A stretch of 64,000 bases of DNA from positions 2,122,391-2,186,390 of the forward strand of contig CAJINV010000004.1 in assembly GCA_905178155.1 (NCBI GenBank). The letters run 5' to 3'. Both the position numbers and the translations under genes were made by a program. This stretch comes from Amoebophrya sp. A120. Taxonomy: Eukaryota; Protista; Dinoflagellata. How positions within the stretch are numbered: position 1 is the first letter of the stretch; each line of letters starts with the position of its first letter. The notes beneath the pieces were generated by a model. It ran no database searches. It was not told the DNA's origin and saw only the letters and a list, made by a program, of their open reading frames with translations. Of this stretch, positions 1-64,000 are shown in pieces.

Positions 1-93
1 GGAAAAGTACTTAACTCCGGCTGTTCTTCCCCAGTCACGGAACTGGCAGTGTAAGTAGTACTAAAAAATCAGCGTGACTTTTTTATGCAAAAA

Positions 94-1950
94 TCAATCT
101 CGGACGTCGCCGACGTAGTAGTCACGCACGAAAATTTCGCCAAACTGAGCAGATGTGGAATCTACCAGTGCAGGAGTTTCGGAAGTAGATGATGAATGTG
201 CTTGCAGAAGATGAGTACGCAAGCAAAAATCGCGTCCTGGGGAAGAAGTCCTGGAGTCTCTATTCTTGCACGGGATACATGTCGGTCCTTGCTTTTTTGC
301 ACCTTCGCTTCTTGACGCCTGATTCATCGATATTGTGGTCAAAATATTAAATTTTCTGATTGAATATTCCACACACCTCCGTTCTTGCGTGTCGTGTGCT
401 TGCAGGCAAAAATGCAAGTGCCGGCGCTCTTGCAGGAGGAGCTCTACTTGCGCTACTAATTTTCTCTCTTCGAGGGGGAACAAGAACAAACAGAACGGGT
501 AAAATAAAAAGTACAGAACTTTATTCTACCGCTGCCAGTCCTCCCTGTGCGATTGCGCCGCGCGGGCCTTTTCGTGCGCGACCTGAAACCGCTCCTGGAA
601 CTTGCGCAGACGTATTACAGTGAAAAATGCCCCCACCCCCACAGTTGTAAGAATTTGTCATGCTAAGTTTCCAGATGAAAACTTTTTGTCATGCATGAAA
701 GAAGTATGAATCTTTCTGATGCAGAGTAAAGTCGTATATCGCATCGCTTGCATGACAAGCGCCGCTCTTGCTGGGATCTTTTGCAATACAAATTTTTGCT
801 ATTCACGATTGGAAATCTGTGATGCTGCTAGGTGCAAGAGGGCGAATGTTTCTTTTGGAAAGGTTTGCAATACAAATGCTCCCAAGTTCGGGGGTGGGGG
901 CATTTTTTATTGTAATAAGACGCTTGAAGAGTTCGTAGACCGCCTCAAAGTCCTCCAACAGGTCCAGCACCGTGTCCTTGTGCGGACGGCTGCCTTTCTA
1001 TGAGAGTGCACAACTCCCCCTCCCCCTCATCTGTCATGCAAAATACCCAATCCACCCTCTACCTCTTGGCACTGTTTGCATGACAAGCTCTGGTAGCCCA
1101 AATAGCACTACACTCCAGTGCAAATTTGTCATGCAAAACCGGCATTCTTGCTGATGGCCGCTTGTAATGCCGTTTACACTACACAAACGAGGGGGAGGGG
1201 GGGTTGTGCACTGTCATACTTTCGGCATGTGCTTGTAGCCCTTTTCGATCATGGTTCGGGTGACGCCGTTCTCCGTGTCTAGCAGCATATCCTGTGTTAA
1301 AACGTCTCCACCCGCCCAGAGCTGTCATGCAAATCTGCATGCCAAAAAAAATTCTCAAGCGGAGCCCCGTGAGACGCATTTCCTCGTCGTTTTTTGGAAT
1401 TTGTGATGCTCGAATCAGCATGATGTGCTAGATCTGTGATGCTGCTGAACTACCTATAGTATAGGTATAATTATACAATACGAAGACAATAAATTTGTCA
1501 CGCGAACCAACCAAAGCAGGCTGATTTGTCTAGCAGATTTCCCATCAACATCTTGACTCTGGTGTGAGGACGTTTTTACTCAGGATACAGCATCGCACGA
1601 ATCTCCTCCTCCGTCTTGGAGCTCGAAAACGGCGTCAGCAGCACCGGCATCAGGTTTCGTTTCAGCAGTTTTTCGCACAGCTCGCCCGTCTTCGTTCTGA
1701 AGTCGTTGGTCACCGCTACCAGCTGGGGCAGGAATTCCTGCGACGTCGATGCCGCTTTGTCTTCGGCGTCCAAGGCCTCGACACTGCGAGCCGCGGAGGA
1801 GAGTTCCGCCTCCTTGGCCTTCGCGAACTCAGCCACGTCGTCCGCATCGTCTACGGACTTGAAGGCTTCCAACTTTTCCACAATTTGCCGCAAGCTCTGC
1901 AGGTCCGCGCCGGCCTTCCGGGCGTTCGTAACCGTTGGAAGTAGGGACAT
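94..1950 (-). CDS. Hypothetical protein gene, multi-exon, interrupted by three introner elements (3' end uncertain)
   Basis: ORF 1950-1588 (MSLLPTV...EEEIRAML) continues in frame as LDTENGVTRTMIEKGYKHMP/KGSRPHKDTVLDLLEDFEAVYELFK/RLRKFQERFQ after removing elements 1288-1587, 999-1218 and 613-917, each with one 5-bp direct repeat. Confidence 0.7.
613..917. mobile_element. Introner, family A (305 bp)
   Basis: TIR tattacagtgaaaaatgcccccacccc / ggggtgggggcattttttattgtaata; 5-bp direct repeat agacg; same length as and closely similar to 30798-31102. Confidence 0.9.
999..1218. mobile_element. Introner, family B
   Basis: TIR tatgagagtgcacaac... / ...gttgtgcactgtcata; direct repeat ctttc. Confidence 0.9.
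1288..1587. mobile_element. Introner, family C
   Basis: TIR tatcctgtgttaaaacgt / acgtttttactcaggata; direct repeat cagca. Confidence 0.88.
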
Positions 1951-3097
1951 AAAGACTTCTCGGTTCTTGTCGGTTAGTTTACCTAGTACTATAGCGGTTG
2001 TTTTTTCTCTTACCTCTGCTTGAACTACGCCTACCTATCATCGTATGGCATTATTTCGCTCGAATATCAAAAACAAAGCATCTGTGCGCGGCACTTAATA
2101 CAGGAGCACACTTATGTTCCCAGCACCCGCCGAATAGGTACAAACGGCAAGAGTCAAATCGGCGACAATTTTGGTGCGAATATCCTCCACTCTCACCCTC
2201 CACTCTCACCTGTTGAAAATCCGAAAAGCCTCGGTCCCGAGTAATCATATAATTGTGTACGCACTCACCGGCCGGTGATCGACGTATCATGGCAGCTCCT
2301 AGAGCCAGAGAAGTACATATCAGTACTGACCTTTTTCTCAACGAGACCAAAAATCGATTCTCACACCTTACCCTAAAAATCGATTGCAGCCCTTACCCCG
2401 AATTACAACACGACGCGGGTTTTATTTTCGCAAACCCAATAAACTATCCCGTATGGAATAGCAACAAACAAAGTGTCCTGTGCTGCCGCCAGAAATAACC
2501 TACGGCTGGAGAGAAGCCGAGGAGAAGGAAAGCGTTAATCCTTATGGGATTGTTGAACCAAGTCGGTACTTTCGTTTGTTTAGAGCGCCAACTTTTGGCA
2601 CGACATAGGTCGTACGTAGTACCCAGATGCATGGTGCCCCAAAAGGATCATGGTCGAGGTTCGCAGACTGAATTGGAGTCGCTCATTTGTAAATTTGTTT
2701 TCATTGCTCACCTTGCGCCAGTACCCGAGAGCATTTTCTATTACTTTAGCTACGCACCACTACAACTAACAGAACGTAAAGAATCCCGATACCGACCGCG
2801 GTGCCGGAAGTCGTCAACCCGAAGTATGGAGACCGCAGCTGCGAAATGGATCTCAGGCAAATTGGCATGGCAAATGTTCTTGCGTGCCCTGCCTGGGAGC
2901 ACAGAAGTTCTTTTTTCGCCGCGTGTAGTAAACTGCGTAGTTGCACTGTTAGGATAGAAAAACTGCCTATCAGTCAAGTCGAGATACCGGTCTACAGTTT
3001 TCTCCACATGCATCGTATGAAGTAGCCGTTTATGCAAAACAAGGCACCGCATCGTGCTCGTCGGCTCCCCTTTGAGCATTGCCATCAGGTCTTGAGA

Positions 3098-5143
3098 TCA
3101 TTCCCACCGCTGCGCATGCCGTACAGATGCTGCCGACGCCGGTGTCGCTGTTGACCCGACCGGTATCGGATCGGAGGATCCAACAGCTTCAACGGCGACC
3201 GTGATATTGATAATCCCGGCTGCGGAAATCGTCTGTGCCACCGCCGCTCCCAGTGTGGCGGTCAGGCCCGTGGCGGGGTCGGTTACGGCTGCCTTGGCCT
3301 CCTTCATCCGCTCCATCACGGCAGCCACGTCGACCAGACTGGTGGGTTGCGCCGTCAGCTTCACCAGGCACTTATGCATTGCCAATAACTCCGGGGCTGG
3401 AATAAACTTGTGATGCTACTACCGTGTGGAAGATGGACGCATTCTTTATTCCGATTACAGGTAAATAAAACAGGCGTGACGTCTTCCCAACCCGCGTCGC
3501 TTCATTCGCAGTCCGCGTCGTGAGAAACTGCGTGCTTGTCTGACAAAAGAGGCTGGACATGCTGGTCACGCAATACAGATTGGTCACAAGAACGTCAGTA
3601 GACCAACCTTCGTACTACAAATTCGCACTTTCCAAACCCAGATCGATATTTGCATTTGATAGTACTCCACCTTGGCCGTGGTATGGGCGCTAAGCTCTCG
3701 ACGGCGGGGCACTATGTCCCTTACTGGCGTGAGCGCAATGGTGCCAAAGCCCGTCGGACCGCCCAGCCACTGCACCTGTGCCGCCCACCGGTATTTGTTA
3801 TCTGTCGCTGCCCCTTCGGCCGCCTCACACGCGGTGCCGGTCGCGAAGGGCTTGTTCCCGGTAGAGCCAGACACCGTGGCGCAGTACGTCTTTCCGGTCG
3901 CCTTGTTGGCCTCCACTTTGAGCCGGTGCATCGCCGAGGGCATGGTGGGACTGTATCGAGTGCAACTTCTTATGTCTGGTGTTCTGGGAAAGTGGAGCCT
4001 GTCATGCTTCTCCTGTGACACTTCTCTATAGAATAATATGTAAAATCTGTGCTGTTGCACTACCGGCTGTAGGTACAAGAAGCGCACCGTCTCGCGCCAG
4101 CACATTGAAGTCCGCGATTTGTCACGCTCACTCGGCAGAAGGAGGCGTTCTTAACACTTTTCATGCGTGACTGTCATCACAATGGTAAGTAGCATCCCGG
4201 CCTCATGCAGCACAAATTCACAGATCCAGACTCATTCACGAAATGCCATAGGACCATGCTGAAGGCCATTCGCAGGCTGGTGTCGAAGAAGACCGGCGGC
4301 TGTGTGGTCAGCGCCGTCGAACTGGAAAGGTTCCCGTATCGAAAGGAAAAACCCCCCGTCCCCGTATCGAAAACGACGCCCGTGATGCTGGATTTGAGTA
4401 CACAAATCGACTTGTATTGCTAGAAGGCCAAGCGACGGAATTGTTGCCTGAATTGGAGGAAACTTCTCATGCTGTTACCCACTTTCAGCTGCCTCCTGTC
4501 ATTCTGAAGACGCAAGGTCTTCGCACGCCAGCCAGCACTACAGTCCGCATCTTTTGGCTTCGAGCATGATTTGTGGTCACAAATCATGCTACACAAATCC
4601 CCATTTTGATATGGGGAGGCGGGGCTTTTTCATTCTGATATGCCGGATGCATTGCTCGTCAGCCACCGTAGTTCCAGGACATCCTCATCCTGATCGCGCG
4701 GTGAGGAAAATGAAAATGCACTGCAAACACCTCATTCGACCATTCGGGTTTAATGATAAGTAATACGTGGCACAAAAAACTGCATCGCGCAGAACTACAG
4801 CCCTACCTACCAGAGCGCAACGGCAACCGCAAATAAGTGGAAAGGCGTCTGTGGAATTTCCAGGAAGTTGTTATAGTGAAGCGCAATTCCAAATGTTAAC
4901 AGAAAAGAGGTTATGAGGACATGCTCTACGTCGTTCACGAGCCCGTCGCTCACAAATCCATGTCCCATGTGGTGCTACCGTGTCTGCTGTGCATACTAAA
5001 TCGAGGACACCATTATCCCGGGTCGCGTCTGTCAACGGTAGTAACTCATCGCCATCGTCGTTGGCAGCATTTACCGGCGAGAGTAAGCACCATACCCTTA
5101 AAACAAGCACACGCGTAACAAAAATCGTCCGAGAGAGCGTCAT
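3098..5143 (-). CDS. Putative secreted RRL-motif protein, paralog of 6956-9201 (multi-exon, ends uncertain)
   Basis: Exon ANKATGKTYC..PFATGTACEAAEGAAT..DIVPRRRELSAHTTAKVEY/LVKLTAQP aligns with TNKGTGLAYC..PFITTTVCAAAEGATT..DLIPRRLASHVAAKGVSYSMALTAKP in the paralog; possible signal-peptide exon at 4871-5143. Confidence 0.55.
3373..3661. mobile_element. Introner, family D (degenerate)
   Basis: tatgcattgc... / ...atttgcatttgata; imperfect direct repeat gcact/gtact; removal gives in-frame VEYLVKL. Confidence 0.75.
4337..4640. mobile_element. Introner, family E
   Basis: tatcgaaaggaaaaacccccgtccccgtatc / gatatggggaggcggggctttttcattctgata; imperfect direct repeat tcccg/tgccg. Confidence 0.7.
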
Positions 5144-6955
5144 TTGTTTTCATCGTAGTACTAACGATGCGGATGCATCACTCTGACATAGTTGCAGTAC
5201 TTAACGGCTGCAAGGTCGGGGCTAAGCCTAGACAGGATCTAGGTGTTCTCTTACTTAGTTGCGCTTACTTAGCGAAAATTGAGCTGATCCTTTTTCACGA
5301 GGACGAGCGACTCCTCTGCATTGATCTGCGTCGACATTGATCTGCGACTCTTCCTACTTCCCCTGAACAACAATGCCAGTTCTACTTCACTAGGCCATAC
5401 AAGATCATCCTGCAGATCTTATTTGCAACTGATCGTAAAAAGTGGATGTCGAAGTCAGACGGAAAAAACCTTCCAAAGATGGAAAAAAAAACACCTGATC
5501 CGGGGTGAGAAAAGCCGTTGTCTAGTATATAGGCTGACCAGCTGAACGCACGAGCGCTGCGCAGCGCGGGTAGTAGAACAACCATTCACTTTCGCTGAGA
5601 CAAGACACATGGTCATGCTTAGACACACCCGACCACTGAGCGTCGTGGAAAATTTGTTTTTTAGCTTAGCAAGAAGCGACTCTGAAAGGGAAACTAGTTT
5701 TCAACCAAAGTAGTCACTTTTGCAACAAGATTCTTCAGCGCGCGGGGATGTGCGCCGGCAACGCTGGAAAAAGATTCTGAGTGCTTTCTTCCGACACTGA
5801 TACTTCTCTTCTGCGCTCGATACTTGGACTTCTGTCGTCAGGCAGGAAGTACAGAAAGGTGAAAAACCTTGGAAAAGCTGCAGCATCTCAGATTTGCTAC
5901 TAAACTCCGCGAGAACTCGCTGCGAGATCTAGCCTGTAGAAAAGCAGAAGGATGTCAGAACCACGACGGCGAGCGCTTCGAGCAAATTTTCGGATATAGC
6001 AAAAAACTATGCGAAAACTCTTACGAAATGCTGGAGTTTGTGCTGCATATGTGAAGAATATTAGACAAACAACGGACAAGTGTGCGGAAAATGACATCTA
6101 CGTTCTACGGTGTACTAGAATCGGCGCACATGAGTGCAGCTGCGGGTCAAATAGAAAACAACCTTCGAAAATCGACCGAGCCCGTGGAGGGCCATAGAAG
6201 CGGAGCCGTACGTGAACGCTGAAAAGGGCACGGATATTGTCTACATCGGAGGACAATCACGTGCGCAGTAAAAATTGCATATTGCTTCCTGCTAGCGGTA
6301 GTGAAACAGAAATACAATCGTGAAACAGATGTGTTGAGCACGTAGAATAAACTGCATCTACCTGTAGACATATTTTTGCTACGGTTTCAACAGTTTTGCC
6401 AACAGATGTGTTTTCGGAAAGATCTGCCGTCAGTAATAATCGAGCATCACTGCAACGATGACAAGGAAGTTGTGTTGCGGCAGAGATGATACAATTATAA
6501 TTTAGGTAGCTAGCATAAAGAAGTTGCCTGTCGCAAGGACAACGGACATTACTGCTCAAGCGTCATGCAGGCTTCTCCACGATGGTCGTTTTTTTTTTCG
6601 AAGGAGTATAAAAATGCTGAAACATGGGTTGTTCCGTAGGGCGACGCAGATTCTGTATCACAAAATGCTGCGTCGCGTCTACACGACGAACCGGTGAGAG
6701 TGGTAATCGAATAGAAAAAATTGGGAAAATCTGAATGTTCAAGTATCTGAAATAGTCTGATTCGCATTGCAATCGCAGTCTGGTACGTAACTATAGCCCT
6801 GTTTTTCTTGCTGTGTCGCAGTTGTAAATCCATTTTCTTATTCTGAACGAAGACTATCGCGTACTAGGTCGTTGTACCCTTCCGGCTTTACTTACTTTCT
6901 GTTCCGCACGCAATAGCCTCTTCGTTCTTTTCTCCAAGACACTTGTCGATCACGC

Positions 6956-9201
6956 TTAGAACATGACCAGGGACGCAACCACCGCGAAGGCTATCCAATG
7001 TAAAAATGTCCCCAACCTATAGCGGTAATGCAAATCCGCATGCTGAAAATGAAAACGCTTCTCATGCGGAGCCTCAAGAGTATGCTGCTAGTCGCGTTTC
7101 GGAATTTGCGAACGATGCGCAAATAATCAGCAGAATGCGCTATGCCTGTCATGCTGCTGAACGGAGTGACCAAAGCAGCAGATTTTCCATCTTGTCTAGC
7201 CGATTTTCCATCTTGACTACGGGGCGGTGGGGACGTTTTTACACAGGATAAAGGCAGCGGCGACGCCGGTGGCCAGGCCGGTGGCGGACGACGCGGCGGT
7301 GGCGGACGGGAGACCGGTGACCGCGGCGACAGAGGCGTATGCATTGCAAATAGGTCTGCATCTGGAAAAGGGCAGACGTTTGCCATACACCTTTTCGATG
7401 GCCCGCGATGTCTGTGATGTATTATTCCGCCCTGCGCGTAGCAAAAACTAGGCCATTCTCACTGCTCAGGCAATTACAATTTTTTTTTTTGAAATTGCAG
7501 CATCACAACTCCCACTCTTCCACAGTGCGACAGACATATTTGCACTGGATACGACAGTGGGCGCGTTGATGGTGTAGTTCCCCGGCAAAGTGGCGAGTTC
7601 GGTCGCAACCTTGGACGAAACCGCAGTGGCGAGGTTAGAGTTGACGTTCGCAGTGGCGGTTGCCATGATGGCCGCCGAGGCCGTCTGGTCCGCGGCATCG
7701 ACCGGCTTCGCCGTGAGTGCCATGCTGTACGACACCCCCTTGGCAGCAACGTGGGACGCCAAACGACGCGGGATCAGGTCGGCGGCCCCAGACGCGGTTC
7801 CCGCAGAGAAGTCGGAACCCCAGGTGACGGAACCGCCCCAGTACACATCAGCGGTGGTCGCGCCCTCGGCGGCGGCGCACACGGTGGTCGTAATGAATGG
7901 CAACCCAGTTCCGGACATGCTATCGCAATAGGCCAATCCCGTACCCTTGTTGGTGGCGGTCTGCAGATTGCTGATGTCAGCCGCGGCGGTGGGGATGCTG
8001 GGGAGCATTATCAAAACGAAAAGCGCCCCGTGGTCCCCCAGGAGGGTGAGATACATTCCTGATTCACACTGATTTTCGCATGCAAAACTTTTCTCTCGCA
8101 TGAGAAAAAACTGTCCTTCATGTGGTCTTCGTCCAGATTTGAACAATTCTGCCTTTCATTCTCGAGAGCGGCAGCTTGTACAGTCCTCTTTGCAACACAA
8201 ACCTTTGTCTGGAATAGAATACTAAGTACCATGCAAGGTGGACAGTGCTTCTTTTCACTCGAAGCAAGTTTAGTATTTGCATCACAAAGAAAACTTCTCC
8301 TTCCTGGGGTGGGTGCAAGAACTCTTTTCAATGGGATAGAGGTGAACCCAACGGTGCTGGTCAAAACGATCGGGGGCAGGGTGACCGTATCGGTTGAGGT
8401 GGTGGTGTTGGTGTTGTTGGTCGACGTGGTGGTGCCTTGGGTCGTGGTGTTGCTGGTGTTTGACGTCGTATGCATTGCAAATATCGCGCTGGGTCGGGAA
8501 CGAAAACGTAATGATAATATATTTATGATGTTGTTTGTCCCTGCTCCACTTCGTACAATAGTTGCAGTAAGACATCACTGACGCAGGAATTATTCGCATG
8601 AAAAACTGCGCATCGGCATATGAGTCAAGCCAGGAAACAAACCTCGGCGCAGCGATCCAACCCCAATCGTGAAGAAGATGTGCATCCCTCTAGAACAAAG
8701 TCTGACACTCTTCTAGCGGTAAGAACCCAGAGACATTTGCATTTCGTACGTCAGCTGGCGCAACCATGCCATGTCATCGTCGGCGAAGGAGTATGGCGGG
8801 AAAAAAGTTTTAGTTTCGAATGCCAATCACAATCCGACCTCGGTGTGCTCGAACTACAGTACTAAGTGCTTTTTCTTTTCGCGCAAAAACAGCGCGATAG
8901 ATCCAATACTTCTGCCTCTTTTTCGGAGGTGTCTGTATTTGAAACCTACTCATGGCAAAAAATACATGCCGAAGCACTGGAAAATCATGGATGAAATCGT
9001 GTTTTCTCACTGACGTTCGTATCGCATTTCGCAAAATGAAAAACTGCGAAACCACATAACAACAACTGCATGAACATGGTATAATTGGTCCCCCGCAGCG
9101 AAGCGGATTGTGATCAATCGAACTGAAAACAAGTGAAAAACATTGGGTACCTCACCACGGACAGCGACGGCCGCGGCGGCGGCAAGGGCGAAAGTCTTCA
9201 T
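6956..9201 (-). CDS. Secreted, probably GPI/membrane-anchored surface protein with Thr-rich tract and RRL motif (multi-exon)
   Basis: N-terminal MKTFALAAAAAVAVR signal peptide; Thr-rich exon; hydrophobic C-terminus ...GLATGVAAAFAVVASLVMF* reconstructed across introners. Confidence 0.7.
6992..7250. mobile_element. Introner, family C
   Basis: tatccaatgtaaaaatgtcccc / ggggacgtttttacacaggata; direct repeat aaggc. Confidence 0.85.
7338..7551. mobile_element. Introner, family D
   Basis: tatgcattgcaaataggtctg / cagacatatttgcactggata; only a 2-bp direct repeat (cg) is visible, but removal restores the frame. Confidence 0.7.
8469..8748. mobile_element. Introner, family D
   Basis: tatgcattgcaaatatc..ctgggt / acccagagacatttgcatttcgta; direct repeat cgtcg/cgtca. 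Confidence 0.7.
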
Positions 9202-11142
9202 TTTTGTTTTGCGGCAGCAAGAAATCTACTATACTTCTCGTTCAGATACTTCAGTTCCCTAGAATCAGATTGGATGTATCTGGATATTGGAGGACCTTCC
9301 TGGTGACTTGCTTATTATGCCTTGCATACGACTCTATACTGCGACCCTGTTGCGCCAGCTATAGGGGCTATACGTACTTAGTACTTCTTGTGGTTGACAA
9401 ATGTGTTGGTTTCGTTGAGTTTCACAAGAGGCAGATGACGAAGATGCGAAAACAATTTCAGTGGATGATCCTGTTTGATATTGAAGGAGATGGACACTAC
9501 TAGTATCGGTGAAAACAGGTGGAAAAGTTCCAGGACTTGTGTTGACAGCGTACCAGGGGACTGTTTTTTCGTTGGGAATTGTAACTGGTGTGCAGTGCAA
9601 GAAGCGGGGGAGGGGACGCTATTGGTACTACTAGTGGGACGGGGTCTTCGGTTTTTCAATGTTCACACAGACTGGCAAAATGCAGTTGATAAATGTTTCG
9701 CTCTCTCTCTCTCACTATGAAACAACTTCTGTGTAGTACTGTATCCAGAAACAATACAAGCCTCGCTACAACAGACACTAAGGGGCTGGCTAATGTATTG
9801 GCAACAAAGACTACTTCAGCGGCGGAGGTATAATTCTTGTCTCGCTCAATAAAATACAGACGCTCATAGATCTACCGCAGACATCTGCAGCATCTGCGTG
9901 CACCAACAGTTTTTTTAGGCACAGCTGCAGTGCTGTCTTTATTCCTCGCATTCTGAACATTTTTCTCCGAAAAGGACACACAACGAGACGTCCGTCGCGA
10001 CCGGACCTCTAGCGAGGGGGCATAGCAAATGTACCGAATTGCAGTCGTTATGCCGCATCGCGGCTCCGACAGAAAGCGCCGTCGTGTTGCAGTCGCTTAG
10101 GTACAACTAAAAATCCACTGTATAACGAGGAAAAATCTTACTTGCATCTTCTGAAGATGCGAGCTCTACTGGCTCCAAACTAACTGGCTTTGGATGTCTA
10201 TGTCACGTCTACCTCTACAGTCTGAAAATAATACTGATTGGCTGGTCTTCAACATCCACTTGGGTTACAGATGTGTAGTAGAGCTTCAAATTGCACTTCC
10301 ACTTGCCACCTACGTCTCGCGGTGATAATACCAAGACCCCTCGAAGCTGAGCCGGTACAACTGCACTTTGCCGCTGTAAAAGACGTGGTCCGGGGGAAGA
10401 CCCCCGCTCAGCAGCTTCTCCACCACGCGAAAGCCGTATTCGGGTAGCGCCCGCAGAAACGCGTCTTCCACCGTGCTATCTCGCTGCCCGCTATCCAGAG
10501 GGAAAAAGCCGTTTCGGGTCTGGAAGGTGTTTAGTAGATACCTGCGTGGAGTAGTTCTACTTCCCCTCGTAGGTTTCTTCGTGCGAACGGGAGGCGTACC
10601 TCGCAGAACAGATCTGGCTTTTTATACACCATTCTTACGAGTTGTAACATCGTCCATTACTTAAAAATTCCTTCATGCGCCTGTATCTTCGCTTCCGCGG
10701 TTTATTTTCATGTACAGTTATAGGTTTCGGCTCATGCATTCCTCCAAACCCGGACCCACAGAGCTTCACCGCATACTTGTGTGCAAAGAGGATCTGCACA
10801 GAGGTCGGCAGGTGCGTGCACAGGGTCTCGAGTATGGAAATAATGCACATCCTTACTGTATTCCCACGACAACATGACAAGTACTTTGGAAGCATCCATT
10901 GGGGCGGAATGAATTGAATTACTGCTCACGCGATGATTCCTACAAGACAAATCCTCCACGCACCCGACCCAGAGTGCAGCTTCTATTTGCGGTCAATATT
11001 ATCGACACTGCTCGGCCGTGCTGGTGCGCTGAGAGGAAAAAGAAAACTACACACATTTTGTGTTCGACTGTAGTTCTCCCATCAAGCACATACCAAAGAA
11101 GCAGCAGGCCATTCGTAAGTGCACTACTATCATACGCAGAAC

Positions 11143-12219
11143 CTGCAAGAACGATGCGATGAATGGATGGGCCCACACCACGTCCGAGGCCAGAATCACA
11201 TCCACGCCGGCGTTATGCATTGCAAATAGCCCCAAGTAAACGACGTCTGGAAGATTTATTTCGTCAGCCTCAGAGGCTGACGAAATAAATCTGCCTCGTG
11301 TATTAAAAATCACAGCACAAAATAACGCACCCTATCTAAGTACTACCTTCCGACGGGGTAAGTAGTCGTTTCTTCGCTGTAGGAAATGCACTTGAAAGAA
11401 GACATGCAAATAAACCCACCACGGCTTCATTTTGTCCTGCTCTGCGTGCATCTTTGCCGTTTTTGTTCCCACATAAAACGGCTTGACAAATGATGTCTGC
11501 ACGATCGTTCCAGACCGCCCAAACTTGGTAAGTACCTACTATTGCAGTTGGTAGGCGCGCGTGAACTCCCGCACGTGCTCCGGAACAACCGGAGCCGGAG
11601 CTACACCCGACGACGTCTGGTCCTCGGTAGAAGTGGCTGGACCGTACTGCTTCTTTTTCCACACGTCCCAGTCCAACTCGCGGTACTGGCAGGACCCCCC
11701 GGCGTCACGCACGCCCCTCTCGTTTCTCGCCAGGTTCGCGCGCAACTGGGCGCCCACCGTCCCGGCCTTGTCCGTCACCGTCACGTCGTGCCCGCACAGG
11801 GCTGCCGCCAGACCGCTAATGCCCGTGCCCGCGCCCAGTTCCAGCACCTTCTTCCGAGGCCGTAGTGGGGTGGTTGTTCGTGAACAAGCTGTGGCTTGTC
11901 GTCGTCCTGTGGAGCAGATCGTAGTAGAATTACTACCTCCACCTTGATCATGATCCCGGTCGTCCGTAATATTGCCTTCCGGCAAGAACAGCACACGGTC
12001 CGCACCGCCATCTGATGTTGCACCTCCGCTGCGGGAAAAGTGCGTTTCCAAATACTTGGCTAGCACGATGCCCGCGTCCCAGACCCGCAGTCCGGTTTCG
12101 CCGGCGTCCGTGGGCGGCTTGCAGTCCAGCAGTAGTGGGCGCCCAGCGACGAAAAAGTCGGACCCGTCAAACCGTGTCGTCATGGCCATCAGCTTGTCAC
12201 ACGTACTCGGCTTATGCAC
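11143..12219 (-). CDS. Class I SAM-dependent protein lysine methyltransferase (METTL21/Methyltransf_16-like); further 3' exons likely toward about 10.4 kb
   Basis: TGLRVWDAGIVLAKYL, VLELGAGTGISGLAAA, VTVTD, LRANLARN, ELDW and, after introner 11214-11553, DVILASDVVW. Confidence 0.85.
11214..11553. mobile_element. Introner, family D-like (degenerate)
   Basis: tatgcattgcaaatag / ctattgcagttggta; direct repeat ggcgt/ggcgc; removal joins EFTRA to GVDVILASD in frame. Confidence 0.7.
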
Positions 12220-12345
12220 TTCGCAACAAATTATTCGTGGAAGGAATGACTAGTGCATTACATCAAAAGACTGTAAAAAATTGAATCATAATCTAGAGTT
12301 GAAATTCGTCAACACGCAACCTGGTCGCAATCTTTACTTACACCA

Positions 12346-13479
12346 TCAATACAACGACAGAACTGTTGCAGCTTTTTCATACTTCTGCTGGTACACCACC
12401 CGCGCGTCTTCTACCCCCTCGGCACTGGAACAATCGACTTTCGTACCAGAAATTATAGCGGTACCATCACCGCCTGCTTGCTCCCCGCTGGACCCACCTG
12501 CGCGTCCTTGGCCGCCTCCCGGAGGATCTAGTTGTGCCACTGCTGCAGTACTACCTGTGTGTGGCACGACCAGCTTGTCCTTCTGCGCTGCCGGTTGGAC
12601 ACACGCAGTAGAACCGGAGATTTTGCACGTCGAGTCCCCTCCCACTCTGGCCGCCAGGGAGCTGCAAGTAGCAGCTCCGATCGGTTTATTCTTCGGGGCG
12701 ACAAACCAGTGTGGTGCTCGATGCTGGTAGACGCTGGTGCCACTCCCGTTCATCGACGAAAGTGGTTCTTGAAGTCCCCGGCTCAGACGTGCCAGATTTG
12801 CGTCGGCCGGACGAGGAATCGTGGCGGGGCGTGGTGCGGGAATAGTACAACTAACCGGCTGATATTTCTTCACAACCGGCTGTACCAGTGCGGAGGACAT
12901 GATCAATGGCGTCGTCCCGTAGTGGCTCTTCGGCACCTCCATCGGGGTACCCGTTGTACTTCCGTTGGTGTCCTCCTCGCGTGGAGCACCAGGGAACATC
13001 AATGATCCAGCTTGCTGCGATGGTGGGATAGCGTTCTTGGCGGTGTCGGTTCCAGTAGCTGCTTTTCCTCCTCCCGATGGATCATGCTCTACTTGATGTC
13101 CTGCTGGCTGTGCCGGCAGGTGTTGATCTCCAAGTGTGGTCGTGGCGGCTCCACCAGCTGTTGCACTTGCCAGGTACAGCGATCCGTATTTCGTCCCCGG
13201 CAGGAGCAGTGGATAATTAGTATTCACTCGCCCCGTCGTGCCCGCAGCAACAGAGGGTACTAAAAAGGATGCACCGCCTGCTGATGCGACGCCAACCTGC
13301 TGAGACGGTTGCTGCTGCGCCCGCGTTCCCAAGTTCAAGGGTTGGTTCTGGCTCGCCAACACCCCTCCGAGTTTTACCGGCTGCAGGAAACTCGGCGGTC
13401 GCAGCCCGAATGGCGGCGCAGCGGCTGCGAGTGAAGTCGTGCTGTCCATCGACGTGGCTCCATTCGACGTCCCGCTCAT
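12346..13479 (-). CDS. Low-complexity hypothetical protein or exon (possibly the 5' part of the methyltransferase gene)
   Basis: 377-aa ATG-initiated ORF rich in G/S/T/A/P; no recognisable domain. Confidence 0.45.
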   Translation of the reverse strand: MSGTSNGATSMDSTTSLAAAAPPFGLRPPSFLQPVKLGGVLASQNQPLNLGTRAQQQPSQQVGVASAGGASFLVPSVAAGTTGRVNTNYPLLLPGTKYGSLYLASATAGGAATTTLGDQHLPAQPAGHQVEHDPSGGGKAATGTDTAKNAIPPSQQAGSLMFPGAPREEDTNGSTTGTPMEVPKSHYGTTPLIMSSALVQPVVKKYQPVSCTIPAPRPATIPRPADANLARLSRGLQEPLSSMNGSGTSVYQHRAPHWFVAPKNKPIGAATCSSLAARVGGDSTCKISGSTACVQPAAQKDKLVVPHTGSTAAVAQLDPPGGGQGRAGGSSGEQAGGDGTAIISGTKVDCSSAEGVEDARVVYQQKYEKAATVLSLY

Positions 13480-14662
13480 CTTGCTGAAAAATCTGAAAAT
13501 GCAATTTCTCGTGTGTGGGCACGAGTAGAATTCAACCCCGTCAGCACACTTCCCCTTCCTGCCCTTGCAAAATCATGGTCATATGTTGCGATAGTCTTTA
13601 CTCGCGCTCAGCGGAGGAACGTGCGTTCTATCCGTGCTAGTACTATCCGTGCTAGTACTCGCGCTTGTTCATTCTGCAGAGCATCACCCTACCGTCCCTC
13701 ACTTGATGCTGATGTATTCCCTTTGATTCATGCTGAAAAGAAATCAGTAACCCGTCCGTGGTGTCCACTCCAGGTATCCGAAGATCCGCTTCCGCATCTA
13801 ATTCATACAATAAACCGACGGTAAATTAATTGGACTAGGACGACCAAAGTCCAATACTGAAGCATCACTTCTGCTAGGTAAAAACTACCCAGCAAATAGG
13901 GGCCCCCGAAATAGAGCTCCTGCACCATAGTTGCAGCTTCATTCGCACTGTGAAGTAAAAATATCACCCTCGCCCGCGCGGACCCAATCATGCGGTCAAC
14001 ATCTTTTGCGTTTCTCACTGAACGCTGTTCGTATAATCTCGCCGTCCCTGTCGTAGGTCCTCTGAATTTCTTCATTCTTCACGGTAGAAGCAAATGCAAA
14101 AACAGCTAGTTCACGACCTGGCAGATGAAAAGAACTTTGCTTATTTCTCACCCACACGTTCGTCAAGAAACCGGATGTGCTGCTTACCAGTGCGATCTGC
14201 GGCAGTATCCTCTGGCGCTTTACGGGTAGTTGTAACCACTGGGCACGTAGTTCCTTTTGCACGATTTGTTGTAAAAGCGCGAGTCTACTACAACGACATT
14301 CGCTTGCAGTCACGTAGCTCTGCAGTGCATGATTCGTTGCTTTCGGGACGATGAAAGGCTTGTCGTATAAAAAAGTATACTAAGTTATCGATCCATGATC
14401 CGCTGATGTACTAGTTGCTCAATTTTCTAATCAACTGCCTTCACCTTTCAGATAGCCTCCTGTGCAACATCTACTTTAGACATCAGCATCAGTCGCTTGT
14501 TCCACGTCCTCCTCCTCCCGCCGTCGTTGTCAAAAGAAAAGGACACAGCTCTATTCTATCTTTCCTTTCCCACGGCGACCGTTGTCCTCGTCCCTTGACC
14601 CTCGTGGTCCTCGCGTTTTTATCGCACGATGTAAAAAGTCGCTCTGCTCCTACTTCCCGCGC

Positions 14663-17600
14663 TCACAAAAGCGCCGCGACCGTGTAAGAGATGAGAAGCG
14701 AGGCGACGATCCCGGCAAACGCCTGGCCATGTGCGGCCGCGCCGGTTGGCAGGGTGGTGGTCGTGGTGGTGGTGGTGGTCGTGGTATTGGGCAGGGGCTC
14801 GTCCAGGCGGCGGTCGCACGCCTGGTTCTGCAGCGTGTTGCTGTACATGTCGCCACCGCGGGGGCTGGTCCCGTCGCCCGCGTACACCTGTTCGGCGGTG
14901 GGGAACACGTACTTCCGCACCACCAGGTCGGAGTCCACCTCCTGCAGGTAGGCCCCCACGTATGAAAGTGCACAACTCCTCCTCCCCCCATTTGCATGGC
15001 AAGAACAGCAAGACAAGCAACGACAGCTATGTGGGTTCCGCATGACAAGTCTGCACACCGATGGATTGTAGTACTGTCTGAGGTTCCAAAGTTTGGCATG
15101 CCGACACTGCCTAGGCGCAGCATGTGGACTGGGCGTTTTGCATTACAAACAAGGGAGAGGGACGAGAGCTGTGCATTCTCATACCACGAACTCCTCCGGC
15201 CGGTGCTGCGTGTACACGGAGAGAAAGTAGTAGTGCGAGAGCAGGTATCCACTGCAAATATCTCTGGGTCTGGAAGGTTGGAACTTGTCATGCTAAATCT
15301 GAATCATGCAAAAATCTGTGCTGCATGATTACCAAATGCTGTCCACTTTTGATCAAGTTGAGAGGCAGTTTCTCATGCAGGATAGGCATGATAGTGATCA
15401 TCTCACGGAGTCTGTCACGCTAGGTCCTCCATTACATATCATATGGGTCATGGAAACCTGCATGACAAGTCTAGCAAAGTTCCAGACCCAGACATATTTG
15501 CATTTGATAGCAGGGGCGCGGGCGCAGCCTGAAAAATCTTCACGGTCGTGTCCACCGCGCTGAAATGCCACTGGTTCGTTCCCTCCATCGCCGCCTGCTG
15601 CGTCGCGTAGCTGGGCTGCGCGGGCGAAACGGCCCCATCCATCGTCTGCGTCCACACGTCCAGCGCCCTATCCATTGCAAATCTCGTCGATCTGGGTCAC
15701 TGGAAGGATGCGGCCAACTTGTGGTGCGGATTCTCATTCTGGAAAATAAATATTACGGCGAAATAAGTCTGTGCTCTTGCACAGAGAGCAAAAGATGTTG
15801 CCCGACCCGTGTGGAAGAACTGGAAAGAGCATAAATTCCAATGCAGATGACTAGGCATGGAAAATAAGCCTCCGCAGATGAATTTGTCATGCTCTGTGCA
15901 CATTCCACACGACCTTGTCGCAAATGCAAAAACCGCATGATGACCGGTTGTATCCATTTTCTTCCGGAGGACCCAATCGTATTTGCATTTGATACGCCCG
16001 CGCGCCGCCGTTCATTTCCGCGTGGCTTCGTTTCAGCGTGGAATTTAGGTACACCCGCTGTGTCCGCTCGAAGTCCAAGAAGTCCCCGTCCTGTTTCTTA
16101 CAATGAAAAATGCCCCCACCCCGAAATTTGCGAAAGTTTCTCATGCAAAGTTTCCAAATGAAAGCTGTTTGTCTTGCATGAAAGGACGGCGACCCCTCTT
16201 GATGCAGAATTCAGGTGCGCAAGGTATCTTTTGCATCACAGATTCGACTGCTGTTGGGCTTCTTTGCAACACAAATTTGATGAGCTATTGAGCATGGAAA
16301 ATTTCTGATGCTGATATATGCAAGACGGAGAGTGTTTCCAATGGAAAGGTTTGCAATACAAATGCTCGCAATTTCTGGCGTGGGGGCGTTTTTCACTGCA
16401 ATACTGTTTCGACACCGCGCTGCCGTCGAAGCCGGCGGCGGCAAAGTCCGGAGACACGTCCTTCAGGTTATTCGGCGGGGTGGACACCGCGTCCCCGAGC
16501 TCCTGCACGAAGGACTGCGTGGCGCCTATCCTGATTAAAAACGTCCCGACACCAGAGAGTCCAGATGGGAAATCTGCTAGACAAATCACACAGCATTGGT
16601 TGTTTGGCATGGCAAGTTTGTCCTCGTAGAGTTGTCGTCCTGTTTAGCTAGCTCAGAAGCATCAGAGATCTAGCATAGCATGCTGATCCTAGCATCACAA
16701 ATCCCAAAACACGAAAAATAGAAAATGCTTCTCATAGGGCTCCGCGTGAGAAACTTTTTTGGCATGCAGAATTGCATGACAACTCTGGGGAGGTGGGGAT
16801 GTTTTTACACGGGATAGCCCCCGCCCGCGCGCTGGTGGTGACCTGCCCGAGGTAAGCCTGCTGCGTGTCGGATAGTAGGGTGGTCGCGGAGTGGTCGGCG
16901 GTCACGCAGGAGAGCTGCGTATGCATTGCAAATATGTCTGGGTCCTCTGCAAGACAGTATTAACTTGTGATGCTAAGTCTACACCCTGTAGCAATCTGTG
17001 TTGCATGACTGCCAACAGTTGTCCACTTTTGACCAAGTTGGGAGGGAGTTTCTCATGCACGACAGGCATGCTAGAGATCATCTCAAAGAATCTGTCATGC
17101 CAGGCCCTGCATTCCAGACCTCATGGGTCATGGAAAATCTGCATGACAAGCTGTCACGCTTCCAGAGGACCCAGACATATTTGCAATGCATACTGCGGCT
17201 CCCGCACCAACAACACATCCACCGCGGCGTCCGGGTACCGGAACGAGGATTCCGCAAGTTCGCGGCACCTCTGACAGTGCACAACTCCCCCTCCCCCTCA
17301 CTTGTCATGCAAAATACCCAATCCACCCTTTGCCTCTCGACACTGTTTGCATGACAAGTTTAGCCCAAAGAGCACTACCCTCCAGTGCCAATTTTTCATG
17401 CGAAACCAGCACGACTCTTGCTGACGCTCGTATTGCCGTTCACGCTATACAAATGAGGGGGAGGGGGAGTTGTGCACTGTCATAGTACCCGTGCCAGTTC
17501 CAAAAGTACGTCTTTCCGTACTCCAGCTGAAAGACCCCGGACCACTCGATGATATAGCCTGCGCAGCTGCTACAATCTCACACGTTACAATAGAATATGG

Positions 17601-20600
17601 ATGAAATCTGTGATGCAAGAAGTGCATGCTCCAGCCTACTCCTGCATAGAACTGCGCATGACAGGTCCTGGAGTGGTCGTCCCAAGCCGCACTAGAATCT
17701 ACCGAAATTGGTATTGCAGAAAGTGGAACAGTTTGCGATTCTGTCATGCTTGTCATGCAAGACAAATAATTCCGGGTTTAACGCTTGAGATTGTAAAAAC
17801 AGCTGAGCAGGTGATAGATGAGGTCCAGATTCTTTCCGGAGCTGGGCAGGCTGGCCATCTTGGGTTTGGTGATGCACGCACTGCTCCGGACCGGGTATCG
17901 TAAGGAAAAATCCCCCCACCCCCGAACTTAGGAGCATTTGTATTGCAAACCCTTCCAAAATGAAACATTCGCCCTCTTGCCTTTATCAGCATCGCAAATT
18001 TTCCATGCTGAATAGCGCAAATTTGTGATGCAAAGGAGCCCAACAGCAGGCGGATCTCTGATGCAAAAGATACCTTGCGCCCCTAGATTCTGCATCAGAA
18101 ATGCTTGCGCTCCTTTCATGCAAGACAAAAGCCTTTCATTTGGAAACTTTGCATGAGAAACTTTTGCAAATTCCGGAGTGGGGGCACTTTTCATTGTAAT
18201 ACCGGGACGCCGAGATTTGCGTCCGCGAACCCGGTGGCGACCCCGGCGAGGCCGTGCTCCTGGTGCTTTATCAAATGCAAAAATGTCGGGTGTTTTGTCT
18301 GGAAGCAAGACCATGGCACAGCGCAGGGTCTGGGTCTGGAAGATTTCTAGATTTGTCATGCATATTTTCCATGACCCATGATGTCTGTGATGCATGCCGT
18401 AGCATCACAGATTTTTAGAGCGCCTTGCGATACCTCTACAGCATGAGAAATGCCCTCTCCGCGTAGCACAAACTGGAGTCCTCTTGCTGGTCATGAAATA
18501 CAAGTTTTTTCAGAATCCAGAGACAACATCACAAGATACAACCTTCCAGACCCAGACATATTTGCATTTGATATGCTTCCAGGGCGCGCGGTACAGTGCG
18601 TTGTAGCTGTAGGCCGGCGTCACCGGCGGGAGCGCGAGTAGGGCGGCCAGGCGCTCCTCGAGCTTCGCGCCCTTCGGCAAAAACCGGAGGTCGTCCGTGT
18701 GCGTGCCGCCCGCGGTGCTGGGCGAGGCCGGCAGTTTGGCGGGCAGCCCCGCGTATCAAATGCAAATATGTCTCGGTCTGGAAGATGTCGCGACTTGTCA
18801 TGCCGTTTTCCAAGCTGCACCAAGTCTGGAATGCGGGGCTTAGCATCACACGTTTCCCAGGCGCTTGGTGATGCCTATTCTGCATGAGAAGTGCCCTCTC
18901 AGCATGGCCATAAATGGACACCTTTTGCATGTTATGCAATACAGATTTTGGTATGATCCGCAACGCGCATCACAAGCTGCAACCTTCCAGACCCAGGCAT
19001 ATTTGCAACACATACCGCGTCGAGCGCCGGCACGGCGGCCAGCCAGGCAAACGGCAGCTGCTGCTCCCAGAAGGTGCGCCCGAACATGCCCAAACGGCTG
19101 ACGTGTTGCTCCTGCCAGTCCAGCGCGTTCACGCTGCAGGAGCACGTCGTGCCCTGCGACTGCGTATCGAATGCAAAGATGTCTCTGGGTCTGGGAGATT
19201 GCAAAACTTGTCATGCTCTGCTGAGAGGAGAAAAAGATCTGTCATGCATGTTGCGCTAGTACCGCACTGTTTTTTTTGTAATGCAAAAACGGAGCAGCAG
19301 CTTCTCATGCAGCTTACGCAAGACCTAGTCGCCCGGAAACCTGTCATGCGCATCCTCATATAATTGGAGGTTGCTTGTGATCCGCAACTTTGCATCACAA
19401 CTTTCCAGACCCAGACACGACCTCTTTGCAATGCATACTGCGTCGCCGCGAGGTCTGCATCGCTCGCGTACCGCATCCAGGAGTGCTATCCTGAGTAAAA
19501 ACGTACCCACACCAGAGTTGTAATGCAGATTTGCAAAGACAGGAAGACCCGTAATGCGCATCCCCATGAGAGCCATTTCCAATCGCGTTGTGGAATTTGT
19601 GATGCTATGAACAGCATGAGCAGATGAGCCTGTGATGCGGCTGCACTTGCTAACCTGCACTACACTGCATAGTGCAACTTGTGATGCGTGACTCACAAAA
19701 CACCTAGGTTTGTGTTGCAAAATCCCCACTCTGACTCTGGTGTGGGTACGTTTTTACTCAGGATAAGTGCGGGCCGATCGTCAGTTCGTACTTGCCTGTG
19801 ACCACGGGCCGATTGTAGGCTGCCGTCTCGGAGCCGGGCAGCACGTTAATCCCCGTCACGTCGATCGCGGACGCGCCACTGCCGGCGGCGGCCACCGCAT
19901 TCTCGTCCGCAACCAACCAGGTGACCACCTTGTACTTTCCCGGGTTCCCCACGTAGTGCGTGGTGCTGTACCATGACCTGCAAATATGTCTGGTGTTTTG
20001 TCTGGAAACAAGACCTTGGTACAGCACAGGGAAGAGAACGACTTTAACATTTTGAAGAAAGAAAAGAAAAGAGAACTACGTGGATCATTGGAAGATTTGT
20101 CATGCACACCTGGGTCTGGAACATTGGAAGATTTGTCATGCACACCGTACATGACCCATGACGTCTGCGATGTATGTCCTAGCATCACAGACTTTCTGAG
20201 TGCTTCAGCTTCTTGATGCCTATCCTGCATGACAAATGCCCTATCCACGTGGCAAAAACTGGACTCCTGTTGCTGGCCATGCAACACAGATTTTTTTTAG
20301 AATTCCAACATAGCATCACAAGTTGCATCCTTCCAGACCCAGACATATTTGCAATGCATATGTACAGCCAGTAGTCGTACACCGTGGCGGACCGGAGCAG
20401 GAAATCTTTGTAGTCGCTGGCCATTATCCCACAGAAAGAAGCAGGCAGGGCAGATTTGTATATGCAAAAATAAACACGCAGAAAAATATGTCATGGGCAA
20501 CGCCATAGCATTCTGTTTAGGACATGCAAGACAGATTGTTTTGTCTATTTATTTTTGCATTACAAACCTGACCTGCCTGCTTTTTTCTGTGTGATAGCCA

Positions 20601-22353
20601 TCGGGAGTTCCTGCATGCACTGGTTGCTGGACGGGTCGTAGTGGTCGGCACGGTCGGTCGCGTACCCGGACATGACCGGCGAATTCTGCACCCCGATGTT
20701 CGCACACTGCTTCGTGTCGGCCGCCGCGTGAAAATACCGCCCGGTTCGGTAAAACGGGTCCTTCGGCTGCAGGATCCCGGCCGTGTTCCACGCGGTCTGG
20801 TCGTAGTACTCCTCCGGAGCGAGCGTCCCCCGCTCGATCAGCATCCGCGTGACCCGTTCCAGGTGACTGGCGGTCAGCTGCGGCATATCGCGAGGAAAGA
20901 TCTCCCCTCCCCACACTGAAAAGGTAGATTTTCGGAAATTTGTGATGCTGATTTGTGTTCACAAATCGCGTCTGTCTTGCAAGAAGGCAACTCCGCAGCC
21001 CCCGCCGCATTGTGCAGGCGGTTTGTCATGCTGTCGGACCTACAGCGCGGACGTTTTTCATGCTAAACGCCTAGGCCAAAACCTCTCTACACAGGCTTGA
21101 TATGGACCTGCAGTCCTGTTCAGCAAGACAGCTCGGATTTGTGTACACAAATCCAGAATCAGAAACTTTGTTGCGATATGGGGAGGGGGGATTTTTCCTT
21201 TTGATACGGCAGCCCCGGGCCGAAGATGTAACCGTTGAAAAAGAGGCGGTCGCGGAACCTGGCAATTTCCGGCGTCCAGGCACACAGATACACGTCCTGG
21301 TTGGTTTCCGTCACATCGAACTCGGTATTGTAGGGAAAAATTCCCCCTCCCGATATCAGAGAGGTACGCGTCAGAAAATTTGTGATGCTGATTTGTCACC
21401 ACTCATCTTTTTGTCTTGCAAGAAGGCAGCTCTGCAGTCTCCGCCGCATTATGCGGGCGGTTTGTGATGCTGCTTGGGCTACAGCATAGACATCTGTGAT
21501 GCCAAGCGCCCACGTCAGAAGGTCGGCGACACCCAGGCACGGCAGCTGTCTGCAGTCCTCTACTGCAAGACAGCTCCGATTTGTATACGCAAATCCAGCA
21601 TGAGACACTTCGTTTTGATATGGGGAGGTGGGATTTTTCCTTTTGATACTCGGTCCAAAAGTACGGGTGCTCCAACGTCTGCACGCGACGAATAAAAAAG
21701 GCCTCCTTCACGTTGCTGATGCGGTACACGTATGCATTGCAAAAGTCTTGTACCATCGTACTAAGCTGCATTAATTGCATTTTACAATGTCGCTTTTTAT
21801 CACAAAAATTGCAATTTGTAATGCTGATTTAACTAGCTTAAGCATTTAACATTTGTCATGCGAGCTTGCAATTACTATCTACGAGTTCGAATTGCGATGC
21901 AATGCCTAACGCATTTTGCGGGACCGAGTACTCCACCCCGCACGAGGCCCGGCCGTAGGCGATGGCGCCCGGGTGCAGCTGCCGCGGCTGCGCGGCACTT
22001 CGCGCAGAAACCGATGCTGGCGACTTCTCGTGGTCTTTCTTCGGGCTTGCTTCTCCATCCTCTTCGTGCGACGCTGTAATCGTCGGGGACTTGCCGCCTT
22101 CGCTTTTACTTGCCCCCCGAAGATGAACATCGGCCGCACGACTGACCGGTGCCCCTAACGCGCCGGTGGCCGCGGTACTAGCAGCTAATGATACAACCAG
22201 CGAGATGATACTTCTGCGAAATGTGGACCCCGGCTGGGACAATACAGAACTCGGCCTTGACGCGGCCCGCCGGCGAAACACCCGTTCTTGCACAGCGGTG
22301 GTACCCGACAGGACGGATAGTTCATCGCCGCGGTCGAGCATTGTTTTTTTCAA
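14663..22353 (-). CDS. Large secreted, probably GPI-anchored protein split by about 17 introners
   Basis: Most exon junctions join in frame when each element plus one direct repeat is removed (e.g. ...IEWSGVFQLEYGKTYFWNWHG..YPDAAVDVLLV...YTQHRPEEFVGAYL...); ends in a poly-Thr tract and hydrophobic tail AFAGIVASLLISYTVAALL*. Confidence 0.72.
14961..15183. mobile_element. Introner, family B
   Basis: tatgaaagtgcaca / tgtgcattctcata; direct repeat ccacg. Confidence 0.88.
15246..15509. mobile_element. Introner, family D
   Basis: tatccactgcaaatatctctgggtctggaa / ttccagacccagacatatttgcatttgata; direct repeat gcagg. Confidence 0.9.
15669..15994. mobile_element. Introner, family D
   Basis: tatccattgcaaat / atttgcatttgata; direct repeat cgccc. 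Confidence 0.85.
16096..16403. mobile_element. Introner, family A
   Basis: tcttacaatgaaaaatgccccca / tgggggcgtttttcactgcaata; direct repeat ctgtt. Confidence 0.88.
16527..16816. mobile_element. Introner, family C
   Basis: tatcctgattaaaaacgtccc / gggatgtttttacacgggata; direct repeat gcgcc/gcccc. Confidence 0.8.
16920..17192. mobile_element. Introner, family D
   Basis: Perfect TIR tatgcattgcaaatatgtctgggtcctctg; direct repeat ctgcg. Confidence 0.92.
17270..17484. mobile_element. Introner, family B
   Basis: tctgacagtgcacaactccccctccccctca / tgagggggagggggagttgtgcactgtcata; direct repeat gcacc/gtacc. Confidence 0.85.
17896..18201. mobile_element. Introner, family A (opposite orientation to 16096-16403)
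   Basis: Direct repeat ccggg; its reverse complement matches the family A internal sequence. Confidence 0.88.
18269..18573. mobile_element. Introner, family D
   Basis: tatcaaatgcaaa / tttgcatttgata; direct repeat tgctt. Confidence 0.88.
18754..19014. mobile_element. Introner, family D
   Basis: tatcaaatgcaaatatgtctcggtctggaag / cttccagacccaggcatatttgcaacacata; direct repeat ccgcg. Confidence 0.88.
19165..19437. mobile_element. Introner, family D
   Basis: tatcgaatgcaaag / ctttgcaatgcata; direct repeat ctgcg. Confidence 0.85.
19487..19765. mobile_element. Introner, family C
   Basis: Perfect 32-bp TIR tatcctgagtaaaaacgtacccacaccagagt; direct repeat agtgc. Confidence 0.93.
19972..20360. mobile_element. 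Introner, family D (with internal duplication)
   Basis: catgacctgcaaatatgtctgg / ccagacatatttgcaatgcata; direct repeat tgtac. Confidence 0.8.
20425..20596. mobile_element. Introner, family F
   Basis: tatcccacagaaagaagcaggcagg / cctgcctgcttttttctgtgtgata; direct repeat gccat. Confidence 0.88.
20886..21206. mobile_element. Introner, family E
   Basis: tatcgcgaggaaagatctcccctcccc / ggggaggggggatttttccttttgata; direct repeat cggca. Confidence 0.88.
21326..21648. mobile_element. Introner, family E
   Basis: Direct repeat ctcgg; internal similarity to 20886-21206. Confidence 0.88.
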
Positions 22354-23098
22354 AAATATAAATTTTTGAGAAAGTAAGTAGTCTGGTGCAGTGTGATGTG
22401 TTGTACACTAATTTTTAATCATCCGTATGCGAAGGTTTCGTGCCACATGCTAGTAGCTTCTGTCGTCTAAAAATACCGCGTAGAAGTAAGACGTACCTCG
22501 CGCGGCCGCCTCGCAACAAGATCTCTTCTTGATCACTCTGGCCAGCACCACATCAACTCGCTCCGCATGGAAAATGTTGATTTGCAGGACCTTGTCTTCA
22601 GTTTTCCTGCAGGACAGACTGACGAACAGGAAAGAAATTAAAACACTCTTGTCTCGAAAACAACTTATTTCGGGGCGCTCTCGGACGAACACCGATACGC
22701 GGAGGACAAGTAGCGGCACTTGCTTATCTAATGTGATATTCTTGATACACACGACCGCAGCGAAGAACAAGTGCTGCTTTACTGCTATTGCTGCTCCGGA
22801 TGTGCTTGCGAATCCGATACCATTTCCATTGCGTGCTGCGCGTTGCAGATTGTATTGGTATTCTTTTCACCTTCACCACCTAATGCTAATCGTTTACTAC
22901 ATTTCCGACACGATATTACAGAGATTACTGGGTTGATTTGTGAATCGATTGAGAATTATCTAGCGGGTTCTACTTTCGACGGCTGTGCCTGACATTATTT
23001 TCAAGAACAAGAAGCATATTACAGTATTAATACATATTGTGGAATGACAATGTATGAGGAAATGAAATTTCAAGAACATCATCTGCGTCTTTATTCAT

Positions 23099-26000
23099 TC
23101 ATATTTCGTAACTCCCGTCGCGGTGGCGCCGGATAGAATCGTCGTCGCGGAGCTTCGCCGCCTCGATGTAGTAATCCTGGTTTTCCGTTTCCACGCCCTC
23201 GATTTCGCCCTTGTTCAACTGCTCCGATAACTTCCGGACCTCCTCGTATCCCGAAAAAGAACGTCCCCACCCCAGAGTTGTCGTGTCTTCATTCAGATTT
23301 GCAATCAATGACAGGAAATAAAAAACTTGGCACCCGCATCCCCATGCCAGGCATTTCCAGTCGACGTGTTCTGGACTTTGTGATGCTGTAAACAGGATTA
23401 GGGCAACCGGCTTTGTGATGCGCCTGTCCTTGCTATTAACCCGCATGACAATACAGAGAAATAGGACTTGTCATTCGTACTGACTCCGAAATAAACCAAC
23501 GCTTGGATTTGTGTTGCGCATCGCCGCCTTAACTCTTGGGCGGGGAGGTTTTTATTCCACATACCTCGGCCTCCTTCGGCAGCGCTTTTTCTTTCTCCTC
23601 ACTTCCCAGCAGCGCCTCGCCGCGCGCAAACGCGTTCGAGTTCGCGATGAACTTGGCGAGGTTGCGATCCTGAGGGAAAACGCGGTTCCCACGACCCCAA
23701 ATTATTCAGCATGCAAATATGCACGTTGCCCAGGTTGATGTGTCTCATGGTGCGCAGCGCATTTGCAGCTCATGCTAGTACTTAATGATCTGGAAATTTT
23801 GTGTAACACAAGAACTCGATGAATCAGGATAAAGTAGAAAGCAGCTCGATTTTTTGCGATGCAACTGCAACAGCTGATCCTCGGACTACACGAGATGAAA
23901 CCCAAAATTAGTTGTCATGCGCGCGTTCAGCGGCCAATACTACTTCTTCGCCGATTGAGCCGCACGCACATGTGCCATCTTGACTCTAGCGTGGGTATTA
24001 TCAAATCCAGGTTTTCACTCAGGATAGTTGCGTCCGAGCAAGACGTATTCGTCGCGGAGCGTCGTGGAGAAGGCCAGAAACCCGAACTTTTTAAAATTCA
24101 GCGAAAACGCGGTCTGGTCGTCGTTGTTGTTGTGGTAGTTGGGGTATGCAGTGCAAATTATATGTCTGGTGCGCATTTCAGATCGCAGAAAAATCTGTCT
24201 AGCATAAAAAACAGCAAAAGTTGTCTATCTTTGGCCCTGGTGACGAGAGCGGATTTCATCTCATGCAGAGTGGGCATCGCGAAGCTCTCGAAGTAGTAGA
24301 ACCTGTGATGCTGGTCCCTGCATAATTCCGGGTCATGCAAAAACTGTATTTTACAGTAAACATCTGCATTCAAATTCATGCAGACCCAGACGGATACTCG
24401 CAGTGCATATCGGGTATTCCGTATCCCACGAAAAAAGTGTTTCACTGTGGTGATTTTGGAAGATCTGCATCACAAGTTTGTTACACATGACACAGAAAAC
24501 CTGGCTGCCATGCGCACTTCCCAAGGGAAAACACGCTTAAAAATCCAATGTCTTGCAGGTGTAGCAAGATAAGTAGTTCTGTGTTCCATTCTATGCATCA
24601 CAAGTTCACAGTGAAACAGTCTTTTCTTGCGATATTCCGGGTACCCAAGCACCGAGGCCTCCTCCGTCATGATGCGGGGGTCCTCGCTGTGCATCAGCCA
24701 CTGCTTGGCGACCTGCAGCGACAAAGGCGTTTTCCGCGCCATGATCTATCAAATGCAAATATGTCCGGGTCTGGGAGAGTGTAAACTTGTCATGCAGGTT
24801 TTCCAGGACCCGCGAGGATTGGAATGCAGGACCTAGCATGACAGATTCTGTGAGATCTGTCTCACCCCTCTCCCGCATGAGAAAACCGCTTTCAACGTGG
24901 TCAAAAGTGGACAGCTTTTGGTAATCATGCAACACAGATTTTTGCATGATTGAGATTTGGCATGACAAGTTGGCATGTTCCAGACACTCAGGGATATTTG
25001 CAATGCATATGATCAAAGAGCTCGCGATCTGGTTGCTTTCGACCACCTGCTTGTAGTCCATGTCGGTAAGCTATGAGGGTGCACAACTCCCCCGCCTCCC
25101 CCTCATTTGTAATGCAAAGTACCAAACTCCGATCTTGCTCGTAAGCACTGCTAGCATGACAAATTTTGGAACCTCAAATAGTACTACAATATGCACGCGA
25201 ATTTGTCATGCGAAAGGCCCTTTTCTGTTGTTGCTTGTGTTGCTGTTCATGCCATACAAATGAGGGGGAGGGGGAGTAGTTGTGCACTCTCATATAAGCA
25301 GGAACGCGTCGCGCTTGCTCCAGTCCCCCTCCAGCATCACCGTGCGGCAGGCGGCCACGTCGCTCCCGCGGAGGTACCGCGCCATATCCATTGCAAATAT
25401 GTCTGGGTCCTCTGGAAACTTGTGACGCAAGGAAGGGAATAGCGAGCACACTGTAAAAATGCGCTGCCAAGCATGACAAGTTTTTCCGTGAATGCTGAGT
25501 TGTGTACTCCGCATGAGAAACTGCGTCTCTGCATGACAGGCAAGAGGAGCTCTTTGCGGTGACGCAACACAGAGTTCAGAGCGATGCCAGACTAGCATGA
25601 CAAATCTCGCAACTTCCCAGACCCAGACATATTTGTACTTGATACGCCAGCAGGGGGCGCAGGTCCTTGAGGAAGGAGACCCCCGCATCCGACCACACAA
25701 CGATCGTGTCATCCTCGGCTTGGACTATCACCCAGACAAAAGCTAGCAGGGCACATTTGTAAAATGCAAAATAAATAGACGGACAGAAAAATACATCCAG
25801 GGCGGGCCCACAGGAGCGTACTATGTACTTATTCTCGCATAATTTTTACAAGGACAACGACTGTGATCACTGCTAGCTTTTTTCCGTGGGATAGGCTCCA
25901 GCGCCTGCAGAAAGATAAACGCCTTCCACACGTTATTCTGAGTAAAAACGTCCCCACCCCAGAGTTGTCTTCATGCAGAATTACAATCACAGGAAAATAA

Positions 26001-29000
26001 ACTTGTAATGCGCATTTCCATGAGAGGCATTTTCAATCGTGTTATGCAATATTAATTTGTGATGCTGTACACAGGATACCAGGATGGAATTGTGATGCGG
26101 GTGTCCTTGCTAACACGCATTACAGTACGGAGAAAAATTTGTCATGCGTGACTCCCAAAACTTCTGGATCTGTGTTGCAGAATTCCCAACTTGACTCTGG
26201 GGTGGGGACGTTTTTACACAGGATACACGTAGTACCCCTTTTTCGCAGTCGGCGTTTTGTGGATCGTGAGCGCCGGGTGGCGGTGGTAGTTCAGCAGTGC
26301 CTCGTTGCGCTCGACGAAGTCCGCAGTCAGGTGCGTTTCGTTCTGCATACTACTCGTCTGTATCAACTGCAAATACGTCTGGGAGGTCTGGAAAGGTGTA
26401 AGTAATGCGAAGTTGTGAACAACGAATCATGTTCTTGCCATGCACAACCAAGCATGAGAAGTTTGTGTTTTTGAGATCAGGTCGAGTGTTCCGCATGATT
26501 CCGCATGGCAATAAACTAGGTTTATTTTGCACGACGAGATGAAATAGGACCTCTCCGTGCACGTACCATCACAAGCTGGTGTACACGTATGTCAGACGAG
26601 CATGACGAATTTTTCCAGACCCAGACATACTTGATGCAAGGCCTAGTCTGCAACCGCCCCACCTCCACCGCTGTGTCGCTCGAGGTTTTCTGGTCCCGCG
26701 CACAGCAATTCATCGCAAAGTTTACGTGGTGCAACTTCTCGTCGCGCAAAAACCGCATGCCCGGCGGGATCAGCGTGACCAGCGGCGACTCTTCATCCTC
26801 TGCCGTCGATACTGGTTGCAAGGTCGAGATCCAGGGCGGAGCTACAGAATCCGATTGCACTGGCACGTCTTCTATTTCGTGTTCCCCCATCCTCTCGCCG
26901 CTGTCCAAAATCGTTTCCCTTCCCTCCCGAATTGTGCAGCCGGAGAAGAACGGTAGGTGGTCGGAAATGCGGCACACGACACCCCCGCACAGATCCGCCC
27001 CGAGGTGTACTATGCGAGAGAAAAAAAGCTATGTAGCATACCACATTTGTGAAACGCAATCTCATGTCTTGCACAGGCACAAGATGACAAATGATGTACG
27101 CTATCATGCTGATTTTTTTCTGTGAGATATGCACGCAGACGTGCTTTGCGCGCTCGACACTCGAGAATTCCTCCTCCACCCGCGCGGCGTAGCCGTCGAG
27201 GGTGAACCCTCGCACCACCCGCCATCCGTCCTGCGTGAAGGTCTTGCCTCCTGTATGCATTGCAAAAGTATCGTAGTACTCGTAGTAATTTATCATCGTG
27301 GACGTGCATGTGCATCATAAACTCTTTTTCTTTTCACGCGAACAACAATCAATGCGCATTACCAATCCCATTTTTCAAGCTGAGGAAATTATTTGTCAGC
27401 ACGCGATTTCTACTAGTGCGATGGTTTCGCAATGCATATCCTGCTTCCGGGAGTGATTTGTCGTCCTGCCGGTGCGCCAGGTCGTGGTATAAATCGATGA
27501 CCGGGCGTCGGGGCGAAACGGGTTTCTGGGCCCGCCGTGTGAAATGCAAATATGTCTGGGTCTGGAAACCTGTGATGCTGAGTTGCGCATGATTGAAGCG
27601 CTTGCAATGGCAGCCAAGCATGACAAGTTTTTCAGGCACCTGTTGATGCCTAGCACGGATTACAAATCGCGTTTTTGCATGACAAAGGAAGCTCGTCTTT
27701 ATTTGCTGCTCATGCAACACAGATTTTCCAGAAATGCAAGACACGCATCACAAGTTTCACTTTTCCCGACCCAGACATATTTGCACTTCATACGCCGCAT
27801 CAGCACAGACACGTGGTCGCGGAACTCGAAGGGATGTATCCTGTGTAAAAACGTCCCCACCCCAGAGTTGTCATGCAAATGTGCAATGACAGGAAGATTT
27901 GTAATGCGCACTTCCATGAGAGGCATTTCCAGTCGTGTTTTGGAATTTGTAATGCTGTAAACAGGACGAGAAAATGGCTTCGTCATGCGGCTTTCCTTGC
28001 CAGCCAGTACTACACTGCAGATGGAAACTTGTCATGCATAACCCCCAAAACTTGGGGATTTGTGTTGCAGACTTCCCATCTTGACTATGGTGTGGGGACG
28101 TTTTTACATAGGATAGGATGCTCAGGATTTTCTTCCTCGGGGGAAAGCGTCCGCTCCCGCTCGCAGTGTCCGGGAGAAAAAGGCTCACACAGTATTATGC
28201 AAAATTCTGACCTGGGTAGTTAAGAAGGCCCATAGGATGGATCATCATGGTCAAAATTCAGGTGTGCTTTTGTGGTGTTGTATCTATGTTTGCAGTACAG
28301 CTACTGCATGCTAGCTTTTTTCTGTCGCGTACGTAAAATTCGGAGAGAACGTCCTTGCCTCGGTGGTCCACCACGTGCGGTTCCTGCTCGAATAACACGA
28401 GGTTCTGCCATTCCCCGTACCACGCTTCAGCTCTGTAGGGGAGAAAGAAGAGGTTTCTTTTGCCAAAAAAAATTTTTGCCGATCACGCGATGCTGCGGTT
28501 ACGTCAGTTCTTTACATGTTTTTATTTTTCCGGCGGAAAAACATCTTTATTGAAGTTTTTATTTTCATTTTTCTTTTCCAAGACTCCGACTTCTGTATTG
28601 ATTTTATTTTTCTCCGAAGTTGCTGTTTTGCGTGAGGGCTGCAAGAGGTAACCCAAACGCCGTCTACACCGTCGCGCTTGTTGTCACTTTCTTTGGGAAA
28701 AAAATGCAGCACGAATCGAGTTTCACTTTATTTTGCAATAAAAGAAGGAACAACAGACGGGGTAACTATCAAGCCACGCTGCGCTGCAAAAGAACTTCTT
28801 AGTCGTTACTGCCTCATCTTCCCCGCGTGACCACCACGACATCAATTAGAGCTGTTGAAGAAACCTCGCATCTTTATTGCTTGCCCTCGTACTTTGTCGC
28901 GAAAGCGTTTTCCGAGTCCAGAAAATGTACGTGTGGAAGGTGGGAGGAAAACAGGTCCGCCGGGGTTTCACCGAAGGAAAGGGAGGGCACGGTGTCCGGC

Positions 29001-32000
29001 ACGTGCGCGCCGAACACGACCCGTGGCAGGACGCGCAGAAAGACCGAGAAGGGGAAGCGATACAGCATGCGCAGCAAATCGTCGACGAACGCCACTCCTC
29101 GGGCCGTCCCCTGCACGAACAGCGCGGATTTTTTCAGCGTGTGGGGCTGGTAAAATTCCGGCAGCACGTTGATGTCGGCTTCCCAGAAAAAGTCGAAGGG
29201 CTTTTCCTTGACGAAAATGTGGTGCAAGGAGAGCCACCCGGCGTCCAAATGGTTCAGCAGGGCGAGCCGCACGTAGGCCAGCAGACTCAGCATGGGCGTG
29301 GTCACCGACAACCGCGGAAAGCAGTACTTTTGGTAGATCCACGGATTTTGCTGCAGGAAGTCCTCGAAGGCTTGGAGCGACCAGTTTTCACTGATTTCCT
29401 CGGGGGAGGTTGGAGCTTCGACACTACTGGGGCTTTGCGGATTTTCTTTATGCGGGTCCTCGTCGTTTTTGTTAATATTCTCTACTTCTTGCTCTCGTCT
29501 ATGGTTTTTTCCCCAACTACGTCGGCTCGAAGATGAGAATGATGCTATTTCCTCTGAAACAAGCTCCGCGGCCACGTGTCGGTGCCGCTCGTTTTTCCAC
29601 AGCAACAACAACGCCTCCCGCACGCCCGCGTGGCACATCAGCGCGAAATTGGGCTGCTCGTAGAGCAGCGCGACGCCCCCGTTGTCCCGCGATCTACGGT
29701 ATCAAGTGTAAAAGTGTCTGGGTCTGGAAGAATGCATGTTTGTCATGCTTGTCTGGCGTGACTATTAAATCTGTCACGCACGTTGCCCAAGAGCCGCATT
29801 TTTCTGTCATGCGGAGACGCAATTTGTCATGCAGAATAGGCAACACTTACAAGCTCAGAAATTTGTCATGCTGAGCCAGCACTTTTGGCCTCCTCATGCT
29901 ACGCCACGCAGCATCACAAGTTTCCAGACCCAGACATTTTTACAGTTGATATACGGAACCACCGTTCCATAAAATCCGCAACGCGGTGGGTCTTGTCCGC
30001 GGTTAGAAGGAGAAAAACGACGCGATTCCGCCGTGCAATGTCCCGCCGCAACCGCTTCTGCAACGCCGGCAGTTGCCACGTCATTTCCTCTTCCTCCGTT
30101 TTTATCAGCGTGCTCGTCCTGGGAGTTTGTCCTTCTTGTTGTTCCTGGTGCTGGAATAGTATGCTCTGCAAAAGTTGCACTAAAAACGGCCGCGCACTTG
30201 ATTTTTTACCGCACAACCTGACAACATGCCGCGTCTTCTGGTATTTTATCTAAGACGATTGGAACAAGCCTCGCTAGAAAAATTTTCGAGTTCATGCTAG
30301 CGCGCTATTTTTGATGATAGTGCTTGTGGTTGTGCATGTGCAGTGCATAAGCTGGGAATTAATGAAACCGCCTTCCGCCACGGTAACTTCATTTGGTTCG
30401 TTGAGGAAATGCCCCTCGTCATCGAGTTCACGTGCGGACTGGTCCGACCTTCGTGCGGATAATTCTCCTGTTTGACGATTATAAGCGGGTTCTTCTCCCT
30501 CAGCATCATCTCCGCTTCGGCGATTGTAGTACTGCAACTCCAACACCGGTCGGGGCAGGTCCAAGCGGACCCGTTTCAACAGCGAGATTGCGTGTTGCAG
30601 CCCGAACCAGCGCCACCGGCTGTGCAGCAGCACGTTCACCATTTCCGGCGTGAAAAACTTCGCCTGTTGCTGCCAAATGCGCTCCACGCCGCGGAACACG
30701 TCGTTCTCGTTCAGAAGCATGCCGAACGCGCGCAGCGAGGTGGCGGCCGCGACCCCGAAAATGCACAAATTGGTCCAGTAGGACACCGGCTCCCCGTTAT
30801 TACAGTGAAAAACGCCCCCACCCCCAAAGTTGCAATATTTTGTGATGCGAAGTTTGCAAATGAAAACTTTTTGCCATGCATGAAAGGAGTATGAATCTTT
30901 CTGATGCAGAGTCTAGGCGTATATAGCAGCGCTTGCATGCCAAGCGCCGCTCTTGCTGGGATCTTTTGCAATACAAATTTTTGCTATTCACGATTGAAAA
31001 CTTGTGATGCTGATAGACGCAAGAGGGAGAATATTTCATTTGGAAAGGTTTGCAATACAAATGCTCCCAGGTTCTTGGGTGGGGGCATTTTTAATTGTAA
31101 TACCCGTCCAGTTGCGTGTTCGACGCCGACTTCCACACTATCAACTGCAAATATGTCTGGGTCTGGAAGAGTGGAACTTGTAATGCTGTCCGCGGATTCT
31201 AAAAGTATCTGTGTTGCATGAGCAGCAAGAGGACTCCAGTTCTTGGCACGCGAAGAGAGCATTTGTCATGCGTAATTAGCATCAAGAAGCTCTCAAAAAA
31301 TCTGTGATGCTAGCACCAGCATCACAGACCTCACGGGTCATGCAAAATATGCATGACAAGCCTCGACTCTTCCAGACCCAGACATATTTGCAATGCATAC
31401 ACACGATGCCGCTGCCAAAGTCCATCGCCTCATCCAGCGACCGCTCCAGCTTCTCCAAGGGAACATCCACCGGCGGCAAAAGCGGGTGGCCGGACAACTG
31501 CAGGATGGCCTCGGTGACGGCCTGGTAGGTGTGGCGGCGGAACCGGACCCACTCCAGACTCGGGTGCGGCGAAACGGAGCAGTTATCCAAAAGGAAAATC
31601 CCCCCTCCCCATATCGAAGTGGAAATCTGTGATGCGGGATCTGTGTACACAAATCGGATTTGTCTTGCCGTAGAGGACTGCAGAGAGATACAAAGCCCGG
31701 AAAGGGGTGGCTTGGGGTACGCACTTAGCATGGCAGACGTCTGCCCTAGTAGCCCAGCAGCATTACAAATCGCATGCGAAATGCAGCGGAAGCCCTGGCT
31801 TTGCTCTCTTGCAAGACAGACCGGATTTGTGGCCACAAATCAGCATCGCAAATTTTGAAAAGCACGCCTTTTCGATATGAGGAGGGGGGATTTTTCCCCA
31901 CAATAGCAGTCCTCCGGAATGCCCTCGATGGTGCTCATTTCCTCCCCCGAAAGAGCAGGACCCCCCGAACTATCTTGATTTCTCGGCAAGGAGGAAGCGG

Positions 32001-32739
32001 GCTGCGCGGGGCGCTCCAGCAGCTTCTCCCGCTTCAAAAATGCCGCCTGCGCGTGGTGTCCTCAGTAAAACCGCGTGCACATCACGAGATTCAGAAAGAT
32101 CATGGGGAAAAAGGTAAGTATGCAAAAAAATTTATCGGCTGTTTCGGATGGCTACAATTCTGGGCTCTCAGCATGGTCCAAGTTTGGTCCGTGGAGCCGC
32201 AGCACATCGAATCCATCATATTATCCTTATTGGAGCATGATCACAATTTCCAAGATAGCGTTGCACAATGGGTAGAAGAAACATTTTAGGCATGCAGATT
32301 TGCCTATACAACTCGGCTCGAGTTCTCGTGGGGACGAGGTTTTTCCTCAGGATACGTGGTCCAAGAAAGCGAAGACCGGCCACCGCGAGGCCATCACGTC
32401 GTCGTAGGTAACCTGCACCAGCTGGATGCACTCCAGCACCGAAACACCCTTGTCCGCGGCGAAGCAGGCAATCAACTTGCCCAGGGCGCAGCCCCGCTCC
32501 GTGAGCGCCAGCCGGGCCGTCGCGGCGTCGAGCAACGGGTGCTGCTGCGAGTGGTCGGGCAGGTCCTGTTGCTCCGTTTCGTAGTAGGTTTGCACGTTCT
32601 CCACCACTTGCTTCTGCAACCGCATCCAGAACGGCGAGCCGATGCAGTCCACGTCGGCTGGAACGGCGGCGCGGCAGGGGAGGACAGAGCATGAAGACCA
32701 CGCAAAGAGGAAAAGGACTAGGTACCAGCACATCTTCAT
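23099..32739 (-). CDS. Putative glycosyltransferase-like protein with N-terminal signal/anchor, split by about 18 introners (may be two genes)
   Basis: Reconstructed exons: DFVERNEALL..KKGYYVWKAFIFLQAL..DTIVVWSDAG..EGDWSKRDAFLL..QIASSLIMARKT..QWLMHSEDPRIMTEE..NNNDDQTAFSLNFKK, resembling GYWxWKP/xDAG/HRHDQ GT-A-like families; first exon MKMCWYLVLFLFAWSSCS is hydrophobic. Confidence 0.6.
23247..23563. mobile_element. Introner, family C
   Basis: tatcccgaaaaagaacgtcccc / ggggaggtttttattccacata; direct repeat cctcg. Confidence 0.82.
23666..24026. mobile_element. Introner, family C (degenerate)
   Basis: gatcctgagggaaaac / gttttcactcaggata; direct repeat gttgc; removal joins LLGRN to LAKF. Confidence 0.8.
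24145..24409. mobile_element. Introner, family D
   Basis: tatgcagtgc / gcagtgcata; direct repeat tgggg/tcggg. Confidence 0.72.
24422..24634. mobile_element. Introner, family F-like
   Basis: tatcccacgaaaaaagtgtttcactgtg / cacagtgaaacagtcttttcttgcgata; direct repeat ttccg. Confidence 0.85.
24747..25009. mobile_element. Introner, family D
   Basis: tatcaaatgcaaatat / atatttgcaatgcata; direct repeat tgatc. Confidence 0.88.
25072..25294. mobile_element. Introner, family B
   Basis: tatgagggtgcacaact / agttgtgcactctcata; direct repeat taagc. Confidence 0.9.
25385..25644. mobile_element. Introner, family D
   Basis: tatccattgcaaatatgtctgggt / acccagacatatttgtacttgata; direct repeat cgcca. Confidence 0.88.
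25726..25893. mobile_element. Introner, family F
   Basis: tatcacccagacaaaagctagcag / ctgctagcttttttccgtgggata; no clean direct repeat. Confidence 0.65.
25934..26225. mobile_element. Introner, family C
   Basis: tattctgagtaaaaacgtccccaccccagagt / actctggggtggggacgtttttacacaggata; direct repeat cacgt. Confidence 0.9.
26361..26645. mobile_element. Introner, family D
   Basis: tatcaactgcaaatacgtctggg...ccagacccagacat...gccta; direct repeat gtctg. Confidence 0.75.
27011..27129. mobile_element. Introner, family F-like (short)
   Basis: tatgcgagagaaaaaaagc / gctgatttttttctgtgagata; direct repeat tgtac/tgcac. Confidence 0.6.
27254..27438. mobile_element. Introner, family D-like
   Basis: tatgcattgc / gcaatgcata; direct repeat tcctg. 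Confidence 0.78.
27538..27792. mobile_element. Introner, family D
   Basis: tgtgaaatgcaaatatgtctgggtc / gacccagacatatttgcacttcata; direct repeat cgccg. Confidence 0.86.
27837..28115. mobile_element. Introner, family C
   Basis: tatcctgtgtaaaaacgtcccca / tggggacgtttttacataggata; direct repeat ggatg. Confidence 0.9.
29700..29951. mobile_element. Introner, family D
   Basis: tatcaagtgtaaaagtgtctgggtctggaa / ttccagacccagacatttttacagttgata; direct repeat tacgg. Confidence 0.88.
30798..31102. mobile_element. Introner, family A (305 bp)
   Basis: Direct repeat cccgt; colinear, highly similar copy of 613-917. Confidence 0.92.
31139..31399. mobile_element. Introner, family D
   Basis: tatcaactgcaaatatgtctgggtctggaagagt / actcttccagacccagacatatttgcaatgcata; direct repeat cacac. 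Confidence 0.9.
31584..31905. mobile_element. Introner, family E (opposite orientation to 20886/21326 copies)
   Basis: tatccaaaaggaaaatccccc / gggggatttttccccacaata; direct repeat gcagt. Confidence 0.86.
32057..32354. mobile_element. Introner, family C-like (degenerate)
   Basis: tgtcctcagtaaaacc / ggtttttcctcaggata; direct repeat cgtgg. Confidence 0.7.
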
Positions 32740-33636
32740 CAGTTTGTTCACTAGTCCACCCACTGCGGTCCAAGAAGAAGACGAAGAGGAAGATGACACA
32801 TCATCATTCTGTCGGTGGACTGCGAGGAGGTGGAGCATCTTGGTTACTAATGCCCGTACTTTTTCCGGGCTGGTGTGCTCCGGCGGACCCACCGGGAGGC
32901 AGCTGCGACGTATCAGGCGGCGTCTGGCGGTTCGCAGGACCAACGGGTTGTAGTTGAGCACTCCACCGCAGGTCGGTGTCGCGTGCAAGCGGGCGCCGCC
33001 GCTGCCGAAAGCTCCCGTCCGGGCGAACGGCGATAGGGATCTGTGATCGGCTGCTTTTGTCCATGTCTGGGTAGTTTTGTCCATGCTGGCGGCCCGCCCT
33101 TTGTCCATACGTCGATCTCCACCGGCGCGCGGAGCAGCGGGCAGAAACTTCATTGTTCCCGGCTTCGGTTCCAGATCGCGTCTGGCGCTTTTCGTCACGC
33201 ACCGACGGGAAATGGGTCGAGCCGCATTGCCCGTGCGCCACACGCTGCGCTAGCAGCGATGTTGTTGAGCAAGTCGAAACAAAAGCTGCGGCAGAATTCT
33301 GGTCCTACAACTGGCGTCCTTTTTTATTTTTCATTACCGCGATCAGAATACTTCGATTTGTTGTTGATACCTTGGCCAGGAGGATCTCGTTCCCCTGTTA
33401 TGATCAGAGAGAAGTGTTGCAACTACAGGTCGGGGGAACTAAAAGCGGGATCTTTTTGAACAAATTGCGAGCGGGGACCAACTTTGTTGTGCTTTGATCA
33501 ACTATCCCGCGAGCAGGGGTGAAACGGAAGACTGAAACGAATCAGGTGCGGAAACCGCGGAGAGCGAAAAATGGACGCGCTCAAAGCGCGTCCTGGGCTG
33601 AAACGAATAAAAAATTTTCGTTTTTCACACCCTCGC

Positions 33637-33875
33637 GCACTTTTCCGTCCGGAATTCGAGAAATAATTCTCGAATTCCGGACGGAAAAGTGCTGCGTTCT
33701 TTTGGTGGCCAGACCACCACAAGAACCACCAGTTGTTTCCCCAAAGGAGCCATTGGTTCCCACAGTACTGTGGGAACCACTGGTTCTTTTGGTGAAACAA
33801 CTGGTGGTTCCTTTAGGGGCCGGATCGAAGGCGTTTCCGAGGAAAAACTCGGAAACGTCTTCGATCCGGCACCTA
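33637..33875. repeat. Three closely spaced long hairpins
   Basis: Perfect 26-bp arms gcacttttccgtccggaattcgagaa-ataa-revcomp (33637-33692); about 45-bp imperfect arms centred on cagtactg (33720-33813); about 29-bp arms with loop gaaaaa (33812-33875). Confidence 0.9.
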
Positions 33876-34189
33876 AAAGAACCACCTGATCCCGCCACAC
33901 ACGCGGAGGGCAAAGGTGCGCCTTAGCCTCCAGGAGGCCAAGCTGCACCTTTGCAACGCCTTCCGCGTGGGAAGGCGGAGCTCCGCCGCCCGATTTCGTT
34001 AGAGTTTGCAATACAAATTGGCCTTCTACCCCGAAGGCCAATTTGTATTTTGCCAGATCCGAAGCAGCCGGGGGGCCGGAGAGGCAAACTGGCCCCCCGT
34101 GGCCAGTTTGCATGACAAATCGGGACGAATTTGCATTGCAATTTGCAATGCAAACTCGCCCGAGGTCCGATACCCTTGAGGCGGCTGAG

Positions 34190-34475
34190 GCAAGTTGCCA
34201 GCTTCCGCATTGCAAACTGGCAACTTGCGCACTGCAAGTTGCCAGCTTGCGCATTGCAAGCTGGCAACTCGCGCATTGCAAATTGCCAACTTGCGCATTG
34301 CAAACTGGCAATTTGCGCATTGCCAGCCTGCGCATTGCAAGGAGGCAGCTTCCGCGCTGCAAATTGCCAACCTGCGCATTGCAAACTGGCAAGCCCCGCG
34401 CTGCAAGTTGCCAGCCTGCGCACTGCGAGCCGGCAGGCTCCGCATTGCAAATTGCCAACTTGCGCATTGCAACTT
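34190..34475. repeat. 22-bp tandem repeat (about 13 units) with alternately inverted cores
   Basis: Units such as gcaagttgccagcttgcgcatt and gcaaactggcaacttgcgcact. Confidence 0.88.
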
Positions 34476-35573
34476 GCGAGTCTGCGCACGGCAATCTGGC
34501 AAACTGCATCCGAGTCGGGGCGGGGCCGGGGCTTTGCGGCGAGAACTTTCCGGAATAGGCAGCCCCGCGCAACGAATGCGCGCGCGCACCGACAGAGGCC
34601 ACGCGCCTCAGAAGACGGGGCGGCGGCGCCCCCCCGCCCCCCCTTTGAATCCGCCAAATGGTCTCGGGGGTGCGCTTGGGGCTGGCTTTGTGGCGCGTCC
34701 CGGGATGCTTTTGGGGTTCCGAGCGGCTTGGGCAGCGGATTCAATGGGGGCGCGGGGGGCGTGCACGAAACTGGCAGCGCCGAATTGGCCCGCAAGGCGG
34801 CCGCAGCTGCCAGCCAAGCACGGCGGCCCCGGCCGGGGGCGGGCTGGCTTCGTGGCACGCCGCCTGTAGGCTTTGCCGGCCTGCGGACGGTTTTCGTCGC
34901 GGATTCAACGGGGGCGCGGGGGGAGGGTGCAGAGCCGAGAGCCCCCAAATTCTGCCAAGCCTGCACAGGCGCCGCAGGCTCGCCCCGCTGCACGAGACGA
35001 AGCCCCCGGGAACTGTCCCAGGCAGCCCGCTGGCCCGCTCGGGCTGCTGACCAGGCAAACCCAAAAGAACGCGGCGCCGCAGGGGACGCCAGGCAGCCTC
35101 CCCACGCCGCGAAGCCCCCCTTCCCGGGGGCGGGCGGCGATTGGCAAAAGCGCCGGCCCGCCGGGCCTTGAATAGTATTGATTTACCCCAATTCAATACT
35201 ATTACGCCCCGCCCGCTCCGAAGGCGCGCATCCAGTTGGCCAGCAGATTTTTTTCAATTTTTCTGAAGGAGCCCGCCTGCTAGCTCCCGAAGCTGGCGAA
35301 TCTGGAAAGCGCCGGCCCCCCAGGCCGGCAAGCGAAGAAAACAAGAAGGGCGCGGCGGCCCGTTCTTTCGCTTTCAGAAGTTGCGGGCCCGGGGCTTGCA
35401 GCTCCTCCAGCTTTGAAGCAAGCCGGGAGAGCAGGAAGCAGCGCGGCCTTTCAGGCTGCACGCAAGAGCGCAAGAAGCTTGGCGCCCGGTTTCCGCCGTT
35501 GAACTTTAGCCCCGACGGTATGGCGCGCGCAAGGGGAGGCGTTTTGCGCGCTTTTTCGCCTTCCGAATAAAAC

Positions 35574-35699
35574 GGCTGGCAGGTCTGGCATGCCAGACCT
35601 GCCAGCCCAAAAGTAAAAAAAGAAGAAATTTAATTCTCCTTTTTTTAACTTTGGGTTGGCAGCTCTGGCATGCCAGAGCTGCCATCCGTCAATGACGGA
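35574..35699. repeat. Nested palindrome / cruciform
   Basis: Perfect 34-bp palindrome (35574-35607), AT-rich hairpin, perfect 28-bp palindrome (35657-35684) sharing the core ctggcatgccag, then hairpin tccgtca-a-tgacgga. Confidence 0.9.
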
Positions 35700-36446
35700 A
35701 GGCGGCGAGCGCTTTTTTCATCTCAGAAACCGGGCAGCGCGCTCGGGAGTGAGGTTCTACACGGGCGGAATCCGTGTAGAACTGCAATCCTGAGCGCGCT
35801 GCCTGCAGTGCAGGTCGCGTGGTACATTGAGGCGAATTTGCATTGCGATTTGCAATGCAAATTCCCCAGAGGTCTGTCGCGCACGCAGCACAAATCTGCG
35901 CTGCTTAGCACAGATTTGTGCACTGGCAGAAGCAAGCCGCCCAAAGGGCAAAATTGCAGCACAAGCTGGCCCAAGGAGCTTGGGCTGCAATTCTGCCAGG
36001 CCTCCCGCGCCGGGGGCGAGGGAAAGAGCGGACGTTTTTTTTCAAAAAAAATGAACGCCGTCATTTTTATCCGTTTCAGTTACCCGCTTCACCCTGGAGC
36101 TTTCATGATCGGGCGTGGCGCTTTCGGATGGACATAAGAGAGTGCGCATGCTAGTAAATGAGAAAAAAAAACTGGAACTTTACCGCCAACAGAGCGCCTA
36201 ATTCCACAAGACGCACAATCGGCACTACTTACTCCACGAGCGTATACTTCATCCCAGCTGCTAGTCTGCGCGTGCTTCACGGCGACGCGTTTACCCCCGC
36301 GCTAGTACCTCAGAGCGAACGTGTGCCCATGACACCAGGGGGACATTCCAAGCGAGCGGGAAAATAAATGGCGGCGCGCCGCTGACGCGGCGGAGACTTG
36401 AAAAATGGACAGGGCAGGACGCAGGCCGGACCGGACAGGGCGAAAG

Positions 36447-36627
36447 TCGCAAAATCCCGCGCGTTGGCTGGCCAAAATTGCAAAATACCGCGCGTCGGCT
36501 GGCCAAAATCGCAAAATCCCGCGCGTTGGCCGGCCAAAATTGCAAAAGCCCGCGCATCGGCTAGCAAAAATCGCAAAATCTTGCGCGATGGCTGGCCAAA
36601 ATTGCAAAATCTCGCGCGCTGGCTGGC
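36447..36627. repeat. 31-bp tandem repeat (about 5.5 copies)
   Basis: Consensus gcgttggctggccaaaattgcaaaatcccgc. Confidence 0.9.
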
Positions 36628-36631
36628 TAGG

Positions 36632-36691
36632 AATGGTGGTCAGAAGCATGTGCCACAATTAACAATGGTGGTCAGAAGCATGTGCCACAAT
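36632..36691. repeat. 28-bp direct duplication
   Basis: aatggtggtcagaagcatgtgccacaat at 36632-36659 and 36664-36691. Confidence 0.9.
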
Positions 36692-37756
36692 CTGTGGCGA
36701 ATTCTTCTGACGCATCGTTCTTGCGGGCTCTGTAGCGTGCTAGCGTTAGAAAGTAGAAACAGAGGGCGCCAGGAGGAGAGAGGAAGAGAGGAACTACTTG
36801 AGAAAAGTCAGAGGGTCGATGGTAGTCGATCGGAGGAATCAAAGGAATTCGCTTAATGTGTTGAAGCGGGACAATTCTGGAGCAGGAGCGCTTTTCTTCG
36901 GTAGGTTCGTGCTATGAGTTTGGTCGAGCGAATCGACCAGGGTTCTACCTGTCTGGCTCCTATCGTCGGAGCGTGTTCTTCGGAAGAAGAAACAGTGCAG
37001 ATGTTTCTTCGGACGATAGGAGAGACGGGTGGTGAAGAACTCGCGTGCACGGGGATCCTCGACCGATACACGACGGAAATACGATGGACGCACAACGGAA
37101 CTCGTTTGATGCAACTACGCACAAGGCGGTGCTGACGCACGAGGGCGGAGTACGTCTTAGACGTGAGTGTAGGTTGTTTTTATGTACTTTACGCAACGGA
37201 CAACGCATAGGTAGCCCGTGCAAACTTTTCCTTTCCTAAAGCGTTTGGTTTGCAACAAGAAATCACCACGGAACGACGTCGGTGTAAGTACGGAAGGTCC
37301 ACGCACGCTCTGATCGTACAAAAAGCATAGACGCGTGCCCTCAGGTCGTGTTTTCAGTGCAATAACCGCTCGAACAGGAAGAGAAAGCAGCCTGAAGTAC
37401 AGATAAAAAACGCCATGTACAGTACTGAAGAAAACGCTTCGAAAAAGGACGAAACCCGGAACAACTATAAAAGCACAGCCGTTCTCGCCGTCGCACGCGC
37501 TCAAAGATCTCAAATGTAGTGCTAAAGTGCTCAAATGTACCCGACGAAAAGATGCGAAAGATGAACACCTACAGAACTGCTCTGGAAGTCCCTCAAAGCA
37601 CTAAATTCTTAGTGAAGTCCCGCTTTTTCACGATAGAAATGCTCTAAAAGCGCAAGAATGGGTAAAAAAGTACTAAAGTGTAGCGGTCAAATATGTGAAT
37701 GAGTCTAACGTGCACTGCGCAGCAACCAAGGCACTAAAAATCCCCTCAAAAAGCAC

Positions 37757-40153
37757 CTACTCAGTGCGGCCTCGTGTTGCAGGATTGTATTTGCCAAGTA
37801 AATATCTCGTAGCCCCGTCCTGCTGCACGAGAGCCGCACTCCAGAATTCCGCCTTCCACTGGTTGAACTGCACGCGCCACCCCTCGTCGCACCCGTACTT
37901 AAAATTGTCGCACAACTCCACGATGGACTCCAACCGCTGCGCTGCAATCTCGAAATGCGGTACCTCGTTCTCCTGGGGCACATCATCATGATCGTGGTAT
38001 GCAAGCACAGCGCCATTTTCCACCGAAACTCGGAACGAGTACCCCATCAGCATGATCTGGCTTGGTGGTGGTCTTTCGATGAACGTAGCCTGTACCTCGG
38101 GAAGTTCCGACAAATCAGTCCATGAAGGGAGGTCTGAAAGTTGTACTGCGGGGGTCGGGAGTGGTGTAAGCTGGCAAGCCCACTGTACGAACTTTTGTTG
38201 CTTGAGTGCCATGTGCACGGTCTGGGCACGGAGTTGTTCTTTCATCTGTCGCACGAGGGAGTACTCATCGAATAACTTGTATCTAGTGCTCCGGTACTGC
38301 ATTTCTAGCGACCGCACTATTTGGTCGAACGAAGAGACCAGCGATTGCTCGAGTCCCCGCACGCGATCACTCTGTATGGTGAAGGTTCGCATTTGTGCCT
38401 GCAAGTTATGCTCCCTACGCGCAATATCATCTCGTTGTACTTGTAGTCGTTGCTCTGCAATATCCGATGCCAACGCACGCGCCGCACGGTCAGCCAGACG
38501 ATCCCTCTGCAGCTGGGCCCGATGTCGCCGCACCGATTCGCGTCCTCGCTCCACATCCCGCATGAACTTTGTCTTCATGATTTGTTTCTTGGTGGACCGC
38601 CCCTTGCGCAGCCGGCTGCGATCCCGCTGCAACCTCCGCTCCTGCTGCTTTAAATGCGTTTCTCGTGCATCTAATTCAACCGTCCGCACCCGTAGCGCGT
38701 CCGTTTGTTCCGCAACAAGTGCTTCCCGCGCAGCAAGTTCAGACCCCCTCCCTGCAAGAGAGTTCTCCCGCGAAGAAACCGCCTGCTCTCGTGAAGAAAT
38801 ATCACTCTGCATCGCACTCGCAATCTGGAACTGCTTATCCGAATCCGCGAACTGCGCATTAGCTGCACGCATCGCCGTGTTCGCCAAGTGCACCTGATTC
38901 TCGCAGAATTCTGCAAGCCCCTCATTCGGCACGGTGAGCATTTGCTCCACGATGCGGACGCGTCGATCCTTGCTTGCAAGAGAGTCCCGCAACTGCTGAT
39001 TTTCTGAAGCAAGTGTCTTGGGGCTCTTGGAACTCGAAACTGCCGTGCTAATAGCGCCCGCACCTGGGCGGAGGATGTTCTGATGCACACCGTCAGACCC
39101 ACTCTTCAGCATGCCTGCGCCCCGATTTGCGGCGGCATCGAGGACCCGCACAAGCGCTGCAGCTTTCAAAGGATCCATCCTGAGCCCCGGGTTTGCCCTG
39201 GTAGTCGCGCGAACCGAACTCGTAGCTGCACCACCCGCTTGCGGGACCGAGGTTCCCGCCAAAAAATCGTTGATGGACCCGTCCCGGTGAATGAAGTCGA
39301 AGAAAGGGATGCTTGCACTAGGGAACTCCCGCGCAAACTGCTCTGCAACCTCCGTTTGCAAACCCGTAGCAAGAGGCTCGTACACCGCGCGGTTAGCTTG
39401 GGGGAACTCCGTCATGCCCTGCACACGTGGGATAAAGGGGACGGGAAGGAAACACGTGTTGTACTCGAGAGCGAGAAGCGTACGGATTTCACCTATCTTG
39501 CGATCGATGAACGTCTCGATATTCTCGTCGAAACCCATCTGGGTGCAGGAGAGCCCCATCATTGCTCGGGTGGCACACTTAAGTGCAAACTCCACCGCAG
39601 AACGCGTAGAAAACCGATTGCCGCACAGCGCCGATAGCTTGCCCGCTGTTGCAGCTCCCTCTTCGATGAACACTCGCGGTGAGAGCACTCTCCCAACGGG
39701 TGCGTCGAGAGCCGTCCGCACGAAATCAATCAAGGAGCACTTTTCGTTCCTGTTGAGTAGTTTTGTACTCCGCAAGTCGTTGTGCAATTTGTTGATCTTG
39801 CCGAGGAGTACATACCTTGCAGGAATGACCGTCTCCATCCGCAGCACTGGTCCCAGCATTTTCAACAATGCATATGGTTGCGTGCCAGGGCCGCAAGCAA
39901 AATGCACCGCAAGCCGATCAACCGCTGCAATCGGGTCCACCTGCTCTACTGCATCAGGGACGGGGAGGTCGATTCCTGCACGCACCTCATCTTGCGCAGC
40001 GGGATCGTGCTGGTGCACACCACGCGCTGGAACATGATCATCGCGAGCACCATCGGTAGAACCGCCCGTGCTACTGGCGCCATCGTCCTCACTCGCACCG
40101 TCGTGTGCCCCCGCGGTGGTGGTAGGAGAACCACTAGGTTGTACTTTACTCAT
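37757..40153 (-). CDS. Element accessory ORF, about 798 aa, with a long coiled-coil region
   Basis: Uninterrupted ORF; ATG at 40153 (MSKVQPSG) directly after a poly-T/AG; coiled-coil-like R/E/Q/L-rich segment in the C-terminal half. Confidence 0.75.
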   Translation of the reverse strand: MSKVQPSGSPTTTAGAHDGASEDDGASSTGGSTDGARDDHVPARGVHQHDPAAQDEVRAGIDLPVPDAVEQVDPIAAVDRLAVHFACGPGTQPYALLKMLGPVLRMETVIPARYVLLGKINKLHNDLRSTKLLNRNEKCSLIDFVRTALDAPVGRVLSPRVFIEEGAATAGKLSALCGNRFSTRSAVEFALKCATRAMMGLSCTQMGFDENIETFIDRKIGEIRTLLALEYNTCFLPVPFIPRVQGMTEFPQANRAVYEPLATGLQTEVAEQFAREFPSASIPFFDFIHRDGSINDFLAGTSVPQAGGAATSSVRATTRANPGLRMDPLKAAALVRVLDAAANRGAGMLKSGSDGVHQNILRPGAGAISTAVSSSKSPKTLASENQQLRDSLASKDRRVRIVEQMLTVPNEGLAEFCENQVHLANTAMRAANAQFADSDKQFQIASAMQSDISSREQAVSSRENSLAGRGSELAAREALVAEQTDALRVRTVELDARETHLKQQERRLQRDRSRLRKGRSTKKQIMKTKFMRDVERGRESVRRHRAQLQRDRLADRAARALASDIAEQRLQVQRDDIARREHNLQAQMRTFTIQSDRVRGLEQSLVSSFDQIVRSLEMQYRSTRYKLFDEYSLVRQMKEQLRAQTVHMALKQQKFVQWACQLTPLPTPAVQLSDLPSWTDLSELPEVQATFIERPPPSQIMLMGYSFRVSVENGAVLAYHDHDDVPQENEVPHFEIAAQRLESIVELCDNFKYGCDEGWRVQFNQWKAEFWSAALVQQDGATRYLLGKYNPATRGRTE

Positions 40154-40231
40154 GGCTCGGAGCACAGAAAAAATGTAAATAAAAGTGCGCACGCAATAGC
40201 ACCGAAAAAAGGATGAAGACCTTAGCGCCGA

Positions 40232-40453
40232 TTATTTCATTGAAAAGCTGTGCAAGGCGAAATCTATTTGCTTCTGCGACAAGGTGCACAAGAGCGTCAA
40301 AACGGACTGTTCCAGGTGTGAGCGTTGTTCTAGGCTAAGTGGTCGTGAAGAAAGCATAAACGCATCGGCCGCAAAGCGGTAAAAGTCGTCAGTACTAGCG
40401 AAGTAGCGCGTCCGAGTGACGTGTTGGCACCACCGTGCAAAGCGGGAGTCCAT
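40232..40453 (-). CDS. Small accessory ORF (73 aa)
   Basis: MDSRFARWCQ...; preceded by tttttttgtgtgcacAG. Confidence 0.35.
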   Translation of the reverse strand: MDSRFARWCQHVTRTRYFASTDDFYRFAADAFMLSSRPLSLEQRSHLEQSVLTLLCTLSQKQIDFALHSFSMK

Positions 40454-40490
40454 TGTATCGCTGTGCACACAAAAAAATGGCAAGTCTTGT

Positions 40491-40548
40491 ACTCTAGGTC
40501 GCGAGCGAAAGCGTGCTACACTCTAGGTCGCGAACGAAAGCGTACTAC
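40491..40548. repeat. 29-bp tandem duplication
   Basis: actctaggtcgcgagcgaaagcgtgctac / actctaggtcgcgaacgaaagcgtactac. Confidence 0.8.
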
Positions 40549-41904
40549 TGCCGAGAGATAGCACTAGAAGTGTCGCATGGGTGCGTTGCGAGCATTGCAC
40601 TAAGATAGATCCTGAAGCACAAACGAGGGACGCGACGTACAATTTTATCGTGGGAAATGCAACGAATACGCGGTGCAGATATCAGGACTGAAATTGTTTA
40701 CGTGCTAGTGCTAGTGTCTGCACCTCATCCCACCACGCAGCAGTCATTACCTGAAAGTGCGCATGGTAGGGATAGCCGAAAACGGATAAAGTGCAGTGCA
40801 ATTAGTATAACCCTCCGCAAATTACGCGTGTGCTGGTGGTAAAGCACCTTCGCAGAAACCGGGGGTGGAGATGTACAAGTATGTAGTGCGGTAGTGTTGA
40901 AGATTGGATGCGTGCAATAAATTTGTAATGGTGCTTTCGATGTTGCAGGAACAGTGATGCCACGAAAATAACTTGCTTTCGGTAGCACTACTGGTGGGGA
41001 GGTTGTAGTAGGTGCACCTGCGTTTTGCTCTGCCCTAAATGCATACACGATCGGTGCACAGATTCATGCATAAGCACCGCGCGGTGCGATATTAGGGGTA
41101 GGTGTGCCGTGTGGTCCAAAGTGCAGGCTGGAGATATAGAGTGCATTATTTATGTGCGCATTTGCGAAGCCATGGGGTCAGCTGTAGTGGGCCGCACCCC
41201 GTGTAGCAATTGCAACTTAATATTCCTACCACGAGCGCCAAAAAGAGCACGAAGCAAGCTTTTATGGAACGAAGTGGAGGCAGAAGTGTAGTAACGTCCT
41301 GGAAAAAAAGTGCAAGTACTATACAGAAAGCATTTTTATGTAGTTATATCCGCGCCCTTCTCGTGAACGCATCCTCGTGCTTTTTCTTTTGTAAGTACCG
41401 ATGGCACTCACGCAGGGTCCACCGCATGAGGCCAAGGGCAAAAATAGGAAAACCTCTATTGAAAATACATTAACGAAAAGCAACGAAATCACATACGAAG
41501 CGAAACACTGAAGTAGAACGCGCACAGAAAAGTACCTTGAGGAAGCTACAACATACGCATGTGGAACTCAGCACCTATGGTCGGAAAAAAAACGCGTAAA
41601 TGCACTCCGAAGTGCCGCGTTTGTGTGAAAAAAAATATTTCATTTTCTTGTACTACGTGCCTGTAGCAATTTCTGTGTACTTCAAAAAGTTCCGTTGAAA
41701 AATACGAGGCACATGTCCTTTCACGAAAATGAAGTCAAGCGCATCTCTATATTTCGTAAAGTGCAGTGCACAGAAAAAATTGCCATGTATTTACCCTGTG
41801 AAGTGCAATTCCTGTTGGTGTACTAGAAAAGGCTTCAAAAAGCACGTATTCCTGTATGCTCACCCGCAAGAACTAACGCAACTCCACGTGCACTAGGTGC
41901 GCAT

Positions 41905-43059
41905 CTATTCCTCCACCGCACGCGCCCTCTTTGCAGTTTCATCTGCTGCAGCACGGGCACGAAGCGTACCGTCCGAAACCTCCATGGTGAACCCCGGCGG
42001 CAAGCCCCAAACCGGCTGCACCACATCCAGGTCCGGGTGCAAGGGGTTCTTCTTTGGACCAACCGAAACTTCGGTGAAGAGGTCGTCCGTGAACTCCTGC
42101 TCCTCCTGGACCGGTGCACTCACGGTTTCCGCCGCATCCGTCAATGCACTCGCAGCGGGCATCTCCGGGTGATCCCGTGCAAAATTTGCATCCGGAGTCA
42201 GCACGTGGGCATGTGCATCTCGATGCAGGTTGGTGCGCTGGTAGAAGTAGAACTGATCGAATGCACCCTTGATCGGCAGCTTGGGGTTGAAAATCGGGAC
42301 TGCACTGTTGCCCACCTGCACCCTCCTGTTGAAGATAAGGTCGAATGCAGGATGCGACGGCGCCGTTGCATTGTAAAAATCCGTACTGACCACGTTCACG
42401 CACCGGGGTGTTGCAGTTCGGTGGAAATACGATGACCCCGTCGTGCAACAGAACGTCACCGGTGTACGCACCTTCATCGTATCTCCTGCATTGTCGGTGC
42501 AGTATGTTCCAAAGCACGGAAATTTTGCATTAATGCAGTTGGCTTGCACATGAAAGTGACTACCAGCGCCCTCATATGCACAGACTTTCTCCCTGATTTG
42601 ATGGAAATGCAGGGCTGCTTTGGACACACGCACCCAGTGCGTACCGAACTTGCAGTTGAAGACCTGGATGAAGCCGTGCAGCACCACTTGGTCGCGCAGG
42701 TCCGGCGAGTACCCTTTCTCCTTGTAGTAGTGCATGTTGCAGAACGCGTCCGTGAAGTCCTCACCGAAATCGTACATCTTGTACACCTCACTGCCGACGG
42801 TCTCGATGAGCTCATTGGTGTCCATAAGGGTGAACCCACCTTGTTCTTTCGCGCACTTGAGGACGGCGTCCTGCAATTCCTTGGGCAAGTCGTCCCATGG
42901 GCACTCCTTGAACCGCCTCAGCCACTGCACCAGCAGGCTGTCACAGCACCTCCGGGACGACTCCGCTGAAGTAGACTGCGTGCTTGCAGGTGCAGCAACA
43001 GGGCCTTGCGCCGATGAAGAACGCTTCATGGAGCCCCCGGTCTTGGCGGTACTGGCCAT
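41905..43059 (-). CDS. Element accessory ORF, 384 aa, unknown function
   Basis: Protein-like part of the listed 888-aa ORF, starting at MASTAKTGG (ATG 43059). Confidence 0.65.
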   Translation of the reverse strand: MASTAKTGGSMKRSSSAQGPVAAPASTQSTSAESSRRCCDSLLVQWLRRFKECPWDDLPKELQDAVLKCAKEQGGFTLMDTNELIETVGSEVYKMYDFGEDFTDAFCNMHYYKEKGYSPDLRDQVVLHGFIQVFNCKFGTHWVRVSKAALHFHQIREKVCAYEGAGSHFHVQANCINAKFPCFGTYCTDNAGDTMKVRTPVTFCCTTGSSYFHRTATPRCVNVVSTDFYNATAPSHPAFDLIFNRRVQVGNSAVPIFNPKLPIKGAFDQFYFYQRTNLHRDAHAHVLTPDANFARDHPEMPAASALTDAAETVSAPVQEEQEFTDDLFTEVSVGPKKNPLHPDLDVVQPVWGLPPGFTMEVSDGTLRARAAADETAKRARAVEE

Positions 43060-43441
43060 TGTAGCACGGTGCGAAGGATGTTGCAGGCACAAATGTTGTA
43101 AATTTTTTGTACTAGTCGTACAATTTTGTCGCTGCAGATGTGTTTGGAGATGCAATTCAGATGGAAGGAGGTATTGCAATACAGATGAAGGCGTGCATGA
43201 GGTTGCGATCAGAACTTCAAATCGTGTAGTACTGCAGGGGGAGCTCGCTTGCATTTTACGATTTCTGGATTGCGGATAGAACTGTTTCTGCTTGCGTCTG
43301 AATTTCTGGTGGAACGGCGCCTGATTGACACAGAATTTCTTGCAGAACTGGGGCTTCCTGGAGCAGAACTGTTTGCCACTGTGTTGGAACTGTTTTCTCT
43401 TGCTGCAGCCCGTGCAGAGGATCACTTCATGAACTTGCATT

Positions 43442-44293
43442 CTAATTGTGGAGGCGAAATTTATGGAATGCGCTCGCACAATCCACGGCTGATAGGGACT
43501 CGGACAAGCCAAGTACCCGCTGCTGCAACTCGACGTCCGTATTTGACATGATCGTTGCATTGCGCGTAATTTTCCTGGCACCCACGCAGTGGATGAAGAC
43601 AGGCCTCGCGTCATCATCGTCAAAGAGTGCAAACGCCGCGGCACGGTTGGTACGCCACATGGAAAACATGAGGTTATCGAGCTCGTGCCGCTGTTTGTGC
43701 GAACGCCCATCTCCCACGTGCGAGCCCATGCACCTGTTACCAAACAAGCAGCGGTGCAGCATGAAGTAGCAGCCGACTTCCTGGCGTCGGGTGGGTGCAA
43801 AGACAGATCGGATTGCGTCGGATGTGTAGTCGATGTCGTCGTACATCGGTGCCGTCCAAATGAGGTCCTGCTCCACGCGCAAATCCTCGCGGTCCAAAGA
43901 AGGCGCACAGAAGTCCCGCTCCTCAAGCCCATAGTGCGCATGGTGTGCCCATGTACGCAATGGTCGGACACGCGGCCAGAACTGGCGGTCGAACCAAACA
44001 CCCACCTGCCGCTCTCTTGATGCAGTAATTTGTGCTTGAAGGTGCGCCCAATACTGCAACGACCGGTGGTATGATGATCCCCTGCAGTAGGCCATCCCGA
44101 GCCGAGAAATGCGCATGTTGATAGCTGCGTCGCGTCTCGCACACTGGAGGGCGTATTCTCGCAGCAGGAACTGCCCCTGAGCGCATTTACCGGGTGTAGC
44201 TGCCAGGCGCCCCAGATTAGCGCCGTCCGCAAGATCCCGTGCAATAAGCACCTGGAGAATAGCTGCTTCGCAAAAAGCACCATGGTGTGACAT
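43442..44293 (-). CDS. Element accessory ORF, 283 aa, with a CCCH zinc finger
   Basis: CYFMLHRCLFGNRCMGSH = C-x6-C-x5-C-x3-H at 43718-43771; ATG at 44293 (MSHHGAF). Confidence 0.6.
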   Translation of the reverse strand: MSHHGAFCEAAILQVLIARDLADGANLGRLAATPGKCAQGQFLLREYALQCARRDAAINMRISRLGMAYCRGSSYHRSLQYWAHLQAQITASRERQVGVWFDRQFWPRVRPLRTWAHHAHYGLEERDFCAPSLDREDLRVEQDLIWTAPMYDDIDYTSDAIRSVFAPTRRQEVGCYFMLHRCLFGNRCMGSHVGDGRSHKQRHELDNLMFSMWRTNRAAAFALFDDDDARPVFIHCVGARKITRNATIMSNTDVELQQRVLGLSESLSAVDCASAFHKFRLHN

Positions 44294-44552
44294 GTCTGTA
44301 GTTGTGCTCGTGTGCAGTAGCAAATCTTGTACCGGTGCGATGAAGATGTGGTGTAGCATCCAGAGAGAAAAAGTTCAAGAGCATAACTCAAGTGAAAAGT
44401 CGCTGGTAGAAGTAATGCAGGAATTGACGTGGTATTGCTGGACGTGCTGGTTGAACTAGAACATACGAAGTGCAGCGAGTTGATCTGTCTCTGCCGTGCG
44501 CGCGAAAGTGCCGTGCTGCAAAAGTGCTGCGCACCGAGATCAAAATGTACTT

Positions 44553-47500
44553 CTAGTTGCGTCGCGCCCAAGCCCTTCGAAAAGGGTTCGGCACCCCATT
44601 AGCACGATCGGCCTTTGCCGCTGCAACGAGCTTCACAGCGAACTCTCTAATGGCGCTCGGTGATGAAAGAATTCCATTGAAGTGCGGGTATACTGCAAGA
44701 GGCCAGATGAGTGGCAAAATGCTCAACCCCAGCACTCCCCGGCGGCACACCGTAGTGATCGGCCCCATCCGCACGCCGAGCCACCGCGAAATCGTCACAT
44801 CCAGCTGCATCTTGTTGAACGCTTTCGCTATGTCATCAGACGTGTGCGCGCGGATGCCCGGCTTCATGAGAACGCCGATGATCTCCGATGGTCGGGACGC
44901 AATTGTTGCGATTTCAATCAAGCACTTATTCAGCGCTTGAAAGTTCGCGTACCCCCGCCCCAGAATTGTGTCGGAACGCGGAGCGCGCTTCCAGGGCACT
45001 ATACAGTTGAGAAGCCCGCGTTTTTCCACGTCGAGCACTTCCTGAATTCTATCTGCAAGATCCCGTTCTAGCAAGTAGCGACGCGGCACTGCCTCCCCCG
45101 GGGGCAAATCCTGCTGCTTCGGTGGCACTCCCGGAGACTTGGAATAATTCAAGCACTCCATGCCAATGAGCACCCTCTTCATAGGCTCAGATGGATGCCC
45201 CTCGCCGTAGTACACAGCGACACCGCCACTAACCTGCGAACAGTGGAGCGCTGCAAGTCCCCGCAAGTACGTGTCCAAAGGATCGTCGTCCTCGAGCTCC
45301 TTTGCAAGCGGGTCCGATCGCACGAGATCCTCGTCGATGTGGCGCACCATGCCACACGCAACCTCGAACGCAAACTGCGGTGTGCCGGGTGCAGCCGCAC
45401 TGCGGCGAGCCCACCACTTCATGTTCTCGGCGTGGAACTGCTCGAGCAAGTTGTACTCTTCTTTCGAAAGTTTGTGGTCCGCAGGAATATACTGGGAGAG
45501 CTCCGGCTTGTACCCAGAAGCCGCCCAGAGATGCCGAAGAATTCCCTTCGCAACGGCTTCGCCCGAAAGCACATCCGGACTCACATCCATAGTGAGCATC
45601 CCAGCGGCGCGGGCACGCCCGCGGGAAGGACCACGACCATCTTCAGCGACAATCTCGGCACGCTCCTGTTCCGCAAGCTTTGCCTTCTCCCGCTGCAACT
45701 CGCGTTCTGCCAAGCGCTCAAGTGCAGAAATTTCCGTGCGGACACTCCTGTCGCAAAGGATTGCTGCCTCTGCACTCAGAGCAGCGGTGTCCTCGCACAG
45801 CTGCGACGGTTGCTTGGTCGTGCGCACCTGTATGAACGCTAGATCCGGATCCTCCCTTGCAATGCGCCGAACCCCGAGGGTTTCCACCTCGAACACTGCA
45901 GAGAAATTGCGGTCGACTCGCTTTATGAAGATGCCTGCTCCGAGGAGATCACCCGCACCAAGAAGGCGAAAGCTTTGTGCTTTTCCTGCCGAAATCTCGA
46001 TGTGGACGAGATCACCGACCCGATACTGCGAAAGAGGAACAACCAGCCGGTGTCGCGACGCTGCCGCAAAGCGGTGCCAATCCAGTGCCGGGTCGTCAGC
46101 ATCGCCTCGAGAGGTACTCGCACCATCCGGGCGCACCTTTTTGGGGGTACTTTTCTTGCTGGCACCACGTGTTTTGGCGAAGCGCGGGAACCCACCCGAA
46201 AGCGCGTTCACATGCTGAGCATGCCCCTCCTCAGCCGGATCATCTTCCGCAGGGAAGACCTTCGAAGCAAACTTAGACACGAGAATCTGTTGCGTCACAG
46301 CATCCGGGTGCGATTTACTCTTGACGGGAACACGGTAGAGGTGGTACGGCAGCAGCGACATGCCGTACGAGTGGCGCCCCAAGTCGTAATTGCCAATCGT
46401 GATCGGCAAGTCGCCCGGCTGGTCCCCTGAACTCGGGAGAACGTACCCGCAAATAGGTGCCGACCGAAAAACTCTTCCTGTACGCGCGTCCGCAAGACCC
46501 ACCTGGAAAAGTATTACAACAGGATCTTTGTCCAGGTCCGACGCACCGGTGAACCCCTGGATTCGGTGCGGCCGCCACTTGCGGTTCGTACTGCCCGGAA
46601 CCACGCGAAGCCACCCCTTGGCCATCAGCGCCCGGCCGAACTCCGGGGAGATCACCGTTGTGATGAACTGCTGCGAGCTGCGCCAGAGCGAGCGTATGCG
46701 CCGTGGCCTCTTGTCCAACGGCACCGTCGGCCCCCCCGAACAGCCGCTGTCCGCTAAGGCAAGAGAAATGTCCTCGTTTGGAATGTCGCTCTCGCCGCAC
46801 TCTCCCTCAGGCGGGCTATACCGGACAGGCCCCTCGACCACTGCCACGGCGTGGGTGTCAGTGCAGAACTGGTGTCGCCCATCGAGTTTGGGATCTGCAT
46901 CGGCATTTTTTGCATGGCTCTTACCTAGCCAATGGTCGTCCGCAGCCGATGCAGCCATCTTATCCTCAGGACACGTCGGGAAAAGATCGTGGAGCTCGCT
47001 CGCAAAAAGCACATGGCCATCTGCGTCTACACTCTGGGGTGGGTACGACTCCTCCGGTGCAACCGGAGCTGTAGGAACCTTGCAGCCGGAAGCGTCTGAC
47101 GGTACTGTAGCTACGTCTGGTCGGATGGGCGCGCACGTACTGCGTTTAAAATTCGCGTGTGGTACGAACTCCACCTTTGAGCCAATACTGGGCGTTGCTG
47201 CAAATCCTGGCACCCGTAACGGTGAACCGAGGTCAACCATTCGCACCGACGGGCATGGCTCGAGAGGAAGAAGTTGCACATAATCTTCGCCGTAGTGCAT
47301 CTCGCTGTACTTCGCAGATATATCTGCTTCGAGCGAAAGGAGTGCATCGTCCACATCCGCCCAGCAGCGCCCCCGTGGTCGCACAGCCGTGCGGTGCCGG
47401 TCGTGATCCGAAGTAAGGAATGAGCTGCGAATCTCGCTACAAGTGGATCGCACCTTGAACATGGTTTCCATGCGGTCCACGAACTCCCCGCCATGGGTGT

Positions 47501-50500
47501 CCGACCACTGCGCCTCAAACTGCAGGCGGTTGATGTACAGAGCCCTTTCCTTCAGGCCCGCGTCGAAAAAAATCTTGATCCCGTCAAAGTTGTACTCAAC
47601 ACGCTGCACCTCTTCTCGTGCGAGTGGCCCGCAGTGCCCGCCCCGCTCAAGGAGTGAAAGCAAGCTTGCAACCTCGTACACCTGCTTCACGAACCCGAGG
47701 AACAACCCCTCACGCACCCCACGGTGGATTGTCTTTGCCATCTCCGTGTTCCCCACGCACCCAGTCACTGGAATACGCCCGCATGCTGCGCGCATGTGAG
47801 CATCTGCCACCACGGGGTCCGTCCTCGCATCAAGGTCTGCAGTCTCAATCTCTTGCTCGGTTGCGGTCACGGTTTCGCCGAGCTGGTCTTCTGCAAAAAT
47901 AGCGGGCTCACCCTTCGTGAACTTCAGAACGGCCTCGAGATCCGCACCCTCCTCGAGGGGATTATCTGTATCAGCGGTGCTGCAGGTGTCCCCCGCATCA
48001 GAATGTGCGTCTTCCTTCTTCACGTCGCTCGCAGCGTCCCTCGCACCGCGGTAGCTTTCATCGATCCACGACGGCACGAGCGATTCATCGCAGAGGCTCC
48101 AATGGGAAGGATACAGTGGAGCCCCGGTTGTGGATGTTACTCGCAAAGACCGTGCTTGCGCGGGCCCGTGCGTCGGATCCGGCCGGGGGCGTTTAAGGCT
48201 GGGCTCCTGTGCGCCCGACACCAAATCTTCACCCTGGTCCGCGGGTGCACCACGCGGTGTGGCAATGTCGAACACGTCGGGGCCTCGACCTTGCACAGGC
48301 GGTACAACTCCAGGTGGTTGTCGTGGGGGTACAATGGGTGTGCCAGGCACCGGCGGAATCTGTCGACCCGCTGGCCGCTGCGGTGAGCCATGTGGTGGTG
48401 GCATCGGCGATCGCACATGCCCCTGCGGTGTTGCAGCAGGATGCGGGCGAGAAGGTGGTGAAACTCCTCGTGGAATGCGCGCGGGGGTCTGTGGGCGTTG
48501 TGTGTTGTGTGCGTTGTCCTGTTGCTGGTGCGGTCTCTGAGGTACCCCTGGGCGGACGGCATCCCGGTTGTGGAGCAGCCCTGAAGCTGGAAGTGCTGCT
48601 TGAACTGCCGCTGCATCCGCGTCTAGCCGAAGGCGATTCTGTTCGAGTGACTCGCCCGTCCAGATGGGGTGCTCGAGATCGTTGAACCGAGCCTCCGCCC
48701 GCACCCAAATCTCGCCGTAGATGCAGCTACCCACACCTTCCGCACGCACATCCCCCGACAGCGTGTAGTTAGTGCGGTTGTACATGTACATTACATGCCG
48801 CCGACCGTCGTTGCCCTCGACTCCTCGCATGGGAAGCTGACCCATGTAGCGCCCCCACCGTTGGCCCGCAACACGCGTGCTCCGCGCAATAACCATGCCA
48901 TCCATTCCGATAGAAAAATCCATGGTGGTCAGGTGCTCAGGGTGGGCAGGATCCTTGGCTTGAAACGCTGCAAAAACTCGCGGTGGTCCTGTGGAGGGCG
49001 TGGCCCGTGCGAGGCCCACATGCACGAACTCCGCGGTGTGCCCAATACGCTTCCCCAGTGCACTAAGCACTACCCCGGGATCTTTGTGGTCCAGGGGCAA
49101 GCCGTAATTCGGCACGAGAAAGACGGCCCAATCCCCGGGAATATGTGCAAGCTTTTGTTGTGGGGCGCGGAGGAAATGCTCGATGTAGCCCATCGGAAAA
49201 TTCGCAGGCTTGATCTTTTCCCAAACCACGTCGTCCGGAGAAACAATGTACACGAAGTTCCCTGCAGTGATGTTGTACGAGCCAGCGGCTTCCCCCGAGC
49301 ACATCCCCCTCATCACCACGCGTTCGGGATGTCTGAAGAGCACGATATGCCCCTGAATGTTCTCCGGTCGCGCAGATGTGTAGTCGTACAGCGCGCGGGC
49401 ATCTGCAATGGCAAGCAATCGCTTTGTTGTGCGCGACCGCTGGATGTACGAATCAAGCAAACCGATCATGTGCCTCTCGCGCCAGAACCCCTGCTCGGCA
49501 CCCTTCACCATGGCGTCAAGGTTAATGCCCTGGAAGTGGATCATGTTCATTTTTGCCTCTGCAAAAATTAACCGCTCGTCTGCATCCCAGTTTTCCTCGC
49601 GGAACCACACGAACGAATCGTAGTAGATCACGGAGAACGCGTACTGCCGGCCGCCAACAAGACTGGTGCCTATGTTTGGACAGTGGAAGGGAACAGCCTG
49701 CACTTCCACATTGCGCAGCGTCACGTATGGAGCAGCCTGGAATCCTCGCATTTCCCGATCCGAGCACCGGACTAGGGTGAGGCGGATTCCGTTGTACGTC
49801 GCAAACATTTGCTCCGCCTCAAGCAGCTGCCGCCGTGGTTTCGGGTATGCAGATCGTCGCCTGATATGGCATCGGTGGTGGCCCGTAACGATCATCCTGA
49901 AGCACGTCTTTTCCTCCGAGCGGCACCACTCGGGCTCCTTCGCGGGGTCTGCAGCGAGACTGGCGTCTAGTTTGCCACCAAGTTCATCGTTGTCTTCCGT
50001 GAACTTTTTGAAAGACTCGCCCTCGTTTTCGTCGTACGTACGGTTGTGCACCACGAGGCCACTTTCGTTCAGCCAAATGAGATCTACCTCGAACACGCCG
50101 GGGCCGTGCATGTAGATCGACTCTGTTGTCTTGGGTTTTTGCCGTGCAAGCCGCCCCCCACAGCGCTCGCACTCGGAAATCACCTGCTGAATAAGACCGG
50201 CCTCTACGAAGAACGTGGATGCAGCGAACAAAACCTCCATTCTGTCCGATCGCTCGCAGCCAAGCGCCTTGTGCACATGCTCGATAAACGCGCGCGACGC
50301 ACGCCGACGCTTCCGCATTGAAACCGACCCAGGAAGCCAGTTTTCTGCTTCCAGCACGAGGTCCCGGAGCGCCATGTCGTAGGCAGTAGGTGAAGGCGTT
50401 AGCTCCTCCAGCGACTCAAGAGGCCCGACCTCGGACCTACCGGGGCGGAGTGATCCTTGGCTTGGAGTTGCACTGCGTTGCCGCGCGCGCGCAGCTGCGT

Positions 50501-53500
50501 AGGCCGCAGCGTACCGCTCTTCTTCTGCCCCATACTGTCGCACGACCTCCCGCTGTAAATATCCCTCGAACCATCCTAAACGAGCATGTAGGCGATCCAA
50601 GCGGTCCTCAGTAAGCACCGCGTCGTGGGGTCGCATTGCACGCGAGCGGGGCCTATCTGCATGGAGGAGTCCAAGTCGCTCAAGCACTGGGACCTCATGC
50701 AGCTTGAGCAGACATTTGAAGAAGATGCTCTGCGCTGATGGCGATGGCGCGGGCAACCGCCACTTTTCGATGAAATCTTGCTCTTGGGCTGTGGTTAGGC
50801 CGCGCATTCGCAGCGTGTGGAACGGACGCCACGCAACGCTGAGGTCATGCGGCGAGAGGGTGCGTGCCTCCGACACGCCAGTCCCAGAAACGCGACTTGT
50901 TGAAATTGTTACTGCACCGCCCCCGGTGAGGTTGTACGCGTGGACGTTCTTATCGATAACCGCGTAGGCACGGAGCCCGTCAAAGTGCGCAGCAGCTTGC
51001 TGGGGATTGGAACAATCCTCAAGTTCCACAAGCGGTGGCACTTGCACGCGCGAATCGAGCCCCTGGAGGATGGATCTGATTGTTGCAAGCCCCGCCACGG
51101 ACTCTTCGATCTTGATGCTTGAACCAAGTCTGAAAAGGCACCACCGCGGTGCGACCCCCGGTTTTGAAAGTTCGAGCCTGCACCTCAAAACCCACCTTGC
51201 ATCTGTCCAGCTGCCAGCGACCGTGTCATAGTACACGTCGCGGCAGCTGGACATCTGCTCCACAACCGCTACATCGCGCGCAACACGTTCGCGTAGTCGC
51301 ATGAATTCGGCCCCACTGTCGATGTCAAAAAGCTTGCCCTGCACGCCGTACTGCGTATCGCGGCTGGCGGTGTTTTTCAATTCCTGATCAAGGTCTGTAC
51401 GAATGGAAAGCGCCGCACTCGAACCCGCGGGCGGCGGTGCAACAAAAGCGTGTGGATCCGTGGTTAGGTGTGGCAAAAAACCTTTCGCCGTGTCGTATAC
51501 CCGCGGATCGCATGGAGTGCGTGTAACCGCCTGCGACGAGAGGAAGGTGGCAACATCCGCTCCCTGGTATTCCAGCACAGGAGCGAGCCCCGGCTTCAAA
51601 GTGCGGCTCACGCCTGTGTCCTCTGCTTCGAGGCGCTCAGGAGTGACGTTTGCAGGGGAGATAGAAATCGCACTCGCAATATCGGGAACACGGTCAAGAA
51701 CATCCATGATGGAGGCCTCCACCCGAGGGCCGGTACGCCCCTGCCGTTTATTGTTGCTGTTGCGCGGGGGAGCACCGACGGCTGCACGATCTCGGTGCCA
51801 CGTCTCCACCTCGTCGGGACGAAGTCCAGGTGGCAGGCACTCGATAGGAAAAACTTCATGCACCGCTTCGAGAATATGCGTCGAAATGTAGTCCCGCACA
51901 GTGAGGTCGTATCGCCGCTCGTCCCGCCCGAGGCTATCTGCAAGCCACAACCCCTCGCGGGATGCATGCATCCGGGTCAGCTGTGGTTTCAGGAACGCGC
52001 GAGACAAGAACTGCAGATCTTTTATCGTGGTTGACGAGCACCCCTGCTCCTGCTCAAAAAGCACGACGTTCCGCGAGTCGCCGATCAAAATGCGCCTCAA
52101 ATGTTCGATGGAAGGATCGACGTTTATCATGTAATCCTTTGCAATCGTGCTCTCGGCACCCAGCGGCTCCTTCGGCTTTCTTGTTGCAGGAAACGGCCGC
52201 GAACGGACCTTGTGAATGTCCACAACATCCCGCAGACTTTCGCCCTCCTTGAACTTACCGTTGAACTTCGCGGTTGGCATCGACATTGTAATTGCAGACC
52301 CACCCCGAACATGCGCATCCAAGACCGTGAACAAGGTGCGCTTGCCTGACTGCACCGCATCCTCATCGATTGGTTTGAGCGGATGCTGCATCACGCACGC
52401 GCGGAGCACATCGAGTGCCATGAGCGCCGACTTGGAGTGAATTATTTTCGCGTACTCTGCATCGCTCTCAATCCGCGACCACGGAGTGAGCTCTGCAAAA
52501 ATGAACGCTGCCCACGGGCCGAGGCACTCCATATTGAAGACCAAAATGCCTAACCGCGCACGGAGGTGTGCCGCAAACTTCGGCACCCGAGGCCATCCTG
52601 CAATGTTGTCGATCACCTCTTGCAAGGTGTACATCGTGCCTTGGCGCAGCAGCTTGCCACTCACCTTTACGCGCCGGCAATACCGCACCTCCTTGCGGAG
52701 CCCAAATTGCAGCCCCGTCATTCCGAGAGCAACATGGTTGCGCCCGCTCTTGGAGACATCCTCGTAGAAGTGCCGCGAAAAAATTGTGCTGTCATCGTAC
52801 ATGAGGCTCTGCGTCTGCTCTGAGTCGTTTTTTCCGTTCTGCGAAACCTTGATGTGATCGTCCACAACGGCGGTGCAAGCAGAGGATGCAATAAACTTCT
52901 CCCTATCCTTGCTGAACGCGTCGCACGGGCCAGACGACGCGGCATCTGCAGCTGCCGCATTGCGCATAGCGCGCCGCTGTTTCCCAACTGTAGCACCCTC
53001 GTGCAGATCAGAATCACCGGTGTGATCCGCATCTGGCGTGGGTTCAAGCCCCAACGAAGCGAGGTACTCGTCCACGAGATGGAATTTGTCCTCGGGGTAG
53101 TTGTGCACGACTTGGTAAGAAAAGGAAAACTCCCCCTCGTCGCAGTCGTCGTCCGAAATGCGGCGGAATCCATGTGCCAAAATCTCGCCGTCGGCCGTAC
53201 GAATTCGTCTTGTCTGCAACGCAGCGGCACCGTCAGGAAGATCTTCTGTATGCGCGTCTCCCTGAACCCGTTTGATGCGAGCCGGCGGGTTATCCTCCCC
53301 TGGAGCGTCGTCTGCAGCCTGTAGGCAATCGAGAAGCTCGGATGCAAGCGCTTTCTCATCGGACCCGTCCCACCGTGTCTTCGGTGCAAAAATCGTTTTG
53401 GGTGTTGGTACCGATATAAAAACTTCTGCAAGAGCAGCGTCCTCTGCGGTGTCGTCAGCTGCCACCGGCTCTGTCGCAGGGGCGCAGTACAAGTCACTGC

Positions 53501-56500
53501 TCGCGCGGGATGCAGGGCAGCAAACACACTTCCGTCCCACAGAAGTGCCACCCAAACCTGGTGGGGGAGCAACGTGGACTTTGGGTTGAAATCGCTCTGC
53601 AACCAGTGCTGCATGCATCGCCCTGTTCTGAAGCGAATGGAACGCCAGATCTGTCTCCACTTCCTCCTCCGCAATGCGCATTTGCCGCAGCCGTGCGTCT
53701 GTGCTGCAGCGGCGCGCAGCGGACAGGACCATCCCGATCGGGTAGTGGTCAAACGCACCGCGATCATTCCGCGAGGAAAGCTCCGCTTTTCGAACATATG
53801 AGAACGCGGGCTTGGAACTCGCCTGTGGCGGCTGCATGAGCAAAATGCAGTCCAGCCTCGTCTTGAAATTAACACCCGTGTGTCTGTTCCGGACGTACGT
53901 GGGGCACCGCCCCGAGTGGAGTTTTGCAGGACCGTCTGCTCGCGGATTTTCCACTGCACGGAACTCGTCGAAACCCGCATCAAGGAGGTCAAATTCCGCG
54001 CAGAGCTGATTTAACCACGCCTGCTCCCACGGGTAGCAGCCCGCACACCACTTTGAAAGCGATGCGTCCGGGATTCCATTTGCTGCAATGCAATCGTCGA
54101 CGTCCCTCGTGCAGTTAAGGTCGCCCATGAGCACGACATTGCGGATGCGCCCACCAGTCTGCGCATCGCGGAAAGTTTTCATGTACCCCCGCACCAGGTC
54201 GAGGAACTTCACCTTCGCTTCATTCGCGTCTGCAGATGTGCGTATTGGCGCCGAAGTATCCTCGTTGTAGTGGCTGCACGGTGCGTATGCACTCAGGAAG
54301 ACGTCTCCTCGCGGCAGATGCAATGCTGAAAGTCGCCCTTCGTCTTTTTCGAGGCGAAAGAACTGCGCGCCAACGCAGAAGCCTGTGCGAACGATAAATC
54401 CCGTCCCATGCAGTCCTCGCGCAGTGTCGCCTACGTTTAGGAAAAGTCGCCAGTCCTTGGACCCGACGAGGGATACGAACAAATCCTCCACCTCCGAGCG
54501 TCGAGCAGTACTCACTTTTGTTTCCTGCAGCGCAATGAGGGTGACGTCCGGCCGTGAGAGAAGCGCCTTGAACTCCTTCGGCCTGTCAAGGAGCTGCCTC
54601 TTCAGTGAGGTGGCGCCGCAATTCCACGAAAAATACCCCTCGGACTCCCTAACCGCACCCGCAGGTTCATTCGCGTTGACCTGTCTCCGCCGTGGTGAGG
54701 TGCCGCTCGTGGGGAGAGCAGACTTCTCCACCAGTTCTTCGTCCGGATCAGCACTGCGGCACTCGAAAGCGAAAGCTACCCGCATTCTCTCGAGGCGCCG
54801 GGCCTCATCGCGCCGGGACAGCCTCTTAGCGGATGCAAGCGCTGTCATGAGCCTCCTCTCACGCCCGCGCTCGGCGAGAAGCTTGTGCGCCTTCCGCTGG
54901 TACACCTGGCCCCTCCGCAACTCGTCGTTGGGAATAATTTTTCCAATGAAGTCCGGGACGGGGTGGTAGATGCACTGGCCGCCGCACAGGGTAAACTCCT
55001 GATGTATGAAGCTGAAGATTTTTCCGTATGTATGCGATCTCACAGCAGGGCGGAGGCCAGGCGTGAACGTATTTCTGTCGCAGTCGAGGACCCCGAAAAC
55101 TTTCTCATGCGCGTCCTCTTCAGTCAGCAGCAAGAGGAGGGTGCGGAGAAAAAACCACGAACGATCCACGCCCTGTTTGCAATGCACAAGAACACGGAGC
55201 GGTGTGTTCTTGGGCCAATCTTTGGGCACGGAGAAACCGAACAAAAACTCGTCCAGCCCCTTGTACAAAGCCTGCAGCGATGCGCGTCCATCCTTGAAGT
55301 CGAATCGGACCCTCACCTGGGGCACGCCCGCACACTTGCTATCGGATGTAGGATCGGGAAGATTGCTGGTGCAATTCACGAGGTAATCCCACTTCTGCTC
55401 TTCACGCGCCTCGAGCGTTCCGAGGTGCAGCTCCACGTTACCACCGACAGTGCAGATGTGCGTCACACTCTCCCCCAGAGTGCCGCATGCACTAGCGAAT
55501 ACGACGTCTCCGCGGTTTTTTGCAAAAAACTCGGCGTCCCCTTCCTTCATTCGGGCGGGGATGCACTCCCAAAAATGATCTCTAGAAGCCGAGTCTCGCT
55601 GCGCGATGGCCTGCCGGTACTCCGCATCCGTGAGAGGGCTGCATCTCGTGCACCCAGACTCCCAGAAAAAATCTTTGAAGTTGTCCTCCTCATGCGCACA
55701 CAAAGAACGCACCTTCGCGGTGGAATTCTCCGCGGTGATCGGCGGCGCCGCAGGTAACGGCGGCGTAGCAGCGTCGTCAGAAGGCACATCTTCACAAAGC
55801 ATAGTGGTAGTGCTATTTCGCAGAAGTCCCTTCGCCGGTAAGAAGTGCGCCGTGCACTCGCCGCACTGCACGCACGCCTTGCGGTACGTGTTCTGCTCCA
55901 CCTTTGCATGTCGCCAATGCACAAGCGTAGCACCCATGTTGGTAACCCGCTCTCGGAGAAGATTCACGAACAGGATGCCCGAGCGGGTGTCCCCATCAGC
56001 ACATGCGGATCCAGCGTAACGCCCGCCAGTGATGAGCGTACGCCTCAGCCAAATAATGGCTGCTCTTTGCAGGAGCCGAGCCGCCATGTTCTCAAGATAC
56101 CCCCGTGATGATGCGGGATGCGGGTACTTCAGAAGGGGAACTTGTGGTGCTGGCGCCCTGGCACGACCGCTACCGTGGCGAAGCTGCAAGATCGGTCGAT
56201 TCGCGATGAGCTTGTACCTGGAAGCGACTCGTTCGGTCGAAGATCGGAAGCACGTAAGATTACGCCGCACAGACTCTGCTGCAAGAACATCAAGAAGAGC
56301 CCCCGACTGCACGTCGCCCTCGTAACACGCGGAGCCGCGGTACTGGTCACGCTCCAGAAGGCACTGCCGAAGCCAAATAACAGCAGCACGCTGGATAAAC
56401 CATGCTGCGGCGTGCTGTACCTCCTCGTCTCCCACCGGTCCTCCACAGGGTGCAGGGTACCACCCACGACGCGCGTTTGGAGGTGCCTCCGCAGGGTTGT

Positions 56501-57371
56501 CCGATCGAACGCTCTTTGAAGTGCCCGCCTCCTTCACGGGCGGATCACGGCGTCGTTGCACGACGCACGACGGAAGACCCACTTTCTCAAAAGGCGTGTT
56601 GTAAAAAATGCACTTGATGCCTTTCTTTTCGCACTTGCGCACAACTCGCTGGAGTTCGTATGTCACCGATTTTGCCTGTGTGTGCGACCCCGCAGTCCGG
56701 TCGCAATGGATCTCCTTGACTCCAGTAAGGTCCTGGTCGAAAAAGTCCGAGAAGCCCTCCTGCAGCCGCTCGAGGTCCACATGCCAGCCCCAGCGGCACC
56801 TGATGTGGAATTCGTACTCCCGGAGTGGGCCTCTGCTGTCGACATGTACAAACCGAATCGCTCGCTGCGTTTCCTGAAGCTGGATCTCATGCAAATCCGC
56901 CTGTAACTCCACCGCATCGCGGAGCCGCATGACCAAGACGCGGCCAAAGTCTGTGGGGAGAAGAACTCCCTCGCCCGTGTTGTTAATGAGCGGCACATCT
57001 TCTCGCGCATCAGGTTGTGCATAAAAAGCACTGCTGCTTGCCGGCGGAAGTCCCAGCAGTCGCGTGCGGGGTACGGGCAAGTTGTCGATGTTGTCAAGGC
57101 GAACCGAAGCCATGCAAGTTCCAAAATGCGGTGCGCCATGAGCAGCGAGTCGACAATGTACCGCTTCACCTCCGCTCCAACTTGGAACAGCGCGGTACCA
57201 AGCACGACGTTGCTGTCGAGGTTGAAAATCGGCTTGGCGTCCGTGTGCAAACGCGCACGGACCAGGTTTTTGCACGCGATCTTGTCGGCACTCAAAACGA
57301 CATTTGCATATCGAAACTGGCGCAGGTGTGCAATAAGATGTTGCGCCGACATATCGATCACCGTGCGGCAC
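44553..57371 (-). CDS. ORF3 polyprotein (about 4,200 aa): DSP phosphatase, ExoIII/APE, RT C-half, RNase H, integrase-like, aspartic protease, RT N-half
   Basis: HCKQGVDRS (55161-55184); SWN/QETK/AYAP/GDLN/RLD/DHYP (53725-54640); MYDD..GLQF..K..WPRVP..LRARLG (from 52802); LDAH/GAES/GDSR/LADSLGR (51920-52320); HKALGC..CERC..VDL..SDRE (49490-50290); LADSGCS..TIGNYDL (46370-46780); NFQALNK..DIAKAF..GVLGL (44553-45020). Likely translated from about 57113 or by frameshift from ORF2. Confidence 0.85.
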   Translation of the reverse strand: MPHGDRYVGATSYCTPAPVSICKCRFECRQDRVQKPGPCAFAHGRQADFQPRQQRRAWYRAVPSWSGGEAVHCRLAAHGAPHFGTCMASVRLDNIDNLPVPRTRLLGLPPASSSAFYAQPDAREDVPLINNTGEGVLLPTDFGRVLVMRLRDAVELQADLHEIQLQETQRAIRFVHVDSRGPLREYEFHIRCRWGWHVDLERLQEGFSDFFDQDLTGVKEIHCDRTAGSHTQAKSVTYELQRVVRKCEKKGIKCIFYNTPFEKVGLPSCVVQRRRDPPVKEAGTSKSVRSDNPAEAPPNARRGWYPAPCGGPVGDEEVQHAAAWFIQRAAVIWLRQCLLERDQYRGSACYEGDVQSGALLDVLAAESVRRNLTCFRSSTERVASRYKLIANRPILQLRHGSGRARAPAPQVPLLKYPHPASSRGYLENMAARLLQRAAIIWLRRTLITGGRYAGSACADGDTRSGILFVNLLRERVTNMGATLVHWRHAKVEQNTYRKACVQCGECTAHFLPAKGLLRNSTTTMLCEDVPSDDAATPPLPAAPPITAENSTAKVRSLCAHEEDNFKDFFWESGCTRCSPLTDAEYRQAIAQRDSASRDHFWECIPARMKEGDAEFFAKNRGDVVFASACGTLGESVTHICTVGGNVELHLGTLEAREEQKWDYLVNCTSNLPDPTSDSKCAGVPQVRVRFDFKDGRASLQALYKGLDEFLFGFSVPKDWPKNTPLRVLVHCKQGVDRSWFFLRTLLLLLTEEDAHEKVFGVLDCDRNTFTPGLRPAVRSHTYGKIFSFIHQEFTLCGGQCIYHPVPDFIGKIIPNDELRRGQVYQRKAHKLLAERGRERRLMTALASAKRLSRRDEARRLERMRVAFAFECRSADPDEELVEKSALPTSGTSPRRRQVNANEPAGAVRESEGYFSWNCGATSLKRQLLDRPKEFKALLSRPDVTLIALQETKVSTARRSEVEDLFVSLVGSKDWRLFLNVGDTARGLHGTGFIVRTGFCVGAQFFRLEKDEGRLSALHLPRGDVFLSAYAPCSHYNEDTSAPIRTSADANEAKVKFLDLVRGYMKTFRDAQTGGRIRNVVLMGDLNCTRDVDDCIAANGIPDASLSKWCAGCYPWEQAWLNQLCAEFDLLDAGFDEFRAVENPRADGPAKLHSGRCPTYVRNRHTGVNFKTRLDCILLMQPPQASSKPAFSYVRKAELSSRNDRGAFDHYPIGMVLSAARRCSTDARLRQMRIAEEEVETDLAFHSLQNRAMHAALVAERFQPKVHVAPPPGLGGTSVGRKCVCCPASRASSDLYCAPATEPVAADDTAEDAALAEVFISVPTPKTIFAPKTRWDGSDEKALASELLDCLQAADDAPGEDNPPARIKRVQGDAHTEDLPDGAAALQTRRIRTADGEILAHGFRRISDDDCDEGEFSFSYQVVHNYPEDKFHLVDEYLASLGLEPTPDADHTGDSDLHEGATVGKQRRAMRNAAAADAASSGPCDAFSKDREKFIASSACTAVVDDHIKVSQNGKNDSEQTQSLMYDDSTIFSRHFYEDVSKSGRNHVALGMTGLQFGLRKEVRYCRRVKVSGKLLRQGTMYTLQEVIDNIAGWPRVPKFAAHLRARLGILVFNMECLGPWAAFIFAELTPWSRIESDAEYAKIIHSKSALMALDVLRACVMQHPLKPIDEDAVQSGKRTLFTVLDAHVRGGSAITMSMPTAKFNGKFKEGESLRDVVDIHKVRSRPFPATRKPKEPLGAESTIAKDYMINVDPSIEHLRRILIGDSRNVVLFEQEQGCSSTTIKDLQFLSRAFLKPQLTRMHASREGLWLADSLGRDERRYDLTVRDYISTHILEAVHEVFPIECLPPGLRPDEVETWHRDRAAVGAPPRNSNNKRQGRTGPRVEASIMDVLDRVPDIASAISISPANVTPERLEAEDTGVSRTLKPGLAPVLEYQGADVATFLSSQAVTRTPCDPRVYDTAKGFLPHLTTDPHAFVAPPPAGSSAALSIRTDLDQELKNTASRDTQYGVQGKLFDIDSGAEFMRLRERVARDVAVVEQMSSCRDVYYDTVAGSWTDARWVLRCRLELSKPGVAPRWCLFRLGSSIKIEESVAGLATIRSILQGLDSRVQVPPLVELEDCSNPQQAAAHFDGLRAYAVIDKNVHAYNLTGGGAVTISTSRVSGTGVSEARTLSPHDLSVAWRPFHTLRMRGLTTAQEQDFIEKWRLPAPSPSAQSIFFKCLLKLHEVPVLERLGLLHADRPRSRAMRPHDAVLTEDRLDRLHARLGWFEGYLQREVVRQYGAEEERYAAAYAAARARQRSATPSQGSLRPGRSEVGPLESLEELTPSPTAYDMALRDLVLEAENWLPGSVSMRKRRRASRAFIEHVHKALGCERSDRMEVLFAASTFFVEAGLIQQVISECERCGGRLARQKPKTTESIYMHGPGVFEVDLIWLNESGLVVHNRTYDENEGESFKKFTEDNDELGGKLDASLAADPAKEPEWCRSEEKTCFRMIVTGHHRCHIRRRSAYPKPRRQLLEAEQMFATYNGIRLTLVRCSDREMRGFQAAPYVTLRNVEVQAVPFHCPNIGTSLVGGRQYAFSVIYYDSFVWFREENWDADERLIFAEAKMNMIHFQGINLDAMVKGAEQGFWRERHMIGLLDSYIQRSRTTKRLLAIADARALYDYTSARPENIQGHIVLFRHPERVVMRGMCSGEAAGSYNITAGNFVYIVSPDDVVWEKIKPANFPMGYIEHFLRAPQQKLAHIPGDWAVFLVPNYGLPLDHKDPGVVLSALGKRIGHTAEFVHVGLARATPSTGPPRVFAAFQAKDPAHPEHLTTMDFSIGMDGMVIARSTRVAGQRWGRYMGQLPMRGVEGNDGRRHVMYMYNRTNYTLSGDVRAEGVGSCIYGEIWVRAEARFNDLEHPIWTGESLEQNRLRLDADAAAVQAALPASGLLHNRDAVRPGVPQRPHQQQDNAHNTQRPQTPARIPRGVSPPSRPHPAATPQGHVRSPMPPPHGSPQRPAGRQIPPVPGTPIVPPRQPPGVVPPVQGRGPDVFDIATPRGAPADQGEDLVSGAQEPSLKRPRPDPTHGPAQARSLRVTSTTGAPLYPSHWSLCDESLVPSWIDESYRGARDAASDVKKEDAHSDAGDTCSTADTDNPLEEGADLEAVLKFTKGEPAIFAEDQLGETVTATEQEIETADLDARTDPVVADAHMRAACGRIPVTGCVGNTEMAKTIHRGVREGLFLGFVKQVYEVASLLSLLERGGHCGPLAREEVQRVEYNFDGIKIFFDAGLKERALYINRLQFEAQWSDTHGGEFVDRMETMFKVRSTCSEIRSSFLTSDHDRHRTAVRPRGRCWADVDDALLSLEADISAKYSEMHYGEDYVQLLPLEPCPSVRMVDLGSPLRVPGFAATPSIGSKVEFVPHANFKRSTCAPIRPDVATVPSDASGCKVPTAPVAPEESYPPQSVDADGHVLFASELHDLFPTCPEDKMAASAADDHWLGKSHAKNADADPKLDGRHQFCTDTHAVAVVEGPVRYSPPEGECGESDIPNEDISLALADSGCSGGPTVPLDKRPRRIRSLWRSSQQFITTVISPEFGRALMAKGWLRVVPGSTNRKWRPHRIQGFTGASDLDKDPVVILFQVGLADARTGRVFRSAPICGYVLPSSGDQPGDLPITIGNYDLGRHSYGMSLLPYHLYRVPVKSKSHPDAVTQQILVSKFASKVFPAEDDPAEEGHAQHVNALSGGFPRFAKTRGASKKSTPKKVRPDGASTSRGDADDPALDWHRFAAASRHRLVVPLSQYRVGDLVHIEISAGKAQSFRLLGAGDLLGAGIFIKRVDRNFSAVFEVETLGVRRIAREDPDLAFIQVRTTKQPSQLCEDTAALSAEAAILCDRSVRTEISALERLAERELQREKAKLAEQERAEIVAEDGRGPSRGRARAAGMLTMDVSPDVLSGEAVAKGILRHLWAASGYKPELSQYIPADHKLSKEEYNLLEQFHAENMKWWARRSAAAPGTPQFAFEVACGMVRHIDEDLVRSDPLAKELEDDDPLDTYLRGLAALHCSQVSGGVAVYYGEGHPSEPMKRVLIGMECLNYSKSPGVPPKQQDLPPGEAVPRRYLLERDLADRIQEVLDVEKRGLLNCIVPWKRAPRSDTILGRGYANFQALNKCLIEIATIASRPSEIIGVLMKPGIRAHTSDDIAKAFNKMQLDVTISRWLGVRMGPITTVCRRGVLGLSILPLIWPLAVYPHFNGILSSPSAIREFAVKLVAAAKADRANGVPNPFRRAWARRN

Positions 57372-60300
57372 CTGTAGGTGTGTCCATCCGCTGCGTGGTA
57401 TGTCTCATCCAGCGACTGAAATCCCCCCTTGGACTTGCTCCAACCCGTGCATATCGGGAAAGCTCGTGGCTTGGGGCCGAGCCCCTTCGACATGCAGTAA
57501 TCCGCGCTTCGATACGGCCGAATCACCGCGTTGCCCCCACCAGGTTTCAGCATGTGCAAATGTTCGTAGCTCTCGTTGAAGAGGTAGAGTGCGTCGGGCA
57601 CGCTCTGCTGCTTAGTCATGTCGTCAAAATCACCCCAGCACCCTCGCTTCGTATAGGTGCTAACGAGAAAATTTGTTGCGTGCTCTGCGCTGGAATCCAC
57701 GACCGGAATCTCGACCGCAATCGAGCCGCTTTTCGGAGGAAGCACCTGTGCCGAAACAGGTTCTCCCTCGGGGTTCTGCAACAGGTCCGTGAGCTCCGAC
57801 ACGGCATGATGCGTGGTGGCAGCTACGAATGGGTCTGGTGGTGGCGCAGCTGCAGCGGGTGCAGCCGGGCCTCGGCGGTTCGGGCGGCGTTTGACCTTCT
57901 TCTTCTTTTCTGTATCCCCGTCAGAATCAGCATCCTTTGCCCCGGTGGAAGTGTCTTTGCCAGCCGTACTTTTCTTTGGTGTAGCACCCGATTTCGCAGG
58001 TGGCTTCACAGGCGCAGGAGTTGCAGTATCTGAATTCTTTGTCGTGCGGAGCGATGCACCCGAAACATCGAGCCGGATCTGTCGCCGCACTGCCATTAGC
58101 GCAAGCCCAAGGCAGTTAAGCCCCCGCCAAAGCGAAGCGTTCTTGTGCAAGCCCTTGTCACGCGCACTCTTCAGCGGAACCCCGATGCCCCAGATGGTAT
58201 CGAGTCGTGCCTCTGCGAGGATGTGGTCGCCTGTAGCATCTAAAAAACGCCACAGCTCGGGATTCTGGGTGAACTTCAGGTAAAGTCCCCGCGTCATGAC
58301 CGCAAGCCGCACCCGAGTCCACGTGTTGTTGTCGAAATTCTCGACGCACCGCCCGACTCGCTTCTGCTCGACAGGGTCGGCTGCTGCAAGGATCATTGCA
58401 GCAGCATTCGCATCCCCAAACAAAATGGCCTTCTGGCGCATGAGCCACTGCTCGGCGCAGTTGTAGGTGACACCGTCGACCACGAACTCACTGTCGTACC
58501 AGTTGGAAAGCGGGCCCCGTTCGAAAAGAAAAAACGACTTGGACATGCCAGGATCTCGCGTGAAGTCGTTCCGAAGTGCGTCTAGAGTGCAGCTGTGCTC
58601 GAAGAACATTTGTGTCTCGATCTGCGAAACGCACGGCAGGTCCCTCACCTGAATCGCCCCTGTAGAGGTGTCCTGCGTCCCCGATGGTGTGGCCGCAGAA
58701 GGTGTTGCTGCAGGCTTCGTGCCACTTTTTGCCCCCTTCTTCCGGCCGTCAGAACCTCCGCCGGTGCCACCCGCAGATCCAGATCCACCGGCCCCCGAGC
58801 CACCGTCCGCACCATTGGGACGGGAGGTGCCAAAGCGGTGCACATTGTCCTCCATTCGCTTGAAGAGTTTGCACCACCTCAAAACTTCCCAAAGAACGTC
58901 CCCGTGGCAAACAGACGGCAATCCCTTCGCGGAGCAGGTGCAGAAAATCTTGCGCCCCGGCAAAAATCGCATGATGTTCACCAACAAGGAGATGTTCGAG
59001 GAAACGTAGTACGCAAATTTGAAGCACGCATCCGCGGCAGGAACACCCGGTGAAACGCGGAAAGGGTTTCCAAAAATGCCCTTAGTTCCCTTGTGCCGCC
59101 GCACATCTACCGTGGACGCCTCGGTTGGATCTTTCGCAAATGAAGGTCCCGCAGGGGAGCGCCGCTTGCTGTGCCAATCCTCGTCGACAAACTTGCGCCA
59201 CGGAAACTTCAGCAACCTCTCCCTCGCACGATATGCCCACTGCGGAATCGTGTTGCAGGCTGCGAGCTTCGTCAGCTCGAAAGTTCCCCGCTGTTTCTTT
59301 GCAATCACCTTGCCGTCGCGCTCCTCGGGCATCCGCTCCACGCAGATCTCGGACACCTGCACCCGAGGGATCGTCATGAGGCGCAGCTCCAAGAAGGAAC
59401 GCCTCCCCTTCATGATTGCGTTGAAATCGCCCACGTAGATGGTCATCACCTTGCCGCGCGTTTCGGCTACGTTGAGCCGCTCCGGTGTAGCCATAAGTCC
59501 ACCGACTACGAACGGCCCCGAAGGTGAAACGCTGAGGTCCACAATGACAAGGTCCTTCTCGCTGCCCTGAATCTTGTCAATGTTGCCACAGTGTTCGCGT
59601 ACACGGAAACCCTGGTCGTAGTACAGTTTTGCTTGCGCGTTGGTGTAGGTGAGAACAACAATCTCGTCCCAGCGCGCACCCTGGCTCAGGAGCCATTTGT
59701 GCACCTCCAAGACTTTCGTGAAGGAAGACATGCATACCTCGGATTTGCGGGCGCGGTCAGATGGAACAAAAACTCCGACGACCGACTGCGCAGGCACTTT
59801 GAAGTTGTTCTCCGTCGGCCCACCTGCAACGAGCTCACCGTCGTAGAACACGTCATTGGCCCACCTGATCGAAGCCTCCGGACACCGGTACTGCGTGTTG
59901 AGTCGCAATGGTCGCCGGGGTGGTACCAGCGAGCGAAGCGCGTTGATAGCCCTCATCAGGAAGGAGCACTTGAGGATTATCTGCGCTATCTCGGGGCATG
60001 CATGCACATTGGGGCTAAGCTGCTCAATGTCACCGCCGCACACAAGCCGCAGAATCACCTTCATCAGTGCGATGAGAAGGTGCTCGGGGCACTGGCCGAT
60101 CTCGTCGACAAAAGCGATGTCGAACACCCAGTCGAAGGTGCAAGCATACTGGATGGTGGCAATGATTATTTCGTGGTTTCGCTGCATGAACTGCACGCAC
60201 TCATCCCACTGTTGTCCCACCTTCTGCTGCAGCTCAGTGCGCTCCTTCGAAGGATTGAGCCTGTCCGTGATCGGGAGTGCGTCAAGCCGCCTAGAATCGC

Positions 60301-63300
60301 GCAAGTATTTCCCGCACTCCGACTCGGGCTGCGCAGCTGCACGCGCGGCAATTCGCGAGTGGATGTTGTAGTCCGGCAAGTTCTTCTCGTGGCGGTACTT
60401 CCTCGCGCTGATTTGGCACACCTCATGCGTTCGCGATGCTCGCTCTGCCATGCCATCCGCAGCTTTGTTTGTAGGCCCCGCAAGGAGGACGCGGCAGGTC
60501 ACCTCCGCACGGCGCCTTTCCGCGAGGAAGTCGATAAAACTTTCGACTGCAGTGCGGCTCTTTCCAACTGCAGGTGGTCCATCAAATGCAATGATCTCGC
60601 CCACCGACATCTCGGAAATACCGCGATGCAACTCTGCGCGTCGCAACTGCGCGTCAGTTGAATCGAACTCCGACTGGAGGTGCACAACGCGCGCATGCGC
60701 AAAATTCTCAACGCATGGGAGCGTGTCCCAGTAGTCGCACTCGAGAGCGTCTAGTGCTCTCCTTGCATCCTGGTCGTAGACGCAAAAGTGCACCTCTGCC
60801 TCGAACTTGTCCGTGAGGAGCTCATCCACGACGTCATCTTTGTTGAAGCAAGTCCACGCGCCCCCCTTGCGAAAAAAATGTAGTGGTTCTATTTTCTCCG
60901 TGCGTGCAGGGATAGCAGACTTCTTCACCGTCACAATGCATCTGGTAAATTCCTGTACGTCTTGGCCCTCGGGCTTGTAGTTGCCAACACAGCGTACCTG
61001 CACCTGCTTAGACACCGCGGGCATGTTCAGCTGGAAATCGAGGCTCTTGTCCTCAGGCGAAGTGTTCCACTTGCGCACCAGCTGGCAGTGGTTTGCGTAA
61101 AAAACCGGTCCTGCAGGATTGTCGACAATCGCCTCCAATGCGGCACCCACAACTCGCTGGTACTCAGCAACGTCCTTGTACCGCGGGCACTCGAGCGCAT
61201 TCTTCTTCCGCAAAGCCCGATGTAGCTCGCGGCCCTCAGCCACACTGAAATCGTAGCGCTCCTTCGCAACCTGCTCCTCCGACGCACCCAAGACCGACAG
61301 GCCAACCTCCCGCTGGTCAAGCACAGGTTTTTGCGCGGAACCCCCGATGCCCTCGCTGTCACTAGGCTCGCTCGCGGCAGCCCCCGATGGTGATAGCAAC
61401 GAGGGGGAGTCATCGCCGGGTGACGGAAAACACGAATCTTCTCGCTGGACCCCCGATGGCTCGTCCTCGCGGTACTCGCGGTGCTCCGCCCAAGCCAAAT
61501 CCCCTCTCTCACCCCGTGTATCGGCGCCAGCACGCGGCGTGCGCACTGCGTCCGGGGCAGGTTCAACTTCGCGGGGTGCGACTGCATTTTCAGGGTTGGT
61601 ATTCTCAGGCGATGTAGTGGGTGTTTTCCCCTGGTGCGCCGTGGTTTCCACCGGTGCAGCGGTTCCAGAATCCACCGTTGGTGCGCCCTCACCTGCATCT
61701 TCCGCGTCCGCAACAACCAAAGGTGTGGCTTTGCCCGCGTACTGCTGCAGCTCCTCGTCAGCAGCACTCTCCGGTGTGCCGAGGGGAAGCAAGTTTTCCA
61801 CGGAACTATTCTCGGCCCCAGCTGCCTGTAAAAGGCGGCCTGGGTCTGGACTTGCTGGTGGTTCGCACGCCTGCTCGGGATCCTGGTGCTTGCCACTCAC
61901 TTCCGGGGAGCAATCTCGCGCTGCAACTTGATCCTGCGGGACCCCCGGAGAAGTATCACTCGTCCCGGCGTCAGGTGCAGGCTCCGCTAGAAGGGACGCA
62001 CTGGTTGTATTATGTGGGGCAGCGGACGGAGGGTTCGTGTTACAAGTGCCATCCATGTGATCATGCAGTGCAGGCAAAGAGCATATCGATGCTGCCGCAC
62101 TTGAATCCCAAGGAGTACCTGCCTCCCCGCCTTTTTCTGGCGTCCGGGCGCCGCGGGATGCCTGTATATTTGTATTATTTTCAACTTTTGCATACGGTGC
62201 TCCTGCTCCGCACCCACCGGGCGGGCGATCAGCCGTGTCGTTTGCGGCTGCAGCTAACGTCGCAAGAGCGTCCGACAACACCGCGGTAGCACGGATCGTA
62301 GACGGTCCCACCGACGCGGATGCGCGCGGCTGTAGTGGCGATCGTGTGGTGAGGAGCGGAATCTTCTGCAGCGTCACCCCCTGCAGGGCCTGCGCAGGCA
62401 TAGCTCCAGCGCCCCGGATCCTCGGCGTAGCCGGGGGCGTAACATCCGGCGGTGCTGTGCATTTGGTTGAAATCGGTGCGTCCACGCCCAACTCATCGTC
62501 AAGCAGAACGCTGTCCCCGATGCCCGAACTCCCAGAAAGTACTGAGTCCGCACCGGGGCTCGCCAGCAGGGCGTCCTCCTCATCCTCGTCGTCGGAGGCG
62601 CCACGCAAAACCGAATCTGAATCATCATGCAGGTCATCGTCGTGTGCGACATCCGCATGCGAGGATCGGGACGACCCCGTGGGATAAAGCTCTGCAGCGT
62701 CCCCCTCCTCGTCGGAATACCCGTCAAGAACAGAATCAGAATCGTCATGCAGCTCGTGGTCGTCGTGTGCATCATCGGAAGCACCGTCGAGCACCGAGTC
62801 GGGATTGCTGCAGGCGTCATCTTCGTCATAGAAATCATTTGCAGATGCCCCACGGGCAGATCCTGCTGAAAAATGCGAATGGTCGGATACCTCGTCCAGA
62901 ACTGAATCACCATCGAGGACTGATTCCGAATCTTCATGCAAGCTGGCCTCATCAGGGTCAGCGTCAGCAGGTCGAAACAAAAACGGCACTTCATCATCAT
63001 TAGAAGCGCTGGGTGAAGAAACACCCGCGTCAAGCGGGGGAGAACCTGAAACAGAAAGTTCGTCGTGCAAAAAATCCTCCGCGTCGGAGGCAGAAGAAGA
63101 AAGATTGCTAAAATTGTCCCGGCAAGCAGTTGTTTCTGGCCGTGTTTGCTGTAATTGTTTTTTTCGGTCCGAGCTGCCGTTTGTGCCGTAATCGCAAGCG
63201 TCACCCGCACTAGGCGGATCAGGCGGATCAGGAGGTTTAGGTGGAATGTTTGACTGCAACACCACGAAAGCTGCGGCAGTACTGGCCTTTTCACCTGCTC

Positions 63301-63430
63301 CCGAGCCCGCACTAAATGCGGTGTCCCGAAAATCCCCAGTACTGACACCGCTCAGCACTGGGCCAACTGAAAATACGACTTCTTGATCGAAAATTTGTTG
63401 ACCCTTTTCGCAGCCCCATCCCACGGGTGG
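56663..63430 (-). CDS. ORF2 polyprotein (about 2,100-2,250 aa): acidic disordered N-terminus, Upf1/DNA2-like SF1 helicase, DUF4326, NADAR, unassigned domain
   Basis: GPPAVGKS (60557-60580), AGPTNKAAD, VDEIGQ, GGDIEQLSP, LNTQYR, IDKIQGSEKD, RLNVAETR; FGNPF..C-T-C..CHGDVL (58870-59110); LSNWY..YNCAEQWLMRQKAILFGD..KFTQN..LAEA..IWGIG..WRGLNCLG (58075-58540); no ATG in the first 340 or so codons. Confidence 0.88.
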   Translation of the reverse strand, partial: PPVGWGCEKGQQIFDQEVVFSVGPVLSGVSTGDFRDTAFSAGSGAGEKASTAAAFVVLQSNIPPKPPDPPDPPSAGDACDYGTNGSSDRKKQLQQTRPETTACRDNFSNLSSSASDAEDFLHDELSVSGSPPLDAGVSSPSASNDDEVPFLFRPADADPDEASLHEDSESVLDGDSVLDEVSDHSHFSAGSARGASANDFYDEDDACSNPDSVLDGASDDAHDDHELHDDSDSVLDGYSDEEGDAAELYPTGSSRSSHADVAHDDDLHDDSDSVLRGASDDEDEEDALLASPGADSVLSGSSGIGDSVLLDDELGVDAPISTKCTAPPDVTPPATPRIRGAGAMPAQALQGVTLQKIPLLTTRSPLQPRASASVGPSTIRATAVLSDALATLAAAANDTADRPPGGCGAGAPYAKVENNTNIQASRGARTPEKGGEAGTPWDSSAAASICSLPALHDHMDGTCNTNPPSAAPHNTTSASLLAEPAPDAGTSDTSPGVPQDQVAARDCSPEVSGKHQDPEQACEPPASPDPGRLLQAAGAENSSVENLLPLGTPESAADEELQQYAGKATPLVVADAEDAGEGAPTVDSGTAAPVETTAHQGKTPTTSPENTNPENAVAPREVEPAPDAVRTPRAGADTRGERGDLAWAEHREYREDEPSGVQREDSCFPSPGDDSPSLLSPSGAAASEPSDSEGIGGSAQKPVLDQREVGLSVLGASEEQVAKERYDFSVAEGRELHRALRKKNALECPRYKDVAEYQRVVGAALEAIVDNPAGPVFYANHCQLVRKWNTSPEDKSLDFQLNMPAVSKQVQVRCVGNYKPEGQDVQEFTRCIVTVKKSAIPARTEKIEPLHFFRKGGAWTCFNKDDVVDELLTDKFEAEVHFCVYDQDARRALDALECDYWDTLPCVENFAHARVVHLQSEFDSTDAQLRRAELHRGISEMSVGEIIAFDGPPAVGKSRTAVESFIDFLAERRRAEVTCRVLLAGPTNKAADGMAERASRTHEVCQISARKYRHEKNLPDYNIHSRIAARAAAQPESECGKYLRDSRRLDALPITDRLNPSKERTELQQKVGQQWDECVQFMQRNHEIIIATIQYACTFDWVFDIAFVDEIGQCPEHLLIALMKVILRLVCGGDIEQLSPNVHACPEIAQIILKCSFLMRAINALRSLVPPRRPLRLNTQYRCPEASIRWANDVFYDGELVAGGPTENNFKVPAQSVVGVFVPSDRARKSEVCMSSFTKVLEVHKWLLSQGARWDEIVVLTYTNAQAKLYYDQGFRVREHCGNIDKIQGSEKDLVIVDLSVSPSGPFVVGGLMATPERLNVAETRGKVMTIYVGDFNAIMKGRRSFLELRLMTIPRVQVSEICVERMPEERDGKVIAKKQRGTFELTKLAACNTIPQWAYRARERLLKFPWRKFVDEDWHSKRRSPAGPSFAKDPTEASTVDVRRHKGTKGIFGNPFRVSPGVPAADACFKFAYYVSSNISLLVNIMRFLPGRKIFCTCSAKGLPSVCHGDVLWEVLRWCKLFKRMEDNVHRFGTSRPNGADGGSGAGGSGSAGGTGGGSDGRKKGAKSGTKPAATPSAATPSGTQDTSTGAIQVRDLPCVSQIETQMFFEHSCTLDALRNDFTRDPGMSKSFFLFERGPLSNWYDSEFVVDGVTYNCAEQWLMRQKAILFGDANAAAMILAAADPVEQKRVGRCVENFDNNTWTRVRLAVMTRGLYLKFTQNPELWRFLDATGDHILAEARLDTIWGIGVPLKSARDKGLHKNASLWRGLNCLGLALMAVRRQIRLDVSGASLRTTKNSDTATPAPVKPPAKSGATPKKSTAGKDTSTGAKDADSDGDTEKKKKVKRRPNRRGPAAPAAAAPPPDPFVAATTHHAVSELTDLLQNPEGEPVSAQVLPPKSGSIAVEIPVVDSSAEHATNFLVSTYTKRGCWGDFDDMTKQQSVPDALYLFNESYEHLHMLKPGGGNAVIRPYRSADYCMSKGLGPKPRAFPICTGWSKSKGGFQSLDETYHAADGHTYRCRTVIDMSAQHLIAHLRQFRYANVVLSADKIACKNLVRARLHTDAKPIFNLDSNVVLGTALFQVGAEVKRYIVDSLLMAHRILELAWLRFALTTSTTCPYPARDCWDFRRQAAVLFMHNLMREKMCRSLTTRAREFFSPQTLAASWSCGSAMRWSYRRICMRSSFRKRSERFGLYMSTAEAHSGSTNSTSGAAGAGMWTSSGCRRASRTFSTRTLLESRRSIATGLRGRTHRQNR
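63318..63376 (-). promoter_or_regulatory. Candidate programmed -1 ribosomal frameshift signal (slippery heptamer + H-type pseudoknot)
   Basis: G_UAU_UUU (63376-63370) in the ORF1 frame; 7-nt spacer; stem 1 cccagugcu(ga)/(uc)aguacuggg; loop gcgguguc pairs with downstream gacaccgc; ORF2 is in the -1 frame. Confidence 0.72.
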
Positions 63431-63999
63431 CTAGTGTCCGCGAGGGGGATTCGCGCCTTCAAGTTGTTGCAGGCATCGACTGTTTTCTGTTCGTCGAATT
63501 TGATGAACTGCGGGTCCAACGGCATGTCCAGGGATTTTGCAGTCTTCATCTCCGCCATGGTCATGAGCACACCCCGCTTGGTGCAATACAGTTTCTTCTT
63601 GTGCTCGTTCTCGATCGCACCGATCTCCTTGTATTGCTCTTCCTGCACAAGCTTCCAAAAATCCGGCGCAAGCTGGGCCTCCTTGTTGAGATCGTCGCGC
63701 ACAGAAGTGCAGAAGATGTTGCTCGCATCCCTCACGTGGGAGAACTTACAATGGCGGTGGAGATACAGGCGCGTTCCGTTAAGGTGCGCCCCGCAGGCCG
63801 GCACGTAGCGCTGGTCGAACTCCTCTGCAATCGGTTTCTTGCGCTCCTTGTCCTCGTAGAGCCTGTACGCTTTCAATCCTCCGCCCTTCGTTGAAGCCCG
63901 GTGCGCCATGAAGAGCCCGTGCGGGTTGTACACCTCCCAGTCGAACATCTGTTCCCATGGAAACGGGATTGAATGGCCCTCAGGGGATTTGTAGGTCCA
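63352..63999 (-). CDS. ORF1, 3' end only (possibly Gag-like); open to the window edge
   Basis: No stop from the window edge to TGA at 63352; degenerate CCCH-like motif CGAHLNGT(R)LYLHRHCKFSH. Confidence 0.7.
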   Translation of the reverse strand, partial: WTYKSPEGHSIPFPWEQMFDWEVYNPHGLFMAHRASTKGGGLKAYRLYEDKERKKPIAEEFDQRYVPACGAHLNGTRLYLHRHCKFSHVRDASNIFCTSVRDDLNKEAQLAPDFWKLVQEEQYKEIGAIENEHKKKLYCTKRGVLMTMAEMKTAKSLDMPLDPQFIKFDEQKTVDACNNLKARIPLADTSHPWDGAAKRVNKFSIKKSYFQLAQC

Positions 64000-64000
64000 T

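Follow-up and report, generated by a model that had tools for sequence, protein, structure and literature searches.

A reverse transcriptase encoded as two re-ordered halves in the polyprotein of a candidate giant retroelement from Amoebophrya

Open reading frames and domains of the locus

The window, the whole 64,000-nucleotide stretch of Amoebophrya sp. A120 DNA that was analysed, carries on its minus strand a series of overlapping ORFs, the longest of which (ORF3) spans 4,283 codons from stop to stop and has the form of a polyprotein. The features are the following:

63352..63999, minus: ORF1, cut by the window edge, overlapping ORF2 in the -1 frame, in gag position
56663..63430, minus: ORF2, 2,255 codons, overlapping ORF3 in the -1 frame
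60643-59399, minus: UPF1-like SF1 helicase of ORF2 (Pfam AAA_11, AAA_12, above cut-off)
59122-58889, minus: DUF4326 of ORF2 (Pfam, above cut-off)
58519-58073, minus: NADAR of ORF2 (Pfam, above cut-off)
56995..57115, minus: transition of coding signal from ORF2 to ORF3 (codon log-odds)
44553..57404, minus: ORF3, polyprotein
54990..55472, minus: dual-specificity phosphatase-like domain (DSP; HCxxGxxRS; Pfam DSPc E 0.03, relative P0007 E 2e-5)
53721..54644, minus: EEP domain, exonuclease III/AP-endonuclease-like (Pfam PF03372 E 1.9e-4, below cut-off; TIGR00633 E 3.6e-5)
52350..52829, minus: RT C half, with motif C (Y1536-D1537-D1538), motif D Lys, primer grip, thumb and connection
51915..52349, minus: RNase H domain, acids D1696, E1751, D1776 and D1823
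49035..50318, minus: integrase-like domain, with zinc-finger-like H-x4-C/H..C-x2-C, D2441 and D2549 (alignment of 13 rows)
46305..46802, minus: retropepsin-like protease, D3552-S-G, from the conserved motif only
45795..46064, minus: beta-rich conserved domain of ~90 aa, separating the protease from the RT N half
44562..45284, minus: RT N half, with fingers, motif A, motif B', then ~50 residues to the stop
37757..44293, minus: downstream ORFs, candidate element members, at 44293-43442 (283 aa), 43059-41905 (384 aa) and 40153-37757 (798 aa)

The domains of ORF3 thus run DSP, EEP, RT(C half)/RNase H, integrase-like, protease-like, beta domain and RT(N half), with the motif C Asp 2,694 residues ahead of the motif B' Pro. 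The first Met of ORF3 is residue 98 (57113) and its stop lies at 44553; base composition predicts about 151 stops over this length (log10 P of none about -67). We found no long repeat, LTR-like remnant or internal duplication within ORF3, and no long direct repeats beyond local tandem arrays in 33000-64000; the 5' end of the element lies past 64000. The surroundings of this copy are repeat-rich, chromosomal-looking DNA.

All the motifs quoted by the first-pass annotation are present in ORF3 in the order it gave: SLMYDDSTIFS (52808-52776, with YDD at 52799-52791), GLQFGLRK, VKVSGKLL, IAGWPRVP, HLRARLGIL, FAELT, LDAH, GAES, GDSR, LADSLGR and LADSG (46757), closing with GRGYANFQALNK (44960), HTSDDIAKAF (44846) and RRGVLGLSILP (44744). 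Its residue numbers ran about 9-11 too low: the first motif starts at aa 1533 rather than 1524, and the motif A Asp is D4191 rather than ~4180. In nucleotide terms D4191 lies at 44834 and F4196, at the steric-gate position, at 44819; motif B' includes G4226 and P4231. The region from motif C through the thumb to RNase H covers aa 1526-1830, and the fingers and motifs A-B' aa 4076-4276.

The two RT halves and their relatives

Recognition of the RT, RNase H, rve and protease by profile libraries, to which the first-pass annotation had looked, failed: there were no such matches with Pfam for the whole ORF3 and 18 fragments, with NCBIfam and PHROGs for 12 fragments each or with PDB sequences for two fragments. 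The identity of the RT-C/RNase H region rests on relatives, as does, more weakly (E 0.024), that of RT-N. A search of 1.84 billion proteins through likeness to the split C half yielded 21 relatives, the long ones at 22-34% identity to the window in the searched region, from NCBI, ENA, JGI/IMG, Logan and EukProt; because that half seeded the search, members with an unsplit RT may be under-represented. The label Amoebophrya is attached to two relatives and one lies on a 1.9-Mb Amoebophrya contig, while many lie on 15-32 kb contigs, near element size.

A profile in the family's own order matched the CaMV RT 8r0s as two swapped pieces (whole E 9.3e-5), with profile positions 450-554 falling on chain residues 303-406 and positions 2339-2427 on residues 203-289; its six further matches at E<=10 were all RTs. 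The RT-C profile matched MMLV RT (E 4e-4), and the model of aa 1526-1836 (pLDDT 79) resembled CaMV RT (Foldseek E 2.4e-8), MMLV RT (Z 14.5, VIA) and Ty3 RT 4ol8 (Foldseek E 5.6e-6, Z 10.6). Model residues ~160-295 resemble RNase H1 folds (Z 10.6, rmsd 2.9 over 109), and residues 1-20, including the motif C strand, are of low confidence (pLDDT 36-53). Judged from this model, aa 1526-1836 is an RT C half plus RNase H, in line with the similarity first perceived by eye. The best PDB match of the RT-N profile (13 rows) was to residues 144-290 of CaMV RT 8r0s (E 0.024), RT being one of two matches at E<=10; a profile search with a looser RT-N alignment matched no RT. Caulimoviral and retroviral (MMLV, foamy) RTs are matched as well as Ty3, which is not singled out. 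Hence, the gypsy-type label originally given holds loosely: the structural match to Ty3 RT stands, but the other two groups fit equally well and the canonical integrase Glu is missing.

Both halves occur in all 12 long relatives and 11 of them keep the window's order, contrary to what a unique, decaying tandem fusion would give. The motif A Asp and the F/Y gate are each retained in 13/13 rows and the motif C DD in 15/15, as had been claimed for the RT residues. Among the RNase H acids D1696, E1751 and D1776 are each kept in 15/15 rows and D1823 in 14/15; the accompanying claim for the protease applies to its Asp (13/13) but to the full D-S/T-G in only 8/13, five rows departing from it and the window reading DSG. 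As these catalytic residues persist at 21-34% identity, both halves appear to have been kept under selection for catalysis. In all 11 measured rows with the window's order a stop falls 42-60 residues past the B' Pro, and this tail is conserved. Four subgroups recur in the trees of RT-N, RT-C and the integrase-like domain, P0005+P0007(+P0006), P0008+P0010+P0011, P0015+P0021 and a P0023+P0024 grouping, which contradicts an origin of the halves in unrelated RT lineages. The trees of the halves largely agree, with partial support (3 to 5 of 10 inner branches starred) and with the window's placement not resolved in the RT-N tree.

Two further arrangements occur. In P0010, which groups with P0008/P0011, the halves are swapped, RT(N)-IN-like-PR-RT(C)-RH, and lie 1,819 aa apart, in 8/8 full-length members of its cluster. 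P0009, a single 424-aa fragment on one 1.8-kb contig, clusters with the window's clade and has the halves adjacent, 107 aa apart versus 23 in CaMV RT. Because both lie inside the family, the order of the halves seems not to matter. The circular permutation initially proposed describes the order RT(C)-RH-IN-like-PR-RT(N) correctly, but as a one-off event it does not cover the swapped lineage and the adjacent fragment. On these comparisons of sequence, the split layout is confirmed as a family trait.

The integrase-like domain, found in 12/12 long relatives, is so labelled from motifs that we take to be those of LTR-type integrases: H, C or H, and C are each kept in 13/13 rows, the last C in 11/13 and both Asp in 13/13. 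The label rests on these motifs, since its profile matched nothing in PDB, one Copia integrase or three IS3-family transposases, comparisons that are weakly powered. At position D2549+35 the window has Gly, and across the 13 rows this position is G in 7, C in 4 and S in 2, with Glu in 0/13. The protease-like domain likewise had no library match. The beta-rich domain was tried as a dUTPase, with a negative result (probability 1.2%).

Proposed assembly of the enzyme and alternative readings

Polyproteins of LTR-type elements are cut by their own protease. We consider it reasonably probable that ORF3 encodes an LTR-type RT in two pieces, likely assembled into an active enzyme after its own protease-like domain frees them; the apparent indifference to order and spacing favours such a course. 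The layout would have arisen once, in the family ancestor, when PR-RT-RH-IN was circularly permuted with the break between motifs B' and C, possibly through a tandem duplication followed by loss of the outer parts. Translation of the element RNA would give a polyprotein; most relatives have ORF2 fused to ORF3, and a -1 shift or a separate start would serve here. The aspartic protease would then free two pieces, RT-N with the fingers and motifs A and B', and RT-C/RNase H with motifs C-E, the thumb, the connection and RNase H. The palm would be rebuilt with D4191 supplied by one piece and D1537/D1538 by the other, and extra segments at the break might clasp the two together. Finally, the cDNA might be inserted by the integrase-like domain using a different third acid or only two, a step made weak by the G, S or C at D+35 in 13/13 rows and the lack of a match to known integrase profiles. 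The helicase, EEP nuclease, phosphatases and NADAR would be interchangeable cargo. More broadly, we lean slightly towards seeing here a hitherto undescribed group of marine-protist retroelements of giant size (20 kb or more in this copy), with a natural two-piece RT whose halves are freely re-ordered and an integrase without the D(35)E glutamate.

Alternatively, the palm might assemble within one uncleaved chain, the last domain docking ~2,700 residues back with the integrase-like and protease-like domains looped out. All the domains do share one ORF, the protease motif is degenerate in 5/13 rows, and no cleavage sites or motif were identified in the polyprotein. Yet such a chain would have to work in both orders, given the P0010 swap, and across 1,800-2,700 aa; with an invariant protease Asp (13/13) and LTR-type polyproteins normally being cut, we regard it as unlikely.

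Order could also be restored in RNA, with back- or trans-splicing joining the RT-N end to the RT-C start in a circular or rearranged PR-RT-RH-IN message. A single back-splice would suffice, as the window's order is an exact circular permutation, and P0009 carries an RT-N to RT-C junction; Amoebophrya, the sole host named for relatives, has spliced-leader transcripts and non-canonical introns, as described in PMC7789003. This is rendered improbable by the stop and conserved tail that close RT-N in 11/11 measured rows and by P0010, which would need a different splice.

A further reading accepts the split RT as active but makes the element an episomal pararetrovirus-like replicon, or one inserted by its EEP, leaving the integrase-like domain some other role. 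The absence of Glu at D+35 in all 13 rows, the EEP in 8/13, the CaMV RT as top sequence and Foldseek match, and the many contigs of near element size are consistent with it, though repeats too can assemble as short contigs. We give it little credence, in that the integrase-like H, first C and both D are kept in 13/13 rows, the EEP was not detected in three helicase-bearing long relatives (P0017, P0018, P0021), and the window's copy and one relative, on its 1.9-Mb contig, lie in apparently chromosomal DNA. Misassembly, or two adjacent retroelements fused in frame by chance, would fit ORF shifts without canonical slippery sites, but is improbable in the extreme and already contradicted for the family by the window's order in relatives from five sources, besides the invariant catalytic residues and 4,283 stop-free codons with no internal LTR or duplication.

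Known systems, implications and cargo

The Ty3/gypsy pol order is PR-RT-RH-IN. In these elements (Metaviridae), as here, a single pol holds protease-like, RT, RNase H and integrase-like domains; the window's order is a circular permutation of theirs, and the RT and RNase H here, with intact catalytic residues, appear to be of the LTR-element, retrovirus or caulimovirus type. In contrast to their continuous RT, that of the window is split between B' and C with the halves ~1,800-2,700 aa apart; ORF3 also lacks the Glu at D+35 and any Pfam RVT_1, RT_RNaseH or gypsy-type rve match, and the element's cargo comprises a UPF1-like helicase, an EEP nuclease and phosphatases. The RTs of Caulimoviridae (CaMV, 8r0s) and retroviruses (MMLV, foamy), which give the best profile and fold matches of the family's halves, are one continuous chain, whereas the ORF3 family's is split. 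Membership in Caulimoviridae was rejected on this split and on the integrase-like domain in 12/12 long relatives; PMC11363490 describes caulimoviruses as without integrase.

Parallels for the break come from RNA viruses. In splipalmiviruses, split-palm narna-like viruses, the palm is spread over two proteins with the break point as in ORF3; PMC7724248 places RdRP motifs A and B on the first protein, where the motif C domain is missing. The likeness is one of analogy only, theirs being an RdRP with halves on two RNA segments, whereas ORF3 is a single DNA-borne frame that encodes both halves of an RT together with RNase H. The permuted-palm RdRPs of Birnaviridae and Permutotetraviridae (C-A-B order) have motif C ahead of A and B in a single protein, according to PMC7724248, citing Gorbalenya 2002. 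Motif C comes first there as in ORF3, but those enzymes keep one compact palm, while in ORF3 motifs D and E, the thumb and RNase H have moved along with motif C, and entire domains separate the halves. An identity as a non-LTR element (LINE) was also rejected: APE-type LINEs have an AP endonuclease upstream of RT, as ORF3 has its EEP, but the EEP is missing from some family members, the two RT halves have their matches among enzymes of caulimoviruses, retroviruses and Ty3, and protease-like and integrase-like domains lie between them. Insect TRAS LINEs carry SF1 helicase cargo, as reported in PMC6338049; the family's helicase is UPF1-like (AAA_11/AAA_12), not of the viral SF1 type.

The literature search found no element with such a split RT layout, in keeping with the first-pass statement; the novelty would lie in the architecture, its parts being of known LTR-element type. 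To our knowledge, descriptions of RTs have the palm as a continuous domain. That a conserved family has its catalytic Asp on two pieces and tolerates three orders of them suggests that an RT palm tolerates a cut between B' and C; as split-palm RdRPs are cut at the same seam, this seems to be a place where right-hand polymerases in general can be broken. A natural RT split point would also offer a lead, open to direct testing, for RT tools that are conditional or made of two parts; how these elements insert is a second question, posed by the absence of the integrase glutamate. Pfam RT models do not detect the family, so many copies may stand unannotated in protist genomes.

The cargo varies within the family: the EEP is found in the window and 7 of 12 long relatives, and seven of the 12 encode the helicase within the RT ORF. 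PMC6431247 describes Ogre and Burro as elements of giant size, and PMC12477816 records NADAR in one Ectocarpus Gypsy lineage. No tyrosine recombinase, the mark of DIRS-type retroelements, was matched by Pfam in the window ORFs or 14 relatives, whose RT Pfam also misses. The ORF2/ORF3 overlap has no canonical X XXY YYZ heptamer, and the ORF1/ORF2 shift is likewise without a canonical slippery site; the ORF2/ORF3 shift could be a disabling indel of this copy. ORF1 has no Pfam match, nor do the three downstream ORFs, which also match none of the 21 relatives; their codon bias resembles that of ORF2/3.

ORF3 and its surroundings

ORF3 is a giant minus-strand frame without a single stop, about 151 being expected from its composition, and its residues are numbered here from the upstream stop. 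All the motifs quoted in the first-pass annotation, which was made from the sequence alone, were found in ORF3 in the order claimed there, with that annotation's residue numbers running about 10 below ours. Besides the two halves of a reverse transcriptase (RT), an integrase-like domain and a protease-like domain, ORF3 encodes a phosphatase-like domain and an exonuclease III/AP-endonuclease-like (EEP) nuclease domain. The features on which the argument draws are as follows.

ORF1, upstream of ORF2: truncated at the window edge
56663-63430, minus strand: ORF2, upstream of ORF3, with UPF1-like helicase, DUF4326 and NADAR domains
57404-44553, minus strand: ORF3, 4,283 stop-free codons
44293-43442, 43059-41905 and 40153-37757, same strand as ORF3: three ORFs 3' of ORF3, of similar codon bias and without a known domain

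Two consecutive overlaps, ORF1/ORF2 (63430-63352) and ORF2/ORF3 (57404-56663), are both in the -1 frame, and between 57115 and 56995 the coding signal passes out of ORF2 into ORF3; neither overlap contains an in-frame canonical -1 slippery heptamer. Among the relatives described below, helicase and RT lie mostly in one ORF, as against the two successive -1 overlaps of the window. Since the helicase is within the RT ORF in seven of the 12 long relatives, ORF2 forms part of the element. No Rfam family was found within 33000-64000. The last of the three downstream ORFs (40153-37757) has, as judged by eye, a long charged, coiled-coil-like stretch.

The two halves of the reverse transcriptase

With the window's own sequence, the RT halves searched singly included, no match for RT, RNase H, integrase or protease was obtained in Pfam, NCBIfam, PHROGs or the PDB sequences. 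Word-based protein searches with a single sequence were likewise empty (3/3), ESM Atlas single-sequence searches gave weak unrelated leads alone (2/2), and the C half folded from a single sequence was unusable (pLDDT 33). Profiles of the family recovered the similarity. A seven-row profile in family order matched the RT of cauliflower mosaic virus (CaMV; 8r0s) as two swapped pieces (E 9.3e-5 for the whole; 7/7 matches being RTs), its early part aligning with chain residues 303-406 (motif C and beyond) and its late part with residues 203-289, which hold motifs A and B'. The C-half profile matched MMLV-type RTs (E 4e-4) and the CaMV RT, RTs being the best five of 10 matches; a trimmed 13-row profile of the N half (RT-N) had as its best match residues 144-290 of 8r0s (E 0.024), and a looser one found no RT. 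A model of the C half predicted from 20 rows (pLDDT 79, low in the motif C strand) has the fold of an RT joined to an RNase H: in Foldseek, the RTs of CaMV (E 2.4e-8), MMLV, foamy virus, XMRV and Ty3 fill the first 11 places, and VIA aligns it with MMLV RT (Z 14.5, rmsd 4.7, 213 aligned) and RNase H1 (Z 10.6, rmsd 2.9, 109 aligned). The swapped match and this fold bear out the earlier proposal that the window encodes an RT in two halves.

The catalytic residues noted at that time in the window are also conserved across the aligned rows, with the motif A Asp and the F/Y gate kept in 13/13, the DD of motif C in 15/15, and the four RNase H acids in 15/15, 15/15, 15/15 and 14/15, respectively. The Asp of the protease-like domain is present in 13/13 rows.

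Relatives and the order of their domains

A phmmer search with ORF3 aa 1480-2600 against 1.84 billion representatives (E<=0.001) yielded 21 proteins, namely 12 long ones (2,240-5,213 aa) and nine fragments (72-502 aa), originating from NCBI, ENA, JGI/IMG, Logan, MetaClust and EukProt. Of the 19 relatives that were looked up, two carry an Amoebophrya label (AT5.2, A25); two clusters bear marine metagenome names. Profiles built from these proteins detected both RT halves in every long relative, and 11 of the 12 are arranged as ORF3 is: RT(C)/RNase H, integrase-like, protease-like, beta domain and C-terminal RT(N); in P0023 the protease was detected solely by alignment, and detection of the beta domain is incomplete across the 11. 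In the same-order rows motif C precedes motif B' by 1,991-2,694 residues, and 42-60 residues separate the B' Pro from the chain end (11 measured same-order rows, the long relative P0024 being outside the alignment). The split layout is real and conserved.

Trees built separately for RT-N, for RT-C/RNase H and for the integrase-like domain, from 13 rows apiece, agree in their subgroups. Starred inner branches number 3, 3 and 5 of 10, respectively; the window's own position is not settled by the RT-N tree. A grouping of the halves with unrelated lineages, the outcome named beforehand as telling against a split RT, was not seen. These shared subgroups, together with the absence of long repeats inside ORF3, make a chance fusion of two elements appear unlikely at the level of the family.

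The order of the halves is not fixed in the family. P0010, the remaining long relative, has the order RT(N), integrase-like, protease-like, RT(C)/RNase H, with the halves exchanged and 1,819 aa apart; the swap, with RT-N after the EEP domain and RT-C/RNase H C-terminal, recurs in 8/8 full-length members of its cluster. P0010 itself groups with the window-order P0008 and P0011. In P0009, a 424-aa fragment on one short contig, the end of RT-N directly precedes RT-C, and the B' Pro lies 107 aa from motif C, against a corresponding spacing of 23 taken from alignments in the CaMV RT. This fragment retains the extra segments flanking the break on both sides, and a quick tree places it with the clade of the window (support 91); its origin could lie in re-fusion of the RT, in a splice junction or in a join made during assembly. 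Both layouts look to be derived from the split state.

Cargo differs among the 14 relatives scanned, with PP2C in P0018, NADAR in P0021 and P0023, and DUF4326 in P0007 and P0008. P0024 seems by eye to have a further stretch at about aa 2050-2300, whose motif we take to be protein-kinase-like. In P0011, an Amoebophrya gene model, the family domains are preceded by a Copia-type integrase and RT (residues 465-547 and 1148-1289), probably from a nested insertion that gene prediction joined to them. Five scans of viral contigs and one of prokaryote genomes turned up no DNA of relatives; one metagenome locus (L001) sits in an unrelated ORF, labelled by eye as oxidoreductase-like, and was discarded as a chance match.

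Proposed working, precedents and neighboring repeats

Beyond the demonstrated layout, its conservation and the C-half fold of the predicted model, we propose as the probable, though by no means certain, working of the element that the protease-like domain would cut the polyprotein and that RT-N would then dock onto RT-C/RNase H, rebuilding the palm. That the palm is instead assembled within the uncleaved chain strikes us as rather improbable, and a re-ordering at the RNA level as slightly more so. On a par with the latter we place an episomal or EEP-driven life cycle of the same split enzyme; three long helicase-bearing relatives lack a detectable EEP domain, which hence is not a universal substitute for an integrase. 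An artefactual layout is very hard to credit.

The weak point of the proposed working is the integration step. Integrases follow the D,D(35)E rule. Besides a zinc-finger-like motif, the integrase-like domain (50318-49035) keeps two Asp that are invariant, and the position 35 residues past the second is G, C or S, never Glu, in 13/13 rows; the missing Glu might be replaced from one of the acidic columns at +2 and +61. Its profile matched nothing in the PDB, nor one Copia integrase or three IS3-family transposases, the templates being shallow and these tests weak. The beta domain (46064-45795) is conserved and beta-rich; in most relatives it stands after the protease, with which it travels when the halves swap. 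The idea of a dUTPase relic, suggested by PMC6431247, found no support in a comparison with 10 dUTPases (probability 1.2%, 8 columns).

In its putative working the family resembles an LTR-type retroelement, but its domain order departs from that of Ty3/gypsy. Gypsy elements of giant size have been described before, as have cargo domains (PMC6431247, PMC12477816, PMC6338049), and the terms "permut" and "split" are absent from PMC6431247. Passages of two Amoebophrya genome papers (PMC7789003, PMC12005148) treat LTR elements in general terms only. Full-text searches, with most subscription journals and Repbase outside their reach, brought up no retroelement whose RT is split or permuted and no paper pairing the phrases "split reverse transcriptase" and "retrotransposon." The architecture is apparently undescribed so far, as the first-pass annotation had suggested. 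Among RNA viruses, PMC7724248 describes splipalmiviruses, whose RdRP palm is split at the same place as the RT here, and birna- and permutotetraviruses, which have the motif order C-A-B within a single protein.

Elsewhere in the window, a cluster of long hairpins occupies 33637-35864; one of them, at 33637-33692, is a perfect inverted repeat of 26 bp, and others measure 32-71 bp. Tandem arrays are found at 34190-34507 (22-bp unit) and 36439-36627 (31-bp unit). Dispersed repeat families of 30-300 bp extend over 600-31900; they pair in direct and in inverted orientation, frequently at distances of 1.4-2.2 kb, and are like non-autonomous inverted-repeat elements.
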